From: Candidatus Kapaibacterium sp.
GTDB lineage: Bacteria > Bacteroidota > Ignavibacteria > Kapaibacteriales > UBA2268
Reading direction: 5' to 3'
Assembly: GCA_963664875.1 (NCBI GenBank)
Contig: OY761611.1
Coordinates: forward strand, 2,080,001 to 2,144,000
DNA: 64,000 nucleotides
Shown here: positions 1-64,000 of the stretch, piece after piece
Numbering within the stretch: the stretch's first letter is position 1
How the letters are laid out: every line of letters begins with the position of its first letter
Notes under the pieces: generated by a model
Databases searched by the model: none
The model's input: only the letters and a program-made list of their open reading frames with translations
Told to the model about the DNA's origin: nothing
Made by a program: the position numbers and the translations under genes

Positions 1-166
1 GCAAAGAGCTTTGAGGCTCAAATACAACATTCATAATTTTAAATCTTATTTGCCAATCTAAAGCACAATGACTATGTCTATGTCTATGTCCACTTCAAAT
101 AAATAATACTATCAAATAGCATATACTTTTTTAGTATTTTTTTACATATTTCTAACTAACAGGACA

Positions 167-634
167 TCACTTTATATGGAGTGAATCATCACCTATTGGT
201 AGCTCTATAAATATATAGATACTATCTTGAACCGTTTCAAAGTAGAAATTACTGTTTTCAGGAAAAAACTGTTGTAATTTGATTTTGTCAGACTCTGGAC
301 TTACATAGTTAAATGCCCCTCCGTAATTAAAGTGTAGCTCCTCAATAGATGAGTTAATACTGAAAGAAATATTCGTATCCAATAAACATCTTTCGTCAAG
401 ATAACCTGGAATATCATCATTTAGATTTACTACACCTTTATTTACAATGATTTCCGCTATACTAAAATATTTTTTCTTCTTTTTTACAACAAAGAAGTAG
501 TCGTAACTAATCACACCAGGATTTACTTTCTGAGACAATTTCAATTGAATACCTCGAAAAATATATCTTTTCTCGGAGTTCATACTCGAACATGCCAGTA
601 ACATTGCAAATATAAAAAGATACAATCTATACAT
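167..634 (-). CDS. Putative immunity lipoprotein for the upstream Rhs metallopeptidase toxin
   Basis: Lipoprotein signal (LFIFAMLLAC); lies 18 bp downstream of the toxin stop; GGAG SD upstream. Confidence 0.65.
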   Translation of the reverse strand: MYRLYLFIFAMLLACSSMNSEKRYIFRGIQLKLSQKVNPGVISYDYFFVVKKKKKYFSIAEIIVNKGVVNLNDDIPGYLDERCLLDTNISFSINSSIEELHFNYGGAFNYVSPESDKIKLQQFFPENSNFYFETVQDSIYIFIELPIGDDSLHIK

Positions 635-652
635 TATAATCTCCTTAGTCTT

Positions 653-1648
653 CTAATATTCGTCAATTTCTCCGTTTTCAAAATTTGATGGTCGTGTACC
701 TACTTCATCTAATGTTGATTGACCTTCAATAGTTTGTGCATTCCGATAATAATTATCAAAATCTTCCCCTTCATAATTATAAAATATTATTGGTTTTCCA
801 ATTCTAATTTCCATAGGATATTTAGTATTAGACCAATGATCATCCCAAGTAGTGCGATTAAAAATAGTTTTATACTTACCAATTCCGATGTGTCCTAACG
901 AAACTGCAATATCATTCAAATACCAATGTGTGTTTCCAGAAGTATTATCTGAAGTGATTCCAGCAATATTGCTATTCATATTAGAACGTGGATTACCCCA
1001 TGGATGAATCAAACCAAATGCATGTCCCATTTCATGCTGAATTATTGCAATAATTCCATCAACTCCAACTCCACTTACATCAGAAGGTTCTGAAACAAAA
1101 GTCTGATTGAAAGTATGAATACCTGCCATGGTTATAGGTAGTTCTTCTTCTTGATCATTGTCAGGATCTCTTACCACTGGAACTAGTTCAAAATTATCTC
1201 TACTCAAATAATTAAGTCGATTAGTAATTCCTTTAGGTTTTGTTGCTTGTTCTTCTTCAGAGACTTCCTCAATCATTACATCAAATTGTACATCATACTC
1301 TATTATTTCATCACCTGTATCAACAACATATTTAACACTTTGATCCCTAATATTCTCAGCAGCAGATTTTATATATCCCTTTTCAACATCTCCAAGATTT
1401 TTTGGGATAGTAAAAACAGCAGCCATAACTATAACTTTACTTTCATGATTTATATAAATCTCATAATCATCTCCACCTGGATCTTTATATATCACTGGAT
1501 TGTTTCCAAATGAATTATAAGGACTCTTAGTTGGATACTTTTTCTTTGCTGGATCCAAACTAAACCACCTCGCGATTCTTGCATCATAATTCCTGTTTGC
1601 AGTATTGTATGTATTCCCAACACCTGCAATCTCATCATCACGTTCCAT
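653..1648 (-). CDS. Orphan Rhs core + C-terminal zincin metallopeptidase toxin
   Basis: Rhs core end (MERDDEIAGVGN..YDARIARWFSLDP..SPY..GNNPVIYKDPGG) followed by HEMGHAFGLIH (HExxHxxGxxH); upstream core part (1678-1905) is separated by an insertion. Confidence 0.8.
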   Translation of the reverse strand: MERDDEIAGVGNTYNTANRNYDARIARWFSLDPAKKKYPTKSPYNSFGNNPVIYKDPGGDDYEIYINHESKVIVMAAVFTIPKNLGDVEKGYIKSAAENIRDQSVKYVVDTGDEIIEYDVQFDVMIEEVSEEEQATKPKGITNRLNYLSRDNFELVPVVRDPDNDQEEELPITMAGIHTFNQTFVSEPSDVSGVGVDGIIAIIQHEMGHAFGLIHPWGNPRSNMNSNIAGITSDNTSGNTHWYLNDIAVSLGHIGIGKYKTIFNRTTWDDHWSNTKYPMEIRIGKPIIFYNYEGEDFDNYYRNAQTIEGQSTLDEVGTRPSNFENGEIDEY

Positions 1649-1654
1649 GCCATT

Positions 1655-1689
1655 ACACTTCGACTCGCTTTGCTCGCTCAGTGACCTTT
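1655..1689. repeat. 35-bp REP-like insertion in the Rhs core (copy 1; identical copy at 8881-8915)
   Basis: acacttcgactcgctttgctcgctcagtgaccttt replaces gaatcc seen in uninterrupted cores (e.g. 3316-3321). Confidence 0.85.
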
Positions 1690-1979
1690 GAAGCGTGCGA
1701 ATGTGCTGCCATCCTGATAGTAGTTTTCCGGCACTAACATACCAAAGGGATAGTAGTCACTTTTTGAAAGAACTTTTAAGCGTGGCAGACTATAGTTTTC
1801 TCTATATTTATAATCTGCAAAAGTTAGACGCACATTGCCAAGGTGGTCAGTTAATTCGTATTGTTTATGACCGATTTGGCGTAATGTATTATGTACTCTT
1901 TTCACCTTCGGCTAAGCTTTTTTGAAAATTATCTTTCAAAGAGCTATAGCTGCTTAATTTAATTATTTACTAAATCTAA

Positions 1980-2441
1980 TTACCAATGATACCCAGGGGC
2001 ATGCGCCTTTATCATACCATACTTTATAGTCATAATTTCGATCTTAGTAGATGAAACATATACTAAATATCCTACTCTTTGGTGATTTACATAAAAATAT
2101 CTTGTAATAGGATCATATGTTTTATAGAACTTCTTTAGATTCATACTATCTCCAGCTGCAAACTGAAATTCTCTGCTGAGCTTTTCTTCTAACTCTGGCG
2201 TATAAGTAAGTGTATCATTGATGTAGATCAAATCGAAATCTAGATCATTATGAGTTTCTTGTATAATCCATCGTCCGTTCAACAATGTGTCTATATTAAC
2301 ATCATGATAATTCATAACTCGGTAGAAACAAATTCCGAATAAAAGTAATATAACATAAACAACCATTTTAACTTTACTTACTACTGGCATCTTCATTCTT
2401 TTTTTCTCCAGCTTGAAATTGAGGATTTTTTGCTTCACCAT
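1980..2441 (-). CDS. Putative membrane-anchored immunity protein (true start probably 2396)
   Basis: N-terminal TM/signal segment; overlaps the end of toxin 2374-3501. Confidence 0.6.
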   Translation of the reverse strand: MVKQKILNFKLEKKRMKMPVVSKVKMVVYVILLLFGICFYRVMNYHDVNIDTLLNGRWIIQETHNDLDFDLIYINDTLTYTPELEEKLSREFQFAAGDSMNLKKFYKTYDPITRYFYVNHQRVGYLVYVSSTKIEIMTIKYGMIKAHAPGYHW

Positions 2442-3501
2442 TTTTTGTAACCATCATCGGATATGGTACATAATTACCTAAGTAAGAGCTAACTTTTTCT
2501 AAAAATGAGCTATAAGAGCCTGTTTCAGGTCTAGATACCATATAAGTTGGAATATGAATACTAAACCCAGGCAACCCTAAACTCCACCACATAAAAGCAG
2601 GATCTTTGTCATAAAAATTGCTTAATGTAGAAGGATATGATGAAGCAGGCTGACCATATATCAATACATTATTAAAGTTTTCAAGCTTAGAAATTCTAGT
2701 TGTGAATCTCTCGTCAAAATCCATTTTTAAACAACTTGTATTGCAACCGTAAAACAATGCTCTATTATTTTCGGAATTCTTATCCCAGTTAAAATTGATA
2801 CTTCCCCATCCTTCCATGCTCATGTGCCAGTCATCAACTGGAAACTTAGAAGTCTCAAGAGCCCCCATTGGTCCATCTTTTTCTCCACTGTGAGACCAAA
2901 TCCCAAATTCTACTGTATTACCATACTTCTCTTTATAAAAATGCACGTTTATATTAACTTTGGGAATTAATTCTGCCAAATCTTCATACTCAATCAAAAC
3001 CACTTTATCTCTTTTGGGATCAAAATATTTGCTTTTTTCTATATCGCTTTTTCTAGTTATAGCAGCAGATTTGACCATTTCGTTCCCTCCTAAAGGTTCA
3101 TTCACAACATATGCCAAAATATATAAGCTATCACCATTTTTGTCTATACCATTTATAGGTGTATTGGCAGCAAATGCAAAAGGAGATAAGTTATGAAATT
3201 TATTCTTGAATCGATCCAATTTTGGAAACCTCGCTATCCGACTATCATACTGCCTTGCCCCGAAATTCAAGCTATTCCCAACACCTGCTATCTCATCGTC
3301 TCGTTCCATGCCATTGAATCCGAAACGAGCCAATGTGCTGCCATCCTGATAGTAGTTATCCGGCACTAACATCCCAAAGGGATAATAATCATTTCTTGAA
3401 AGAACTTTCAAACGTGGCAGACTATAGTTTTCTCTATATTTATAATCTGCAAAAGTTAAACGCACATTGCCAAGGTGGTCAGTTAGCTCGTATTGCTTCA
3501 A
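2374..3501 (-). CDS. Orphan Rhs core + C-terminal toxin with a possible His/Cys (caspase/CPD-like) dyad
   Basis: Intact Rhs core, then WSHSG..DGP and LFYGCNT motifs; the fold assignment is inference. Confidence 0.75.
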   Translation of the reverse strand: MKQYELTDHLGNVRLTFADYKYRENYSLPRLKVLSRNDYYPFGMLVPDNYYQDGSTLARFGFNGMERDDEIAGVGNSLNFGARQYDSRIARFPKLDRFKNKFHNLSPFAFAANTPINGIDKNGDSLYILAYVVNEPLGGNEMVKSAAITRKSDIEKSKYFDPKRDKVVLIEYEDLAELIPKVNINVHFYKEKYGNTVEFGIWSHSGEKDGPMGALETSKFPVDDWHMSMEGWGSINFNWDKNSENNRALFYGCNTSCLKMDFDERFTTRISKLENFNNVLIYGQPASSYPSTLSNFYDKDPAFMWWSLGLPGFSIHIPTYMVSRPETGSYSSFLEKVSSYLGNYVPYPMMVTKNGEAKNPQFQAGEKKNEDASSK

Positions 3502-3626
3502 CTATATGTGTAGAGCTATTTTTACCCTACACATATTTCATTCTGTTTTTGAAAATAAATTTTAAAAGAACTTGATTTGTTTATTAGATTGGTTATACTA
3601 AATATTATTAAATTATTCTAAACAAA

Positions 3627-4082
3627 TTAACTTTGAAAGTCATTACCAGTATACCTTTCACCTTTCAGATAAGTTCGTAATCTTTCTATTACATGAATAC
3701 TATCATATACTTCACAGCGTTCTAACCCCATACACTTTTCTCTTGTCGATTCACTAATATCCCCAGTATTAGCATTATATAATAAAAACCTACCTGGTGT
3801 TACTGTATCTTCAATAAATTGATCAGGAAGTATCTGTAATGATTCTCTAATTAATAATTTTCCTACTCTTGGCCATTCCCCTTTAGTAATTATATCTCTA
3901 TAAATAGCGATTATGAACAAAACTTCGCTTTTAGCAAGTACTGAAATGTTTTCAATTGGTGCTGTACTATGATATTCGAAAAATGCATAACATGCATTCC
4001 CAAGGAATTGTGTATAAAAAAAGTAATTATCTACCCTCAACTCATATATAGCACCAATTGTCTGTTTCTGCCTTTTCATCAA
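3627..4082 (-). CDS. Imm26-like immunity protein
   Basis: GAIYEL..YAFF..VLFIIAIY..WPRVGK..EKCMGLERCEVY..HVIERL pattern typical of Imm26; directly downstream of a toxin. Confidence 0.7.
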   Translation of the reverse strand: MMKRQKQTIGAIYELRVDNYFFYTQFLGNACYAFFEYHSTAPIENISVLAKSEVLFIIAIYRDIITKGEWPRVGKLLIRESLQILPDQFIEDTVTPGRFLLYNANTGDISESTREKCMGLERCEVYDSIHVIERLRTYLKGERYTGNDFQS

Positions 4083-4088
4083 ATTCTC

Positions 4089-5234
4089 CTATTTTTTTGT
4101 TTTGGTAGTTTTATTATATGCATCAATATATGCATCTTTTTTAGGATTTTTTGGACTAATACCATTTATAGCATTCCCTGAAGTTCCACCTGTTGACTGT
4201 GCACCACCATGCTTGTCAATTAAAATTTGCTCACGACCTCGAGCTTCCATATATTTATCAAACGAAGCATCAAGCTGTGCTTTTCCCCAGCCATCTTCAG
4301 TACGTTTATGATGAGTAGCATCTCGTCTAGCAACATTCTCCAAAGGAGTGCCTGTACCAGATGTCCTCCCAGAATAAACTTGACCTGTTTTAGAATTTGT
4401 TTTAGTATAAGTTTGATATGTCTTTTTTTTGTTAGTTTTGCTCTTTTCAGTTTTATTACTTACTTTTTCAGAAGTAGTACTTTCAACATTAGATTTTTTA
4501 CCTTTTTGAGATTGTTTTGCAACATCCTTTGTTTTATCGACTATTGCATCCTTGGTAGTTTCTTTCGTTGTTTCTTTAGCAGTCGTAGTGGTGACTTTTT
4601 TGGAAGTGGCTTCAACTGTTTTTTCTCCTACTTCTTCCAGTACTTCTTTACCAGTTTTTTCTAATGCTTCTTTACCAACATGTTCCACAACTTCTACTAC
4701 AACATGTTCTGTTACTTCCGCAGTAGCTCTATAAGTCAAACCTAAACATGTCCCACCAGGTGTAGCTAAACCAGCTAAATCCCAACCCAATGCACCTACA
4801 GAAATAGGGTTAACTTTTCCTGTAGTAAAATAATCGTATCCAATTTCACCAATATCATATATAATAAAACCAATATCTAGAACAAAATCTACTACAATGT
4901 CACCATCCAGCTCCTTTTTGTTAATAGGATTAAGCATTACATAACTATAACCAGAGTATTCAGGATATATTACAGTAGCTCCGTCTATTGATAACCATCT
5001 TGCGAGCCTTGGATCGTAGTTCCTTTCGGGATAATTTAAATTATTCCCCACACCTGCGATTTCATCATCACGCTCCATACCATTGAATCCGAAGCGAGCT
5101 AATGTGCTGCCATCCTGATAGTAGTTATCCGGCACTAACATCCCAAAGGGGTAGTAATCACTTTTTGAAAGAACTTTTATACGTGGCAGACTATAGTTTT
5201 CTCTATATTTATAATCTGCAAAAGTTAAACGCAC
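4089..5234 (-). CDS. Orphan Rhs core + pre-toxin region + URI/GIY-YIG-like nuclease toxin
   Basis: Rhs core; K/T/E-rich linker; YQTY..GQVYSGRTSG..R..H..RGREQILID..GG..N motif. Confidence 0.75.
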   Translation of the reverse strand: MRLTFADYKYRENYSLPRIKVLSKSDYYPFGMLVPDNYYQDGSTLARFGFNGMERDDEIAGVGNNLNYPERNYDPRLARWLSIDGATVIYPEYSGYSYVMLNPINKKELDGDIVVDFVLDIGFIIYDIGEIGYDYFTTGKVNPISVGALGWDLAGLATPGGTCLGLTYRATAEVTEHVVVEVVEHVGKEALEKTGKEVLEEVGEKTVEATSKKVTTTTAKETTKETTKDAIVDKTKDVAKQSQKGKKSNVESTTSEKVSNKTEKSKTNKKKTYQTYTKTNSKTGQVYSGRTSGTGTPLENVARRDATHHKRTEDGWGKAQLDASFDKYMEARGREQILIDKHGGAQSTGGTSGNAINGISPKNPKKDAYIDAYNKTTKTKK

Positions 5235-5320
5235 ATTGCCAAGGTGGTCAGTTAGCTCGTATTGTTTGTGACCGATTTGGCGAAAAACATCTCAAAACCT
5301 GCTCCATTCCCCTCTTGAGG

Positions 5321-6512
5321 CAGGGTTGATTCATTCTAACAAAGTCACCAATAGTTCTACATTGTCGGCAGTCTCATAGAAAAAGTTGGTACAATCAATA
5401 CGCTTCTTTGACCTAAAAATATTGATACAAATTGACTTTATTATACTCATGACTGAAGCTGCTTGTGTATTTCTCACTTTCCAAGCATCTTCTTTCATTA
5501 CCACATCCTTTACCCAATGTAGCTGGTTTTCAATGCCCCAATGTCCTCGTATGCTCTGCATATAATACTTTGCTGGTTTTTCTTGACTGCTCAAATAATA
5601 ATGTACATGAACTTCCTGCATTTGTTTTGTTTTTCTAATCCTTTGTACCTTTACTAATTGCTGTGATCCGGACCACTCGTTCTTAATTTTATCGTTTAAT
5701 GAATATACATATACTTTACGAGTTTCTCGTCTGTCTCTATTAGTTTCTTCGGTTTTATAATAATCGATCTTTGTTGACCAGCTCGAACTCAAACTCTCCA
5801 GTTCTTTGTACAAACGACCTTGATTCTTTTTTACGCAAATAATATAGTTGTTGTTAGTACTAACAATTGTTCTTAGAGTTTTTTTGACAGTGTAAAGCAT
5901 CCATTGTAAAGACTACGCCAGTCAGTTCTAAATCTCTAATCATTTCTTCAACTACGCTTATCTCGCTTGATTTTTTATTCTCATATTTGCTTATACTTAG
6001 TGACATTTTACTTGATTGAGAATGTGCAGAAACAATGCTTATAAAGTTCTGGTATTTCGAATTGTATTCTACTAATGTGCCTTTCAAAGCTTTGCCATCT
6101 ATACTGATTATTTCACCGCTTTGAGGCTTTGCATAAACTTTTGACCACTCTTTAAAAATCTGTGCAAATTCATCAAAATCTATATTATTTACCACTCTAA
6201 AAATTGTTGCGTAAGTTGGTAATCTATCTTTATGAGGCTTTAAATATTTCAGTATGTCTTCGGCATTCTTCTTTATAAATCTTTCTATGCCACGATAGCC
6301 ATATTGTCCGCTCATAGTCGCCATCAAAACCAGCAATAATACAAATGATTGATTATGGCGTGTGCCTTCCCTGCGACGCTTATCTGTCAACTTATCAAGA
6401 TAATTTACTAACGTTTGCTTTTCCATAAATCCCCCCAGATTAGAAAAGTTTGTGTTTGGCTTTCTATAATTTACTATATTATATGATATTTACAAAGAAC
6501 AAATCATCCCTG
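5321..6512 (-). mobile_element. ISAs1-family insertion sequence with 10-bp target-site duplication
   Basis: Terminal IRs cagggttgatt / aatcatccctg; TSD cctcttgagg at 5311-5320 and 6513-6522; empty site visible at 9150-9159. Confidence 0.93.
5331..6426 (-). CDS. ISAs1 transposase split over two frames (5860-6426 and 5331-5900)
   Basis: IDGKALKG, MDALHCQK, VKKNQ and RGHWGIENQLHWVKDV motifs; the frames join by a -1 shift at an A7 run (5879-5885). Confidence 0.88.
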
Positions 6513-6742
6513 CCTCTTGAGGGGTGCGTGAGCGAAGCGAGGGCGGGGTGGATAAAACCTAATATAAATCACTTCCCCCGAAAAAAATATCGCTAAATTT
6601 ATCTATATAAATTACATTTTCCTATATTGAAACAGTTGTGCTTCGAGAGATTCCACCCCGGCACTGCGTGCCACCCCTCAACGAGGGGAATTTTTCTTTT
6701 GCTGCCATCCTGATAATAGTTTTCCGGCACTAACATCCCAAA

Positions 6743-6754
6743 GGGACGCGTCCC
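6743..6754. repeat. Palindromic 14-bp micro-insertion gggacgcgtccc(aa) in the Rhs core (also 8973-8984 and 11394-11405)
   Basis: aagggacgcgtcccaagggat versus aagggat in intact cores; aaggga is duplicated; frameshifts the YPFG motif. Confidence 0.85.
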
Positions 6755-6980
6755 AAGGGATAGTAATCATTTTTTGAAAGAACTTTTATACGCGGCAGAC
6801 TATAGTTTTCTCTATATTTATAATCTGCAAAAGTTAGTCGCACATTGCCAAGGTGGTCAGTTAGCTCGTAATGTTTGTGACCGATTTGGTGTAATGCTTG
6901 CCGCCTTGTGCCTTTTGCTTTGGCTACTTGGGAAATTTTTAAAGAGCTTAGAAACTTTGAATCTTCCTAAATACTTTAGC

Positions 6981-7856
6981 CTATTTCTTGTTTTTCTTTT
7001 TCATTTCTTTCTTTGTTTTTGTCCATAAGTCAGAGCGGTATTGGAGATATTCTGTTGCAGTCATATTTTTTTTCTTTATTAAAGTTTGCTTGAAGTCATC
7101 AAGCCTATTTTCTAAATATAGTTTAGTCCAAAAATGTTTTTGTTTTTCCCAATTTTCACCGGGTTTATCTGCAAAATCAAATAACTTAATCTCTATTATC
7201 TCATGATTATTTATTTCAATTGGTCTTGCTCCATCTATTTTCAATAGCTCTTTACGTGGAATTATAGGATATATCTCATTCCCAAAATACATTACCGGTG
7301 CTGCTCTTAAAACAGCCACAAAAACAGCTTCTTTAAATTTACTCCATTTTAGCGGATTTCGATCATCCATTTCTTCATAATCACTAATACCCAATCTTTC
7401 TTCTTCATTATAGTAATATGAGGTAATCAATGAAACGTTTTTGTTCAAAACATTTCTTAATATATTATGATTGTCAAACAACATCTCATAACTATCAAAA
7501 TATCGGAATGATATGGTTAAACCTATCCTTGTTGAAACCATATCATTTATCAGTCCTAGAGTAATTCCAAAAGAAATAAAAGGTTGTAACTCCTTTTTTC
7601 TATCCTTTTTACATCTCAATGTTATAGAAGTATATCCAGTATCCATTTCAGATTTTGTATAACTTTCTAATGCTTTGGTTTTATCATATTTCATATCTTT
7701 GGGTAAATAAAACTCATGATAACCAAAGGACATTTTTTCAGGTTCAAAACCTGTTAAATTCAATACAGCCTCAAATATTTTTGAGTATTCAGTATGAAAG
7801 TTTTCTACATCTAATCTCAAATAAATCGCACATACATTCATCATGTTAAACCTCAT
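6981..7856 (-). CDS. Putative cytoplasmic immunity protein
   Basis: Overlaps the toxin stop; no signal peptide; family not recognised. Confidence 0.6.
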   Translation of the reverse strand: MRFNMMNVCAIYLRLDVENFHTEYSKIFEAVLNLTGFEPEKMSFGYHEFYLPKDMKYDKTKALESYTKSEMDTGYTSITLRCKKDRKKELQPFISFGITLGLINDMVSTRIGLTISFRYFDSYEMLFDNHNILRNVLNKNVSLITSYYYNEEERLGISDYEEMDDRNPLKWSKFKEAVFVAVLRAAPVMYFGNEIYPIIPRKELLKIDGARPIEINNHEIIEIKLFDFADKPGENWEKQKHFWTKLYLENRLDDFKQTLIKKKNMTATEYLQYRSDLWTKTKKEMKKKNKK

Positions 7857-8874
7857 CTATACTAACTTGAACTTTGTTATCTAAAGACTTGCCATGAGCA
7901 TCTAATTTTTTTCTTAAATCATTTAATTGCTCAGAAGTGTACTTGCCTTTCGGAACATAGATTTGTAATATTCTCTCACTTGAGCTATTTAACCCTCGTA
8001 ACCCTGATAAAGCAGTCATTTTTTTCTTAAATTGAGAAGGACTAATCTTTGTTGCTGCAGTACTAGTTACATCTACTACATTATCTATTGCAACATAAAT
8101 ATTACCTTGAAATAAGCCATATGTAGGATTGTTTTCCCTTAATTCTACATTTGCATTTTTATATCCTTTATACTTAGTTGCTAAAGCATATTTTTCTAAT
8201 TTTTTTCTATTTTGAATTCCACCTGAAAAAGCTCCTCTAGCAAGTTCTAAATCCGGGTCGCCATATTTCTTGCTCAACTTATTAAAATTATCTTCACCAA
8301 TCAAACTAACAAGTTTTGCTCGGGCTTTTTTGTTTGAAAGTAACTCAATAAATTTATCTGCAGTGAGCTCAGATACAAAACCAAGCATTAATGCACCGCC
8401 GACATCACTTGTTGAATAGGATTCCCCGTCTATAGTTTTCTTCACAAAAGTAGATGCAACATCTGCGGCTGCCTCTGCAAAAGCTTTTGCGTATTTGCCA
8501 CCCGGCACTGAAACAGCACCCCAGCATGCTGCCTTACCTACGTCCCACCAATCAATAGACTCAAAAGCTGCTCCAAATGAATTCACATTATCATCAAATA
8601 GATAATTTAAACCCATCTGCATAATCATTTCAGTACCGGCAGCAACACCCATTTGTGCTATAGTCTTTGCAATTATAGCGGCGATAACTGCTACATTGCC
8701 ATCTGCATCTCTTAGGAATATAGGATTGCTAGATGCAAATAGATAAGGGGAGATACTAGGAAATGTTGCTGAATACGGATCAATATCCCATCTTCTTCCG
8801 ATTCTTGAATCATAACCATGGCTACCGAATAAGTAATGATTCCCAATCCCAGCTATTTCATCCTCTCGCTCCAT
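7846..8874 (-). CDS. Orphan Rhs core + hydrophobic pre-toxin region + probable nuclease toxin (CdiA EC869-like C-terminus)
   Basis: Rhs core end DADG; C-terminal RILQIYVPKG..EQL..L...VQVSIDEV resembles CDI endonuclease domains (inference). Confidence 0.65.
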   Translation of the reverse strand: MEREDEIAGIGNHYLFGSHGYDSRIGRRWDIDPYSATFPSISPYLFASSNPIFLRDADGNVAVIAAIIAKTIAQMGVAAGTEMIMQMGLNYLFDDNVNSFGAAFESIDWWDVGKAACWGAVSVPGGKYAKAFAEAAADVASTFVKKTIDGESYSTSDVGGALMLGFVSELTADKFIELLSNKKARAKLVSLIGEDNFNKLSKKYGDPDLELARGAFSGGIQNRKKLEKYALATKYKGYKNANVELRENNPTYGLFQGNIYVAIDNVVDVTSTAATKISPSQFKKKMTALSGLRGLNSSSERILQIYVPKGKYTSEQLNDLRKKLDAHGKSLDNKVQVSIDEV

Positions 8875-9144
8875 GCCATTACACTTCGACTCGCTTTGCT
8901 CGCTCAGTGACCTTTGAAACGAGCTAATGAGCTGCCATCCTGATAATAGTTATCCGGCACTAACATACCAAAGGGACGCGTCCCAAGGGATAGTAGTCAC
9001 TTTTTGAAAGAACTTTTAAGCGTGGCAGACTATAGTTTTCTCTATATTTATAATCTGCAAAAGTTAGTCGCACATTGCCAAGGTGGTCAGTTATTTCGTA
9101 TTGTTTGTGACCAATTTGGCTAAAAACATCTCAAAACCTGCTCC

Positions 9145-9328
9145 ATTCCCCTCTTGAGGGGTGCGTGAGCGAAGCGAGGGCGGGGTGGATAAAACCTAAT
9201 ATAAATCACTTCCCCCGAAAAAAATATCGCTAAATTTATCTATATAAATTACATTTTCCTATATTGAAACAGTTGTGCTTCGAGAGATTCCACCCCGGCA
9301 CTGCGTGCCACCCCTCAACGAGGGGAAT
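9145..9328. repeat. 184-bp REP/MITE-like element with terminal inverted repeats (second copy 5306-5320 + 6523-6691, split by ISAs1)
   Basis: attcccctcttgaggggtg ... cacccctcaacgaggggaat; the two copies are essentially identical; related half-site at 13881-13928. Confidence 0.8.
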
Positions 9329-9618
9329 TTTTCTTTTCTGCCATCCTGATAGTAGTTATCCGGCACTAACATCCCAAAGGGGTAGTAATCATTTCTTGAA
9401 AGAACTTTTATACGTGGCAGACTATAGTTTTCTCTATATTTATAATCTGCAAAAGTTAGTCGTACATTGCCAAGGTGGTCAGTTAGCTCGTATTGTTTGT
9501 GACCGATTTGGCGTAATGCGTGCCGCCTTGTGCCTTTTGCTTTGGCTACTTGGGAAAATAAATTTTTGAAGAACCATGTGTTTATTTGCAAATAATATTA
9601 CTTTTAAATGGATTTTAT

Positions 9619-10410
9619 TTATCTTTTCTTTTTTGCTTCTAATCTCTCGTCCATGATTTGATTGCAATCATGCCCCCATGATTGGAGGGAATCTAATATT
9701 TCCATTTTTGTATACCAATTTGAGGATCCCTTGGGATATTTTTCATTTATCAAATATTTACAAATATCAATCTCATTCCCTTCCATATCTACTGCCCATA
9801 TAATGTCATAATTAGTTTTCGTATTAAAAAGTAAGAATTTTACTACATCTAGTTTACTTCTAAGTAATGCCCACCTTAATGCAGTCCATTTACTCTCACC
9901 AGAAAATTGTTTATTCACCTTCATGTAGTCAACTTTTGCTCCATTGTTTACTAAATATTTTGTTTTTGTCAATGAAACTACAACAGCTCCAAACAAAGGT
10001 GTTGTACATTGAGGATGATTAGAGACAATATTAATTGCAGCCCCATTATCCACTAATACTTTCAATATATCAAAACTACAACTAGGATATGTTGAATAAA
10101 ATAAAGGAGTCATCTTCTTATGATCAAAGACATTAGGATTTGCACCATTGTTTAGTAATGATACACATGAGCTTAAATCATTTCTAAAAGTAGACCAATG
10201 TAATAGTGTAAATCCAAAATTTGGCTCTTGAATATTTAAAAGTTGCCTATATTTATAAACATTGGAAGTATCTCCAGCCTCTAAATCTTTAGCGATACTA
10301 TATACTTCAGTATCTGCAAATATTTCAATATCCCATCCTCTTAATTCTTTGTTGTCAGAGCAACCAATTATTACAATGTATAAAATTACCCAAATATACA
10401 TAGTTTTCAT
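9619..10410 (-). CDS. Ankyrin-repeat lipoprotein, immunity to the lipase toxin
   Basis: IVIIGC lipobox; TLLHWS, TPLFYS, TPLFGA and TALRWA ankyrin repeats; translationally coupled to the toxin. Confidence 0.85.
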   Translation of the reverse strand: MKTMYIWVILYIVIIGCSDNKELRGWDIEIFADTEVYSIAKDLEAGDTSNVYKYRQLLNIQEPNFGFTLLHWSTFRNDLSSCVSLLNNGANPNVFDHKKMTPLFYSTYPSCSFDILKVLVDNGAAINIVSNHPQCTTPLFGAVVVSLTKTKYLVNNGAKVDYMKVNKQFSGESKWTALRWALLRSKLDVVKFLLFNTKTNYDIIWAVDMEGNEIDICKYLINEKYPKGSSNWYTKMEILDSLQSWGHDCNQIMDERLEAKKKR

Positions 10411-11387
10411 TACTTAATTCCCTCTTCATCCATTATCTCTATAACTTTCTCCATTCTATGCTTTAATCCACTCTCGATACCTAAAAATAATAAACCTACT
10501 CGTTTTAAGAATAAAGCTCCCCAAGAAGTAGATGCTTCAAGGTATATTTTGTCCCCTTCTGCACTTTGATTAATTAAACTTTGTGCCACATCAACAAATT
10601 CACCTTCAACAATATAAGCTTTGATATTTGGTTTGGTGATTGCTGATACATTCTCTTTATAAACTTTAGCTAGTGAAGCTGCATTAAAAGTCACAGCATC
10701 AAATCCAGTTGAGTAACTATTTGCTGAAGCTAAAGCACCTCCCAATGAATGACCAACAAATGTTAAATCGACTGATTCTCCCATTTTAGTTTTCATTATT
10801 TGTGAGTTTTTTATTGAACGAACAAATTGATCATCTTTTTTTCCTAATACATTTTTTGCATCTGTTTTGCAATCTTCCCAATCATCAGTTCCTGCTGTAA
10901 CATATGCATATTCGTATACTCTTTTGCCATCTTTTTCTCCAATTTGGCGCCTATAAATAGCAGAATTAAAACCAGTCTTACTATCAGTTAATACTATGTT
11001 TTTATCAATATCATCATAATCATTATAAAGTCGCCAACCATTCAAATCATCTCTTGCTTCTCTTTTACCTTTTTCATCGTGAATATAGTACCCATTTTCA
11101 GTATTATATACATCCGCTGCCATCGCAGCTGCTTCTCGATCAGTGGGCTTATCTCCTAACGGATCTATTATTTTAATTGGATTCAGCAAAAATGTAGAAT
11201 ACCTACTTTGCCCATACATATCCACAGGATCCTGATTCCACCTTCTGGCAGTTCTGTTGTCATACATCCAAAACATTGCATGATAGCTATTCCCAACACC
11301 GGCAATCTCATCTTCCCTTTCCATACCATTGAATCCGAAACGAGCTAATGCGCTGCCATCCTGATAGTAGTTATCCGGCACTAACAT
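10410..11387 (-). CDS. Orphan Rhs core + lipase (alpha/beta hydrolase, DUF2974/Tle-like) toxin
   Basis: AGTDD, GHSLGG nucleophile elbow, TFNAA, terminal H. Confidence 0.85.
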   Translation of the reverse strand: MLVPDNYYQDGSALARFGFNGMEREDEIAGVGNSYHAMFWMYDNRTARRWNQDPVDMYGQSRYSTFLLNPIKIIDPLGDKPTDREAAAMAADVYNTENGYYIHDEKGKREARDDLNGWRLYNDYDDIDKNIVLTDSKTGFNSAIYRRQIGEKDGKRVYEYAYVTAGTDDWEDCKTDAKNVLGKKDDQFVRSIKNSQIMKTKMGESVDLTFVGHSLGGALASANSYSTGFDAVTFNAASLAKVYKENVSAITKPNIKAYIVEGEFVDVAQSLINQSAEGDKIYLEASTSWGALFLKRVGLLFLGIESGLKHRMEKVIEIMDEEGIK

Positions 11388-11596
11388 ACCAAAGGGACGC
11401 GTCCCAAGGGATAATAATCATTTCTTGAAAGAACTTTTAGACTCGGCAGACTATAGTTTTCTCTATATTTATAATCTGCAAAAGTTAGTCGCACATTGCC
11501 AAGGTGGTCAGTTAGTTTGTATTGTTTGTGACCGATTTGGCGACACGAATCATGAATCTCCTCCTCAGAACGTCAACAAAGAAACGTAAATACAAT

Positions 11597-12025
11597 TCAA
11601 ATATCTACATCTTTGTTAACAACATGTTTATGAACAGAGTACAAATCAAATACCAATACTGCCGTATTTATTGTAAATAAAGGTAGATACAATGCAAGCA
11701 ATAGCTTATAGTTATTTGAAACAATGTCAATTCCTAGACATACTTTCCATATAAGTATACTCATGGTTATATATAAGATCACCAATACAGTGCTCTTGCG
11801 TAGAGAAAAACTTTGCTGTTTCCTCAACAAATATCCATATGTTAACATATAAATACTGATAGGCAAAAACAATACGTTGCCTCTACTCTGATTGAAGATT
11901 ATTCCACAGATGAAGCCAGTCAATATTCCCAAAAAAGTTCCTAATACTGGTATAAATATAATATTTAATATAAATTGTTTAAAGATCTTTCTCTTTAGTT
12001 TCTTCATTAGTATTTTTTTCATCAT
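11597..12025 (-). CDS. Putative integral-membrane immunity protein
   Basis: Four hydrophobic segments; overlaps the toxin end. Confidence 0.6.
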   Translation of the reverse strand: MMKKILMKKLKRKIFKQFILNIIFIPVLGTFLGILTGFICGIIFNQSRGNVLFLPISIYMLTYGYLLRKQQSFSLRKSTVLVILYITMSILIWKVCLGIDIVSNNYKLLLALYLPLFTINTAVLVFDLYSVHKHVVNKDVDI

Positions 12026-13637
12026 TCTGGCCTTCAGTATTTTCTTTTATAATAGATACAGTATGTTTTTCAGCTACTGTTTTAGCTGCTTCAAATAATG
12101 TATTTTCAGTTCCTTCAATAACTTTGGAACCTTGAACTGAGTCATCACTATCCTTATTCATATTGTAATGTGAGTTTGGATCAGACTTCCAAGGGCCATC
12201 ACCAAACTTAAAATCAAACCATGTTTCATTGTTGTCATTGTCCCAAAAACCTGTTCTTAATCCATTTCTCTCCATAAAATTTTGTGCATCTTCATCAAGT
12301 TCAGTATAAATTGGTATCGTTTCAATATCAAATTCTTCCATTTTACCGCCTCTTGATTTGTAGAATTGAATATAAAGTTCAATGTAATTGGAATGCGCAT
12401 AGAAGTCTTGCACATTATGAAAATAGTGCCCTAATATGGTAGGTGAAATAAGATTAGAATTAATGGTCTTAAAAGCACTTTTGATTCTTGTATTTATTTC
12501 ATTAAATCGTTTGTCAATTTGATTCTTATTCTGCATGTTATCAAAATGATATTCTGACATTGAACCATAAATATCGATATTCATACTTCCTGATATTATG
12601 TCATAAATCTTAATACCTGAAATACCTAACGAATTAGTCGCTGCACCTGTAATTTTGCCGTGGATTGGAATTTTAAAATCTCCATTAGGATCAATATTAA
12701 TAATAGGATTACACATAAAGACAGAATATCTACTTTGATTATAGCTTTCCACCGGATCCTGATTACACCTTCTACCTATTCTCGAATCATACATCCAAAA
12801 CATCGCATGATAGCTATTCCCAACACCTGCTATTTCATCATCACGTTCCATACCATTGAATCCGAAACGAGCCAATGTGCTGCCATCCTGATAGTAGTTA
12901 TTCGGCACTAACATCCCAAAGGGATAATAATCATTTTTTGAAAGAACTTTTAGACGTGGCAGACTATAGCTATCTCTATATTTATAATCTGCAAAAGTTA
13001 AACGCACATTGCCAAGGTGGTCAGTTAGCTCGTATTGTTTGTGACCGATTTGGCGAATTGAGTGATAAACTTTTGAGTCAGGATCTCCCAGTCCGCTGAT
13101 TTCGCTCCCTTCGTCAGGGAAGGTATTAGGTCTTACCGCAGGGAATTCGCCCAAGTTGTAAGGCTCAACCACTGCCACACGCCCGTCGCCACCCGAACCA
13201 TAGAGATACCAAGCGTCATGTGTAAATTTAATAAAATCAGTTGTGTTGTTATAATCCGTAAAGCTTGCAAGCATCAAATTATTAGCATCATAGAAGTAAA
13301 GCTTAGCATACAAACCAAAATGCTTCATAGCCTTCAGCCAAGTCGGATTATTAATAGGGTCAGGATATTCATCTGCCAATTTGTTATAAAGCGATTGGGA
13401 TTTGACACTATTAAAAATTCGATTGCCGGCAGCATCATAAAAGTTGATAATTGTGAGATTATAAGTCCCAAAAAGATCCGGATTATTATCAAAAGTATTA
13501 TTATCATCAACAGTAAAAGATACAAAAACTGTATCAATTTTCCCATTAACATTCCAGCTAATATTTTTGTCGGAATTTACAGAAGTTAGATTGCCTTCGT
13601 GGTCGTAGGAGTGCAGAACTTGATAAACCGAGATTTG
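11979..13637 (-). pseudogene. 5'-truncated Rhs protein with a Het-C/Zn-phospholipase-C-like toxin tip
   Basis: Frame stays open to 13637 with YD repeats (YDHEGNL, YDAAGNRI) but has no proper start; tip motifs H..IT, HFDN, LGHYFHNVQDFYAHSNY. Confidence 0.75.
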
Positions 13638-13651
13638 TCATTAGAAAAAAG
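13628..13651. mobile_element. Solo IS1380-like terminal inverted repeat
   Basis: ccgagatttgtcattagaaaaaag resembles the IS1380 ends in this window (cccaaatttgtcattagaaa; gtcattagaaaaaag); it coincides with the Rhs truncation point. Confidence 0.55.
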
Positions 13652-13765
13652 CAAACTCAATCTATCGTCTTATTTTATATTGAGTTATGACATTAAAAAG
13701 GTTGTCAAATGAGTAAGATTGGCTTACCATTTTTAGGTAAGTTTATAATCATAAAGCGTCAACTA

Positions 13766-14340
13766 CACTTCGGCAAGCTCAGTGCATCGCCCTGCCCTTC
13801 GGGCACCCCTTTACTTCACTTCGGCGCTGCTCAGTGTAAACTTAAGCTCAGCACGACGCTTCCCAAGAAGGGGAGTCAAAATTCCCCTCTTTGCAAACAG
13901 GGGTGGCACGTCGAAGACGTGACGGGGTGTTCAAATGTAGCAGACACTTATGTATAGAATCTACTATTGTTTTATTTTCTTAAGACATTTTCCATCTAAC
14001 TAATTGTAAGAAAGTAGTTGTTAGGATGAAAGACAACTATATGAATACATATTTGTTATTTTAAACCGTATTGAGTTTATTAGTTAACATTGTAGTCGAA
14101 TAATGTAGGTTGATATGAATATATTTTCAGCCTGAAAGGCTGATAGATAATAGCCCATGGCAGCGCCATGGGACGGTTGCAACTATTGAGTAAACAGAGC
14201 CCTGTAAGGGCGGCAAGACTTTTCTTTACAGGTGATATAAATAAGAGATTGGTGTTACTTTTTCCATTTCTTTTTCTTTTTTTTGCGATAAAAAAGAAAA
14301 AGAAACGGAAACCAAAGAAAAAGAAAAAAGAACGCTTTGT
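13766..14340. repeat. Cluster of REP-like GC-rich hairpin repeats
   Basis: cttcggcaagctcag, tgcccttcgggca, cagcctgaaaggctg, cccatggcagcgccatggg, gccctgtaagggc and a tttcttttt..aaagaaaaag block in otherwise AT-rich DNA. Confidence 0.6.
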
Positions 14341-14647
14341 CTCCTCTCCTCCTATAGTGTTTAAGCCTAAGATGCACATCTCATTAAGGAATTACTGAAA
14401 ACAAATTTCTTTATTATGGAGTGCTGATGCAATATATATAGGCAATACACGGACTGTTTACTATGATATTATATATTTTATTTCGACTAAATGATATTTA
14501 TTAAGAAACAAATAGGCAAACAGTTAGCTCCTTTTTGCCACAAACGCAAGTTTGTATTAGGGAGTTGGGCTAAAGACAGGCCATAAAAAAAGCCATTTCA
14601 TCTGAGAAATGGCTCATAGTATAAATATCGAAAGAAGTTTGTAATTG

Positions 14648-15403
14648 CTAAATCAGACCACGCTTTTGGAGCTGTTTGAAATTACGTAGAGTCTGCCCGG
14701 CGTCAATCGCTTCCAGCGCAGCTACAGAAAGTTTGTTTTCTACATTGCCGAAAGTCGTTTTGTAATCTTTACGACTATATCTGATAATCGCTTTAGCTTC
14801 ATCGGCACCATAAACCTGTGTAATTTCGCATTTGCTTTTTTGCCCCGGCATATCTTTGTATGTCAGAAAATAGTGTTTCAATCTTGAAACAATAGAATCA
14901 GGACAGTCGCTGATGTCGTTCCATTTCGAGTATATCTCATCCTGTTTCATAACAGCTATTATTTTGTCGTCCGCTTCGCCACCGTCAATCATCCTAAATC
15001 CGCCGATAGGTTTCGCCTGCACCAATATATCACCGTGAGTGATATTTCTTTCTGTGAGCACACAAATATCAAGCGGGTCGCCATCTCCCACGATATCCTC
15101 TCTACCTGTTTTTTTATTGCAGTATTCAGCTACTTTTTCACCACAAAAGGTTTGAGGGATAAACCCGTAAAGGGCAGGTACGATGTTGGAATACTTCTGA
15201 GGTCTATCCACCTTGAGGTATCCGGTTTTTTTATCAACTTCGTATTTGACAGTATCCGAAGGCACCACTTCTATAAAAGTAGTAACAACTTCAGGTGCAT
15301 CGTCACCGATTTCCACACCATGCCAAGGGTGCGATTTATAGCGTAGTCCGGCAAGTTGCCAAAACTGTTTTAGAGTATCCATATCAAAATCGTAATGTGT
15401 CAT
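14648..15403 (-). CDS. ppa: Inorganic pyrophosphatase (family I)
   Basis: HPWHG, KYEVDK, YGFIPQT, DGDPLDI and DGGEADDKIIAV motifs. Confidence 0.95.
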   Translation of the reverse strand: MTHYDFDMDTLKQFWQLAGLRYKSHPWHGVEIGDDAPEVVTTFIEVVPSDTVKYEVDKKTGYLKVDRPQKYSNIVPALYGFIPQTFCGEKVAEYCNKKTGREDIVGDGDPLDICVLTERNITHGDILVQAKPIGGFRMIDGGEADDKIIAVMKQDEIYSKWNDISDCPDSIVSRLKHYFLTYKDMPGQKSKCEITQVYGADEAKAIIRYSRKDYKTTFGNVENKLSVAALEAIDAGQTLRNFKQLQKRGLI

Positions 15404-15504
15404 AATGGTTTTACATCTTAAACGATTAGTACTTTATAAACTTGTATATATTCATATTTTTATTGAAATAAAAAGAGCAGAAAACATCCGACGATATCCC
15501 CTCT

Positions 15505-16758
15505 TTATCTGGCTATATTGTTTTTTTCAGAGATAAATGCTTCGAGTGCTTCAGGGAAAGGTTGCAGCACTCTCTCTATAACTCCGTGCATCAAAGAAAT
15601 AATCACACCGTAGTTAGTGATTGGCACTCCGTGTTCCTGAGCTTTAGAAATTCTATTTAGTTTTTCGTTTCTTGTAAGCATACACCCGCCGCAATGGATT
15701 ATAGCTCTATAATCTTTTATATTGTCGGGGTAATCTCGTCCTGCACTAATATCGAGCTGAACATCTCTACCCATAAATTCATTTAACCAGCGAGGAATTT
15801 TGACTCTTCCTATATCGTCCTGATTGGGGTGATGCGAGCAGGCTTCAGCAAGCAAAACTTTATCTTCAGGCTGCAAAGATGCGATAGCACCCACTCCGCG
15901 AGCCTCAGCAACCAAATCCCCTTTGAATCTTGAAAAGAGAATAGAAAAAGTAGTGCAAGGCACATCTTCTGGTGTGTCCCGAACCATAAGGTCAACCACC
16001 TGCGAATCGCAAACAACCAGATCAGGCTTACGCCCGAGTGCTGCAAGACTATCTTTGTAGTCAGTTTCCTTGACGACCACACAAAAAGAATCGTTATCTA
16101 AAATGTCTCTTATCGTTTGCACTTGCGGCAAAATAATTCTACCTTTAGGAGCTTCAGAGTCAATTGGGATAATTAGCACAACGAGCGAACCCTTGCGGAT
16201 AATATCTCCCAGCAAAGGTGGTTCGTGCAAAGCACTTTTTGGGGCAATCTGCAGGACATGTTGTTTGAATTGCTCAATATATCTGTCTCTGTTGAGCAAA
16301 TCAGTAGCCGAGCAGATAATAATATGTTTAGAGTAAGATTCTAATTCGAGTAAAAACGCATCAGAAGGCATTATCAAATCAGATTTTGTTACAGCAATAA
16401 CAAAAGGAATATTTTTTTTGTTTAAAGAATTACATATTTCAGTTTCAAAATCAGTCCATTTGTCAGCTTCAACGATTAGAACCGCAATGTCAGCTCTATC
16501 GAATATTTTTTTTGCTCTTTCGATTCTGTGCGACCCCAACTCAGAATCATCGTCCATTCCGGCAGTATCAAGGAAAACAACAGGGCCGACAGGGAGAAGC
16601 TCCATAGATTTTTCGACCACATCAGTAGTAGTGCCCGGAATAGGCGAGGTAAGAGCTACATCTTGATTTGCAATCATATTCAGAAAGCTGGATTTGCCGA
16701 CATTAGTCCTACCGAAAAGTCCGATTTGCAATCTAAGCGATTTGGGAGTATTTATCAT
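15505..16758 (-). CDS. hydF: [FeFe]-hydrogenase H-cluster maturation GTPase HydF
   Basis: GRTNVGKSS P-loop, DTAG, APKGRIILPQVQ, EACSHH, DIGRVKIP and HCGGCM motifs. Confidence 0.96.
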   Translation of the reverse strand: MINTPKSLRLQIGLFGRTNVGKSSFLNMIANQDVALTSPIPGTTTDVVEKSMELLPVGPVVFLDTAGMDDDSELGSHRIERAKKIFDRADIAVLIVEADKWTDFETEICNSLNKKNIPFVIAVTKSDLIMPSDAFLLELESYSKHIIICSATDLLNRDRYIEQFKQHVLQIAPKSALHEPPLLGDIIRKGSLVVLIIPIDSEAPKGRIILPQVQTIRDILDNDSFCVVVKETDYKDSLAALGRKPDLVVCDSQVVDLMVRDTPEDVPCTTFSILFSRFKGDLVAEARGVGAIASLQPEDKVLLAEACSHHPNQDDIGRVKIPRWLNEFMGRDVQLDISAGRDYPDNIKDYRAIIHCGGCMLTRNEKLNRISKAQEHGVPITNYGVIISLMHGVIERVLQPFPEALEAFISEKNNIAR

Positions 16759-16990
16759 AAGCGATAATCCTTAATAAAATCAAAACAATAGAGCAAAAGC
16801 AAAGCTGCACACCCAAAAGGGAGAAATGAAAATGCAACACCTTTGATTAACGAATATACAATAAAAATATTCGTTAAACCATAAACAAAACCGATATTTT
16901 GATACTGAAATAATAGGATATCTTCGAAGGAAGCAAAAAAGATTTGGATAAAAAGAAAAATCCACTTAAATTTGTATTCCTTTTTGAGGA

Positions 16991-17063
<73 letters not shown>

Positions 17064-17121
17064 CTGGAAGAAACTTATAAATCCTTATAGCTGATAAAGT
17101 TATAAGGATTTTTTGTTTGTA

Positions 17122-17142
17122 GTTGGGGCACAAGTTGGGGCA
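17122..17142. promoter_or_regulatory. Putative integrase arm-type sites (paired gttggggca)
   Basis: 12-bp-spaced repeats here and at 53129-53149 near the other att end. Confidence 0.65.
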
Positions 17143-17207
17143 ATCCGTGCAAAAAATGATAATTTCTGTTGATCTACAATCTGTTTTTTTGGGGAGGAAT
17201 TAATCCC

Positions 17208-17477
17208 CTAAAGTATCGATTTAATATAATCAATATTTTGATTTATCCTATCTAATTTTATAAGTAACTCTGAACGGGCTACTCTGAGTTCAGAGAGTTT
17301 TGCTTTTATTAAACCTCTCCTGCTTGCTTCAGTAATAGACTCAATGTATTTTTCTTCTTCGGCAGTATAAGATTTTCTACAAGTCATGCATTTATACCTC
17401 TCTTCCTGCCTTTTATTATATTCATGGAATTTTGCTTTATGGAAGCAATAGGGACATATCAATAGTGGATGTTGCAT
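17208..17477 (-). CDS. Small zinc-ribbon/coiled-coil protein (InsA-like ribbon)
   Basis: CPYC..RYKCMTC; divergent from the excisionase. Confidence 0.55.
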   Translation of the reverse strand: MQHPLLICPYCFHKAKFHEYNKRQEERYKCMTCRKSYTAEEEKYIESITEASRRGLIKAKLSELRVARSELLIKLDRINQNIDYIKSIL

Positions 17478-17556
17478 TGTGTATAGTAGGAAATAAGTGA
17501 AAATAACATCCTAAATGACGATATTAGGGTTTTGATATTGGATATATAACCTATAG

Positions 17557-17844
17557 TTGAACAATATAGGTTATGTTATGACAGAACTTATCGCTTTGAG
17601 CAAAGAAGAATTGGCAGAATTGATTGAGAAAAAAGTGCAAGAAGAAGTAGCTAAACAGCTAAGTATGATTTCAATAAGAGATGATGAAACACTCTTATCT
17701 ATTGCGGATGTATGTGATAAATATAAAATCAGCAGTACAAAGTTTTGGAGAATTCGTAGAGATCATAAGATACCTTTTCAATTGGTCGGTAAGAATCCTC
17801 TTTTCAAAATTCAAGACTTAGAAGAATTCTTCCATATTCCATAA
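17557..17844 (+). CDS. Excisionase-like helix-turn-helix protein
   Basis: LSKEELAELIE..LLSIADVCDKYKIS..IPF..VGKNPLFKIQDLEEF; typical of integrative elements. Confidence 0.8.
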   Translation: MNNIGYVMTELIALSKEELAELIEKKVQEEVAKQLSMISIRDDETLLSIADVCDKYKISSTKFWRIRRDHKIPFQLVGKNPLFKIQDLEEFFHIP

Positions 17845-17855
17845 TTCAAATCTTG

Positions 17856-17885
17856 AGCTCCTGCATATGATGCAGGGGCTTTTTT
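17856..17885 (+). terminator. Rho-independent terminator
   Basis: agctcctgcat-atg-atgcaggggct followed by a T-run. Confidence 0.7.
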
Positions 17886-18102
17886 ATAAATACAAAAAGT
17901 GATTTGCATACTGTAAACAGAAATACTTCTTTTTTCATGTCGATCTAAACAAAACAATAATAATTTCTATGTTTATTTAATAAGTATATTTTATGAATTG
18001 TCCTGAATTATCCATATATTGTTTGTTTGTGTATGATATCCTAATCCATTAGGAATGGGTGTCTTTCTTTGGTAAGTAAGTAGATAATTAGGAATATTGA
18101 GG

Positions 18103-20178
18103 ATGACCCCAAATCAATATGCAGATTTTATATGGAATATTAAAGAATACCTTAGAGATGATTATTCGGAGAAAGAATACGAAGAGGTAATCCTTCCATT
18201 TACACTGCTCAGAAGAATAGATTGCGTGCTTGAAGGTACACATAGCAAAGTAGTTGAAAGTTTAAATAAATATAAAAAACTTCCTGCTGGTACCTTGCAG
18301 GGCTTGCTAAGAAAAGCAGCAGGGCATAATTTTTATAATACTTCTCCTTTTACCCTATCTACATTATTGAACGACCCAAACGGTTTAAAGGAAAATATCA
18401 ACAACTACTTAAATGGTTTTAGTGAGAATATAAAGGATATTCTATACAACTTTTCAGGTGGTAAAGAAAAGGGACTTTCTCCGATTTATGAAACTCTCGA
18501 CCGTAAAAATTTGCTTTTTTATATTCTGAGAGCTTTCACAGAAGTTGATTTACATCCAAATGTAGTGAGCAATCATAACATGGGAACGATATTTGAAACC
18601 TTAATTAGGAAGTCTAAAGAATCTACTAATGAAAAAGCAGGACAGTATTACACACCACGTGAAATTGTAAAGTTAATGGTAAATGTTCTTTTTGCCGACC
18701 AAAAAGAGAAACTATCACAATCGGGTGCTGCATGTATGATTTATGATCCTGCTTGTGGTACTGGTGGTATGTTAACTACTGCTAAAGACCATCTAAAAGA
18801 AACTATTAATCCGAATCTTGATGTTTATCTTTTTGGGCAAGAGTTAAAAGAGCAGACTTATGCCATTTGCAAAGCTGATATTCTTATCAAGAGCAGTGAA
18901 GAGAAAAATGATGATTCCGAGAATATCAAACAAGGTAATACCATATCTGAAGATAAGCTACAGGGCAAACGTTTTCACTATATGCTGACGAATCCTCCGT
19001 TTGGTGAAGATTGGAAAAAGATTGCAGACTTTGTAGAAAAGGAAGAAGCTCTTGGTTCACAAGGTAGATTTGAAGCTGGCACTCCTGATAAAAGTGACGG
19101 CTCCTTACTCTTTTTACAGCATATGATTTCTAAGATGGAAACCAAAGCCAAAATAGGAATTGTATTCAACGGTTCCCCACTATTTAATGGAGATGCAGGG
19201 TCAGGTCCTTCTAATATCAGGAAATGGATTATAGAAAATGACTTATTAGATTGTATAATAGCCCTTCCTAAAGATTTGTTTTATGGTACAGGTATCGGTA
19301 CTTATATATGGATTTTATCTAATTTTAAGCCAAGTGACAGAGAAAATAAAATTCAACTAATTAATGCAACTTCCGATAGACATTATACTCCACTACGCCG
19401 AAGTCTTGGAAAGAAAATGGTAGAAATTTCAGAAAATCAAATAGAAGATATAACTAATCTTTATACTGATTTTAAAGAAGTTGACAAAGTTGTTAAAATT
19501 TTTGATGATATTGATTTTGGATACACGAAGGTAGTTGTTGAAAGACCTCTTCGATTGAAATATGCAATAACAGTCGACAAAATTCAAACATTTAAAGAAC
19601 AAAAATCATTTATCAGTCTTGCTGAATCTAATAAGAAAGATTCTGAGAAAGCAAAGATTGAAATTGAAAACGGCAAGAAGAAACAGAAAGAATACATTGA
19701 TGCTCTTCTTGCTATAAAAGAACTTAATAAAGAAATCAATGATAGAGAGTTCTTTACTGAACTTGACAAGAGCTTATCGTATAAGATACCAAAGGGTTGG
19801 ATTAAAACAATGAGAAGTATTTTCGGAGACAAAGACGAAAGTGCTGATAAAGTTTTACTTGATCCGTTTGCTAAAAAGATTCCTTCTTTAGAAGAGATGG
19901 ATTCCAATCCAAGTAAATATTACGAAGTTGATACCGACTTAAGAGACTCTGAAAGTATTCCATTAAAGCAGAATATAGAAGAATACTTCAAAAAAGAAGT
20001 TTTGCCTTTTGCTCCTGATGCTTGGATGGATAGAGATAAAGATAAGATTGGTTATACTATAAGCTTTACTAAATACTTCTATGAATATAAGCCTTTGAGA
20101 AATTTAGAAGATATTATGTCGGAATTTAAAGCACTTGATGACGAAACGGAAGAAATGATTAAACAAATAGAAGATTAG
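18103..20178 (+). CDS. hsdM: Type I R-M methyltransferase subunit
   Basis: GQYYTPRE, YDPACGTGG, NPPFG and LFNGDAGSG motifs. Confidence 0.95.
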   Translation: MTPNQYADFIWNIKEYLRDDYSEKEYEEVILPFTLLRRIDCVLEGTHSKVVESLNKYKKLPAGTLQGLLRKAAGHNFYNTSPFTLSTLLNDPNGLKENINNYLNGFSENIKDILYNFSGGKEKGLSPIYETLDRKNLLFYILRAFTEVDLHPNVVSNHNMGTIFETLIRKSKESTNEKAGQYYTPREIVKLMVNVLFADQKEKLSQSGAACMIYDPACGTGGMLTTAKDHLKETINPNLDVYLFGQELKEQTYAICKADILIKSSEEKNDDSENIKQGNTISEDKLQGKRFHYMLTNPPFGEDWKKIADFVEKEEALGSQGRFEAGTPDKSDGSLLFLQHMISKMETKAKIGIVFNGSPLFNGDAGSGPSNIRKWIIENDLLDCIIALPKDLFYGTGIGTYIWILSNFKPSDRENKIQLINATSDRHYTPLRRSLGKKMVEISENQIEDITNLYTDFKEVDKVVKIFDDIDFGYTKVVVERPLRLKYAITVDKIQTFKEQKSFISLAESNKKDSEKAKIEIENGKKKQKEYIDALLAIKELNKEINDREFFTELDKSLSYKIPKGWIKTMRSIFGDKDESADKVLLDPFAKKIPSLEEMDSNPSKYYEVDTDLRDSESIPLKQNIEEYFKKEVLPFAPDAWMDRDKDKIGYTISFTKYFYEYKPLRNLEDIMSEFKALDDETEEMIKQIED

Positions 20179-20299
20179 ATTGGATGCAGATAACTTATTT
20201 ATATAGCAATGTGTTTTTATATCCTAAACAAATATTTTTTATTTTGTTTTTGAAATTAATTTTTGTTTCTAAAAAAGTTTTGTACATTTGTTCAACAGT

Positions 20300-20340
20300 A
20301 GTCGCCACGCTTCCCGTTAGATCAGCGCATTATGGCGGCT
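20300..20340 (+). ncRNA. abiF-motif-like structured RNA (probable RNA antitoxin/leader)
   Basis: Outer stem agtcgcca/tggcggct, inner stem cgct/agcg, 18 nt before the abiF ATG; TAcaTTTG promoter-like box at 20283-20290. Confidence 0.65.
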
Positions 20341-20358
20341 CTTTTCATTTTATGCCCA

Positions 20359-21297
20359 ATGGAATATAATAAACAAGCCAAGACCATAGATGAGCAGATT
20401 GCTCTACTGACTTCAAGGGGTATGCTTTTTGAGGATAATGAATATGCGAAAAACATATTATCCAAAATATCATACTACAGGTTAAGAGCATATTGGCTCA
20501 CCTTCGAAAAGGAAAATGTAACCCCTGACTCCCACTTTTTTAAAGCTAATACTTACTTTGAGCAAGTCGTAAAAACTTATGAGTTTGATAGAAATTTGAG
20601 ACATTTAGTATTCAATTCTATCGAAAAAATAGAGATTGCCCTACGAACTCAAATGATATACTGTGTTACGAATAACACTCAAGATATTACATGGTACACA
20701 AAAACTCAATATTTCGAAAAAGTGTATCACTTTAACAATCTTATGGATTTATTTGACAAGGAATATCAAGACAGTAAGGAAGTGTTTATTGAACATTTTA
20801 AAAGCAAGTATAACGACTCACCTTACCCTCCTGCTTGGATGGGCTTAGAAATTCTTTCTTACGGACAACTTTCTAAGCTTTTTAGCAATCTAAAAAGAGA
20901 ATACGGTAAATATGACATCGCTAATTACTTTGGTGTTCCTTTAAGATTGTTGTTGTCCTGGTTTGAAGCATTGACTTACTATCGGAATGTATGTGCTCAT
21001 CACGGAAGATTATGGAACAGAAAGTCACCTAAAGCTCCGATGTATCCTAACAAACCTAAACCGAACAAGCCCCCAATCTTCAAATGGTTAGATTTTGAAC
21101 CTGCTGAAGATAAAAAAGACAGATTGTATGGTAGCTTAGCTATTATTTATCTGTTGCTCAAACCTCTAAACTACCACGAAGAGTATAAAAAAGAGCTGTT
21201 CGATTTAATAAATTTATATAACTTTTTGCCTTTGCATTATATTGGCTTCCCTGAAAAATGGGAAGAGGATTCTTTTTGGAGCAGCGATAATGTATAA
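20359..21297 (+). CDS. AbiD/AbiF-family (Abi_2) HEPN RNase
   Basis: EQIALL.SRG, ISYYRL, YEFDRNLR, IEKIEIALRT, PPAW..EILSYGQL and RNVCAHHGRLWNR (HEPN Rx4H). Confidence 0.92.
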   Translation: MEYNKQAKTIDEQIALLTSRGMLFEDNEYAKNILSKISYYRLRAYWLTFEKENVTPDSHFFKANTYFEQVVKTYEFDRNLRHLVFNSIEKIEIALRTQMIYCVTNNTQDITWYTKTQYFEKVYHFNNLMDLFDKEYQDSKEVFIEHFKSKYNDSPYPPAWMGLEILSYGQLSKLFSNLKREYGKYDIANYFGVPLRLLLSWFEALTYYRNVCAHHGRLWNRKSPKAPMYPNKPKPNKPPIFKWLDFEPAEDKKDRLYGSLAIIYLLLKPLNYHEEYKKELFDLINLYNFLPLHYIGFPEKWEEDSFWSSDNV

Positions 21298-22621
21298 AAA
21301 ATATGATAAATATAAAGATAGTGGTGTTGTTGGAATTGAGCAAATTCCTGCGCATTGGAATATTAGGAGATTAGCAACTTTGGGTAAATTCTCTAAAGGA
21401 TTTGGTATTTCTAAGTCAGACATCTCAGAATTTGGTGAACCTGCTATTTTATATGGAGATATTTATACTAAATATTGTATTAGGACAACTACTTTTCAAA
21501 ATTATATATCAACAGAAACTGCAAAGTATGCAAAAAAAATCAGATGTAATACTTTACTGTTGACGGGTTCGGGAGAAACAAAAGAAGATATTGGCAAATG
21601 TATAGTGTATCGAGGTGCTAAATCTGCTTATGCTGGGGGTGACATTATTCTCTTTGAACCATCAGAAACCAATAGTCTATTGCTAAGTTATATATTAAAC
21701 AGTGAATATGTGAAAGCTCAAAAATATGCAATTGCGAGAGGAGATATTATAGTTCATATTTATGCTTCTGCTCTTAGAGAGTTAACACTTGCCCTCCCCC
21801 CATTACCTGAGCAACAAGCAATCGCTAATTTCCTTGAACATAAAACTAAGTTAATCGATAATATTACAAGCAATAGAAGGCGGCAAATAGAACTGCTGAA
21901 AGAGGAAAGAAAAGCTGTAATTAACCGGGCGGTTACTAAAGGTATTAACCCTGATGTTAAGTATAAGGATTCAGGTGTAGAATGGTTAGGCGATATCCCT
22001 GAGCATTGGGAGGTTGTGAAGTTGAAAAATATAGCTTCAATTAAAAATGGACGAGATCATAAACATGTATATGATGAAAATGGTAAATATCCTATTTATG
22101 GGTCTGGAGGAGTATTTGGTCGAGCAAATGAGTACTTATATGAAAAAACAAGTGTACTATTGGGTAGAAAAGGTACTATCGATAAACCTATTTTAGTAAC
22201 AGAACCATTTTGGACTGTAGATACAGCATTTTATACTGAAATTTCGCAGCAAGTTTTACCAACAATATTTTATTATCTATGCAAACAAATTGATTTTGGG
22301 AAATATGTTTATGGCTCAGCTCTTCCAAGTATGACTCAAAAAGATTTAAAAGAAATTCATTTTGCTCTTCCTACAATAAAAGAGCAACTTGAGATAGTAA
22401 ACTACATAGAAGAGCGAACTAATATAATAGACAAACTAATCAGCAAATATGAAAAACAGATAGAACTTTTAGAAGAATATAAAACTGTATTGATTTCAAA
22501 TGCTGTTACAGGACAAATAGATGTAAGGGATTGGAAGGCAAAAAGAATGGAATATGAAGATAGAGAAGAATCGTTCGGCTTGGATATAGCTGCTGAAGAT
22601 AGTGTTGAGTATGAGAAATGA
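21290..22621 (+). CDS. hsdS: Type I R-M specificity subunit
   Basis: Two YKDSG..IP.HW repeats, two TRDs, PPLPEQQAIA and AVTG conserved regions. Confidence 0.93.
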   Translation: MYKKYDKYKDSGVVGIEQIPAHWNIRRLATLGKFSKGFGISKSDISEFGEPAILYGDIYTKYCIRTTTFQNYISTETAKYAKKIRCNTLLLTGSGETKEDIGKCIVYRGAKSAYAGGDIILFEPSETNSLLLSYILNSEYVKAQKYAIARGDIIVHIYASALRELTLALPPLPEQQAIANFLEHKTKLIDNITSNRRRQIELLKEERKAVINRAVTKGINPDVKYKDSGVEWLGDIPEHWEVVKLKNIASIKNGRDHKHVYDENGKYPIYGSGGVFGRANEYLYEKTSVLLGRKGTIDKPILVTEPFWTVDTAFYTEISQQVLPTIFYYLCKQIDFGKYVYGSALPSMTQKDLKEIHFALPTIKEQLEIVNYIEERTNIIDKLISKYEKQIELLEEYKTVLISNAVTGQIDVRDWKAKRMEYEDREESFGLDIAAEDSVEYEK

Positions 22622-22683
22622 TTTTATATTATTAAATAGTTTTATTATTTTAAAACATTGTACATAAGTAAATTGGTGCAAAA

Positions 22684-23835
22684 ATGGGTGCAGCACTTAT
22701 AAATAATGCTATGCTAAAATGGGCAAGATATCGGGCAAAAGTAGAAATCGATGTTTTAACCAACAAATATCACAAATATAAAGATTGGGAAGAAGGGATA
22801 TCTAATCCCAGTTTTAAACAAGCTCAGAAGTTAGCATCATTATTGAAAGTACCTTTTGGCTACTTGTTTTTAAACACTCCTCCTTATGAAGTCAGACAAA
22901 CTGTAGATTTACGTACTATAGATGACATAAATTTATCTGAATTTAGTTTAGATCTTAAAGAAGTAATAGCTGATGCAATTCAGAAACAGGATTGGTTTCG
23001 GGACTACATTATTGATGCTGGTGCCAAACCACTCGAATTTGCATCTAAATATAGTCCGAGTTCTCCTATTGAAGAAGTTGCTGAGGACATAAGTACAAGA
23101 TTAAATTTGAGCTACTCTACAAGACAAGATATTTCCAGTAAAGATGCAATGTTACAATACCTAACTGAACAATCAGAAAAAGTTGGAATATTAGTAATTA
23201 GAAATGGGAAAGTTGGGTTTAATACACATAGATCTCTGAAAGTAGAAGAGTTTAGGGGCTTTGCTCTCCCTGATGAGTATGCACCTCTAATATTTATCAA
23301 TTCAGCTGATTACAGAGCCGCTCAAATTTTCACTTTAGTTCATGAGATAGCACATATATGGATTGGTATTGAAGGCGTTTCCAATTATTCAATATCTCAG
23401 CAAGCAAACAGACACTCAGAAATTGAGTTACGGTGCAATGCAATTGCAGCTGAAGTTTTACTTCCAACAGAGTTGTTTTTAGAAAATTGGCGTTTACACT
23501 CGGAAAGATTAGCACAAAAGTACGAAGCATTAGCAAATCATTTTAAAGTAAGTTCTATTGTTGTTGCGAGAAAAGCATTAGATATGGAGCTAATTGATAA
23601 AAGTGATTTTTTCGAATTCTATAATATTTTAGTTAAGAGATGGAACGCTTCAAAGTCAAAATCAAGTGGTGGGAATTTCAATGCGTCTTTTCCTATTTCA
23701 AATAGTAAAAGATTCACAAAGACAATTTTGTATGAAATCTCTAAGGGAAATCTGTTATTAAGGAATGGAGCGAGACTTCTAAATTCCAAAGCTTCTACTG
23801 TTTTTAACTACGGGAAGGACAGAGGGATTTTATGA
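22684..23835 (+). CDS. XRE-HTH + ImmA/IrrE metallopeptidase
   Basis: LKWAR..WEEG..PSFKQ..LA..VPFGYL HTH; FRGF..PLIFINSAD..FTLVHEIAHIW (HExxH). Confidence 0.9.
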   Translation: MGAALINNAMLKWARYRAKVEIDVLTNKYHKYKDWEEGISNPSFKQAQKLASLLKVPFGYLFLNTPPYEVRQTVDLRTIDDINLSEFSLDLKEVIADAIQKQDWFRDYIIDAGAKPLEFASKYSPSSPIEEVAEDISTRLNLSYSTRQDISSKDAMLQYLTEQSEKVGILVIRNGKVGFNTHRSLKVEEFRGFALPDEYAPLIFINSADYRAAQIFTLVHEIAHIWIGIEGVSNYSISQQANRHSEIELRCNAIAAEVLLPTELFLENWRLHSERLAQKYEALANHFKVSSIVVARKALDMELIDKSDFFEFYNILVKRWNASKSKSSGGNFNASFPISNSKRFTKTILYEISKGNLLLRNGARLLNSKASTVFNYGKDRGIL

Positions 23836-24317
23836 AATACTTAATTGATACTAATGTCTTTATTGAAGCTCACCGCATGCGATATCCTTTTGACCTTTTT
23901 CCTTCTTTTTGGGAATGGTTAGCTGCTAAATTTGATAATGGAGAAATTTATTCAACGGATTTGGTTTTACAAGAGATTATGAACGGTGGTGATTCGTTGG
24001 CAACATGGGTGAAACAAAAAAAGAACGATAATTGGTTTATATCGGAAAGTGCTGATGATTCACAGCATGAGTTTATAAACATTGCAAACAATGTTATGAA
24101 GGCGAATTTCAAAGATAAAGCAAAACAAGATTTTCTTGCTGTTGCTGATCCATGGCTAATTTCAGTAGCTGCTGTAAATAATATGACTCTTGTAACGCAA
24201 GAAAAATCAAATCCAGCAAGAACCAATAAGATTTTTATTCCTGATATCTGCAATCTCTACAAGGTTCCTTATATAGATACATTAGGAATGATTAGAGAAT
24301 TAAAAGGTAAATTCTAA
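23832..24317 (+). CDS. DUF4411-family PIN-domain protein
   Basis: YLIDTNVFIEA..FWEWL..ADPWLI..LVTQE..IPDIC; overlaps the ImmA gene. Confidence 0.9.
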   Translation: MKYLIDTNVFIEAHRMRYPFDLFPSFWEWLAAKFDNGEIYSTDLVLQEIMNGGDSLATWVKQKKNDNWFISESADDSQHEFINIANNVMKANFKDKAKQDFLAVADPWLISVAAVNNMTLVTQEKSNPARTNKIFIPDICNLYKVPYIDTLGMIRELKGKF

Positions 24318-27271
24318 TGCAAAACCCGAAAGAAAAGAATTTTGAAGATATAATATTTGATTACTTTTCTAAAAGTCCCTTATTTGTGGCACGTTCAAAA
24401 CATCAGTACAATCAGGAAAAGATGTTTGATGTTGAGCTCTTAGAAACTTTTCTCCGCAAGACACAGCCTGTAGAGTGGAAAAAATTAGAAAGGCAGTTCC
24501 CCGGACAAGAAATAGAAGAAGTAATAAAAGAATTTAATGCTTTAAGAAGAAAAAGAGGAATCCTCGACATACTTCGATTTGGATTTACACTTCGTGGAGC
24601 TAATCTCAAATTTGCATATTTCAAACCTGCATCTGGTTTTAACAAAGAACACAAAGAAAAATATGAAGCAAATAGATTCTCAGTTGTTCGGCAGTTCCAA
24701 TATAATACCTCACACACAAAAGAGATTGATTTAGTTATCCTTCTTAATGGTATTCCTCTTATCACAATGGAGTTGAAGAATGAGAACACAGGGCAAAATG
24801 TACATCATGCAATTAAGCAATATTCCGATCCGAATCAAAGAGACCACAGAGATCCTTTTTTTAAGGCATGTTTAGTACACTTTGCAGTAGATAATGAGTC
24901 AGTTTTTATGACAACACAGCTAAAAGGAAAAGATACTTATTTTCTTCCTTTTAATCGTGATACCAAAAATCCTCCAATAGAAAACAAGTATGCCTCTTCA
25001 TATCTTTGGGAAGAGATATTGCAGGCGGATAGCTTGCTAAATATTTTACAAAACTTTGTAATGCACCAAAAAGATAAAAAAGGTAAAATCCTTCGAGAAA
25101 AACCAATTATCTTTCCCCGATTTCACCAATTGGATGTAGTTAGAAAACTGCTGTCAGATGTAAAACAGACAGGAAGCGGTAAAAACTATTTAATTCAACA
25201 TAGTGCAGGTTCAGGCAAATCAAAATCGATCTCTTGGTTGGCACATCAGTTATCAAATCTGTTTGACAATGAGAATCAGAAAATATTTGACAGTGTTATT
25301 GTAATTACTGATAGGCGAGTTCTTGATCAGCAGCTACAAAAAGACATTTTAGAATTTGAAAATACTAAAGGTGTTGTAGAAGCAATTGGGAAAAACAAAA
25401 CAAGTAGGCACTTAGTAAGAGCTATAGAAAGCGGAGCTAAAATAATTGTTTCTACATTGCAAAAGTTCGGTACCGATAACATTGCACGTATTGCAGATTT
25501 AGGCTGCAGACGGTTTGCAATTATTGTTGATGAAGCTCATAGCTCACAGACAGGAGAAAACTCTAAGGATTTAAAAGTTGCCCTTACCTCCGAAGGTCAA
25601 TTAAAAGAGATGTTGATAGAAGATGGGTACGATAATGAAGATCCAATCGCAAATGAGCTTGAAAAATTGATGAAGCAAAGACAGCAATTACCACATTTAT
25701 CGTTCTTTGCATTTACAGCAACTCCAAAGCCAAAAACTTTTGAAATATTTGGAATACCCGATAAAGAAAGAAACTCAGGATTTAGAGCTTTTCACTATTA
25801 TACAATGCGTCAAGCAATAGAGGAAGGATTTATTTTAGATGTGCTTGAGAACTATACGACTTATAGTAGCTATTTTGAGTTGATAGAAAAAAGTGAAGAT
25901 GTAAAGACAAAAGAATATGAGAAGGGTACAGCTCGTAGATTGTTGCTCAAAGAAGTAGGCAAACATCCACATGCAATCAGTCAAAAAGTACACGTCATGC
26001 TTGACCATTTCATGAACAATACTATCAATAAAATCTCAGGTCAAGCCAAAGCAATGGTAGTTACAAGCTCAAGAGCACATGCTGTACTCTACAAAAAAGA
26101 GTTTGATAAAATACTATCAGAAATGTATAACAACAGAACAGAAGCACTTGTCGCATTTTCTGGGGAGGTGACTTTTGATGGAGAGAGTACTGTTTATACA
26201 GAAGAAAAGATGAACCCCAAAGATGCGAAAGATATTAGAAATGCTTTTGATACTGAAAAGTATAGGATATTGATTGTTGCAAACAAATTTCAAACAGGTT
26301 TCGATCAACCTAAGCTGCATACAATGTATGTAGAAAAGGTTCTTGGAGGAGTTGCTACAGTACAAACTCTAAGCAGATTAAACAGAAGAGCAGATAATAA
26401 AATTGATACAATGGTAATTGATTTTGTAAACGAACAAGATAAGATTAAAAGAGATTTTCAAGATTATTACCAATCAACGATGTTGGATAAAGCTACAGAT
26501 ACGCAGAAATTATATAATCAAAAATATGAAATCGAAAAGTATCAGGTATTTACCAAAGACGATGTGGATACGTTTATAGAGCTCATATTAGAGAAAAAAG
26601 ATAATAGTGGTAAGATTATTAGTTTAATTCAAAAAGTTATAGAAACAGGATATTTGACCTTAGATGATGAAGAAAAACCTGAATTTCGTAAGAAAACAAA
26701 TAATTACATCAGGTCATATTCTTTCTTATCTCAAATTATTACCTACATAGATATAGAGCTTGAGAAGTTCTATTTGTTTACTAAAATACTTTTTAAATAC
26801 CTGCCTTGGGAACGTGAGTCGCTGCCGTTAGAAATAACTGAGATGGTTGATATGGACAAATATGCTCTTCAAGAACAGGAAAACGGAAGTATATTGCTTG
26901 AAAAGCTTGATCAGATAATAGAAAACAAACAAAAAGACGGTCACGGGAAAAAATTAACTACTAAAGAAATGTTAGAAATAATTGTTACTGAAATCAATGA
27001 ACAATTCGGTTACGAGTTTAAGGACTTCCACAAAGTTATAAATGATGTTAAAGATTACCTCAAACAAAACGAATCTTTGAAAGCTACGATGCAAGCTAAA
27101 GATATTGGAGAAGCTAAACGTTTAAAATTCAACGAAGTCATAAACGAAGCTTTTATTGATAATATAGATAAGTTTATGGAAGTAGTTACAAAGATGGATG
27201 AAAACAAAGCATTTGAAAAATATCTTAAAGGTTCCTTATACAATTGGTTCCTAAGAGAACTTGACGAATAG
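24317..27271 (+). CDS. hsdR: Type I R-M restriction subunit
   Basis: D..ELKN nuclease motif, HSAGSGKS, DEAH, FTATP, QTGFDQP and QTLSRLNR. Confidence 0.95.
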   Translation: MQNPKEKNFEDIIFDYFSKSPLFVARSKHQYNQEKMFDVELLETFLRKTQPVEWKKLERQFPGQEIEEVIKEFNALRRKRGILDILRFGFTLRGANLKFAYFKPASGFNKEHKEKYEANRFSVVRQFQYNTSHTKEIDLVILLNGIPLITMELKNENTGQNVHHAIKQYSDPNQRDHRDPFFKACLVHFAVDNESVFMTTQLKGKDTYFLPFNRDTKNPPIENKYASSYLWEEILQADSLLNILQNFVMHQKDKKGKILREKPIIFPRFHQLDVVRKLLSDVKQTGSGKNYLIQHSAGSGKSKSISWLAHQLSNLFDNENQKIFDSVIVITDRRVLDQQLQKDILEFENTKGVVEAIGKNKTSRHLVRAIESGAKIIVSTLQKFGTDNIARIADLGCRRFAIIVDEAHSSQTGENSKDLKVALTSEGQLKEMLIEDGYDNEDPIANELEKLMKQRQQLPHLSFFAFTATPKPKTFEIFGIPDKERNSGFRAFHYYTMRQAIEEGFILDVLENYTTYSSYFELIEKSEDVKTKEYEKGTARRLLLKEVGKHPHAISQKVHVMLDHFMNNTINKISGQAKAMVVTSSRAHAVLYKKEFDKILSEMYNNRTEALVAFSGEVTFDGESTVYTEEKMNPKDAKDIRNAFDTEKYRILIVANKFQTGFDQPKLHTMYVEKVLGGVATVQTLSRLNRRADNKIDTMVIDFVNEQDKIKRDFQDYYQSTMLDKATDTQKLYNQKYEIEKYQVFTKDDVDTFIELILEKKDNSGKIISLIQKVIETGYLTLDDEEKPEFRKKTNNYIRSYSFLSQIITYIDIELEKFYLFTKILFKYLPWERESLPLEITEMVDMDKYALQEQENGSILLEKLDQIIENKQKDGHGKKLTTKEMLEIIVTEINEQFGYEFKDFHKVINDVKDYLKQNESLKATMQAKDIGEAKRLKFNEVINEAFIDNIDKFMEVVTKMDENKAFEKYLKGSLYNWFLRELDE

Positions 27272-27305
27272 CATCAGAAGTTCCATATTACAAAAAACAT
27301 ATTTG

Positions 27306-27338
27306 AAAGCAGTAGGTTGATATTTACTGCTTTTTTTT
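27306..27338 (+). terminator. Terminator after hsdR
   Basis: aaagcagta..tactgcttt followed by a T-run. Confidence 0.7.
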
Positions 27339-27945
27339 GTTCTTAAGGACAATCAATTCATTGTAATTGCTTTGCATGAATTATACTTTCATATTATATT
27401 TATAAAATATGGATAAAAGTATAAAAAGTTTTCTTTTAATACACTTTTGGAGGGTTTGCAACTGATTGATATACAATGAGTTACTGTATGATTCTACACT
27501 TTTATATTTTTTATTCTATACCAAAAAAAAATTAAATAAATAAATATCTTATAAAAAAAACAATCTAAAATATCAAAAAAAAAGTGTAAAACTACATACG
27601 ACAATATATAAGTCCTTTATTATCATATTGTTACTGTTGTTTACGATAATCACAATAAAGTGATATCCCCTGATAAAAAAAAGGTGCAGCTCCCAATAGC
27701 TACACCCAAGGTTGATAAAATCTTTAATATTATACTATATATATCTGAATTTTAGAAACTTTAGATTTAACTCACTGATTTTTATCAATACCCTGCCTTG
27801 TTTTATAAAATTTTGCAATTCACATATATAAAGTGAAGAAGAGAAACTTTCAAAAGTAAAGATTTGTTTTTCAGATATATAAATAAGCAGTCCCAAAACT
27901 GCAAAAATAAGAAAGCAAAACATTAAAGATAAAGGTTGAAAAATC

Positions 27946-30333
27946 ATGAACAAAGTAAACATTACAACTGCAATCAATCCATTTGTGATTGATAAGACCG
28001 AAAAGCATTGGATATTGACCTCCAAATTTAGAAACTATTCAATCTCACCAGAAGAGATATTGGATTACATACAGAAAGGACATCCCATATGTAGTTGTAA
28101 ATTATTAGAAAATGATGAGGGTTTTTGTTATCGTGATAGTGATAATTTTGTGAGTGGACAAATTATTGGAGTGGATATTGACAATAAAATTGGAGACATA
28201 AAACTTTCGATTGCAGAAGGATACGTTAGTTATGAAGATGCTTTATCAGACCCGGTAGTTACATCAAAAGCCTCATTTTTATATACTACAAAATCATCAA
28301 CAGAAGAGCATAATAGATTCAGAATTATCTTTGTTTTAGAAGAGCCTATTGAAGATAAAGTTCAATATAAGACAATAATTAGTCACTTTGCAAATTATTT
28401 TAAGGGAGACAAAGTGGCAACAGCAGTTTGTCAAATATTTTATGGCTCAAAAAATTGCACTTCAAAAATTTTCGGAAATGTATTAACGACAGAAGACGTC
28501 AATGAGATTTTGGAAAAAGAGAAAGAAAAAATCTTATCTAAATCAAAGAGTAATAACAAAAATTATATTGCTTCTCATGATTCGAATTTCAAAAACAATA
28601 ATCTTGAAAAAAAGGATTTAGAAGAAATTATATCATACATTTTCAAAGATGGGCACACAGAAAATGATATTTGGTTTAAAACAATATCCATTCTTAAAAA
28701 CCACACAATTCTTTCCGATGAAGAAATTCGTACAATAGTTAGTAAGTATGTTGAATTGGGCGATATAGATAAAAAATTGGAATATGCAGAAAAATATAAA
28801 GATGTTGGCATAGGTTCTTTAATTTATTTTGCTCAGCAAAACGGCTATATAATTCCTAATCACATAAAAAATAAAAACTCTACATTTTGGATGATTGAGG
28901 AAGACAAAGACAAAAATAAAGTAACCATCAATTACACAGACCTAAACAATCATCTTTCTGCAAACGGATTCAGAAAATATAGAGATACATTTATTCATAT
29001 TGATAATATGATTATTGAAGAGGTAAAAAAAGAGGATATAAAGAAATATATATTTGAGTATATCCGCACTTATAATAGTATAACTCCTGCAGACAAAATA
29101 ATGATAGAGGAAAAGATTCGTAAGTCATCCAATACGTTATTCCCTGCAATTTTTTCAAACTTAGATTTTGTAAATGAAGAAGATATTCAAGTCAAATCTC
29201 AAGATACCTCTGATACGGTATTTAAATATTTTAAAAACGGAATTGTTCAGATAACTAAGCAAAGTGTGCTGCAACTACCTTACAATAGTTTAAATTATTA
29301 TGTTTGGAAAAATCAAATTATACAGAGAGACTATGTAGAATCAGATGATAAATTGTCAGAAATAGAACAATACATAACGGATGTATGTACTAACTCTCGT
29401 AATGGCATCTTTGAAGTACCTGATTCCGAACGTGTAACTTTACTCAAAAAAGCGATAGGGTATTTACTCACAGGATATAAAGACCCTGCACATTCTGTTG
29501 CAATTATTTTAACCGATGAAGAAATTTCAGACACTCCACAAGGAAGGACAGGTAAATCCTTATTAGGCAAGATGCTTATGCAAGTATCACAAGTAGCTGA
29601 TATAGATGGGAGAAGATTGAATCTCGATAATCAATTTTCATTTTCCAATGTTAGTCCATCCGACAAAATAATCTTTATAGATGATTGCAACAAAAAGTTC
29701 GATTTAACAAATTTATTTCATGTTATCACCGGAGGACTGACAGTAGAAAAGAAAGGTAGAGACAGCATTAAATTAGAATTCGATCAAACTCCAAAACTTC
29801 TACTGACTACAAATAATCTTATTAATCTTTCAGGAAGATCATCGACTGAACGTGTTGTCGAAATAGAATTTTCTGATTATTATGCGAATAAAACTCCTTT
29901 AGAAAAATTTGGACACCGTTTAATAACGGAATGGGATAATAAAGAATGGGCAAGATTCGATAATGCGTTAATACGGTATATTCAACTTTATCTACGTGAT
30001 GGGTTGAAACAAGAGAATAAAAACAATAGAAAACTAAAAACAATTTTGGAATCAATAGGACAAGCAATGTTTGAATTTATAGAAAATAATATTGAAATAA
30101 ACACAGCTTATCCAACCTCATCAGTTAAAGAAGCTTTTAAAGAACAAGAAGAATTAGAAGCTACAGAAATAATGAGTCAAACTGCATTTACTCAGTCTCT
30201 GCGAAAATATGCTGAACAGTATTTAGGATTCCAATTACTTACTGGTCATAAAAAGAAGAAAAAATGTTTTGTCATTACAGATAATAAAAATTCTAAATTT
30301 TCAGCTTTTGAAATAGCAGATGAATACAAATAA
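27946..30333 (+). CDS. Primase-helicase replication protein (primase-like N-terminus, PriCT-like, SF3-type helicase)
   Basis: GVDID..YTTKS..RFRIIF primase motifs; IGSLIYFAQQNG; GRTGKS Walker A, IFIDD Walker B, TTN. Confidence 0.85.
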   Translation: MNKVNITTAINPFVIDKTEKHWILTSKFRNYSISPEEILDYIQKGHPICSCKLLENDEGFCYRDSDNFVSGQIIGVDIDNKIGDIKLSIAEGYVSYEDALSDPVVTSKASFLYTTKSSTEEHNRFRIIFVLEEPIEDKVQYKTIISHFANYFKGDKVATAVCQIFYGSKNCTSKIFGNVLTTEDVNEILEKEKEKILSKSKSNNKNYIASHDSNFKNNNLEKKDLEEIISYIFKDGHTENDIWFKTISILKNHTILSDEEIRTIVSKYVELGDIDKKLEYAEKYKDVGIGSLIYFAQQNGYIIPNHIKNKNSTFWMIEEDKDKNKVTINYTDLNNHLSANGFRKYRDTFIHIDNMIIEEVKKEDIKKYIFEYIRTYNSITPADKIMIEEKIRKSSNTLFPAIFSNLDFVNEEDIQVKSQDTSDTVFKYFKNGIVQITKQSVLQLPYNSLNYYVWKNQIIQRDYVESDDKLSEIEQYITDVCTNSRNGIFEVPDSERVTLLKKAIGYLLTGYKDPAHSVAIILTDEEISDTPQGRTGKSLLGKMLMQVSQVADIDGRRLNLDNQFSFSNVSPSDKIIFIDDCNKKFDLTNLFHVITGGLTVEKKGRDSIKLEFDQTPKLLLTTNNLINLSGRSSTERVVEIEFSDYYANKTPLEKFGHRLITEWDNKEWARFDNALIRYIQLYLRDGLKQENKNNRKLKTILESIGQAMFEFIENNIEINTAYPTSSVKEAFKEQEELEATEIMSQTAFTQSLRKYAEQYLGFQLLTGHKKKKKCFVITDNKNSKFSAFEIADEYK

Positions 30334-30342
30334 TATTTTTAC

Positions 30343-30375
30343 AAACCCTCCTACACTCAACTTTAGGAGGGTTTT
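30343..30375 (+). terminator. Terminator after primase-helicase
   Basis: aaaccctcct..aggagggtttt. Confidence 0.75.
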
Positions 30376-30376
30376 C

Positions 30377-30402
30377 TATAACAAATCCAAATTTCTTACG
30401 TA
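30377..30402 (+). promoter_or_regulatory. ECF-sigma-like promoter
   Basis: TATAAC-N16-CGTA; TGTAAC-N16-CGTA also at 51765-51790 (-) and 53704-53729 (-). Confidence 0.5.
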
Positions 30403-30424
30403 AATCAATTATAAACGATTTTTT

Positions 30425-30535
30425 GTATCAAGAACACATAAGTGTACCAACCGAGCAAAAATGCCACGGTGGTAAAGTGATACGGCTTTTATAAGCAAAA
30501 ACCACTTCTTGGTACTCCATTTTAACATAGGAGTA
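30425..30535 (+). ncRNA. SAM-I/IV-like riboswitch, copy 1
   Basis: P1 GTATC/GATAC, J1/2 AAGA, P2 ACAC/GTGT, P3 ACC-AA-CCG..CGG-T-GGT, P5 GCTT/AAGC, then a TACTCC/GGAGTA anti-SD hairpin. Confidence 0.7.
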
Positions 30536-30541
30536 TTTTCC

Positions 30542-31144
30542 ATGCCATTAGCAAAACCAATACCCGGATTCTCAATTCCAACTCGGACAGAGAAAAAGTA
30601 TTACAGATATTACAACACGCGTTGCCTAATTCAATCTCGCTCAGCAGAATTCAAAGATTTCTACAAAAATCCGCAAGGCTCGAGATACCTTGCCGAAAAA
30701 ATGGGTTGGACAAAACTAAATAAGTTTATTGGAAGAAGAGAGGGATGGGACAATTTATTGATTCCAATTCCAAAGACTTATCTTGAACTTCTTGGACTAA
30801 GTAAGGAAGATATTGAATATACAATTTCCTTAGATCAAGAGTATTATGATGAAATCCTAAAGACTGAAACTACTTATAAAGAAAGTTATTTAGTCTTCCG
30901 ATGGGCGATAAGAACAATAAGATTTCCTCATCCTTTGACTGAAGAAGAAGCTATTGATTTCAGCAGACAGCAATTGCTGAAGGAAAAGGTTTATAAACAA
31001 GTGCTGATAAATAGGATGCCTTTATATCAGCTTTATGTTACAAGAGAAAAGACGTTTTATGATTACAACAGACCTGCTTTTGCTTATGATGGAAAGTGGT
31101 ATAAGTTTATTAGCACACAATTACCGGGATTGTCTTTGAAATAA
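30542..31144 (+). CDS. Hypothetical protein with a possible HTH (LAEKMGWTKLNK)
   Basis: ATG at 30542 after AGGAG; first gene behind riboswitch copy 1. Confidence 0.7.
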   Translation: MPLAKPIPGFSIPTRTEKKYYRYYNTRCLIQSRSAEFKDFYKNPQGSRYLAEKMGWTKLNKFIGRREGWDNLLIPIPKTYLELLGLSKEDIEYTISLDQEYYDEILKTETTYKESYLVFRWAIRTIRFPHPLTEEEAIDFSRQQLLKEKVYKQVLINRMPLYQLYVTREKTFYDYNRPAFAYDGKWYKFISTQLPGLSLK

Positions 31145-31611
31145 TGGAGAGAGATATGGCAAACGCATATTGGATTCTACCTAAGAATATAACTGAAGAG
31201 TCTGCTGTTATTGAAGTGAGAGCAAAACACATAGATACTGTAATTGATAATCCCAATCTTTTTGGTTTGACCTTGATGAACATCCGAAAGACTTATAAGA
31301 AGTATGACGAAAAAATTCGATTTGAAGGATTTGCAAGAGAAGAAATTGTAAAATCACTGATAATGAAAGGCTACATTCATATTCGCAAAAATTTAAAGAC
31401 TGATTGTTGGAGAATAACATCTACAGATTTCTTCAGCGGTCTAAATGAAGCGGAGCAAACTACACTCAGCAGATTAGCAGATTGGTACCTTGTTGTTTCA
31501 CAAGAGAGGGAGCATCGCCATTCTGATTTCGAAATAATAATAATTGAGGGTAATGGTAGAAGATATGGAAATCAAGAGTTTAGAAATTTGGTTTTAGGGA
31601 AAGTAAATTAA
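31144..31611 (+). CDS. Hypothetical protein (phage/mobile-element type)
   Basis: Coupled to the previous gene; YWI.P..HID.VI.NP..FGL..EG.AREEI...GYI.IR pattern; followed by hairpin 31668-31703. Confidence 0.7.
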   Translation: MERDMANAYWILPKNITEESAVIEVRAKHIDTVIDNPNLFGLTLMNIRKTYKKYDEKIRFEGFAREEIVKSLIMKGYIHIRKNLKTDCWRITSTDFFSGLNEAEQTTLSRLADWYLVVSQEREHRHSDFEIIIIEGNGRRYGNQEFRNLVLGKVN

Positions 31612-31902
31612 ATCAATTTTAGATATATAAAATAGTGATATAGATTGAAATTTCCCCTCAAACAACAACAATCCTGCACTCAAAAAAATGAAGTGCAGGA
31701 TTGTAATTAACCTACTATTTACGAAATTTTATATTTTCTATTTACATGAAAGAAAATATTTGATAATTTGAATCTAATATTTTATATTGCTATTATGTAG
31801 GACTTATTAACATTTTTATGAGAATCGCATATCAGAAAGAAAAATCAGAAAAATAACATATAACAGAAAATTTTAAATAAGAGTAATCTTAGATTCTTTG
31901 GG

Positions 31903-32013
31903 TCAGACAAAAACCGCAAATTTTTAAACAACCCCCAAGGATACTATAAGGACTCCACACGTGTGGATGTCTATATGTATCTATGAGTTGTGCCTTTTGC
32001 GGGGCTTGTCTGA
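31903..32013 (+). promoter_or_regulatory. Long imperfect hairpin in the leader of the membrane-protein cluster
   Basis: Nested pairs tcagacaa/ttgtctga, ccgcaaa/tttgcgg, acaac/gttgt, gatac/gtatc, with a perfect tccacacgtgtgga apex. Confidence 0.6.
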
Positions 32014-32130
32014 GTAGATATGTATAAGGCATCCTTTTTTTTATGGCATATCTGCATCTCCTCAAAGATTAGTTACCTAATATATGAATCCCATTTTAAA
32101 CAAAAATATAAAACTAACGATGAGGCAGAA

Positions 32131-33858
32131 ATGATTCGTATTATTTCTCTATTCCTAATAACCTTAGTACTGCTTCAATCATGTACTACAATTTCTTATA
32201 AACAAGAAGATTGGACATCTGATAAATCAAGAGGACTTCATATTTACGAAAATATCCGTAAAGACGAGTCTTATTCTTTATGGTCATATTTGACATTCAC
32301 AGGAGTACCTTTAGCTGCATTTGCTGGCGGAGGTCAAGCATATTATGATATTGCAACAAAAAATGGAACCCCTGCTGATTCTGCAAGAGATATTAGAAAC
32401 TTAATATGGGCAGCAGGTTTATTTGCAGCAGGGTCTGGGGTTTATTACCTAATAAAACAAGATTCCACACTTCCAAAAGGTCAATCAATTTATGGAGCTT
32501 CTGCTATTGAAGAGTGGTTCGTAAGCGAATTTGATACAGATGATTATATCCTTCTTGGATTTAGTGGAAGTACAGCTTACGTATTAGAGGCAGACAAGGA
32601 AAACACATTTGGAGCAAGAAGTAATAGTGAACTTAAAAGTATTTACTCAGCTATGAAAAATTATGTAGTTGATAAAAACATTTTAAGTAAGATTGCAAAA
32701 AATTCGGTAAAAACAATTCCTAAATCTGAACACTTTGTGGCTTATTATACTCTTGATAAAAAGTATCCGATATTCTTGACTGATTGTATTGATGAGATTT
32801 ATGAAATAAAAGATTTGTATATCTATGCAAGTGAAATTGAAGTCTTAAAAGATGATAAGGTAAAGAGCGAACTCCGAAGTAAAACAGCTAAAAGAATATT
32901 TGACAGAATACAAGAATCCTATTCAAACGAAATAGCATACTATGATGAATGGCTTAATTTTTACTCAAAATATGAGGATGGAGAAATCTTAACACTTAAA
33001 GGTGAAATGGTAAAAAAATACCAAGACATTGTACTCTCAAAATATGAAGTATTAGCTAAACTACTAAAGGAATTAGAAGAAGAGCAAGATCTTGAGGTAA
33101 AAAAAATAAAAACAACTCTCACTTCCTATAAAAATGATATTGATTTAGAATTAAAAAAGATATTAGTAAAAATGGATAACTTTATAAAACATGCTCAGAG
33201 TAAAGATTCGGGTAAACAACTCACATTAGAAATTCAGGAATTTGAAGAAAATCTTACAAGAAAACTAAAATCTTCAGAAGAGTTGAAAGCAAATATTTCA
33301 GATGTATCTGATAAAATGGTGTATTTCGATTTTAATAAAGAGAATATTAATTATACTGTATTAGAATTGTTGAATTCGAAGAAAGAAGATATAGAAAACA
33401 CATTATTGAAGATAAAAACAAAAACCAATAAAGCGAAACAAGAAGTAGAAGTAGAGACACAAGTTTTTAAGGTTTTTGTTTCAGAGATTCATGACAAACT
33501 AAACACTAAAGAGGAAGAACTAAAACATGAAGGAGAACTGCAACGAGAAAGACTTAAAGAACAGCGGAGAAAAGAGCAAAAAGCCTTGATTGCAAAATTA
33601 GAACAAGGTGACTGTATTCAATTTGGGACTTTTACAGATGGTTTTAAAATGACAGCATTTTTCTCCACTGCTGAAGTTATGGAAGAGTTGGCTTCTGATG
33701 AAGAAAATGAAAATGTTTATAATTGGCATAGTGTTCAATTTATAAGACTAAAAGGTAATATGATGACTGTTAGGTTTATGAGGAATATGCTGGGTTATGA
33801 AGCAGGACAAGAGATATTCTTGAATATAAACAATTCAAAACTGAGAAGTTGTCGTTAG
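32131..33858 (+). CDS. Lipoprotein with TM hairpin and long coiled coil
   Basis: LLQSC lipobox from ATG 32131; E/K/L heptad-rich C-terminal half. Confidence 0.75.
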   Translation: MIRIISLFLITLVLLQSCTTISYKQEDWTSDKSRGLHIYENIRKDESYSLWSYLTFTGVPLAAFAGGGQAYYDIATKNGTPADSARDIRNLIWAAGLFAAGSGVYYLIKQDSTLPKGQSIYGASAIEEWFVSEFDTDDYILLGFSGSTAYVLEADKENTFGARSNSELKSIYSAMKNYVVDKNILSKIAKNSVKTIPKSEHFVAYYTLDKKYPIFLTDCIDEIYEIKDLYIYASEIEVLKDDKVKSELRSKTAKRIFDRIQESYSNEIAYYDEWLNFYSKYEDGEILTLKGEMVKKYQDIVLSKYEVLAKLLKELEEEQDLEVKKIKTTLTSYKNDIDLELKKILVKMDNFIKHAQSKDSGKQLTLEIQEFEENLTRKLKSSEELKANISDVSDKMVYFDFNKENINYTVLELLNSKKEDIENTLLKIKTKTNKAKQEVEVETQVFKVFVSEIHDKLNTKEEELKHEGELQRERLKEQRRKEQKALIAKLEQGDCIQFGTFTDGFKMTAFFSTAEVMEELASDEENENVYNWHSVQFIRLKGNMMTVRFMRNMLGYEAGQEIFLNINNSKLRSCR

Positions 33859-33915
33859 ATATTTATTATTTATTATAAATACAACTATAGTTCAACTAAC
33901 TTAAGGAAAACAAAC

Positions 33916-34113
33916 ATGACACAAAATTCAACAGTTTCAGTAGGGCAATGGATTGGTAAGCTTATTTTGGCATCAATTCCAATCATTGGTCTAATTATGC
34001 TAATCGTTTGGGTGGCAGGAGACAGCACTCCCAAAGTTATTGCAAACTGGGCAAAAGCACTATTAGCATTCCAAGCAATAGCATTCTTTTTAGTTATTTT
34101 AAGCATGATGTAA
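33916..34113 (+). CDS. Small membrane protein (paralog A)
   Basis: SVGQW..IPIIGLIMLIVW..ANWAKA. Confidence 0.75.
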   Translation: MTQNSTVSVGQWIGKLILASIPIIGLIMLIVWVAGDSTPKVIANWAKALLAFQAIAFFLVILSMM

Positions 34114-34128
34114 CGAGGAGTAATTCAA

Positions 34129-34425
34129 ATGGAAAACACAGCACTAAACAACTTTGATGTTGCATCTAATCAAAATGAAATGTCTTTCGGGCAGTGGTTT
34201 GTAACATATCTAATTACAGCAATTCCTATAGTCGGATTTATAATGCTATTTGTTTGGGCATTTGGATCTGATACCAACCCGAATAAAGCAAATTGGGCAA
34301 AAGCATCCTTGATACTAATCGGTATAGCTATTGTCTTGGGAATAATACTTTTTGCAGTAATGGGACTTGCAATCGGAGGCTTAGTAATGTCAATTTTAGG
34401 TGATATGCCTGCAGAAGGCATATAA
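34129..34425 (+). CDS. Small membrane protein (paralog B)
   Basis: SFGQW..IPIVGFIMLFVWAFG..ANWAKA; GAGGAG SD. Confidence 0.8.
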   Translation: MENTALNNFDVASNQNEMSFGQWFVTYLITAIPIVGFIMLFVWAFGSDTNPNKANWAKASLILIGIAIVLGIILFAVMGLAIGGLVMSILGDMPAEGI

Positions 34426-34558
34426 ATTAGGAAGAAAATCTTAGAACTTTATTCAGGCAGGTTGCAATTCTTTATACACCTGCCTGAAAAAATGATGATA
34501 TTTTACACTTTATAGATAACAATCCTTGAATATCAAGGAAATACTATTAAGGAAATGT

Positions 34559-36229
34559 ATGAGTAACACAATATACCAAGAAACAACTTCAGAATGGATT
34601 TTAGTTAGATTCTATATGGCTCTTATGTTTTTACTTGAATTGTTCGGAGATCCTGATAAACCTGAATTGCTTGGAAGATTTAAAGTAGAGTGCGAAAATT
34701 GGAAGACAGCACTTGGCGAAGAAAGCTACAAAAAGCTAAAAATCGAAATTGAAAAAATTGAGATGCGAATTGAAACCGGGAAAATTAAGAACAGAGCCCA
34801 ATTGATGTATTGGGAACATCAACTTTGGATAAAACTAAAAAGTAATTATAACAACCGTTCTTTACCGAATATTGACAGACTAAGTTATGATGACTTCTTG
34901 ACATTTAATCAGTTTAAAGATTACCATATAACTTATAAACAGGTGATATCGAAAAATTACTCAGCTCCGCTTTACAAAAGATTTTTAGAGTTCAAAGAAA
35001 ATCTAAGTTGGTCAAAAATATTTATTCAAGTCGGAGTTTACTTCATTAGTTTGATAGCTATTTCATACCTTAACTCTGAAGTGCTGGGAATAGATTTCGC
35101 AAATGACGAGCCGACTGCCTTAAGTGGTCAGGCAGGGCTTATGCAATTATTTCTTCCGTTTCTTATTGCAAAATTTGTAGGAAAAAGATATAAGTTTTCT
35201 AAATATAAGGCATGGTTTAAAAAATATTATGATGAAAATGACTCGGATCATCACGGTATATTAAATCAACTAAGTGATGAAGAAAAGAAAGAGATGTACT
35301 TATATATGAAATCTGACACTACTGAGAATTCTGATTCTGATAGAGTCAACTTCGCAAGGAAAGAAGAGATAGAAGAGACACAGACAGAAATAGAAACACA
35401 ACCAAAAAAAATGGATGCTGATTTTCAAGATTTGAAAAAATCTATATCTGAAGAAAAGTACAAAATAAATGATAGTGAAACCAAGGAGGATAGGTTAATA
35501 GTTCACAAGACTGATAAGCAGCTCAGAGAAAAAATTATAGAAGAGGTATTTGGATTTCAAGAAGAGCCGGTAGAATTTCTATCTTTCTACAGCAATTCGG
35601 ATAGATATATATATGTTTTTATGCTTGTTCCACCAATAATAGCTGCTTCCGTGTTATTTGTTAGAAATATACTTAATGGTGATTCAAATATATTGATGAA
35701 TATCTTAATTTTCATTGCGATGCTATTAGCATTTTACGTCGCTTGGTTTCTATTCTTGGTAGCAATGCCATACATTATAGTGGTGATATTTGGGATATTA
35801 TATCTTGCAACTTCTTTGGTAGTTTGGATATTGGATTTGATAATCTCACCTTTTTTACCAAAAGAAAAGAAGAATATCCTGAGAAAAGTTTTTGATAAGT
35901 ATTTCAAAGACAATAAGAAAGCAGAAAAAGTAAAACTCACTCCTAAACAAAAAGAAAAACTGCTTGTCCGAGTAGATAAAAAGGGACTGCAATATAAAAA
36001 TCGCTTTTATGCTTGGAAAGACATAGAGTTGCCTGAATCATTCAGGAAGCTTGTTTTAGAGGTTATGTTCAAAGAACTTGACTCAAATCTTGACTCTAAC
36101 ACATTTAATCTAAATTTTAATTACAAAGGTAAGAAAACAAACTTGCACGTAACTCATGTTGGAGATTCCTATATGATATACGGAGCAGTATGGTATTTCT
36201 ATAATTTAAGAGAAGAACAGGCTCAATAA
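34559..36229 (+). CDS. Multi-pass membrane protein of unknown function
   Basis: Two hydrophobic clusters separated by an acidic linker. Confidence 0.7.
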   Translation: MSNTIYQETTSEWILVRFYMALMFLLELFGDPDKPELLGRFKVECENWKTALGEESYKKLKIEIEKIEMRIETGKIKNRAQLMYWEHQLWIKLKSNYNNRSLPNIDRLSYDDFLTFNQFKDYHITYKQVISKNYSAPLYKRFLEFKENLSWSKIFIQVGVYFISLIAISYLNSEVLGIDFANDEPTALSGQAGLMQLFLPFLIAKFVGKRYKFSKYKAWFKKYYDENDSDHHGILNQLSDEEKKEMYLYMKSDTTENSDSDRVNFARKEEIEETQTEIETQPKKMDADFQDLKKSISEEKYKINDSETKEDRLIVHKTDKQLREKIIEEVFGFQEEPVEFLSFYSNSDRYIYVFMLVPPIIAASVLFVRNILNGDSNILMNILIFIAMLLAFYVAWFLFLVAMPYIIVVIFGILYLATSLVVWILDLIISPFLPKEKKNILRKVFDKYFKDNKKAEKVKLTPKQKEKLLVRVDKKGLQYKNRFYAWKDIELPESFRKLVLEVMFKELDSNLDSNTFNLNFNYKGKKTNLHVTHVGDSYMIYGAVWYFYNLREEQAQ

Positions 36230-36270
36230 GCTCAATTTGATATTGATTCATTATTGAAAGGATATACATT

Positions 36271-37119
36271 ATGTTTTGTAAAGAATGTGGTAAAGAAATA
36301 CAGAAAGGAGCAAACTTTTGTAACAAATGCGGAATTAAGGTAATAGCTTTAGATGGTGAGGAGTCGGTTGTTTTACAAAATACAAAAGGCTCAAATGAGT
36401 CAAAAATAATCTTTCCCAAAAGAGTTGTATTCTTTGCTTTTCTTCCGGGGGCATTATTAATTCTATCAATGGGAATTGTATTTAATTGGGGAACTATCCA
36501 AACTTGGGTTTCGGCAAAAGAAATCCGCATTTTTAATCAAACATGGATGACTCGCAATTTAGATGTGATATCTTATAAGAATGGAGACTTAATCCCCCAA
36601 TGTAAAAACAGTTATGAATTGGAAAATGCTTCTCGAAACAAAATTGGAGCATGGTGTTATTATAACTTTGATGAAAGTCGAGGAGCAAAATTTGGGAAAC
36701 TTTACAATTGGTATGCAGTCTCTGATGATCGTGGAATCGCACCAGTTGGATATCGTATTCCTACAGATGAAGATTGGCAAACATTAGAATCATTGCTTGG
36801 ACTGTCAGAACATCAACTTGAGTCATTCGATAGGAATAATAAATCTATTGGTATAAAACTCATTGGGTTTGAAAGTTTATGGAACTATACTGAAAAGATG
36901 GAAGAAATCGGTGAAAGTGGTTTTTTAGCAATTCCAAGTGGCAAATATGAAGACGGATTCTCAGGTTTATGTGTTGTCAGTACTTGGTGGACAGCTACTG
37001 AACTTTCAGATACTAATGCAATTTCAAGATCTCTTAAAGTTGAATACTCCTCAGATGAACTTCTTCGAGAAAGCAGTAACAAGGAGAACTTTTATTCTAT
37101 TAGGTTGATTAAAGATTAA
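36271..37119 (+). CDS. Zinc-ribbon + TM + Fibrobacter succinogenes major paralogous (FISUMP) domain protein
   Basis: MFCKECG..FCNKCG; QTWMTRNL, GKLYNWYAV, G.RIPTDEDW and YSIRLIKD. Confidence 0.85.
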   Translation: MFCKECGKEIQKGANFCNKCGIKVIALDGEESVVLQNTKGSNESKIIFPKRVVFFAFLPGALLILSMGIVFNWGTIQTWVSAKEIRIFNQTWMTRNLDVISYKNGDLIPQCKNSYELENASRNKIGAWCYYNFDESRGAKFGKLYNWYAVSDDRGIAPVGYRIPTDEDWQTLESLLGLSEHQLESFDRNNKSIGIKLIGFESLWNYTEKMEEIGESGFLAIPSGKYEDGFSGLCVVSTWWTATELSDTNAISRSLKVEYSSDELLRESSNKENFYSIRLIKD

Positions 37120-37147
37120 CCAACAAACCATAGGAATCGTTCAATAA

Positions 37148-38230
37148 ATGGAGTATAATATGCGAAATTGTTCTGCTTGTAATTTACCGATTGCAGAAAA
37201 TGCCAATTTCTGTAATAATTGTGGAGAGAAAGTTAACCACTTGAAAATTTGTTCAAATTGCAGAGCCGAAAATCATCAAGATTCAAAGTTTTGCTCGAAT
37301 TGTGGAAATAAAATAGGAAGTGACACCAATAATTTGCCAAATCGTAAAGCTGTGGAAGGAGAAGTATTTATACATAAATCCAATGCTACTGTTATTGATA
37401 AACAAAAGTCGGTAGCAACTGAGGATGACAGTAAAATAGACACAGAATCAAATCAATCAGCTCCAACTAAAGAGACTAATAGAACGACTTGGTTCTACAG
37501 AAAAAATGGGCAAGTCTATGGTGCATATGACTTTGAGAAAATATTAAAACTTACTTTAGATAATACTATTTCATCTGATACAGAAGTAAGTTCAGACAAT
37601 CAGGAGAATTGGCAGGAAGCTAAGATAATTGTAAATCAAAATGCACAGAGATTGAATCAAGATTTACCAAAAGTTTGGTTCTATAGCAGAAATGGGGACA
37701 GAGAAGGTCCTTTTACAGAATTTGAAATGAGATTAGCAATTGAAAAAGAACATATTAGTTACGGAGATGCTGTTTATAAAGAGGGCAGACATAACTGGGT
37801 TGCTGTTGAAGATACAGAGCTGAAGAAATACATTCACACTCCACCTCCTGTGTTAGGAGAAAATGCCCCGAATGGTTCAATTTGGTGGGTTGCATTTTCT
37901 CCATTAATTAGTAGTCTTGTACTTCTTCTAATTATGAGTTTCAGTTGGGAGCAATATATACAAACCAACGTCCAAGCTTATGCTGATTTATATCACTTTT
38001 TAAGCAATTGGGGGGGTGTCGTTTATATCATGTTTAATCTGATATTTATCGGGATTGATTCTTCTAAACTTAAAAATTTAGGTCATGATACTGAACAATT
38101 TGGGTCAATATTTTGGATTCCTGTTTACATTTGGAAAAGGAATAAAATTCTACAAAAGACTCAAGCAAGTTTTTGGATATGGATGATCCTAACTTTTTTT
38201 GATGTTTTGATTGGACCTGCATTGATGTAA
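37148..38230 (+). CDS. Double zinc-ribbon + two GYF_2 (DUF4339) domains + TM protein
   Basis: Four CxxC pairs; WFYRKNGQVYG and WFYSRNGDREGPF..W; PPP followed by TM helices. Confidence 0.85.
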   Translation: MEYNMRNCSACNLPIAENANFCNNCGEKVNHLKICSNCRAENHQDSKFCSNCGNKIGSDTNNLPNRKAVEGEVFIHKSNATVIDKQKSVATEDDSKIDTESNQSAPTKETNRTTWFYRKNGQVYGAYDFEKILKLTLDNTISSDTEVSSDNQENWQEAKIIVNQNAQRLNQDLPKVWFYSRNGDREGPFTEFEMRLAIEKEHISYGDAVYKEGRHNWVAVEDTELKKYIHTPPPVLGENAPNGSIWWVAFSPLISSLVLLLIMSFSWEQYIQTNVQAYADLYHFLSNWGGVVYIMFNLIFIGIDSSKLKNLGHDTEQFGSIFWIPVYIWKRNKILQKTQASFWIWMILTFFDVLIGPALM

Positions 38231-38280
38231 GAAATATGATTTAATAATATTAAAATAAAAACAAAAAAGGAAATAACACT

Positions 38281-38766
38281 ATGTCAAATTTTATCACAGA
38301 TTTTATAAACTCAATCAGAAAAAAAATTGTTTGGGTAGGGTTTAGTTTTGTTGATTGGGCAGAAGATCTTGATACTGCCGAAAAGTTAGCTAAATTTATA
38401 GAAACTCAAATTAAAGATAAAGAAGATGACTATAAGTTCTTTACCAGTAATGATGAAGAACGGAAAGTTCTACTTGCAAAAATTGTAGAAGATGCTTTAG
38501 AAGAAGGTAGAAAAGAAGCCGAAGAAGAGCTACAAAAAGAAGTTGTATTTAGCACAAGTGAGTATGAGCACTTGTTTGAAGAGGCAATGCAAAAAGCCAA
38601 AGAAGATCTTGTAGAATTTGAAGAGAAATTTGTAGAAGCAGAAGCAAAAGAATTTATCGAAGTTTTGAAGCTTGTTCTTCAAGAAGTCAAAGACGGCAAA
38701 CATGGAGATGATTTGGTTTCTGCTATGAAAAGAGTTGAAGAGCTCACAAGCTATGAAGCATTTTAA
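38281..38766 (+). CDS. Acidic helical hypothetical protein
   Basis: Clean ORF with SD; E-rich. Confidence 0.7.
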   Translation: MSNFITDFINSIRKKIVWVGFSFVDWAEDLDTAEKLAKFIETQIKDKEDDYKFFTSNDEERKVLLAKIVEDALEEGRKEAEEELQKEVVFSTSEYEHLFEEAMQKAKEDLVEFEEKFVEAEAKEFIEVLKLVLQEVKDGKHGDDLVSAMKRVEELTSYEAF

Positions 38767-38797
38767 ATTGGATAATTCTCAATACATTACATATTAA

Positions 38798-39871
38798 ATG
38801 TTTATGTTAAAATCTAAGCATGGTTCAAAGAAAATTGAAAAGCTCATAGATTGGGCTTATGAAAAATCTTTTGAAGGACTGCCTGGCACATATTCTGCAA
38901 TAGAGCTTGCTGATTCGGTTTATAATCCAAATGATAGTTTACTTTCTATGGCAAACAAAATCATCAGGAAAGAAACCTCAAAAGCTTCTATTTCAGGATT
39001 TATAACAGGCTTAGGCGGTCTTTTAACTATGTCTTTTATGATTCCTGCATCTTTAGTTGGCGTTACATTCCTACAGATGCGAATGGTAGCTGCAATTGCA
39101 CATTTAGCAGGGTTTGATTTGAAAGATAAAAAAGTAAAGACATTTGTTCTTTTAAGTTGGACAGTTGGTAAAACGGCAGATTTACTTAAAAATGTAGGTG
39201 CCAAATTTGCATCCCACACAGCAGGCGAATTGTTAGTGAAAGGTTTAAGTGAGGAAGCAATCAAGATAATCAATGAAACTGCTCTGAAGTCAATAGTACA
39301 GCGTTTATCAGTCAAAGGAGCAGAAGAAGTTACTTATAGTATTCCTCTCTTAGCAAGCATTGTAGGAGCATCCTTTGACGGAATCTCAACACTGATGATT
39401 GGGAACCGTGCTAAACAAATCTTTATAGTAAGAACCTCAAAAGAAGAAGACAATAATCGACTTGAAGAACATCTTAAGTTAGAGTACAACAAAATTGCTT
39501 TGTATATCAACTTGATAAAAATTGATGGAAAACTTCAAAGGCAAGAAATTAAAGTAATAGAAAAACTAATTGTTGAATCTGACTTGCCTAAAGTAGATAA
39601 ACGTACATTTGGTGAATCTCTGTGGGATTGTAAGCTAATACAAGTCGATTTTGCTTTGTTGAATAACCATCCTTTTGAAAAGCACAACATTCTATACACT
39701 TTGTTGGATTTAGCGAAAGTTGATGGAGAAATTGCTGAGCGTGAATTGAATTATGTCAGATTGATAGCCAAAAAACTGAATGTAAGCGAAAGAGCATTTG
39801 GGAATATTTTTAATACTGAATTTAGAAGCATTGTTACCGACAACGCCTCGAAATTTGATGTGTTGAAGTAA
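38798..39871 (+). CDS. EcsC-family protein fused to a TerB-like domain
   Basis: GFITGLGG..PA..Q.RM.AAIAH..G.D (EcsC); IDG..E and LAKVDGEIAERE..IAKKL (TerB). Confidence 0.8.
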   Translation: MFMLKSKHGSKKIEKLIDWAYEKSFEGLPGTYSAIELADSVYNPNDSLLSMANKIIRKETSKASISGFITGLGGLLTMSFMIPASLVGVTFLQMRMVAAIAHLAGFDLKDKKVKTFVLLSWTVGKTADLLKNVGAKFASHTAGELLVKGLSEEAIKIINETALKSIVQRLSVKGAEEVTYSIPLLASIVGASFDGISTLMIGNRAKQIFIVRTSKEEDNNRLEEHLKLEYNKIALYINLIKIDGKLQRQEIKVIEKLIVESDLPKVDKRTFGESLWDCKLIQVDFALLNNHPFEKHNILYTLLDLAKVDGEIAERELNYVRLIAKKLNVSERAFGNIFNTEFRSIVTDNASKFDVLK

Positions 39872-40613
39872 TTATAAATTTGACGATTCCATTTGTACCT
39901 CAATCTTCGTTATATTAAGCTCCCCCCCCCCCAAATGTGTAGAAGAGAGAGATTTTTTTGTTTTATTCTTTATAAGCTTAATATGCTTCATCACTGATAA
40001 TATTAAATATTTATATAACTAATCAGCGAGGAAACAGTTTTGTATATAATATTGTAAATGATTTATATTTCTAATATTTAAAGCATTTTTATTGTTTATC
40101 TGTAAATCTCAAAGATGAAAAAGAATGCTACAAGTTAGCATTTTAACTTGAACTACAAACTCTTGATTGAAATAAAGTCAAAAAGAAGAATGAGTGGTAT
40201 AAAATATGAAGTATTTAAGATAGAAGGTTAAGAGATAAAGAAGCAGACATAACAATATAAATAATAGCAAATAAGCCACATAAATCTATTCTGTTAGGTT
40301 TTTATTGAAGAGCAGGATGTTTTAGTTGATAAACATGAAAAGCTCTTAAAATAGCTATTATGGCGAAATATTAGCTTTAAAGATTTAAGTTTAAGAAAAA
40401 ACGACTCTAAATTAGCTTTCCCTTCCAATAATATTTCCAAGAAGCACCAAAAATTGTAAATTTATGCAGCCAACCTGTTTTAAAAACATACCTATACAAT
40501 TTTTTCAAGTTAATTATCAACTTAACTGAAATTTTATTTTTGTAATTGCTGTGTATTTTATATATTCACATTATAAGTTAATGATATTCTCTTTATCTAT
40601 TTGCGGAGGCTTT

Positions 40614-41939
40614 ATGCAAAAGCTCATTTCATTGCTTCTATTAGTAATTTTTCTTCTACCTAATTATCTGCAAGCACAAGAATTTGAAAATGTCTTGTGG
40701 TGGAAGGCTTTAGAAGATCCAGCAGGTGTATGGAATGTAGCGATTTCACCCGATGGAAATACTATGGTAACGTTAACACATAAACTAAAATTGTGGAATG
40801 CAAATACAGGAGACTTTATCTTAGAATGCGAGATTGGTGAGTTTTTCAAAAATGTTGAAGATATATATTTTTCCAAAGATGGAAAATATATCTATACTGA
40901 TAGTAAGATGCGTGATGGATATTTTAATATTTGGGAAGTTGAAACAGGCAAAATAAAATATTCCAAATATTTTGTAGATAATGTGTTTGATGCCAAAATG
41001 TCAAATGATGGAACAAAAATTGCGATTTATGGACATGATAGATTGTTAAGAATTTACAATTTTATCACTTGGGAATTGTTAGCAGAAAGACAGCTCAAAG
41101 AATATGTGAAAGGAGGAATAGAATACTCACCGGACGACAAATATATTCTGCATGCTTGGACAAGCAATAGTGAAGAACAGCACGGTGTATATTTTTTAGA
41201 TGCAAATACTTTAGAATATGTTGATTATTTGCCTCAGCATATGCACGAAAGTGCAACTTCTGATGTTGCTTTCAGCAGAGATGGTAAGTATTTGTTAGTT
41301 TATACAAGTTTCCATTCTTATGGACAAATACCAACTTCAATATATAGCTATCCTGATTTGGAAGAGTTAGATTTCGATTTAGACTATAATGGATTATCAA
41401 ATGCAAACTTCTATGTTTCTCCTTGTAGCTATGACTTCATAGCTGATTTTGAATCGGATATAGCTTATAGTATAGATTTATATATATTTAGACATAGTGA
41501 TAAAAAACCTCTAAATAATAAAAAGTTAGGACAGATACCATTTTTTTTCCTCCGTGATACTGATACATCAGGATCAAAGATGCCAGGATTTTATCCAAGG
41601 ATAAAATTTATTTCTACTACCGACACAATAGGAGTATTTCTTCCTCCTTGGAATAAAACTAAAGTAAAAGAGAAAGAGGAAATAAAGGAAGATAAAATAT
41701 ATCCAAATCCAAGCACAAACACAGCAGAGATTTCTTTCACAATAGCTAATGCAGAAGACATCAGTGTCTTGATTTATGACAACTCAGGCAGAGTAATACA
41801 AACATTACATCAGGGCTTATTAGAAGCAGGAGAACATACTTTTTCATGGGACTGTTCCAATGTGGGTGCAGGTAAGTATATCTGTAATATCAGAGGCAAC
41901 AGTGTTTTTAAGTCGTTGAAAGTAATGATCAATAAATAG
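40614..41939 (+). CDS. Secreted WD40-repeat protein with T9SS C-terminal domain
   Basis: Signal peptide; SPDG/SKDG/SRDG repeats; IYPNPS..IYDNSGR..G.Y..K sorting domain. Confidence 0.85.
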   Translation: MQKLISLLLLVIFLLPNYLQAQEFENVLWWKALEDPAGVWNVAISPDGNTMVTLTHKLKLWNANTGDFILECEIGEFFKNVEDIYFSKDGKYIYTDSKMRDGYFNIWEVETGKIKYSKYFVDNVFDAKMSNDGTKIAIYGHDRLLRIYNFITWELLAERQLKEYVKGGIEYSPDDKYILHAWTSNSEEQHGVYFLDANTLEYVDYLPQHMHESATSDVAFSRDGKYLLVYTSFHSYGQIPTSIYSYPDLEELDFDLDYNGLSNANFYVSPCSYDFIADFESDIAYSIDLYIFRHSDKKPLNNKKLGQIPFFFLRDTDTSGSKMPGFYPRIKFISTTDTIGVFLPPWNKTKVKEKEEIKEDKIYPNPSTNTAEISFTIANAEDISVLIYDNSGRVIQTLHQGLLEAGEHTFSWDCSNVGAGKYICNIRGNSVFKSLKVMINK

Positions 41940-41949
41940 GATACAAAAC

Positions 41950-44900
41950 ATGAAAAATTATATTCTTTTATTTTTGCTGGGTTTTGCTTCAATTGTTTCA
42001 GCTCAAGACATGTTTTCTCCTAATGTACTGCTTGTTTATGATTCTATACCCATTCCCAATGCGATGCCAGACCGATTTGTTCTTGGATGGCAATGGGGTG
42101 GGCACCCCGCATTATCACATCCAATGGGGATGAGTTATCACCTTGGAGGTGGTTTAGAATCTTATGCTGAAGGTTTAGATACTTCTATTCAAAAAAAGAC
42201 GTTTAACTATATATATGATGATAAGAGCATTACGTCATATTATGCTCAGGCATATCAGTTTGAACCTACAATTGAAGGAGAAGATTTTGTAAAAGACTAT
42301 GGTGATGACTTTAGAGCAGTAACAGGATTTAAACAAGTTGATAGTCGAGCTGTTAAAAATGATACTTTAGGAAGTGAAAATTATGGCAGATTGGAATTGT
42401 GGAAATCAAGATTTACTTCTCCAACAGAGGTTCTTTCAGAGCCAAATATGCCACATCCACTATATTTTGTTTCATATCCTCGGCAACAAGGTTTAGATGG
42501 AAAGCTTTATTCCGATGGTAGATTTTGGTATTTCACTATCAATTTACGTAGAATCAATGATAATACAAATGGTAGCGATACTATTTTGAAAATTTCTTTG
42601 CCCTATAATCTAAAATCAGGAACTACTGGTACGATTTACTTTGATTCTATTCCTGATAAACAAAATCAAATAAGTATTGACTATGGAAATGGTTCCGGAA
42701 GAGGTGTCGCATTGACGTGTAAAGGTATTCAATCTTATCAAGATACCGTATATATTACAAAAGATATGCTTCCCAAATCTTCTGATACAGAACAAGATAT
42801 TACTATTTCTGCCTTCTTTATATGTGAATACTCTTTCCCGATAGATCCACTATTGAATAGAGCATTAAAAGGAAGAGGGATTCAGGATTCTTCTGAAATC
42901 ACTAAAATTGAAATAGACATAGAATATACCCCAAACTGCGACATAGCTATAGATTACATCAGATTAGAAACTCCAAGAGCACAGATGATGTTCAGAGGTT
43001 ATTCAGACTTGCATGATTTCAATTATGGATGTGCTTTGCTTGAAACTGATTATAACAATTTTAAATTACAATTTTTGGAAGATTCTTTATATACAAGACT
43101 GAATACTTTATCAAATCCGATTATTTCTCTACAGAAAGCAATAAATAGGACATGGGACGCAGTCACTAATGCAGAAGATAACCAATTCTTTAGAATTTAC
43201 AGTTATGAAGAAGTAGGTATGGAGCATTGGCTTGCAAACAGATACCTAAATAAAATCTTTAACAATTCAGTTTGTACAGAAACAAATCTTGAATATAACG
43301 AATATTACAGTTTTGTAGTAGAGCCGAACTTCAATTACTATGGAATGTTGCATAAGAACTCTAATGTTTCTGTTCCATATGCCAAAACTAAATATTTTTG
43401 GGCAAATAATTCAGATGCTTTGGCACTGCAATACGGTATTCAAAATGGTTACCTTGGGAACTACGAAACTGTTGATTTTAATCCTGGTGGTAGTTTTGAT
43501 AATAGTAAGGATTCTATAAATTCAGTATTCGAAACGTGGCTAACTGTCAGTAGAGGAGAAAATTCAGGGGTTAAATTTATAGAAGATGCAGAAGTTGATT
43601 GGAAAGTATTTGCTGAGCTGAATGATACAAGTGCAAATTCTGCATATACTCAGTATATGTATGAAGAGAGTATTTTGAGCTTCTACAATTCAACAGTACG
43701 AAGAAGTGTGCAAACCCATTGGGAAAGCATCCTTTATAGAAGTTATAAGTATCATAATTCGGGATATTTTTTGTTTGAAGATAAAGATTGGTGGGCTAAT
43801 ATTTGGCTCAGTCCTGGTTTTTCAAGCTATTTCTATAAAGGAAATAATACAGTAGGAAGTAGTTCTAAAACACGAATTTATTATGATGAGGGAGTATCTC
43901 AGGATTCTTGTGATTTATTTACCATTCGTACAAGAAGACCTTGGACGGGTGAAGAAATAAATTTGAAACTTTGGTCTGCCGTTTTGAAAGGTGCAAAGGG
44001 GATGATGTATGACAGAAGTTGGTATGCTCCAATTGAGGATATTAATATCGACAACCCCAAAGAAGAGTATGAAATTGATTTGGGAATTGCTTGCGGCTTG
44101 TATTCAGGTAATATTACAACTGATTTTGAAAAAGTGCTACAAAGTTCAGATCCATACGGTGGTGATTTCTTAGAATTTGATGCTGATGGAGACCCTTCAA
44201 ACTTAAATGCTTATGCTGACCCATCCGTAATAGAACACAATTTAGAAATACCAGGAGATAGGTTCTATCTTGGAAGGCTTTCAACAAGATTAGAAATGAA
44301 AAAAGTGCATGATTGGATCAATGCTTTAGAGGATGCTCATGTACAAGATGAGTCAAACCTCTCTTTGATGGCTTTGAAGTTGGTTTCTTATTACTCAAAA
44401 GGCTTCAGACCTTTTACAGTTACCGATCCTTCTTTAGACGAGAACATATTAAGCAATTTCGTAGATATAAGTAATATTACAACAAGACCTATAGGTAGAG
44501 TTTATCCAAATAGTTCAACTCCTTATTATGAAAACAGTAATTTAGTTTTCAACCCTGCTGACAGTAGTCAATCTGCGGTAGTGGATTCAGGTTTCTACGA
44601 TATTACTTTACACCGACTTAAAACCGATGATATTTATAATACTAATAAAGTATATTTAGGTGTTCAAAATAGAAGAACAGATCCACTTCTACATTTTACA
44701 GATGATGGTGCAAGTGGGATGGTATTTCTCACTACTGCTGAATTTGATACTTTTGTTCAGGACTCAGGAGAGTGCTATTTAAACAACAAAATGTATTCTG
44801 CTGACTTCTGGAAATCGAAATGGTGGAAACGTCTTGGATGTAGAGAGTTACGCATTCCAATAAACTACTTGGCAGACAACGATTCGACATACTTTAGCGG

Positions 44901-46761
44901 TAGATATTATGAGATTAAGGAATTGGGTTGCGATAATACCGAATTGAATTCCAAGTTTTGGAGACAGCCTGATTTATATCACATGATTGACACTGTTATA
45001 CAAGAAAACGAAGTGTTAAGTGCTCATTTTCTACCAGGTCAAGGCAAACTGATTGAAATCGAAGCAAAATATTTAGCTACGACACCTGATATGAGTGATA
45101 CATCATGTGTTACTTGCGAAGCTATAAACTCTGCACTCGAAGTATCGATTCAGGAAACTAATGATTATTGCTATTCAGTTACTATTATAAATAACTCTGC
45201 TTGTGATTTTATCGAACTCAATTTGATATTTCAAAACGAACGAGTTGAATCAGATCTAAATTACACATGCAATACACCTGAGTGGACATTTACTTGGAGT
45301 AACACAGAACCTAATATCTGTTATGGAACAGGTATGTTAAATTCAGGAGAAGTACTAAGTATTGATATATGTACAAATGATACAGAAGGGAACAATCTTA
45401 TTATCTATGCAGGTGCAATTATCAACGGAATAGAAATCAAATGTGATAATCCAATAGCAGAAGCATATACAACCGACTGTTGTTCATTCCTAAGCCCTGT
45501 TACCTTAGAAGAATCTGACATTGATTGTGATTCTACAGGCGGCTGTGCTTGGAAAGTGATGGCGGAAGTAAATCCTGACTCCACATGTTATACTTCATAC
45601 GGCATCAGAGCAGTCAAAGAAGATGGAACAACAGAAGATATAACTGAAGATTTAATCGGTGATGGTAGCATATATGCTGAATTTTGTTATTGTGGTGAAG
45701 AAGTCAATTTCGAATTCTACCTTAAAGACGAAAATGACAGTATTGCATGCGTTAAAGAATTAGTTGATACATGTAATTTATGTGACAAATACACTATCAA
45801 AGATGGTCTTCCTATTGATCCAAGACATCCTGAACAAGAACTATATTTATATACTCATATAGATGAACTTCAGGTAGCTTATCCACGAACTCACACTAAT
45901 GCTCTATGGTTCAAAACTATCGAATTGAATGAAATTGGATGTATGCTCGATAAAATCGAAATCGAAGAGTATGATATGTCAGGCAATTTACTTAAGATAA
46001 ATGATGTTTATATCAATGAATCATCTACAATTGCATATCCTGCTGATTTCCAAAGGGCACTTGATTCAAAATATCGAATTGTGTTCTATGACAAAGACGG
46101 TAATGTTCTCTGTTCTTATGAATTTGAAAGACATTGGGAGCTACTTCAGGATAATGACATTTTTGAACCTTCAGCTATGGCAATTCCTGTAGGAAATTTC
46201 TGTGAATATGGCATAGATGTAGAACAAAATCAAACACCTGTCGATCCGATTGACATTTATTATGTCATTGTTTCTGACATGGAGGCTCCGAGTATTGTAT
46301 TGCACTATGAGTTTAGAGACCCAAAATCTGCATCACCTTTTGATTTCAGCACCTCATACCATTTAACAGATTTGGTGAAACCTATAGACAGTACACTAAA
46401 AGTGGAAATCCACTATTACGATGCTAACTTCCAACCTGTTGAAGTAAGTGAACTAACATCTAGTTGTATGCAGATGAGAACTATGAGTTTTGCATCTCCG
46501 ATATTGTCGAGCATCTCAACTATGCCACACCCTGCCAATGACAAATTTTCGGTAGAATATACATTGCTTCAGTCGGCAAAAGTTGAGTTTGAGATAAGGA
46601 ATCAATACGGAACAGTACTATACTATAAAAATGAAGGGAATCAAAAATCAGGGGTAAATTACAAAGGGTTTGATACGAGCAGTTTCATTTCAGGTCAGTA
46701 TTATTTAGTGATACAGGCAGGAAGCGAAACAAAAGTAATTCCTTTTGTTGTAATTCACTAA
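41950..46761 (+). CDS. Large secreted T9SS-sorted protein with Cys-rich C-terminal domains
   Basis: Signal peptide; Cys-rich region in the C-terminal third; PHPA..RNQYG..SGQYYL sorting domain. Confidence 0.85.
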   Translation: MKNYILLFLLGFASIVSAQDMFSPNVLLVYDSIPIPNAMPDRFVLGWQWGGHPALSHPMGMSYHLGGGLESYAEGLDTSIQKKTFNYIYDDKSITSYYAQAYQFEPTIEGEDFVKDYGDDFRAVTGFKQVDSRAVKNDTLGSENYGRLELWKSRFTSPTEVLSEPNMPHPLYFVSYPRQQGLDGKLYSDGRFWYFTINLRRINDNTNGSDTILKISLPYNLKSGTTGTIYFDSIPDKQNQISIDYGNGSGRGVALTCKGIQSYQDTVYITKDMLPKSSDTEQDITISAFFICEYSFPIDPLLNRALKGRGIQDSSEITKIEIDIEYTPNCDIAIDYIRLETPRAQMMFRGYSDLHDFNYGCALLETDYNNFKLQFLEDSLYTRLNTLSNPIISLQKAINRTWDAVTNAEDNQFFRIYSYEEVGMEHWLANRYLNKIFNNSVCTETNLEYNEYYSFVVEPNFNYYGMLHKNSNVSVPYAKTKYFWANNSDALALQYGIQNGYLGNYETVDFNPGGSFDNSKDSINSVFETWLTVSRGENSGVKFIEDAEVDWKVFAELNDTSANSAYTQYMYEESILSFYNSTVRRSVQTHWESILYRSYKYHNSGYFLFEDKDWWANIWLSPGFSSYFYKGNNTVGSSSKTRIYYDEGVSQDSCDLFTIRTRRPWTGEEINLKLWSAVLKGAKGMMYDRSWYAPIEDINIDNPKEEYEIDLGIACGLYSGNITTDFEKVLQSSDPYGGDFLEFDADGDPSNLNAYADPSVIEHNLEIPGDRFYLGRLSTRLEMKKVHDWINALEDAHVQDESNLSLMALKLVSYYSKGFRPFTVTDPSLDENILSNFVDISNITTRPIGRVYPNSSTPYYENSNLVFNPADSSQSAVVDSGFYDITLHRLKTDDIYNTNKVYLGVQNRRTDPLLHFTDDGASGMVFLTTAEFDTFVQDSGECYLNNKMYSADFWKSKWWKRLGCRELRIPINYLADNDSTYFSGRYYEIKELGCDNTELNSKFWRQPDLYHMIDTVIQENEVLSAHFLPGQGKLIEIEAKYLATTPDMSDTSCVTCEAINSALEVSIQETNDYCYSVTIINNSACDFIELNLIFQNERVESDLNYTCNTPEWTFTWSNTEPNICYGTGMLNSGEVLSIDICTNDTEGNNLIIYAGAIINGIEIKCDNPIAEAYTTDCCSFLSPVTLEESDIDCDSTGGCAWKVMAEVNPDSTCYTSYGIRAVKEDGTTEDITEDLIGDGSIYAEFCYCGEEVNFEFYLKDENDSIACVKELVDTCNLCDKYTIKDGLPIDPRHPEQELYLYTHIDELQVAYPRTHTNALWFKTIELNEIGCMLDKIEIEEYDMSGNLLKINDVYINESSTIAYPADFQRALDSKYRIVFYDKDGNVLCSYEFERHWELLQDNDIFEPSAMAIPVGNFCEYGIDVEQNQTPVDPIDIYYVIVSDMEAPSIVLHYEFRDPKSASPFDFSTSYHLTDLVKPIDSTLKVEIHYYDANFQPVEVSELTSSCMQMRTMSFASPILSSISTMPHPANDKFSVEYTLLQSAKVEFEIRNQYGTVLYYKNEGNQKSGVNYKGFDTSSFISGQYYLVIQAGSETKVIPFVVIH

Positions 46762-46787
46762 TTCGCATTTCCATACCTCAATAAGTC

Positions 46788-46822
46788 GGGCTTATATCCT
46801 ACGGGAGTAAGCCCTTTTTTTT
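46788..46822 (+). terminator. Terminator
   Basis: gggctta..taagccc followed by a T-run. Confidence 0.7.
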
Positions 46823-46986
46823 AGCTAAATCAGGTCATTCTTTATATTGTAAAGGATTTTGATTTTTCTCAGTTATATGCTGTAAATAATACCAATCTCT
46901 TATTTATTTTCATATGATTGATTTGCTTCTATTTTTTACACCTGAAAAAAACTTGCTTAGACCTGTCTTTTTGGGCTTCTTTTTAA

Positions 46987-48461
46987 CCCAAAAATGTCAT
47001 TAGCGATAATCTCTAATGACTGTCATTAGAAAAAAGAAGATATAACATGTTGATAAATAGTGCTTTAGCAGATATTAAAAAAAGTCTATATTAGGAAAAC
47101 AGATGTAAGAAAATCTTACGAAAAATATGGATGTAAAAATTGCTTTTACCGACAAAGAAATTACACCTTGGGCAGGTATTTCTTTGATGCAAAATATGCT
47201 AAAAAAAATGTCTTTTGATCAAATATTAAAAGATTTGGCGTTACCATCACAGGGTTCGAATAGAGGTTACAAACCAGAACAACTAATACAACACTTTTTA
47301 CTGGGTATTTGGTGCGGTGCAAGTTGCTTCGAACATTTAGAAGTAACAAGACATGACAAAGTCATCCAAAATTTGTTTGGATGGTCAAAAATGGCTGGAA
47401 GCAAAGCATTTCACAGATATTTTAATAAGTTTTCTCAGGCAACAAATCAACAGGTTTTTGATGAGCTTTACACTTGGTTCTTCAATAATTTTCAGTTTGA
47501 CAACTACACAATTGACTTTGATTCTACGGTGATAACTCGCTATGGAAATCAGCAGGGTGCTGCAAAAGGTTATAACCCTCGTAAACCGGGAAGGAATTCA
47601 CATCACCCTTTGCTTGCATTTGTCTCAGATTGCCGAATGATAGCCAATTGCTGGCTTCGGCCCGGCAATACCGGTGCATCAAGCAATTTTCTGAGTTTTT
47701 TGGAAGATACACTTTATAAGCTTGGTAATAAAAAAGCAGGTTTAATCCGTGCCGACAGCGGATTTTACTCAGACGAAATAATGAAATATCTCGAAAGTAC
47801 CAAACATAATTATATAATAGCAGCAAAGTTTTACAGACCTTTGAAAGTAAAAATTGCCAAACATACAAAATGGTGGCCTATAAGTAAAGGTTTAGAAATA
47901 GGCGAAACAAGCTACCAATCAGACAACTGGGATGAACCCCGCCGAGTTATAATGATAAGACAGTATGTTCCACAACGTCCTAAAGCAGTCGGAAAACAAT
48001 TGAGCTTTTTCGAAGGAGACATGCAATTCAAAGATTATCGCTACTCTTGTTTTGTAACAAATTTGGATTTGCCTGCACAAATAATATATGATATGTATCG
48101 TGGGAGAGCCGATTGCGAAAATAGAATCAAGGAGATAAAGTATGATTTTGGAGCAGAAAATTTCAATATGCGCAATTTTTGGGGTACAGAAGCAGCACTA
48201 AATTTTGTTATGATTGCCTATAATCTGATGAGTCTGTTTAGGCAAGCAGTTTTAAAAACTAAAAAGCAAAATTTTCTAAGCACACTCAGATATAAGACTT
48301 TTGCAATAGGCGGATATTTAATTAAAGATGGAAATTCTAAAATTTTGAAGTTATCTTTAGCAATGCAAAGGAGGCAATGGTTTAAGGGACTTTGGAGTTC
48401 GTCAACCTATATAAAATTGCCTCATGTGCTTTAATATGATATTTCTAATGACAAATTTGGG
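46987..48461 (+). mobile_element. IS1380-family insertion sequence
   Basis: IRs cccaaaaatgtcattag / ctaatgacaaatttggg; 5-bp TSD tttaa (46982-46986 and 48462-48466). Confidence 0.92.
47127..48434 (+). CDS. IS1380 transposase
   Basis: DFDST, GYNP..HHPL, LRPGN, RADSGF and YRGRADCENRIKE motifs. Confidence 0.95.
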   Translation: MDVKIAFTDKEITPWAGISLMQNMLKKMSFDQILKDLALPSQGSNRGYKPEQLIQHFLLGIWCGASCFEHLEVTRHDKVIQNLFGWSKMAGSKAFHRYFNKFSQATNQQVFDELYTWFFNNFQFDNYTIDFDSTVITRYGNQQGAAKGYNPRKPGRNSHHPLLAFVSDCRMIANCWLRPGNTGASSNFLSFLEDTLYKLGNKKAGLIRADSGFYSDEIMKYLESTKHNYIIAAKFYRPLKVKIAKHTKWWPISKGLEIGETSYQSDNWDEPRRVIMIRQYVPQRPKAVGKQLSFFEGDMQFKDYRYSCFVTNLDLPAQIIYDMYRGRADCENRIKEIKYDFGAENFNMRNFWGTEAALNFVMIAYNLMSLFRQAVLKTKKQNFLSTLRYKTFAIGGYLIKDGNSKILKLSLAMQRRQWFKGLWSSSTYIKLPHVL

Positions 48462-48466
48462 TTTAA

Positions 48467-48732
48467 AGTCTTCAAACTGTGACTCAAGATATTAAAATTG
48501 CTCATTTCAAGTTTCTCTGTTCTAAGATTATTGCTGACAGCTCTTCATCAGAAAGGTGTTGAATATCAGGGTAAGTAATTGTTGCTGATTGAGCCAAGGA
48601 AATATATTTTGACACGGTTTTGCGTGCAACTCCAAGAGAGTTTTCTATTTTACGCATGGAATGATGCTCGTGGTGCATTCTTAGAATTTGTCTGATATCT
48701 ATCAATGAAATACTTTTGTTAGTCATACACAA
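48467..48732 (-). pseudogene. IS21 IstA N-terminal remnant, interrupted by IS1380
   Basis: IRQILRM..SMRKIE..LGVARKTVSKY..LSDEEL; ESQFEDFKK|KPKKTGLSK continues across the IS1380 site. Confidence 0.7.
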
Positions 48733-48902
48733 TGCCCTCTACCTGTGACCATAATTATCAATTTAGAGGGACTCATTTTTTATGCCATGTTTGGTTTGGT
48801 GAAAAGTGGAGTTCTTTCACCGAAATATCAATAATATTCTAATTGGTCACCATGGGGCAGCAATCTTACACCAATCGAACCAAATATTAGAAGTTTAAAA
48901 CC

Positions 48903-49526
48903 TCACGACTTCCTTTTAAATCCTTCACCAACATAAGTTCGGATTGGATTACCACGCTCCAAATCCCAATGATTTAGCCAACGATCCCTTTCGGCATCAG
49001 AATGATTTTTGTCGTCAATATGTTTAATAATACCATATAGTCGTGATACAGCAAGACTTTTATTCCTTAGTTGGGAGCGTTCTTCACTTGCTAAAACGGA
49101 TATATTCGAAGGGATATGAGTTGCTCTGACTGCTGTTTCCACCTTGTTAACATTTTGTCCACCCGGACCTGAAGAACGTGTAGTTTCAAATTTTATATCA
49201 TTCTCTGAAAATTCAGTTGGCTTTGGCATTGAAAGAACATTTACTCCTACATACCAATTCTTTCTTTTATGGTTTTTACGGTAAGGGCTTTGTCCTATCC
49301 AAAGAATAGTACCAGTCCATGATTCCAAGAATGATTTTAAATTATCACCTTCTATACTTAGGAGTGCTGATTTCAAAGTGCCTCGTTTCTGTCCACTGAC
49401 TTTTTCAAGTATATCTAACTTAAGTTTAAACCCCTCTGCTTCTTTAGTAATTTCATTAAGAACCTTATTTACCACCCAAGCACATTCTTCGGGACATCTA
49501 CCTGCAGTAAGTTGTAACCAATGCAA
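48903..49526 (-). CDS. prfH: Peptide chain release factor H
   Basis: LQLTAGRCPEEC, GTILWIGQSPYRKNHKRKNWYVG and SSGPGGQNVNK. Confidence 0.93.
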   Translation of the reverse strand: MHWLQLTAGRCPEECAWVVNKVLNEITKEAEGFKLKLDILEKVSGQKRGTLKSALLSIEGDNLKSFLESWTGTILWIGQSPYRKNHKRKNWYVGVNVLSMPKPTEFSENDIKFETTRSSGPGGQNVNKVETAVRATHIPSNISVLASEERSQLRNKSLAVSRLYGIIKHIDDKNHSDAERDRWLNHWDLERGNPIRTYVGEGFKRKS

Positions 49527-49540
49527 ATTCTTATTTCCGT

Positions 49541-50191
49541 TTATTTATAATATTGATAAATAGTTTTGAAGTCAACCCATATAATCTTTATGCGTGAGAT
49601 TTCTTCAAATGACAGATGCTGATGATCATATAGTTCATGCAGCATAAATGTATGTATAAAGCTGTTTAAATCAGATTTGTCATCTGACAAATTTTTAAAT
49701 TCATTGTGATCGTAATTATTTGAATAATAGAATTTTTCAATATAATCTTCCAATTTATTAGAAGAATCATAGCTCAAACTGTCGGAGAAACGAGCTATAT
49801 AATTATCATCATCTTCTTTATAGGCAGGATCACCCTCACCTATAGAAAATTCAATTTCCCATTCAATTTCAAAATCTCGAACCCAATCATAATAATCATC
49901 AACTCTTGCCTTAGCGACTTTATACTGCCTATTTACTTCATCTTTGATAAGGACATTAATTTCGCGGAATCTTTCATTCAATTTCTTAACTGATTGCACA
50001 ATATCCTGCCATTTTTCATCGCTTTGTGTTTTTGTTATTCTATGAGCAAAGCTTATATCTTGATCGAGCTTTTTTATAATGCTACTAAATTGCTTGTATT
50101 TACTTTCTACAACTTTATTTACTGCATCAAATCCTCTTATTCTACGAAGAGTTGAGGGCATACTCAATACATTAAATTTCTCACTGAGCAC
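49541..50191 (-). CDS. Hypothetical acidic protein between rtcB2 and prfH
   Basis: Co-oriented with 2-bp and 14-bp gaps; GTG start; family not recognised. Confidence 0.7.
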   Translation of the reverse strand: MLSEKFNVLSMPSTLRRIRGFDAVNKVVESKYKQFSSIIKKLDQDISFAHRITKTQSDEKWQDIVQSVKKLNERFREINVLIKDEVNRQYKVAKARVDDYYDWVRDFEIEWEIEFSIGEGDPAYKEDDDNYIARFSDSLSYDSSNKLEDYIEKFYYSNNYDHNEFKNLSDDKSDLNSFIHTFMLHELYDHQHLSFEEISRIKIIWVDFKTIYQYYK

Positions 50192-50193
50192 AA

Positions 50194-51306
50194 CTATTTC
50201 CTTGTTTTATAAGTAATAATTGGTTTGAGCTGAGCCAGTACTTTTATTATTCCTGCATCAGCCAATGCTGCAATTATATGCTCAATATTCTTGTATGCCT
50301 GTGGTGCTTCTTCGTATAAGAGATTTTTATCTTCACAAATTACGGCACTTCCAATTTCGGTGAGTTGCATTTTATCAATTGTATATTTATCACCAAGGAT
50401 AGATTTAGCGTTTTTACGTTTCCACTTTCTACCCGAACCATGAGCAAGTGAAAAAAGATTTTGTTCCTGACCACCAATAGGTAGCACAAGGTAGCTATAT
50501 GTACCACGAGACCCTGCAATTACAACAGCACCAAGGTCTGAACGAGCCGCACCCTTTCTATGTAAGTAGTATTCTTGATGACCAACAGTTGTTTTAGCAA
50601 TACAGTTGTGTTCTACATCTAAAACCGTCTTTGAAAAACTACCTAACTGTTCTAAAAACCTTTCAGCAATCAGCTTTCTACTTAGTTTTGCCCAATGAAC
50701 CGCATTATCATGTTGCTGAAGATACTTAGTTGCCTCTTCAGATTCTATTTTGAGCCCAGTAGAAGTGTTTGTTTCTGCAAATTCTTGAAAAATTGCAGAT
50801 CCAAGGCTTCTTGAACCACTATGTACTAATAATACAAGATTCTTTGAATCAACTCCTAAATCTAAAAGAGCGTTTTCATCAAAAACCTTTTCAATAGATT
50901 GAAGCTCTGCAAAATGGTTTCCACCACCAATTGTACCAATAGAAGAATCATATGAGGTAGATTCAACACCTGCTTCTTCCATAATAGCATTTATATTCCC
51001 ATCATAAGAATCCTCTAAGCCTGATAGCTTTCTGACCCACTTATCTCTTTTGATTTTAGATTTCTTTAGGTCTGTTTGGAATAATGCCATTCCACATCCC
51101 ACATCATTGCCAATTAAATGCGGATAAATAATCTTTTGTGTTGCTATGGTAACTCCTACTGGTCCTGAATGGATGTCGGGAAGCCCAATAGCTTGTTGAA
51201 CACCTTCAAGTTCAGAAACAAGCTTAAGTTGTTCGATTGCTTCGCTTTCTACCCAATTTTTGTCATTAGTTATTAGCTTGATTTTGTTGTTTATTTCTTT
51301 GAACAT
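50194..51306 (-). CDS. rtcB2: RtcB-family RNA ligase (PrfH-coupled RtcB2)
   Basis: PDIH, GNDVGCG, GTIGGGNHF, HSGSR, HRKGA, AHGSGR and EEAPQAYK; ~370 aa; linked to prfH. Confidence 0.92.
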   Translation of the reverse strand: MFKEINNKIKLITNDKNWVESEAIEQLKLVSELEGVQQAIGLPDIHSGPVGVTIATQKIIYPHLIGNDVGCGMALFQTDLKKSKIKRDKWVRKLSGLEDSYDGNINAIMEEAGVESTSYDSSIGTIGGGNHFAELQSIEKVFDENALLDLGVDSKNLVLLVHSGSRSLGSAIFQEFAETNTSTGLKIESEEATKYLQQHDNAVHWAKLSRKLIAERFLEQLGSFSKTVLDVEHNCIAKTTVGHQEYYLHRKGAARSDLGAVVIAGSRGTYSYLVLPIGGQEQNLFSLAHGSGRKWKRKNAKSILGDKYTIDKMQLTEIGSAVICEDKNLLYEEAPQAYKNIEHIIAALADAGIIKVLAQLKPIITYKTRK

Positions 51307-51387
51307 AGATTTTCTTTTAAATTATAATTGCTGAAATATACTTCAATGAGTGTCAAATCTTGTCGTTGATGTATAGATTTGAGTTTG

Positions 51388-51624
51388 CTATTGTTTTTTT
51401 GCATATCCCCATGCTTCCCAAACTTTTTCCCTACCATAAGATTCAAAGCTATTAACAAGCTGCAACTCCTGAAGCACTTGTAAATCTCGTTCAACGCTTC
51501 TCTGAGCTACATCATCACCTGAAGAATCTAATTGTAGCAAGATTTCTCTTTTTGTCAGTTTTAGACCTTTTAGAAACATTTTAAGAATTGTCAAGGTTCG
51601 AAAGGTTTTGTTTGTCGATGCCAT
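51388..51624 (-). CDS. Small winged-HTH protein (like the N-terminus of WYL regulators)
   Basis: R.L.IL..L..LT..E...VAQRSVERDLQVL; paralog at 53448-53690. Confidence 0.75.
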   Translation of the reverse strand: MASTNKTFRTLTILKMFLKGLKLTKREILLQLDSSGDDVAQRSVERDLQVLQELQLVNSFESYGREKVWEAWGYAKKQ

Positions 51625-51632
51625 GATTTCTC

Positions 51633-51751
51633 TCTCCAAAATTTTACAAATGGAGTATCAAGTAGCGGACTTTTTTTGCTTAAAAGCCGTATCCTTTTGC
51701 CACCGTGGCTACCTTGCTCGGTTGGCACACTACTTAAAGTGTTCTTGATAC
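51633..51751 (-). ncRNA. SAM-I/IV-like riboswitch, copy 2
   Basis: Minus strand GTATC AAGA ACAC..GTGT GCC-AA-CCG..CGG-T-GGC AAAAG GATAC G GCT..AGC, tail TACTT complementary to the L3 loop, CTCCA/TGGAG anti-SD hairpin. Confidence 0.72.
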
Positions 51752-51874
51752 TATTTCTAAATAATACGTCAAAAATTGTAATTCGTTACAATTTAATCTA
51801 CCGAAATAAGCACAACATCTCATCACTTTGTTAAAAGTGTTCACAAAGAAAAAATAAAATTTATCAAAATCGTT

Positions 51875-53107
51875 TTATCTATCCTCCAAATATTTTTTAT
51901 GAGCAGCTACAACGTCTTCTGTTGTACTTCTTATGTATTTTTGTAATGACTTAATTGATTTATGACCAGACAGTCTGCAAACAGTAGATAGTGGAACGTT
52001 TTCATGTATCAACCAAGTAATAAATGTCCTTCTTGCAGTATGACTTGAAGCAGCTTCATATTTCGGTATCCTTTTTTCAACACGTTCCTTGCCTCTGAAA
52101 GAAGTGAGTATTATATCTTGATTTATCTCTGCCATTTTGCAAATTTCTTTAATCTTCCTATTGTAAACTTGACTACATTCTTTTGGTAATTGATAATTAT
52201 ATTTTTCAAGCATTTCTTTTGATATTTCATTATATGCGACAGTGACAGTTGTTGTTGTCTTTAGCATCTTAAAAGTAAGAGTTTGTTGACTCTTGTCAAA
52301 ATTTTCTGGTTTAAGATTAAACAAATCACTTACTCTTACTCCAGTATCAATTTGAAAGAGAAATAAATCTCTGTATTTTAAAATACCATCATCTAAATTA
52401 ATGAGATTTCTTATCCGATTTACTTCTACTATAGTTAGATAGATTGAATCTACTTCCTTCTGTATAACTTTCAATCCTTTTTTGTAAGCTACGGATGTAT
52501 GCCATTGTTGCTCATACGCATATCCCATAAATGTCTTTACTATTTTAACAACCTTACCAATAGAATTATCAGATAGATTATTTTGAATTAAAAATGTCGA
52601 AAATTTGCCTGCGAACACATCACCAACAGTAAAAAATTCTAATTGGTAATTTTCTTTTTTTACAAAGTTTTTTAAATGATTATAAGTAGATAAATAGCTG
52701 TCGATAGTTGATTTTTTTATCTGATTGCCATTACTCAATCTTATACCTGTTTTGGATCTCTCTATAAATTCTCTGAAATAGTCAAAAAATGTTTCTAAAG
52801 ATTTTGATGGATTGATTGTTCTTTCCAACTCATTTTTAAAATCTTCTTTTAGAAGAGGCAACATATGGCTAATTTTATTATTGTAAAATGTTACCATATG
52901 TGATTCGATTGTATGGAGAAAAGAATTTAGGTTTGTTGTATTTGTTGCACTACTTTTGAATCTCTTTTTCTTCTTATCCCAAAGTCTTTCGGAAAACTGT
53001 ATTCCTGTGTTTTTTTTGATTCTTGTTTTATTGAAATAGAGTTCGCAATACAGATAAACTTTATCTTTGCTTCGATGAGGATAAAATTTTACACTGATTC
53101 CTGCCAT
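51875..53107 (-). CDS. Tyrosine integrase (arm-binding + SAM-like + catalytic domains)
   Basis: TGVRVSD, SHTARRTF and SGH..KYI; lies next to the att repeat. Confidence 0.93.
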   Translation of the reverse strand: MAGISVKFYPHRSKDKVYLYCELYFNKTRIKKNTGIQFSERLWDKKKKRFKSSATNTTNLNSFLHTIESHMVTFYNNKISHMLPLLKEDFKNELERTINPSKSLETFFDYFREFIERSKTGIRLSNGNQIKKSTIDSYLSTYNHLKNFVKKENYQLEFFTVGDVFAGKFSTFLIQNNLSDNSIGKVVKIVKTFMGYAYEQQWHTSVAYKKGLKVIQKEVDSIYLTIVEVNRIRNLINLDDGILKYRDLFLFQIDTGVRVSDLFNLKPENFDKSQQTLTFKMLKTTTTVTVAYNEISKEMLEKYNYQLPKECSQVYNRKIKEICKMAEINQDIILTSFRGKERVEKRIPKYEAASSHTARRTFITWLIHENVPLSTVCRLSGHKSIKSLQKYIRSTTEDVVAAHKKYLEDR

Positions 53108-53447
53108 ATTTAATTCCTTGTTTTATTAGTTGGGACGTATGTTGGGGCAAAAAGGTGCAATATAATGAAATATTATGCAATGTTGTTTTTGTCTATGGGG
53201 ATTAAAATCTACGTAAATTACTTAAAATCAAAGTATATGCCAATCAGTAGATTTCAGTGCAATTTATTGTGTTAGTCCGTCCCCGACCACAAGGCAAAGC
53301 TCTAAATTGCTATTTTGCAAGGAGTTGAAAAGGTTTGAAAATGGTGTTATGACACATGTTATGACACCTGTTTCTTTTTTATACCTTCTGTGCTTATAAA
53401 ATACATTCAAAATCTTTGTATATCTTCCCTATTACCAACCTCAAAAT

Positions 53448-53690
53448 TCAATTGCGTTTGCAATATCCCCACGCCTGATAAACGTTTTCTCTTCCAGATC
53501 TCTCAAAACTGATAATAAGCTGCTGCTCTGATAGTAATTCAATATCTCTCTGCAAACTTCTCTTCGACACATCATCACCTTCGCAACTTAATTCGAACAG
53601 TAAATCTGAAATTGTTAACTGCCTACCTTTCATAAATTGCTTTAATATGTACACAGTTCTTTCTGCACGTCTCATAACAGCCATAAACAC
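53448..53690 (-). CDS. Small winged-HTH protein, paralog of 51388-51624
   Basis: Shared ILK.F.KG..LT..GDDV..RS..RD...L.E.QL..SFE..GRE.V..AWGY.K. Confidence 0.78.
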   Translation of the reverse strand: MFMAVMRRAERTVYILKQFMKGRQLTISDLLFELSCEGDDVSKRSLQRDIELLSEQQLIISFERSGRENVYQAWGYCKRN

Positions 53691-53830
53691 CTCCTATAGA
53701 TAATACGGACGTAAATTCGTGCAGTTACAATGTAATTATTCCAACGTCAATTATTGACGATGTATAATTAGCAGGAGATGTTATAGTTTTTCTATATAAT
53801 AAGATAAGAAAATGTATAAATTTAATACAA

Positions 53831-54790
53831 TTACTCTATAGCAATGTAGTTTAACAAGGTTTGATAGAGTTGGTCTTCAAACTTCTTTAGTAGTTCATCA
53901 TCATAATCATGTACTACAAAACCGTTATTTAACTTTGATTCCAATTGTTTTGGTCTATAAGTTTTAAATTTTGCTTTATGTGGTTTTAGTGTTTGTTGTA
54001 GTTTTTTCAAGCCACCTATTTGTTCTACTCCTATCTCAAATATAGCTGATATAACATCAGAGTTAGTTAGTTGTGTTGCTTTTGAAAAATCTAAATAGGT
54101 TGCAATAGATTGTTTCGGTATTGTGCAATAACTTTCTAAAATTAAATCAAGCATCTTATTCCATATATCCATACTGCATAAATTATACAGTGTAATATTT
54201 TGACCTAAAAAATTACTAACTTGCTTTAAATTTGTAAATTTAATCTAGTAACGTAAAATATTTTGGTTTAGGTTTGATTCTTTGGACTTATCGTATATAA
54301 CTATTGTATAATCCTTTCCTTTATAATAGATAGTATTGCTAAAGTTTCCATAAACAAAATCATCAAAATCTTTTTTTACGAAGACATTTTCAAGGTAATC
54401 ATTTACAGGTCTATCCAATGGTATATTAATTCCAAATTCAGCACTATATACTTCAATTTCATTCATGCCTACATCAAGAATTTTGGTTAGATAGTCAACA
54501 GCTTTTTCAACTAAATCGAATGTAAAACAACTTGAATTCTGATTTAGTAAAAATTTTTGCAACGAAAATTCAAAAGACAATACCTCATTTTGATTGAATT
54601 TAAACTTCAAATCATTGTAACTATAATAGCACCATATTTTGTCGTTGATTAAGTTTTTTTGAGCGGTTATTAGCTTCATGTGTTCAGACAATTGTCTTGA
54701 ATCATACCCCTGAATTCTACAACTTATTTTGTCAATCACTACTACACCATAGTTGTTTTTAACATATGGTATATAGTTGAACAAGTACAC
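53831..54790 (-). pseudogene. Phage/plasmid replication-initiator-like gene split by one amber codon
   Basis: SLQKF, EFGINI, IYDKSKE, NILRY*IKF; the frame after TAG (54245-54247) runs directly into ORF 53831-54172. Confidence 0.7.
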
Positions 54791-55158
54791 CCTAAATATA
54801 CTGTATAGGGTGGTATTGTGTGATATCTAATGCTGAGATATATAGTATATAACAAGAGGAATTGATAATGACTATAGCACTTACAAGCTGTCGGGTCGAC
54901 AGGATGTATCTAAATACAGTGTGGATTGCAACAAAACGATTCGGTGTTAAACAGGTAACTATACCTTGGTGGTGGCGTTACAGTGCAAAAGGAAGGCAAA
55001 TTATAAAAAGGGCTTCGCTGTTACCAACATCTATTGTTGAAGAATATAAAAGTGGTGATGAAGCGGATACAATCTATGTTAAATTTCTGCTGTAAAAATA
55101 GAAATGTTAGTTACTATACTGTCGTGATGGAGATTAAAGCTTTACTCTCTTAGTATAG

Positions 55159-55962
55159 TTATACAGAATATTTTATACTGAACTCCTTATAATACTTGGA
55201 TAGGGGTGAATCACTTGGAAGCATTTTTAGTATATCCTCCCAATGAATTGGCTTAAGATGGGATTTATATTCATCTTTTAAAACATTTTTTGAAAATACA
55301 GATTCGACCTCTTGTGCAACAGCCAAATTTGCTTTTGGATATAAGAAGATTACATAACTATTTTCATCTATATGGATTAAATTTCTAAAAATCTGATATC
55401 TTTGCAAGAACGTCTGACTGTTTGCATATTTGGGAGAAATTACACTCAGGTGGTGTTGGTAAATGTCTTCGTATTTCTTCAAATGCTCACTATCATTAGT
55501 GGCTTTTCCAAATCCATTTTCGGTATATTTGATTCCAAAATAGAATTTCTTTTCGTTTTCAGTTTTGAAATAGAAATCAAAGTTGGTCGGACGATGTCCA
55601 TTCTTGCTATCAATCTGTGAAGTTTTCTCAAATTCTATTGAATTATAATCAATGACTTCATCATCGATTTTTAAATATTCTAATATCAGGGAGAGTGTCC
55701 TTTCTGCAATTAGTGGGAAGAAGAAATTAATACACATTGCTTGTGATGAATTGAGATGATGGAAATAAATATGTTTCTTGATTCCAGCAAATCTACTTTG
55801 AAAAAACTTATCACGATAATCTTTTATCAAGTTAAAAGCACTATCTTCAACTTTTAAAATATGTGAATATGGAATACCCTTCCAAGTTCCTTCTGATACA
55901 TTAGGATACTTTGATTCTTTATAGCTGATTAGGCCTTGCTTTGCTTTTTTAGAATAACTCAT
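55159..55962 (-). CDS. PGN_0703-like PD-(D/E)XK putative restriction endonuclease
   Basis: HLNSSQAMCINFF, FE, TNFD, (G)IKYTE and YQIFRN. Confidence 0.75.
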   Translation of the reverse strand: MSYSKKAKQGLISYKESKYPNVSEGTWKGIPYSHILKVEDSAFNLIKDYRDKFFQSRFAGIKKHIYFHHLNSSQAMCINFFFPLIAERTLSLILEYLKIDDEVIDYNSIEFEKTSQIDSKNGHRPTNFDFYFKTENEKKFYFGIKYTENGFGKATNDSEHLKKYEDIYQHHLSVISPKYANSQTFLQRYQIFRNLIHIDENSYVIFLYPKANLAVAQEVESVFSKNVLKDEYKSHLKPIHWEDILKMLPSDSPLSKYYKEFSIKYSV

Positions 55963-55974
55963 AAAGGTTCCCGT

Positions 55975-57234
55975 TTACTTTTTCTTTTTGATAATCTTTT
56001 TCAATATAGGGCTATATTCTAAATTTACAATCTCTTCTGTGCGAATATAGCTAATAGCTTGTCTGATGATTTCCAAAGGAACAAGGAACCATTCATTTGC
56101 TTTTCGAACTACACCTTTTGAATCTGTAACTTCAATATCCACTTGTGCAGACCTGAAAAAATCTTGAATCAATTTTTCGTATTTGTGGGCCTCAGCATTA
56201 TATATTTTGTAAGTATCTACTATTTTAACTGGAGCCATCAAATATGTTGTTGATTTCTCTGCATTTTTGATTCTCTCTTCAACGGGAGTTGTACAAAATC
56301 CAACCTTGTGTAAATCCCTTTCGTATTTTATTTTTGGTTGATTGCTTAGAGATTTAAGAATATATAAATATCCTGTAGGTTTGTCATCTTTTGTTATATC
56401 CGTTAGAGATGCTACTGCACTTATAATAGATTCTTCACTATTATCAGTTAAAACTTTGCCGTTGGCATATAGTATTTTAGCAACAGATCTATATAACATA
56501 TTTGATTCTGTTCCATTTTCAAAGATGCATCTTGTTCGCCCATCTTTTCTAATTCGTTTACCACTTTTAAAAGTTTGTTCTTCTTGTGTTATGTTGATTT
56601 TTTCTAAATAAAAGACAACACCATTATGTAAATAATAAGCTCCTTCTCTGAGGTTGTCTTCTTTAAAATCTATAAATTTCCTTGTTCCTTCTCTCAATTC
56701 TCTGTGTACAGTTTTGAATAAATGTTCGTAGTTGTGAAAATCTTTGCAAGGTTTTCTTTTAGCTACAAAATCTGAAGCGGCTCTTTCTGTTTCTTTTGGA
56801 ATATGCTTATATGTAAAAAGATCTGGCTCATCATCTTCAAACAGATTAAACTCATCATCATTCAAAATATCATCGATAGATTCTACTTGTTTCTTTTGTT
56901 TTGGTTGATACTTTGTTTGAGGTTCAGACACAAAATCCTTCGCAATTGATGGTAATAAGTCATAAACATCATGTTCCTTGAGTTGTTGTATTTTATTAGC
57001 ATCCGACTTTAAACCGTCTAATCTCCAGCATAAGCTGGCTTCGGTCATGTTGTCCGAATCAGATTTTGGTTCTCGGCCATTTTTCTTATAGAAAGAGTTG
57101 ATTTCCATAAATGAACTTAAGAGTCTGTCATCACTGCTAACTTTTTGTGTTTCTTCCTTCTTATCGTCTATTAAGTCAAACTCCGAGTCTGCCAAAACCT
57201 CATCTATAGATTTATATTTTTTACGCATTTCCAT
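55975..57234 (-). CDS. T5orf172/GIY-YIG domain protein (YeeC-like)
   Basis: DGRTRCIFENGTESNMLYRS; TGYLYILKS..KVGF..VEERIKNA..TYLMAPV..EWFLVPL. Confidence 0.85.
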   Translation of the reverse strand: MEMRKKYKSIDEVLADSEFDLIDDKKEETQKVSSDDRLLSSFMEINSFYKKNGREPKSDSDNMTEASLCWRLDGLKSDANKIQQLKEHDVYDLLPSIAKDFVSEPQTKYQPKQKKQVESIDDILNDDEFNLFEDDEPDLFTYKHIPKETERAASDFVAKRKPCKDFHNYEHLFKTVHRELREGTRKFIDFKEDNLREGAYYLHNGVVFYLEKINITQEEQTFKSGKRIRKDGRTRCIFENGTESNMLYRSVAKILYANGKVLTDNSEESIISAVASLTDITKDDKPTGYLYILKSLSNQPKIKYERDLHKVGFCTTPVEERIKNAEKSTTYLMAPVKIVDTYKIYNAEAHKYEKLIQDFFRSAQVDIEVTDSKGVVRKANEWFLVPLEIIRQAISYIRTEEIVNLEYSPILKKIIKKKK

Positions 57235-59152
57235 TAGCTTTTCTTTTTCTTTTTTCGTTATTCAAAAATATTATTGCTTCAGCCATCCTACGTTCTTGAG
57301 GATTTGTAGATTCGATATCAGGTTTTTTATTATACTGTTTTATAAATTCCTTTATTTTAGGAAATAGCAGTATGGCTTCTTCTTCAGTCATTTTGATATG
57401 AATGCCATCTATTGTGTCTTTAATTACTTTTAAAACCTTAGATGTTACCGATTTTGATAATACTTCAAACGCTCTTTGGAATGGGTTTACCTGATCTATC
57501 AAGTCAATATGCAAATCATCAATATCTACAAAGCGTCCTGCCATATTTACAAAGCGTTTATCTCCTTCTTGTCTAATTGTTCCATTCTTGATTACAGAAT
57601 CTACAACAACATGTTGTCGTAATTCTTCAATTTCTTCCTCAGTGCAGTCAGGATACTTCTCTCTGATAATTTTTGGTATAATTACTGCATTCATCACTTC
57701 AGGATCTACATTACCTGGCATTGCCTTTAGCATATCCGAATTTTGCATTATAGCTGCTTTTAAATCATTCAAATCAGATTCAACGATATTTTTGACTCTT
57801 TGAGTTGAAGGCTCTTTAAATCCTTTTATCTTGATTTCTCCCTCTTGGGGTTTGTCCTCATCTGATATTTTGGTTTTGAATTTCCAATTAGGAGCTAATA
57901 CCTGTTCCATAAGTAGAGAGGCAGTAATGGCTTTTAGCATATTATTTACTGCAACCATTACTTCTTCATTTTTAGCGTCTGGTTGGGCTATTAAGTTCGT
58001 AAACTGAGCATGGTTTTTGTTTTCGCTATCTCTTGTAGCTCTTCCAATAATTTGAATGATTTCAGTAAGAGAACCTCTGTATCCAACTGTCAATGCATGT
58101 TCACAAAATGGCCAATCAAATCCTTCCTTCGCCATACCTAACGCAATAATCAAATCCATATCATCTACTTTTTTGATATTTCGAAGATAATCTACGATTC
58201 TATTCCTCTCATTTGGTCTGTCATCTACCAAATCTGCTACTTTAATCTTTTTTCCGTCGGTATGTCTTTTTAATAATATCACACCAGTATTTTTATCCTG
58301 TCCTATCACATCTCCGATTTCATCTAAAATAAAATCAACTTCATTATGTTTGTCTTTGGTAGATTCACCAGAATTTACAGAAGGGATGTGTAAAATAGTT
58401 TTCTTGTCGGTATCTAACACTTCCATTATGGCTTCTGTATATTTTCCTTGATAAAAGTGATAACCGATGCCCAGTGATTTCAGAAAGTCATATCCATTGA
58501 GCTGCTCATAATAGTTATAGGTTACTTTTGTAAACTTACGTTCGTCAGCAGGCAACAAAATGGGTACACTATCGCCTCTAAAATATGAACCTGTCATAGC
58601 TACAACATGAGCGGTAGAATTCTTCGTAATCGCTCTCAGCAAATCGCCCAATCTATTACCATCATCAGCAGATACATGATGGAACTCATCTATCGCAAGC
58701 ACAGTATCGTTAAATTTTACATCTTCAATAGATTCACAAGCAAAGCGAAGAGTTGAATGTGTACAAATCAAAATCTCTTCATTGCTCTCCATGAACTCCT
58801 TAAACTTTGGTACTTTTCTACTTGCACCACCTGGTGTGCAAAGATTCCATTCATCTTTAGGAGACCAATCTTCGAAGAATCCATATTTCTTGAGTTTTGT
58901 TTTAGAAAAAGAACTGCCAATTGCACGCTCTGGTACAGCAACTATTACTTTCTTCAACCCTTGATTTCTAAGTTTATCTAACCCAAGAAACATTAATGCC
59001 CTTGATTTCCCTGATGCTGGGGGTGATTTAATAAGTAAATATTGACTGTTTCGCTTTGCGTATGCTCTTGCCTGCATTTCACGCATGCCCAATTCGTTGA
59101 TGCTTGTACTTTGGCCCGTTTGCCCGTATGATACTTCTACTATATTTGTCAT
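57221..59152 (-). CDS. SF2 DEAD/DEAH helicase (YeeB-like)
   Basis: PPASGKS, DEFHH, MTGSYFRGD and QIIGRATRD. Confidence 0.9.
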   Translation of the reverse strand: MTNIVEVSYGQTGQSTSINELGMREMQARAYAKRNSQYLLIKSPPASGKSRALMFLGLDKLRNQGLKKVIVAVPERAIGSSFSKTKLKKYGFFEDWSPKDEWNLCTPGGASRKVPKFKEFMESNEEILICTHSTLRFACESIEDVKFNDTVLAIDEFHHVSADDGNRLGDLLRAITKNSTAHVVAMTGSYFRGDSVPILLPADERKFTKVTYNYYEQLNGYDFLKSLGIGYHFYQGKYTEAIMEVLDTDKKTILHIPSVNSGESTKDKHNEVDFILDEIGDVIGQDKNTGVILLKRHTDGKKIKVADLVDDRPNERNRIVDYLRNIKKVDDMDLIIALGMAKEGFDWPFCEHALTVGYRGSLTEIIQIIGRATRDSENKNHAQFTNLIAQPDAKNEEVMVAVNNMLKAITASLLMEQVLAPNWKFKTKISDEDKPQEGEIKIKGFKEPSTQRVKNIVESDLNDLKAAIMQNSDMLKAMPGNVDPEVMNAVIIPKIIREKYPDCTEEEIEELRQHVVVDSVIKNGTIRQEGDKRFVNMAGRFVDIDDLHIDLIDQVNPFQRAFEVLSKSVTSKVLKVIKDTIDGIHIKMTEEEAILLFPKIKEFIKQYNKKPDIESTNPQERRMAEAIIFLNNEKRKRKANGNA

Positions 59153-59399
59153 TGTATTTCTTTCTTTGTTTACATGAAGGTTTTGTTTTCGAATAAACCA
59201 CAATTTTAATAATTCTATTATTTCCTATATACCATGAGCTTACAAGATATTTAGGCTCGTTTTGGTTAGTATTTCTTGTTTAGATAGTGATTATTTCTAT
59301 TTGTTCATCGTTTTCATTTAACCACTATTTTCATTTTTCTATATCTTCAATCTGAGAAAATGTATATTTACAGCATAAAGCATGATGTTGTAGCTTGTT

Positions 59400-62090
59400 T
59401 TATTTTTTCTTTCTTCCTTTTCGTTTGGGCTTTGTCTGCTCAAATAAAGTATCTTTATATTGCTCTGCTTCAATCATCTTTTCGTATAGTTTGAAAAGAT
59501 GTTCCAAACGCTCTTCATCACTTTCGAAGGGCTTTGCTCTATAGCATCTTTCTATCACTTCGTCATTTGCAGTATGTGCGTCTCTAAGGCTTTGCGGCAT
59601 TTTGTCAGGATCGTATAACTCAGCCAAAGTTTTTTCAGAGTGTTTTTCTCTTTCTCTGATTATTGCTGAAGCGCTTCTTTTTATTTCTTTTTTCTGCTCT
59701 TCAGTTATGTTTGGAAAAGGAAAAGTGTTATATACCAATGTAGAAGAATATCTAAAATCTGTTTTTAATCTACCTGCAACTGTTTTTACCCAAGCCATAT
59801 GTATCTTAGAAGATAGCACTCCGAGGAGCCAAGGTTCTGCATCGTAAATAGAATGTGCAGAATCACTAATAACATCTTTTTCTGTGAGAAATCCCAAAGG
59901 GATATAGTCACGTGTTTCTGAGGAAACTCTGGGAACAATAATGGCGTTGTTTTTTTTGTATCTTCTTTCACCAAATGCATGTGGTTCACTTGCAAGTTTA
60001 TTTGTAGATTCCCTTTTGCTGTTTAACCTGGCCTGTTTTGTTTTGTCTATTCTTTCTTTTATTTCTTTAATTCTAATTGCATCTGATACTTCAGTGTCTT
60101 CAATCCATAAACAATACTTTTCTATTCCCCTGATAAACTCTAAGGATCCATATAATCTTTTTATATATTTTTCTGCTGAAGGGGCTGATGCAATAATACT
60201 TTTTTTCTCCTCTGCGGACAAAAGTAAATGACCTCCATCGTTTGCCATACTTCCAAAACACATTTGCGGTAAATTGGAAATAGAACTGCTCCTGCCTACA
60301 ACAAATATATCTTTAGCGTCTAATAAGTAAGCATTTATCCTTGATACCTGTTCTTCAAAATTGTTTTTGTACATTCTTTTAAATCGGATATCATTTTTAC
60401 AAACACCAATAATTGAAACTGTTACACCAGCTTTTCCTTTGGCATTATTAGTCCATTTAAAAGATTTGTGCACAAAGAAAATTGATAGTTCTTTTTTAGC
60501 TATGTATGGCCATAATATACTAACCTGATCCCCTTGGTTGATAGAGTTAGTTGTAACAAAAGCGTATTTTATACTGTACCAATCTGCATAATCAGTTGCT
60601 AATTTGAACCAGCAAGCTATGTAGTCAAGATTATTGTATTTTTTAAACCCATGAAAAACTTTTTTCATGTCATCTTTTTGAGCTTGAGATTGAAGCCTTG
60701 CACCCAAATACGGTGGATTTCCAAGAATATAAATTTCATCATCTATTTCTTTAGGGCAAACATCCTCCCAGTCAATTCGGCAAGCATTCCCTTTGACTAT
60801 TACTCCAGCATCATTCAAAGGAAGTGGAGGAGTCTTTATGCCAGATATTTTAAAATATTCGTGATCCATCTGATGTTTTGCAAGCCATAGAGACAGCTTG
60901 GCTACTTCACAAGCAGTTTCGTTTAGTTCTATACCGTAAAATTGAGATAGATTGATATTCGAAAATCCTGTAAAGTCACTCAATTTCTGCAAGATTTTCA
61001 TTTCTAATGAGCGAAGTTCTTTGTAAGCAATAATCAGAAAGTTCCCACTGCCACAGGCAGGATCAAATATTTTCAATTTATAGATTCTTATCAGAAGTTT
61101 CTTCAACTTGCTTTTGCTGTCTTCAGCTTTGTAAAACTCTTCATAAAGCTCATCAAGGAACAATGGGCTGATTACCTTCATTATATTAGGTACAGAAGTA
61201 TAATGTTTTGTATTGTCATCATCAGCCAGACCACGAACTACTGCTTGGATCATGGATCCGAAAATATCAGGATTGATGTCTTTCCAATCCAAATCACCAC
61301 TATCAAGTATCATTTTACGTGATTTCGTAGAAAACTTAGGTAATCTTATCTTTTCTCTAAATAAACCACCATTGACATAAGGAAATCTATCTAAATAATC
61401 AGGTAACTCTTTCCTGTCTTTGTTCGGTGTATCCAGAACTCTAAACAATCTGTCCAAATAGGTATTTAGATCACTTCCATCAGCCTTCGTATGATTATCT
61501 AACGCTTTTGTAAAGTAAGAATCTTCAAATATATCAGTGTCTTCAGCAAAGAAACAGAATAGTAATCGTGTAAAAAAGATATTGAGCTCGTGTAAAAATC
61601 TTTCTGCGGTATTGGGATTATCTTTCCTGATTTCATCAAAAAGCTTAGCCATTTTCTCAGCCGCCTTAACATCGGCAGGGTTTTCATTTTGGTGGTCTGC
61701 TTTTTCAATACCAGCGAAAGGGAAGAAAAAGTCATAATGCTTATATAATTCAGAAAATTCAATTTCGATTTTATCATCTACTTTCGTATCTATGGCAACA
61801 AATGTTTTGAAATTTGTCAAAATTACAAAGCGTTGTTGATGTTTAAGGTTATCAGCAATTTCTATAGCGTCTGTAAGAATTGTGTTCGAATCAGTAATCT
61901 TATAAAATAACTTCTTTTTCCAAGACACTTCACCTGGAACTTCAGACATATTATATCTACCGCCTGGTTTTAGAAACTTTACGGTACTTTTTGGAGTCTC
62001 GTATAGTTTAAGTAGCTCATAAATAAAAGTGTCTCTATCGTAGTTTTTGACAAGCTTTTTTATATCTTCTTCCAACTTTGTTATATTCAT
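59400..62090 (-). CDS. MmeI-like N6-adenine DNA methyltransferase (YeeA-like)
   Basis: FPYVNGGLF, INPDIFGSM, HYTS, DPACGSGNF, GNPPYLG and GRLKTDFRYS. Confidence 0.92.
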   Translation of the reverse strand: MNITKLEEDIKKLVKNYDRDTFIYELLKLYETPKSTVKFLKPGGRYNMSEVPGEVSWKKKLFYKITDSNTILTDAIEIADNLKHQQRFVILTNFKTFVAIDTKVDDKIEIEFSELYKHYDFFFPFAGIEKADHQNENPADVKAAEKMAKLFDEIRKDNPNTAERFLHELNIFFTRLLFCFFAEDTDIFEDSYFTKALDNHTKADGSDLNTYLDRLFRVLDTPNKDRKELPDYLDRFPYVNGGLFREKIRLPKFSTKSRKMILDSGDLDWKDINPDIFGSMIQAVVRGLADDDNTKHYTSVPNIMKVISPLFLDELYEEFYKAEDSKSKLKKLLIRIYKLKIFDPACGSGNFLIIAYKELRSLEMKILQKLSDFTGFSNINLSQFYGIELNETACEVAKLSLWLAKHQMDHEYFKISGIKTPPLPLNDAGVIVKGNACRIDWEDVCPKEIDDEIYILGNPPYLGARLQSQAQKDDMKKVFHGFKKYNNLDYIACWFKLATDYADWYSIKYAFVTTNSINQGDQVSILWPYIAKKELSIFFVHKSFKWTNNAKGKAGVTVSIIGVCKNDIRFKRMYKNNFEEQVSRINAYLLDAKDIFVVGRSSSISNLPQMCFGSMANDGGHLLLSAEEKKSIIASAPSAEKYIKRLYGSLEFIRGIEKYCLWIEDTEVSDAIRIKEIKERIDKTKQARLNSKRESTNKLASEPHAFGERRYKKNNAIIVPRVSSETRDYIPLGFLTEKDVISDSAHSIYDAEPWLLGVLSSKIHMAWVKTVAGRLKTDFRYSSTLVYNTFPFPNITEEQKKEIKRSASAIIREREKHSEKTLAELYDPDKMPQSLRDAHTANDEVIERCYRAKPFESDEERLEHLFKLYEKMIEAEQYKDTLFEQTKPKRKGRKKK

Positions 62091-62595
62091 GACTCACGCA
62101 AAAAAGATGATTGAATTGTGCCAATTTAGTTTACAGATATCCCTGAAACCAAGGAACATAGATACTTTTGCAAATGTTTACTATGCTGTCTATGTAATAT
62201 CATTAATATACCACAAGATATGAAAGAATACAAGCAAATATGCAGTCAAATACCAAAACAAGGACTAATAAAATACTATTTTTACATAATTACATAAAAA
62301 CAGTACCAACTTATTCTTTTCAATATCAATATTTTTATTAAATTAAGGTATATTCAAGTAATGACAATGATAGTTGCGTTGGAATACAGCTTTATTACGA
62401 CGCTGAGCATCCGTAGGTGTATATATGACTGGAACTACTAATAAGAAACTTCCCTTGATTACTTATAAAGCAATGCTATCTCAGCTTGATGGTCAAGAGA
62501 GTCATAGATTTAGGTGGACAGATTAATCATTATAAAACGTATTTATAGATATTGCTGTTACTTAGGAAATAGAAGTAAAATAGGAGGAAGGCGAA

Positions 62596-63672
62596 ATGAA
62601 AAAGAGTAATCTGAATAATCTTGAATTTGATAATATCCAATCCTACCAAGAAGTAATTGACAGTCTTGAGAAAAAGAAACGACAAAAACATCTCTTGATT
62701 GGTAATGGCTTTAGTATGGCATACGATCACAAAATCTTTTCATATAATGCTCTGTATGATTTTGTAAATAATCAACAAGATGAGAATCTTAAAAAGCTTT
62801 TTTCTGCTATAAGAACACAAAATTTTGAACTGATTATGCAACAACTCGATGATTTTATACGGCTTGCAGAGGCATTCGATATATCAGAAGAGTTCTTAAA
62901 TACTATTCAAGACGCAAAAGAGCAACTCCAAAATAGCTTAGTTGATGCGGTGAAAACATTACACCCTGAGCATGTATATTCTATTCCTGATGAAAAAAAC
63001 AATTCATGTGTAGCTTTTCTAAGAGGGTTTATTGATAAAAATGGATATATTTTTTCTACTAATTATGATTTGCTTCTATATTGGGTTTTGATGAGAAATG
63101 AACTTGAAAACAAATGTGATGGTTTTGGTAAAGAAGTGCTAAATCCTGAAGAAGTAAAAAAAGGACAAACTCCAATTTTATCTGATTTAGATTGGGGCAT
63201 TAATAAATCTAATCAAAGAATATTCTATGTTCATGGTGCTTTACATCTCTTTGATATTGGAGCTGAAATTACTAAAGAAACATTTAGCGGAGGCAGAAAC
63301 TATCTACTTTCTAATATAAAGAAGAGAATGGCTAACAAACAGTATCCTGTTTTTGTAACAGCAGGCGATGGGAACCAGAAATTAAACCACATTATGCATA
63401 ACAAATATTTGACCTATTGTTATGAATCTCTTGCCCAAATTCAAGGTTCAATGATAACATTTGGTTTCAACTTTGGCGATTATGACGAACATATTATCGA
63501 TGCAATAAACAAAGCTGCATTGCATGGCAGAAAAGCAAGCGATAAACTACATAGTATTTATATTGGTGTCTTTAGCAGCAGTGATTTTGAACATATAAAA
63601 GAAATAGAGCAAAAATTTCAATGTAAAGTAAATGTTTTCAGGTCTAATACTGCCAATGTATGGGGGAACTAA
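62596..63672 (+). CDS. DUF4917-family (SIR2-like) protein
   Basis: LLIGNGFS, STNYDLLLYW, DGF, YVHGALHLF and FGFNFGDYDEHI. Confidence 0.85.
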   Translation: MKKSNLNNLEFDNIQSYQEVIDSLEKKKRQKHLLIGNGFSMAYDHKIFSYNALYDFVNNQQDENLKKLFSAIRTQNFELIMQQLDDFIRLAEAFDISEEFLNTIQDAKEQLQNSLVDAVKTLHPEHVYSIPDEKNNSCVAFLRGFIDKNGYIFSTNYDLLLYWVLMRNELENKCDGFGKEVLNPEEVKKGQTPILSDLDWGINKSNQRIFYVHGALHLFDIGAEITKETFSGGRNYLLSNIKKRMANKQYPVFVTAGDGNQKLNHIMHNKYLTYCYESLAQIQGSMITFGFNFGDYDEHIIDAINKAALHGRKASDKLHSIYIGVFSSSDFEHIKEIEQKFQCKVNVFRSNTANVWGN

Positions 63673-64000
63673 TATAAATTTAAAACTCATATAACTTACA
63701 AAAGATAGCTTGAATTAACTATTTTACGAAGGTAAACCTAACATAAGGGTACTGCTAAAAGTATTCTTTATCCAATTAAACAAAATCATGGCAAATAAAG
63801 CTGTTTTTGTTTAAACATTGTTGAATAAATACTACAATAAATCATTCAAAAATTTCTTAACTTCATGATACACAGAGACATATCGTCTTGTTGTTGTTAA
63901 ACAAAATAATCTGTTTTTTGTTGATGATTTAACAGCGCAAAGGCATGTTTTAACAGCGTTTTTAACAGGATACAATTTGTAAACAGCTGATATGTCAGAT

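What the first reader, a model, noticed from the sequence alone, without database searches (positions are those of the whole stretch)
30425..31611. SAM-I/IV-like riboswitch heading an unknown two-gene operon in a restriction-modification island
Seen: the non-coding segment 30425-30535 (+) and the reverse complement of 51633-51751 share GTATCAAGAACAC..GTGT.CCAACCGAGCAA....GCCACGGTGG.AAA..GATACGGCTT..AAGC, although flanks and downstream genes are unrelated. The differences fit a shared fold: P3 ACC/GGT versus GCC/GGC, and variable P2 and P5 loops. Known: this order (P1 AUC/GAU, J1/2 AAGA, C-AA-CC/GG-U-G internal loop, G plus P5, A-linker) is the SAM-I/IV architecture without P4, and the SAM-contacting bases appear retained. 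SAM riboswitches normally control Met/Cys/SAM genes. Here the downstream genes are an HTH-like hypothetical and a phage-type hypothetical, with their own terminator. Inference: the island may sense SAM, for example to detect depletion by phage SAM lyases (T3 SAMase type) that disable the co-resident Type I R-M system, and then switch on a back-up module.
Basis: partly seen in the sequence, partly recalled or inferred. Interest (0 to 1): 0.92.

Follow-up and report, generated by a model that had tools for sequence, protein, structure and literature searches.

The report
SAM riboswitches gating defence-island genes
Two copies of a known SAM-sensing RNA switch sit in front of two unknown genes and a ribosome-repair operon on a mobile defence island, so these genes are probably made only when the cell runs short of SAM.

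Summary
Window 30420-30511 (+) and 51662-51756 (-) both match Rfam RF01725 (SAM-I/IV) above its gathering score of 41.1 bits, at 61.7 and 69.3 bits.

Fourteen related leaders support the fold: 95.2% of cells are paired and 10 of 28 pairs show compensatory changes. They also share one expression platform. The 5' strand of P1 can pair instead with a downstream segment that overlaps an anti-Shine-Dalgarno sequence, so SAM-stabilised P1 should hide the ribosome-binding site. This is a translational OFF switch.

The wiring is the unusual part:
- Copy A heads two proteins with no known family or fold, A1 (200 aa) and A2 (151 aa).
- All 5 SAM-I/IV copies in this genome precede such accessory genes.
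- In the taxonomic family, 11 of 11 strong A1 operons carry the riboswitch.
- The two leaders bound a 21-kb block that is duplicated in the genome. It lies inside an island with Type I and MmeI-like restriction systems.

The phage SAM-lyase "guard" idea fits the OFF logic and the context but remains untested.

The parts
30343..30374 (+). Hairpin ending the upstream 795-aa gene. The duplicated block starts at 30373.
   Evidence: ViennaRNA fold, -15.6 kcal/mol. Block boundary from the self-BLAST.
30420..30511 (+). SAM-I/IV aptamer, copy A. P1 is 30425-30429 with 30479-30483. The hairpin after P1 is 30485-30496.
   Evidence: RF01725 at 61.7 bits against a gathering score of 41.1. Pair counts on 14 leaders.
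30506..30544 (+). Expression platform of copy A. The anti-P1 segment is 30506-30515 and overlaps the anti-SD at 30512-30518. The SD (GGAGTAT) is 30530-30536 and the start codon is 30542-30544.
   Evidence: The anti-P1 helix is 94.4% paired across 14 leaders. The P1-forced fold pairs the whole SD; the unconstrained MFE is the anti-P1 fold.
30542..31144 (+). A1, 200 aa, of unknown family. It is the first cistron behind riboswitch A.
   Evidence: ORF. No Pfam, NCBIfam, PHROGs or PADLOC hit. 81 distant representatives. AF2 pLDDT 90.4. No fold match at E<=0.001.
31156..31611 (+). A2, 151 aa (155 aa if started at 31144), of unknown family with a conserved ~90-aa N-terminal domain.
   Evidence: ORF. 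Database versions start at the 151-aa form. 20 relatives. AF2 pLDDT 85.5. No fold match.
31668..31704 (+). Terminator-like hairpin after A2, without a T-run.
   Evidence: -22.1 kcal/mol. Not called by the terminator scan.
51662..51756 (-). SAM-I/IV aptamer, copy B. The P1 5' strand is 51751-51747.
   Evidence: RF01725 at 69.3 bits.
51622..51662 (-). Expression platform of copy B. The anti-P1 segment is 51662-51655, the anti-SD is 51655-51651, the SD (TGGAG) is 51638-51634 and the start codon is 51624-51622.
   Evidence: Model R1 matches 51622-51756 at 120.7 bits. Folds.
51388..51624 (-). B1, a 78-aa small winged-helix-like protein. It is the first cistron behind riboswitch B.
   Evidence: ORF. 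Only a weak FUR-family hit, E 0.0024, below the cut-off.
50194..51306 (-). RtcB2, the release-factor-H-coupled RNA ligase.
   Evidence: PF01139 at E 1.4e-69. NF007153 at 485 bits and TIGR03073 at 437 bits, both over their cut-offs.
49541..50191 (-). 216-aa unknown protein inserted between rtcB and prfH.
   Evidence: ORF. No family at cut-off.
48903..49526 (-). PrfH, peptide chain release factor H.
   Evidence: TIGR03072 at 246.9 bits against a cut-off of 166.65. RF-1 domain.
30373..51791 (.). A ~21-kb cargo block bounded by the two inward-facing riboswitch leaders. A second copy lies elsewhere in the genome. In the window copy it is interrupted by an IS at 46982-48465.
   Evidence: Self-BLAST: 30373-40596 is 99.1% identical to C1:1377184-1366961, 45475-46986 is 97.6% and 48462-51791 is 95.6% identical to C1:1362367-1357509.

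Best explanation
Both elements are genuine SAM-I/IV-class SAM riboswitches that act as translational OFF switches.

Mechanism. Each leader has an aptamer (P1, a simple P2, P3 with the conserved internal loop, and a hairpin after P1) followed by a platform. In the platform, the 5' strand of P1 plus J1/2 (GUAUCAAGA) is complementary to a downstream segment (UCUUG-A/G-UAC). That segment overlaps an anti-Shine-Dalgarno sequence (AUACUCC). Without SAM, the long-range helix forms and the Shine-Dalgarno is largely free. With SAM, P1 is locked, the downstream segment is released and pairs with GGAGUAU, and the first cistron is not translated.

Genes controlled. The gated first cistrons are accessory genes of an integrative defence island. 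They are A1 (followed by A2) at one end of a 21-kb cargo block, and a small HTH protein followed by RtcB2, a 216-aa unknown and PrfH at the other end. The island therefore makes these proteins only when cellular SAM falls.

Shown here: class membership, covariation, conserved alternative pairing, and the conserved riboswitch-gene association.

Inferred: SAM binding, the direction of the switch in vivo, and whether the genes behind the first cistron follow it.

Not known: what A1 and A2 do, and why low SAM should call for them or for ribosome rescue and repair.
For: - Class: RF01725 hits at 61.7 and 69.3 bits, gathering score 41.1.
- Fold: on 14 leaders from 9 genomes of 5 genera, 28 pairs are 95.2% paired and 10 pairs change on both sides. 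0 of 500 shuffles reach this. Slid controls give at most 48.5%.
- Alternative pairing: the anti-P1 helix of 9 pairs is 94.4% paired; slid controls give at most 53.2%.
- Energetics: in 11 of 14 leaders the unconstrained MFE is the same fold as the one with the anti-P1 helix forced. The P1-forced fold is 1.6-7.2 kcal/mol above that forced fold in 13 of 14. GGAG is fully paired in the P1-forced fold in 14 of 14.
- Core: the aptamer core columns are invariant.
- Own genome: 5 of 5 RF01725 hits precede A1-type (3) or HTH-RtcB-type (2) operons.
- Taxonomic family: 16 hits over the gathering score precede A1 (10), HTH-RtcB (3), a remnant (1) or other unknown genes (2). None precedes a recognised Met/Cys/SAM gene as first gene.
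- A1 operons: 11 of 11 strong ones (E<=1e-40) have the riboswitch directly upstream. Ten are over the gathering score and one is at 38.8 bits.
- Classical SAM-I riboswitches in relatives sit before Cys/Met PLP enzymes instead.
Against: - No experiment exists and no RNA run holds the locus, so SAM binding and switching are unproven.
- The anti-P1 helix shows conservation only, with 0 compensatory changes.
- In the predicted ON folds, part of the SD is still paired in short hairpins in most leaders.
- Alignment A4 was fitted to a model built from the same sequences, so its counts lean towards the structure.
- The 14 leaders include close kin.
- No P3-loop to 3'-tail pseudoknot was detectable.
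- The association is not universal. A distant A1 relative in another family (G057, E 1e-24) and a weak partial one (G120) have no Rfam hit upstream at E<=1.
- 2 of 5 RtcB2 loci in the family lack the riboswitch.
- SD sequestration acts on the first cistron only. An 81-nt gap separates the HTH gene from rtcB, so control of RtcB-PrfH may be indirect.
Confidence: 0.8

Rival explanations
1. Guard for SAM-dependent restriction. Phage SAM lyases, or other SAM depletion during infection, disable the island's Type I and MmeI-like systems. The fall in SAM de-represses the riboswitch-gated genes as a back-up. A1 and A2 would be an effector or regulator, and RtcB2-PrfH would repair ribosome damage.
For: - The OFF logic gives expression at low SAM.
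- The window is a defence island: HsdM, Abi_2, HsdS, IrrE-type peptidase-HTH, DUF4411/PIN, HsdR, then REase-ARP, T5orf172, a DEAD helicase and an MmeI-like enzyme.
- Restriction genes recur near riboswitch-A1 units elsewhere. G096 has the same MmeI-like, helicase and T5orf172 trio (45-72% identity) and a relative of the 795-aa gene. G113 has GmrSD and a WCX regulator. The second genomic copy abuts a restriction R-subunit-like gene.
- In G007 the riboswitch precedes an unknown gene plus an AAA_15/DUF3696 ATPase.
- SAM lyase as a counter-defence against restriction is in print (abstract of PMC7877911, listing).
Against: - A1, A2, the HTH and the 216-aa protein match none of the 5027 PADLOC models.
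- No toxin-like or nuclease-like fold was found.
- In G133, G135 and G140 no restriction system was recognised among the neighbours scanned. Only 10 neighbours were scanned there, from L084, L085 and L087; none of L086 (G133) was scanned.
- No phage, lyase or infection data exist.
- Any SAM riboswitch is an OFF switch, so the logic is not specific to this idea.
Confidence: 0.22
2. Starvation or stress coupling of a mobile element. Low SAM reports methionine or sulfur shortage or slow growth. The island uses this to switch on small regulators (A1, the HTH) and translation rescue (PrfH-RtcB2), without any link to phages.
For: - The first cistrons are small proteins. One is winged-helix-like (weak FUR hit).
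- The top, non-significant fold hits for A1 include several DNA-binding repressors.
- The leaders bound a duplicated cargo block on an element with a tyrosine integrase.
- PrfH-RtcB2 is a ribosome rescue and repair pair (abstracts of PMC9304027 and PMC9223846, listing).
Against: - No DNA-binding domain reaches significance in A1.
- Published triggers of PrfH-RtcB2 are ribotoxin cuts, not starvation (same abstracts).
- The host's own Met/SAM genes show no SAM riboswitch of the classes searched: RF00162, RF00521, RF00634, RF01724 and RF01726, 0 hits each. Two of these searches rang in no control genome.
Confidence: 0.28
3. Ordinary feedback. A1 and/or A2 are unrecognised enzymes or carriers that raise SAM or spare it, so the riboswitch does what SAM riboswitches usually do.
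For: - SAM riboswitches normally control SAM supply (established knowledge).
- In three gut-metagenome contigs, the same aptamer type heads operons of unknown proteins that end in a short protein with an S-AdoMet_synt_N domain. Unknown partners of SAM metabolism behind SAM-I/IV therefore exist.
- In other Bacteroidota families, SAM-I/IV precedes a Na_H_antiporter-family transporter.
Against: - A1 occurs in only 9 of 130 genomes of the family and 3 of 401 of the phylum sample. It sits in variable island contexts, which does not suit a core metabolic role.
- No enzyme family or fold match was found.
- The same leader also drives an HTH-RtcB2-PrfH operon, which has no known link to SAM synthesis.
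Confidence: 0.12
4. The aptamers are relics or have changed ligand. They are carried along with a mobile promoter-leader cassette and no longer sense SAM.
For: - One clear remnant exists. In G003 the B-type aptamer is kept but the platform and operon are gone.
- No pseudoknot between the P3 loop and the 3' tail could be found.
Against: - The core columns are invariant across 14 leaders.
- Compensatory changes occur in P2, P3 and the hairpin after P1.
- The platform is conserved across 5 genera, while the coding sequences behind it have diverged to about 30% identity.
Confidence: 0.05

Closest known systems
SAM-I/IV variant riboswitch (Rfam RF01725; Weinberg et al. 2010, PMC2864571, passages read)
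   Same: - The score is over the gathering threshold.
- P2 has no internal loop, as the paper states for this variant.
- The SAM-I-like core columns are kept.
- There is a hairpin after P1 rather than a P4 between P3 and P1.
   Different: - The genes controlled are island accessory genes (A1/A2, HTH-RtcB2-PrfH), not Met/Cys/SAM genes.
- No pseudoknot between the P3 loop and the 3' tail was detectable.
- The paper's gene-context notes are in a supplement that I could not open.
Classical SAM-I (S-box) riboswitch, RF00162
   Same: It belongs to the same clan and shares the binding-site design. PMC6890682 (passages read) says SAM-I, SAM-I/IV and SAM-IV share the pocket. It follows the same OFF logic.
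   Different: - SAM-I has P4 and a kink-turn in P2.
- In relatives of this genome it precedes Cys/Met PLP enzymes, a homoserine acetyltransferase-like hydrolase and a TonB-type receptor, at 80.8-93.2 bits.
- The window's own genome has no RF00162 hit.
RtcB2-PrfH ribosome rescue and repair module (PMC9304027, PMC9223846; abstracts in the listing)
   Same: PrfH and RtcB2 here pass the NCBIfam equivalog cut-offs and lie in one operon.
   Different: - A small HTH gene precedes them.
- A 216-aa unknown gene sits between them.
- The operon is headed by a SAM riboswitch.
- No paper in the library holds 'riboswitch', 'RtcB' and 'PrfH' together.
- Two other RtcB2 loci in the same genus have neither the HTH, the insert nor the riboswitch.
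PrrC anticodon nuclease guarding the EcoprrI Type I restriction system (recalled, from no call)
   Same: As an analogy only: a back-up function encoded inside a Type I restriction locus that is switched on when a phage disables restriction.
   Different: - PrrC is activated at the protein level by a phage peptide. Here the proposed trigger is a metabolite sensed by RNA.
- No sequence relation was tested or claimed.

Membership tests
SAM-I/IV riboswitch (RF01725) | Covariance-model score at or above Rfam's gathering score | tested here: met
   61.7 and 69.3 bits against 41.1. The same places are found in the whole-genome search.
SAM-I/IV riboswitch (RF01725) | Conserved SAM-I-type binding core: the P1 A-U/U-A pairs, J1/2, the P3 internal loop and the bulged U | tested here: met
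   The columns for UAU, AAGA, CCAACCGA, ACGGU and GAU are invariant or nearly so in 14 leaders. Mapping them onto the pocket residues listed in PMC6890682 (SAM-I numbering 6-8, 11-12, 44-47, 57-59, 87) is my inference, not a computed superposition.
SAM-I/IV riboswitch (RF01725) | P2 is a single helix without the internal loop or kink-turn (PMC2864571 and PMC6890682, passages) | tested here: met
   P2 is a 4-5 bp hairpin. 4 of its 4 pairs show compensatory changes and it is 98.2% paired.
SAM-I/IV riboswitch (RF01725) | No helix between P3 and the 3' strand of P1; an extra hairpin follows P1 | tested here: met
   J3/1 is 4-6 nt. 3 of the 4 pairs of the hairpin after P1 show compensatory changes.
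SAM-I/IV riboswitch (RF01725) | Pseudoknot between the P3 loop and the 3' tail (PK-2). That this class has it is recalled; the passage read describes it for SAM-IV. | tested here: inconclusive
   The longest contiguous helix between the P3 loop and the tail is 1-4 bp. It is matched by 262-500 of 500 shuffles in all 14 leaders. Only contiguous standard pairs were tested.
SAM-I/IV riboswitch (RF01725) | Binds SAM and discriminates against SAH | not testable with these tools
   This needs in-line probing, ITC or a reporter.
SAM-I/IV riboswitch (RF01725) | Usual regulon of Met/Cys/SAM genes (typical of the family, not defining) | tested here: not met
   In 0 of the 5 copies in this genome, and 0 of the 16 over the gathering score in the taxonomic family, is such a gene the first downstream gene. 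The G003 remnant lies about 320 nt from an Aminotran_5-rhodanese gene.
PrfH-RtcB2 rescue/repair module | PrfH and release-factor-H-coupled RtcB equivalogs encoded together | tested here: met
   TIGR03072 at 246.9 bits (cut-off 166.65), TIGR03073 at 437.4 bits (271.8) and NF007153 at 485.3 bits (407). Both genes are on the same strand, separated by a 216-aa ORF.
Known anti-phage defence systems (PADLOC-DB 2.0) | A match of A1, A2, the HTH, RtcB2, the 216-aa protein or PrfH to a defence-system model | tested here: not met
   0 families for all 8 proteins scanned at E<=0.01.

The most novel reading that the evidence does not exclude
The SAM-I/IV riboswitch is used by a mobile defence island as an RNA 'guard'. 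It would detect the collapse of SAM caused by phage SAM lyases, which disarm the island's SAM-dependent Type I and MmeI-like restriction enzymes. It would respond by translating a back-up set. That set is a new effector or regulator pair (A1/A2) and an HTH-controlled RtcB2-PrfH ribosome repair unit. This would be metabolite sensing by a riboswitch as an immune trigger.
Probability: 0.2. Interest if true: 0.9.

Novelty: new variant of a known kind. Interest (0 to 1): 0.62.

Why it matters
SAM riboswitches are textbook feedback regulators of sulfur and methyl-group metabolism. Here a well-supported member of the class is wired, repeatedly and across genera, to genes with no visible link to SAM supply. 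These are a protein family of unknown fold that always carries the switch in this bacterial family, and the PrfH-RtcB2 ribosome repair pair. All of them lie on mobile islands full of SAM-dependent restriction enzymes.

- If the switch works as its sequence implies, SAM level is an input to island or defence behaviour. That is directly testable with reporters and a SAM lyase.
- It gives a first functional handle, 'needed when SAM is low', on two orphan protein families and on the regulation of PrfH-RtcB2.
- Even under the ordinary reading, it would point to unrecognised SAM-related proteins.

Tried and rejected
**Function of A1 and A2**
- Pfam, NCBIfam, PHROGs and PADLOC gave nothing for either protein.
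- Pfam run on all 73 A1-family members gave only 4 single, weak hits.
- A profile search against PDB sequences gave a best E of 0.37.
- Foldseek of confident models against PDB and BFVD gave 0 matches at E<=0.001.
- The ESM Atlas gave no usable hit.
- tblastn against 50,697 phage records found no match.

**Homologue searches**
- The word-indexed search found only 4 clusters each for A1 and A2.
- A genome-contig scan with A1 found only 2 close loci.

**Pseudoknot**
- No complementarity between the P3 loop and the 3' tail exceeded shuffles.

**Promoter and terminator scans**
- Counts around both leaders were at shuffle level.

**Expression**
- No RNA holder is listed for the locus.

**Viral contigs**
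- Two IMG/VR contigs match the DNA pattern before a P22-portal-like gene. They have no Rfam hit at E<=0.1, so I treat them as chance.

**Metagenome tabulation**
The pattern was drawn from this subtype.
- 82 loci were returned, 80 metagenome and 2 viral. Only the first ORF of 72 of the 83 pattern matches in them was scanned. Six matches had no ORF and five ORFs were under 60 aa.
- Three inspected contigs have a SAM-synthetase-like gene further down the operon. The low count of canonical first genes (3 of 72) therefore must not be read as 'non-canonical regulon'.
- A crude count of anti-P1 complements in those loci was too loose to use.

**Literature**
- The slash in 'SAM-I/IV' cannot be searched, and 'SAM-I IV' found nothing.
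- 0 papers hold riboswitch + RtcB + PrfH.
- None of the 15 papers listed out of 41 for SAM riboswitch, phage, SAM lyase and defense contained 'SAM riboswitch'.
- Searches listed nothing on SAM riboswitches in phages or mobile elements.
- Trausch et al. 2014 is not held.
- The supplements of PMC2864571, which may give gene contexts for this RNA, are closed.

Full report

The two segments are in the sequence as described. An alignment of 30425-30535 with the reverse complement of 51633-51751 has 94 identical of 122 columns, score 62.5. 300 shuffles gave mean -4.2, sd 4.1, max 11.5. The 300 nt upstream score 16.0 against shuffles of 8.8 +/- 5.6. The first 600 nt of the downstream genes score 33.5 against 13.5 +/- 8.1, about 2.5 sd above the shuffles, so the flanks share little or nothing.

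An Rfam scan of all 64 kb returns three hits over the gathering scores: one tRNA and two RF01725 SAM-I/IV aptamers. The aptamers lie at 30420-30511 (+, 61.7 bits) and 51662-51756 (-, 69.3 bits), with a gathering score of 41.1.

**The fold is supported by relatives**

Whole-genome searches with RF01725 found 5 copies in the window's own complete genome. They found hits over the gathering score in 10 of 130 genomes of the same taxonomic family and in 8 of 151 genomes sampled across the phylum.

I aligned 14 leaders that run from the aptamer to the start codon. They come from 9 genomes in 5 genera. From this alignment I built a covariance model and realigned the leaders to it. Pair counts on that alignment:

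| Measure | Value | Control |
|---|---|---|
| Cells paired, 28 pairs | 95.2% | slid controls at most 48.5% |
| Pairs changed on both sides | 10 | 0 of 500 shuffles reach this |

The double changes fall in P2 (4 of 4 pairs), P3 (2 of 8 pairs), the hairpin after P1 (3 of 4 pairs) and P1 (1 of 5 pairs).

This alignment was fitted to the structure and holds close kin, so the counts lean in its favour. The independent Rfam model agrees on the aptamer. The core columns are invariant. I could not find the P3-loop to 3'-tail pseudoknot. The best contiguous helices are 1-4 bp, no better than shuffles.

**The expression platform**

All 14 leaders carry a segment complementary to the 5' strand of P1 plus J1/2, downstream of the aptamer. 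These 9 pairs are 94.4% paired, and slid controls give at most 53.2%. There are no compensatory changes, because both strands are nearly invariant. This segment overlaps an anti-Shine-Dalgarno sequence that pairs with the GGAG-containing ribosome-binding site.

ViennaRNA folds give:
- In 11 of 14 leaders the unconstrained MFE is the same fold as the one with the anti-P1 helix forced.
- The P1-forced fold is 1.6-7.2 kcal/mol above that forced fold in 13 of 14. In one leader (L023) it is the more stable of the two.
- GGAG is fully paired in the P1-forced fold in 14 of 14.

This is the standard design of a translational OFF switch. In the ON folds part of the SD often remains in a short, weak hairpin, so the predicted contrast is one of degree.

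**What the switches control in the window**

Copy A is followed at 30 nt by A1 (30542-31144, 200 aa) and then by A2 (31156-31611, 151 aa). Neither matches Pfam, NCBIfam, PHROGs or PADLOC.

A1:
- It has 81 distant representatives among 1.84 billion, and none of them carries a Pfam domain of note.
- Its AlphaFold model is confident (pLDDT 90.4) but has no Foldseek match at E<=0.001 in PDB or BFVD.

A2:
- It has a conserved ~90-aa N-terminal domain that elsewhere is joined to varied C-terminal parts.
- Its model has pLDDT 85.5 and no fold match either.
- Neither A1 nor A2 has a relative in 50,697 phage records.

Copy B is followed at 37 nt by four genes:
- a 78-aa winged-helix-like protein, with only a weak FUR hit;
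- RtcB2, 81 nt further on;
- a 216-aa unknown protein;
- PrfH.

RtcB2 and PrfH pass the NCBIfam equivalog cut-offs. PrfH-RtcB2 is the published ribosome rescue and repair pair (abstracts of PMC9304027 and PMC9223846 in the listing).

**The association is conserved**

In the window's genome the 5 copies precede A1-type operons (3, one a 69%-identical paralogue) or HTH-RtcB operons (2).

In the family, the 16 places over the gathering score precede:

| First gene downstream | Places |
|---|---|
| A1-family genes | 10 |
| The HTH-RtcB operon | 3 |
| A remnant of it (G003, platform lost) | 1 |
| A 245-aa unknown plus an AAA_15/DUF3696 ATPase (G007) | 1 |
| An A2-like protein (G010) | 1 |

Searching in the other direction with the A1 profile gave 12 strong places (E<=1e-40) in 8 of 130 genomes. 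They form 11 operons, and all 11 have the riboswitch directly upstream. Ten are over the gathering score and one (G096) is at 38.8 bits. The coding sequences have diverged to about 25-35% identity between genera while the leader is kept.

Exceptions:
- A weak partial hit (G120) and a distant homologue in another family (G057, E 1e-24) have no Rfam hit upstream at E<=1.
- RtcB2 over its cut-off occurs at 5 places in 3 of 130 genomes. Three places have the riboswitch. Two have none, a plain rtcB-prfH pair and a lone rtcB, even with filters off.

Classical SAM-I riboswitches do exist in relatives, before Cys/Met PLP enzymes and similar genes. The window's genome gave no hit for RF00162, RF00521, RF00634, RF01724 or RF01726. 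Two of those searches rang in no control genome.

**Context**

The window is a defence island on an element with a tyrosine integrase at 51875-53107. Upstream of copy A lie these genes:
- HsdM;
- an Abi_2 gene;
- HsdS;
- an IrrE-type peptidase-HTH;
- a DUF4411/PIN protein;
- HsdR;
- a 795-aa protein with a phage-family hit.

Beyond copy B and the integrase lie REase-ARP, a T5orf172 protein, a DEAD helicase and an MmeI-like enzyme.

The stretch from 30373 to 51791 runs from about 47 nt upstream of aptamer A to 35 nt upstream of aptamer B. It is present a second time in the genome at 95.6-99.1% identity, apart from an inserted IS and a diverged middle. The same B...A arrangement is seen in a same-genus relative. 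A relative of the same genus bears the record title Candidatus Kapaibacterium sp..

Restriction genes recur next to riboswitch-A1 units:
- G096 has relatives of the 795-aa gene and of the MmeI-like, helicase and T5orf172 trio.
- G113 has GmrSD and a WCX-domain regulator.

In G135 and G140 I recognised only a DUF2779 protein among the neighbours scanned.

**A wider look, with limits**

Of 20 loci checked at the gathering score, 17 had RF01725 hits; one more (L143) reached 54.6 bits in the more sensitive run.

First ORFs of 72 matches, scanned with Pfam:

| Result | Number |
|---|---|
| Weak NADAR-like | 12 |
| S-AdoMet_synt_N | 3 |
| P22-portal-like | 2 |
| Seven other families | 1 each |
| A1 profile (local hmmsearch) | 0 |
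| A2 profile (local hmmsearch) | 1 |

No other family was reported. The members hit by these families add up to at most 24, so at least 48 of the 72 had none.

In three contigs that I inspected, the operon ends in a short SAM-synthetase-like gene. Part of this diversity is therefore canonical, and the sample cannot be used as a regulon census.

**Literature**

- Weinberg et al. 2010 (PMC2864571, passages) describe the variant as mostly metagenomic and lacking the P2 internal loop. Gene contexts are in a supplement I could not open.
- PMC6890682 (passages) states that SAM-I, SAM-I/IV and SAM-IV share the pocket but differ in periphery.
- No paper in the library holds riboswitch, RtcB and PrfH together.
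- Searches listed nothing on SAM riboswitches controlling defence or mobile-element genes.

**Reading**

I am fairly confident (0.8) that these are working SAM-I/IV OFF switches that restrict translation of island accessory genes to low-SAM conditions. Why they do so is open. Each figure below is my probability for that reading taken by itself. The readings overlap, so the figures are not meant to add to one.

| Reading | Confidence |
|---|---|
| General starvation or stress input to a mobile element's regulators and to ribosome rescue | 0.28 |
| Unrecognised SAM-related proteins under ordinary feedback | 0.12 |
| Relic or changed ligand | 0.05 |

The guard reading fits the OFF logic and the SAM-dependent restriction neighbours, but it has no direct support.

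The finding is a known sensor wired to a new kind of output. It is not a new RNA class.

Noticed in passing
window 30373-51791 and G000:C1:1357509-1377184: The ~21-kb block bounded by the two riboswitch leaders is duplicated in the genome at 95.6-99.1% identity. The boundaries fall within about 50 nt upstream of each aptamer. No terminal repeats were looked for.
   Followed up: partly
L002 1951-3062 (second genomic copy of rtcB): In the second copy, rtcB reads as two ORFs of 79 aa and 300 aa. This is a frameshift or a sequencing error.
   Followed up: no
window 18097-27271: The Type I system is interleaved with other defence-type genes. Abi_2 lies between hsdM and hsdS. An IrrE-type peptidase-HTH and a DUF4411/PIN protein lie between hsdS and hsdR.
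   Followed up: no
window 55159-62090 (-) and L088 9720-15521: An MmeI-like enzyme, a DEAD helicase and a T5orf172 protein are conserved as a trio (45-72% identity) next to a riboswitch-A1 unit in another genus. The window also has REase-ARP beside them.
   Followed up: partly
L093, L108, L114 (gut-metagenome contigs): SAM-I/IV heads operons of a weak NADAR-like 256-268 aa protein and/or a 332-354 aa unknown protein. The operons end in a short 262-aa protein with an S-AdoMet_synt_N domain.
   Followed up: partly
L143 5963-6689: A metagenome contig related to the G135/G140 locus has SAM-I/IV (54.6 bits) directly before an A2-family protein rather than an A1 protein. A1 and A2 therefore seem to be interchangeable first genes behind the same leader.
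   Followed up: partly
L006 / L013 (G003): A B-type aptamer is kept but has lost its platform and operon. It now lies about 320 nt from an Aminotran_5-rhodanese gene. The flanking restriction R-subunit-like gene is the same as at the window genome's second copy.
   Followed up: partly
window 5306-6526 and 46982-48465: A 1.2-kb repeat has at least 6 other copies at >=99.5% identity. An IS with a DDE_Tnp_1_4 transposase has 2 other copies at 99.5-99.6%.
   Followed up: no
about 20-25 nt upstream of P1 in the leaders: By eye, most leaders share a short ACGTA-A/T motif upstream of the aptamer. It may be a promoter element or a protein site. It was not tested against chance.
   Followed up: no
L081 (G113:C340:15921-16529): The second of two tandem A1 paralogues behind one riboswitch has one in-frame TAG.
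   Followed up: no

Follow-up and report, generated by a model that had tools for sequence, protein, structure and literature searches.

Feedback regulation of methionine and SAM metabolism is the textbook role of SAM riboswitches. In SAM-III (SMK box) leaders and in translational SAM-I and SAM-II leaders, the ligand-bound fold frees an anti-Shine-Dalgarno (anti-SD) segment and the ribosome-binding site is occluded, turning expression off; in the SAM-I/IV class, the P3 loop pairs with the 3' tail to form the PK-2 pseudoknot. The E. coli RNA-repair operon rtcBA is controlled by a protein activator, RtcR, together with sigma-54. To our knowledge, no system other than rtcB2-prfH is known to repair ribosomes cut by ribotoxins. 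SAM-I/IV riboswitches (SAM-I-IV-variant; Rfam RF01725) are treated in Weinberg et al. (2010; PMC2864571) and the E. coli rtcB2-prfH ribosome rescue and repair module in Tian et al. (2022; PMC9304027) and Baranov et al. (2006; PMC1586002). The portions of the latter two papers considered here present rtcB2-prfH as an operon of two genes, the stop codon of one close to the start codon of the next, and name no regulator of it. Within the literature library searched, no paper united prfH, rtcB, and a riboswitch, in line with an earlier reading of this DNA from its sequence only, which knew of no report of SAM control over the operon.

In the window (the whole stretch of DNA that was analyzed, 64,000 nucleotides), a SAM-I/IV leader heads four co-directional genes on the minus strand, wHTH-rtcB2-X-prfH. 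The first ORF after the riboswitch, wHTH (51388-51624), encodes a 78-aa putative winged-helix protein; the ORF is where the sequence-only reading had called it, but matches to winged-helix families are weak (FUR, 18.4 bits vs. a cut-off of 23.1; ArgR N-terminal domain, E 0.047). It has one homolog in a collection of 5.8 billion proteins, and dN/dS between copies (0.11-0.12) indicates that the coding sequence is under purifying selection. Following an 81-nt spacer (51307-51387), rtcB2 (50194-51306; open frame of 370 aa) matches the PrfH-associated subfamily of RtcB RNA ligases (TIGR03073, 437.4 bits, cut-off 271.8; NF007153, 485.3 bits, cut-off 407). X (49541-50191) is an orphan ORF of 651 nt and 216 aa with no family in Pfam, NCBIfam, PHROGs, or PADLOC; its only two homologs are in the same gene block, its dN/dS is 0.39, and its AlphaFold2 model is unusable (pLDDT 40). 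The last gene, prfH (48903-49526), encodes a release-factor homolog H (TIGR03072, 246.9 bits, cut-off 166.65) with GGQ present in SSGPGGQ. Gaps along the row are 81, 2, and 14 nt, terminator-like sites occur at chance level (one found vs. 1.4 expected), and promoter sites are not in excess. As in E. coli, an RtcB2-subfamily ligase and a PrfH with GGQ are encoded in the same order and orientation, whereas, relative to the operon as the cited portions present it, ORF X separates the two genes and a putatively riboswitch-controlled ORF precedes them. From their sequences, this RtcB2/PrfH pair is a putative system for ribosome rescue and religation of cuts in the 16S decoding centre.

The evidence supports reading the leader as a SAM-I/IV aptamer of canonical type whose expression platform is conserved. 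RF01725 matches positions 51662-51756 of the minus strand along the full model (positions 1-99) with 69.3 bits and an E-value of 1.9e-9, against an Rfam gathering threshold of 41.1 bits. P1 pairs 51751-51747 with 51693-51689, P2 and P3 are present, and a hairpin (GGCUUUUAAGC, 51688-51678) lies 3' of P1; model alignment and folds both give this hairpin and a P2 that lacks the SAM-I internal loop. The full-length match, P1-P3 core, simple P2, and 3' hairpin are the features shared with the SAM-I/IV class. Across 14 related leaders, 95.8% of cells in P1-P3 are paired, and 8 of 19 pairs show changes on both sides, a level of covariation matched by none of 500 shuffles. These features point to SAM as the ligand. 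The aptamer is 38 nt from the wHTH start codon.

Between aptamer and gene, three short elements on the minus strand could form a switch. GUAUCAAG (51751-51744), made up of the P1 5' strand and J1/2, has its exact reverse complement in the anti-P1 segment CUUGAUAC (51662-51655). The last base of this segment is shared with the anti-SD CUCCA (51655-51651), which pairs with the Shine-Dalgarno UGGAG (51638-51634) ahead of the ATG (51624-51622), and a corresponding hairpin (TACTCC/GGAGTA) is present in the leader at the other end of the block described below (copy 1). The sequence-only reading had proposed the aptamer (51751-51689), the P5 hairpin, both anti-SD hairpins, the order of the four genes, and a promoter-like TGTAAC-N16-CGTA (51790-51765), and all were recovered. 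The platform CUUG[A/G/U]UACUC is present in 18 of 18 leaders of this type, which come from 12 of 254 genomes of the order, and a reversed-pattern control yielded no matches. Linkers and loops vary among the 18, while the platform is invariant across five genera. The anti-P1 helix is 98.2% paired (112 cells, 14 leaders) versus 37-53% when slid and appears in the minimum-free-energy fold of 12 of 14 leaders; none of its eight pairs has a double compensatory change, so conservation is the sole argument for it.

Locking P1 in the model lengthens the SD hairpin and lowers SD accessibility in all 14 leaders modeled, clearly in 13. For this leader the modeled probability that the SD is unpaired shifts modestly, from 0.27 to 0.09; the SD hairpin is weakest in wHTH copies, with just 5 bp and a 12-nt loop. 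The organism uses Shine-Dalgarno sequences: 242 of 1562 crude starts have GGAG at -18 to -5, compared with 19 of 1562 for a control window, and CACCUCCU is present in the 16S tail. SAM control of wHTH translation is likely, judging from these elements. The sequence-only reading had considered the direction of the switch unreadable, but because the anti-P1 segment abuts the anti-SD and is kept in 18 of 18 leaders, a SAM-OFF translational switch is predicted, as it is by the modeled folds. The OFF logic would be that of SD-sequestering SAM switches. However, the aptamer class is unlike SMK, the competing strand is an anti-P1 of 8 nt whose reach includes J1/2, and metK and met genes are not among the targets.

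We favor, with moderate confidence, the explanation that the leader is a functional SAM-I/IV riboswitch that acts as a SAM-OFF translational switch on wHTH, the first ORF of a lineage-specific row of four genes. Transcription probably begins at the ECF-type TGTAAC-N16-CGTA, which would place the start ∼5-7 nt ahead of P1. When SAM is lacking, GUAUCAAG would pair with CUUGAUAC downstream, breaking the aptamer and keeping the anti-SD off the SD, such that wHTH is translated. When SAM is bound, P1 would be locked and CUUGAUAC-UCCA freed, and CUCCA would close on UGGAG and block initiation. Less translation of wHTH may also lower rtcB2-X-prfH, whether by polarity, by mRNA decay, or with wHTH as a regulator. 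The unit would be a mosaic, in which a promoter-plus-riboswitch module that in this bacterial family normally serves two uncharacterized protein families, P and Q, was joined to a horizontally acquired rtcB2-prfH.

Judged by its sequence, TGTAAC-N16-CGTA (51765-51790, minus strand) is a recurrent ECF-sigma-like promoter motif, and its distribution suggests use as a promoter. Of 18 platform-bearing leaders, 13 have AAC-N16-CGT[AT] no more than 50 nt upstream; the genome-wide background is ∼0.0018 per 50-nt window (485 sites in 3.83 Mb, both strands counted), and strict matches number only four within the window. The same motif precedes a riboswitch-less plain rtcB2-prfH operon (L006) and wHTH2 (53448-53684, minus strand), a paralog 49% identical to wHTH that lacks a riboswitch, has TGTAAC-N16-CGTA ahead of it (53728-53704, minus strand), and is followed by an integrase gene (51875-53107). 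We take AAC-N16-CGT to be of ECF type from its motif-level likeness to the sigma-W and sigma-X consensus from Bacillus. Sigma70_r2 genes number 16 in the genome, and none of them lies within the window. The control would resemble that of E. coli rtcBA in that both RNA-repair ligase operons are under dedicated stress-type control, but with an ECF-like promoter motif and a metabolite-sensing RNA in place of a protein activator.

The extent to which SAM would reach the repair genes bears on the most serious alternative, which we regard as unlikely: the riboswitch governs wHTH only, and rtcB2-X-prfH is independent of SAM, being transcribed from a start in the spacer or by read-through that is indifferent to wHTH translation. 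In that case ribosome repair would be linked to the riboswitch only indirectly, with wHTH as a regulator, or not at all. Direct gating is predicted for the first ORF only, since the platform acts on the SD of wHTH alone, and translational coupling of wHTH to rtcB2 is unlikely because of the 81-nt gap and the lack of an obvious SD before rtcB2. The coupling of SAM to RNA repair that the sequence-only reading had proposed is upheld insofar as an aptamer heads a tightly packed row, but any effect on rtcB2-X-prfH would follow from that on wHTH. The paralog wHTH2 accompanies an integrase gene and no repair genes, which also suits a riboswitch confined to wHTH. The spacer has TTGACA and TATAAT hexamers, but they are 24 nt apart, and neither a sigma-70-like site with 16-18 nt spacing nor a terminator was called in it. 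It also has one loose ECF-like match, AAC-N17-CGAC, but L036, with an intact rtcB2, has lost this match, and an internal ECF-like promoter was judged unlikely. Plain rtcB2-prfH in L006 does have its own ECF-like motif directly upstream; here, however, the riboswitch comes after that motif, the arrangement that an insertion of leader and wHTH between promoter and rtcB2 would leave.

The row is at one end of a ∼21-kb block (30373-51791) that, in a blastn search of the window against its own genome, is present in two copies. The second copy (G000 1377184-1357509) aligns in segments of 99.1%, 97.6%, and 95.6% identity, and each block end is an inward-facing promoter-plus-riboswitch unit. An IS1380 element, identified from its transposase, is inserted in this block copy only (46982-48465). 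On the plus strand at the other end, copy 1 consists of an ECF-like ATAAC-N16-CGTA (30378-30402) and a SAM-I/IV aptamer (30420-30511; RF01725, 61.7 bits) with the same platform, followed by genes P (30542-31144) and Q (31144-31611). A reading of the block as a phage or defense island was dropped because PADLOC matched one gene (PDC-S29, 38798-39871), PHROGs gave nothing useful, and no viral contigs bearing the leader or P were found.

Most of the 18 leaders precede families P and Q; three, all of one genus, precede wHTH-rtcB2, and none precedes a recognizable SAM or methionine gene. All five RF01725 matches in the complete genome are likewise before genes without a visible SAM link, its metK has no Rfam riboswitch or other RNA, and SAM-I has no match in it. 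A search for the exact leader pattern gave one metagenome contig, with a leader of the type in L044, and no viral contigs. In other families of the phylum, RF01725 matches precede, among others, a 440-aa membrane protein (L055, L057), presumably NhaC-type transporter-like, and these matches have neither the CUUGAUACUC platform nor the ECF-like motif. True rtcB2 occurs in 3 of 254 genomes of the order. A search for the riboswitch across rtcB2-prfH loci, as the sequence-only reading had suggested, turned up the three wHTH-rtcB2 instances, this one among them, but the operon of L006 (two genes, 4-nt gap) and a lone rtcB2 (L007) in the same genus have no Rfam match at E ≤ 0.1; the pairing is not a general property of rtcB2-prfH. 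A scan of genome contigs with RtcB2 gave one close relative only and is uninformative on distant rtcB2 loci.

It is very unlikely, in our estimate, that the leader is an evolutionary passenger, one that came along when the promoter module was copied and has lost its regulatory role, or that it binds a ligand other than SAM. Two of three operon copies have broken genes: in the second G000 copy a stop codon interrupts rtcB2 and a frameshift affects wHTH close to its 3' end, and in L036 X has two in-frame stops. This decay is consistent with a passenger, as are the weak SD hairpin of wHTH copies and the lack of SAM or methionine genes after the leaders. However, all helices are retained in the three wHTH-type leaders even though the P3 loop is rebuilt in L038, their scores (63.5-69.3 bits) are far over the cut-off of 41.1, their conserved core positions equal the consensus, and their platform is that of all five genera.

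The sequence-only reading had also proposed a PK2 pseudoknot. The complementarity exists in this copy (AGGUA/UACUU, 5 bp possible) but is not above chance, being equaled by 82 of 1000 tail shuffles; among the other 12 leaders (second G000 copy left out), comparable loop-tail pairing occurs in L051 only (28 of 1000 shuffles), and it is absent from the wHTH-type leader of G174 and from most P-type and Q-type leaders. Within the SAM-I/IV class, the subtype stands out by the lack of recognizable SAM or methionine genes downstream, and PK2 has no support above chance in it. An ON switch, in which SAM binding via PK2 keeps the anti-SD arm off the SD, could draw on the overlap of this complementarity with the platform CUU but is the least probable alternative, given such pairing statistics and the loss of SD accessibility on P1 locking in all leaders modeled.

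Public data contain 211 cluster representatives of family P, and P has a good AlphaFold2 model (pLDDT 84.6), for which Foldseek found nothing in PDB or BFVD at E ≤ 0.001. No Pfam family matched any of 12 members at E ≤ 0.001, the best being GSKIP_dom (E 0.0036, two members), and ten longer relatives had no Pfam match better than E 0.005. The best match among PDB sequences had an E-value of 0.89, and the ESM Atlas gave nothing above 0.78. An N-terminal HTH in P was dropped as unsupported.

The pairing of a SAM switch with ribosome repair is unusual and is confined to one gene block, itself duplicated, within one genus; narrow distribution and decay in two of three operon copies limit the case. 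A speculative and rather doubtful extension of the SAM-OFF explanation is that the subtype is a danger or starvation sensor and not a feedback regulator of SAM synthesis. With an ECF sigma factor it would form an AND gate, in which envelope or other stress combined with low SAM switches on accessory modules. The gate would open on a collapse of SAM, whether the cell is starved of methionine or sulfur or invading phages bring enzymes that degrade SAM, and the modules switched on would be P/Q proteins in five genera and a ribosome rescue-and-repair operon in this genus. If so, SAM depletion would be a cue for an attacked or under-modified translation apparatus. If the leaders do respond to SAM, they would offer a compact promoter-plus-riboswitch module, directly testable with reporters, and a handle on two uncharacterized protein families, P and Q. 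They would also provide the first natural regulatory input for rtcB2-prfH, and SAM level would serve this lineage as a general physiological signal by which accessory functions, ribosome repair included, are controlled.

The aptamer at 51662-51756 on the minus strand is canonical. Rfam covariance models detect three RNAs in the window, one tRNA and two SAM-I/IV aptamers, of which this one scores 69.3 bits (gathering score of 41.1; E 1.9e-9) and the other, at 30420-30511 on the plus strand, scores 61.7 bits. Across an alignment of 14 related leaders, drawn from the window's genome and from relatives, helices P1 to P3 are 95.8% paired and both sides are altered in 8 of 19 pairs; these values were attained by none of 500 shuffles, and sliding the strands as a control gave 23-49% pairing. 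As in the SAM-I/IV class, P2 is a simple hairpin, and a further hairpin lies 3' of P1. Beyond the aptamer, a CUCCA/UGGAG hairpin lies over the Shine-Dalgarno (SD) sequence and precedes the ATG at 51624 and four co-directional open reading frames (ORFs) separated by 81, 2, and 14 nt. The first encodes wHTH, a 78-aa protein with weak winged-helix matches (FUR, 18.4 bits, sub-cut-off; ArgR N-terminal domain, E 0.047), the second RtcB2 (TIGR03073, 437.4 bits, cut-off 271.8), the third a 216-aa protein of no family (X), and the fourth PrfH with an intact GGQ (TIGR03072, 246.9 bits, cut-off 166.65). Between 48400 and 52000, neither sigma-70-like sites (13 vs 14.3 expected) nor terminator-like sites (1 vs 1.4 expected) are in excess over shuffles. 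Given the aptamer, the identities of the ORFs, their spacing, and the lack of excess promoter or terminator sites, the anatomy proposed in the sequence-only reading, from aptamer and SD hairpin to the order wHTH-rtcB2-X-prfH, is correct. Downstream of prfH by 170 nt and on the same strand is a 76-aa ORF (48502-48732) with weak HTH_11/HTH_38 matches and no sequence kinship with wHTH.

The same reading held that the expression platform is conserved, which the comparison bears out, and that the direction of the switch could not be read from sequence, which it does not. Directly 3' of the aptamer (51662-51655, minus strand), the anti-P1 segment CUUGAUAC is complementary at every base to GUAUCAAG, which spans the P1 5' strand and J1/2, and its final base is the opening base of the anti-SD CUCCA. 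The segment is identical in all 14 aligned leaders except at one wobble position. Of 112 cells in its helix, 98.2% are paired (slid controls, 37-53%), with no double compensatory changes in the 14 leaders, so its support is conservation rather than covariation. When the 254 genomes of the order were searched with a pattern uniting aptamer core and anti-P1 segment, 18 sites came up in 12 genomes. These comprise the window's genome and 11 of the 129 others in its family; the 124 genomes of the ten other families gave no site, and the reversed pattern gave none at all.

Folding models suggest how this platform would act. For 12 of 14 leaders, the minimum-free-energy structure from RNAfold includes the anti-P1 helix (10 exact, two with one mismatch); of the two exceptions, L051 forms the helix only in part and L041 favors P1. 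When P1 is forced, the SD hairpin extends (5 bp in wHTH copies, about 7-13 bp in others). In partition functions, GGAG is less likely to be unpaired once P1 is locked, in all 14 leaders and clearly in 13; for the window's wHTH leader the probability drops from 0.27 to 0.09. SD occlusion is plausible as a control point because the organism's 16S tail carries CACCUCCU and GGAG is enriched 13-fold at -18 to -5 of crudely called gene starts (242 of 1,562 vs 19 of 1,562 in a control window). Since anti-P1 is conserved, locking P1 lowers the modeled accessibility of the SD, and the organism uses SD sequences, we infer from sequence and thermodynamic models that the leader would be a SAM-OFF translational switch. 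A PK2 pseudoknot between the P3 loop and the 3' tail, also proposed earlier, fares no better than chance, as 82 of 1,000 tail shuffles do as well as AGGUA/UACUU; among the other 12 leaders, with the second copy in the window's genome left out, only L051 has a comparable pairing (28 of 1,000).

The promoter-like TGTAAC-N16-CGTA at 51790-51765 (minus strand) is a real recurrent signal. Of the 18 platform-bearing leaders, 13 have AAC-N16-CGT[AT] no more than 50 nt upstream, and the spacer between its two conserved parts is otherwise unrelated among them; with 485 sites on the two strands of 3.83 Mb, the background is about 0.0018 per 50-nt window. The motif was not found at the remaining five leaders (L005, L052, and three leaders of G190, G193, and G196 that precede family Q), at any of five sub-threshold SAM-I-like matches before metabolic or receptor genes in the same family, or at any of six RF01725 matches from other families of the phylum. 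It resembles the consensus of Bacillus sigma-W and sigma-X ECF promoters. Of the genome's 16 Sigma70_r2 genes, the window contains none. Strict matches in the 64-kb window number four, of which one accompanies each riboswitch and one a third gene, 53448-53684 on the minus strand, whose product is 49% identical to wHTH. In this paralog, TGTAAC-N16-CGTA (53704-53728, minus strand) leads straight into an SD and ATG, no riboswitch intervening, and the gene lies upstream of a tyrosine integrase gene (51875-53107, minus strand). Small proteins of the wHTH type may regulate mobile DNA or act as its directionality factors.

Two riboswitch-less loci of the genus have similar upstream sequences. A TCAAC-N16-CGTATAC lies 45 nt before rtcB2 in an rtcB2-prfH operon (L006, 1403-1425), and the motif with one mismatch lies just upstream of a lone rtcB2 (L007, about 1410-1435). 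Because of these positions, rtcB2 appears to be a member of an ECF-type regulon in the window's genus. The simplest history would have an ECF-type promoter separated from rtcB2 by insertion of the leader and wHTH.

The link to repair genes is narrow. Among the 254 genomes of the order, three have true rtcB2, above the TIGR03073 cut-off, and all three are of the window's genus. The riboswitch-wHTH-rtcB2-X-prfH row has three instances, two in the window's genome and one in its relative G174 (locus L038 and the named record L036, with the same leader and the same 63.5-bit score, are counted once). Only the window's copy is fully intact: in the second genome copy a stop codon interrupts rtcB2 and a frameshift alters wHTH close to its 3' end, and L036 has two in-frame stops in X. 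L006 and L007 are without wHTH or X and have no Rfam match at E≤0.1, so the leader does not extend to these other rtcB2 loci of the same genus. Between copies, dN/dS is 0.11-0.12 for wHTH, 0.21 for rtcB2, 0.28-0.37 for prfH, and 0.39 for X. In a collection of 5.8 billion proteins, wHTH and X have no homologs beyond the duplicated block described below; the nearest public relative returned for RtcB2 is 91% identical and from a Candidatus Kapaibacterium MAG. Two published accounts describe rtcB2-prfH as a two-gene operon with stop and start close together (PMC1586002; PMC9304027). Relative to operons so described, the inserted X and leading wHTH are atypical. The arrangement is a genus-restricted mosaic rather than a property of rtcB2-prfH. 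The proposed coupling of SAM status to RNA repair is supported in part: SAM control of wHTH translation is likely, control of rtcB2-X-prfH is plausible at about even chances, and a general link to ribosome repair is not upheld. The sequence-only reading knew of no report of such control, and in the main texts of the library searched prfH, rtcB, and riboswitch never occur together; a class-name phrase gave no match there.

The operon is part of a duplicated block. Window positions 30373-51791 recur at genome positions 1377184-1357509, with segments 99.1%, 97.6%, and 95.6% identical, and an IS1380 copy (46982-48465) is inserted in the window's block only. Homology begins, in each copy, at both promoter motifs, so a promoter-plus-riboswitch unit flanks the block at either end, facing inward. 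Its other genes encode unknown proteins, a Fib_succ_major protein, a GYF/zinc-ribbon protein, an EcsC/TerB protein, and two proteins with T9SS sorting tails; no phage or defense signature strong enough to name the block was found in it. IS1380 and a 1.2-kb element at 5306-6526 (six copies, 99.5-100% identity) both have several near-identical genome copies. At about 1445-13060, densely packed segments of 160-420 bp recur many times within genome positions 2,056-2,093 kb at 80-97% identity; a tandem gene family with a repeated domain or an intergenic repeat is the probable source. Outside the window, a 21-aa remnant 86% identical to the PrfH C-terminus (G000:C1:38928-38990) lies some 18 kb from riboswitch copy five (20883-20975), a proximity that hints at a third, decayed block copy.

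Across the 18 leaders, no first gene has a Pfam family above cut-off. Ten precede P, four Q, three wHTH, and one an unknown 244-aa protein with an AAA_15 ATPase after it. P (about 200 aa; window 30542-31144, plus strand) is a real family: a search of 1.84 billion proteins gives it 211 cluster representatives at E≤0.001, and its AlphaFold2 model, with pLDDT of 84.6, is matched by no solved or viral structure at E≤0.001. Q follows it (31144-31611, plus strand) and is 150-280 aa, with C-terminal Cys pairs in some members; loci L005, L039-L045, L051, L052, and L072-L075 cover both families. The riboswitch-led 244-aa gene is in G099 (L042, 1-528, minus strand), and its neighbor is of the AAA_15/AAA_21 type, whose ATPases are common in abortive-infection and defense systems. 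In G175, a wHTH-type aptamer (L037, 1501-1595, minus strand; 64.5 bits) has a promoter variant, TGTAGC, and is without the CUUGAUACUC platform; 317 nt downstream is a class-V aminotransferase gene (cysteine-desulfurase-like), and this may be a rearranged leader or one with a different target.

The window's complete genome has five SAM-I/IV copies, all of the platform-bearing subtype, and no SAM-I match; at E≤1, no Rfam RNA lies within 1.5 kb of its metK. The SAM-Chlorobi model has no match in the genome, a blank that is uninformative because its control also matched nowhere. More general, and more surprising, than the link to rtcB2 is that in the window's family a whole SAM-I/IV subtype stands before genes with no recognizable tie to SAM metabolism, most of its leaders following an ECF-type promoter motif.
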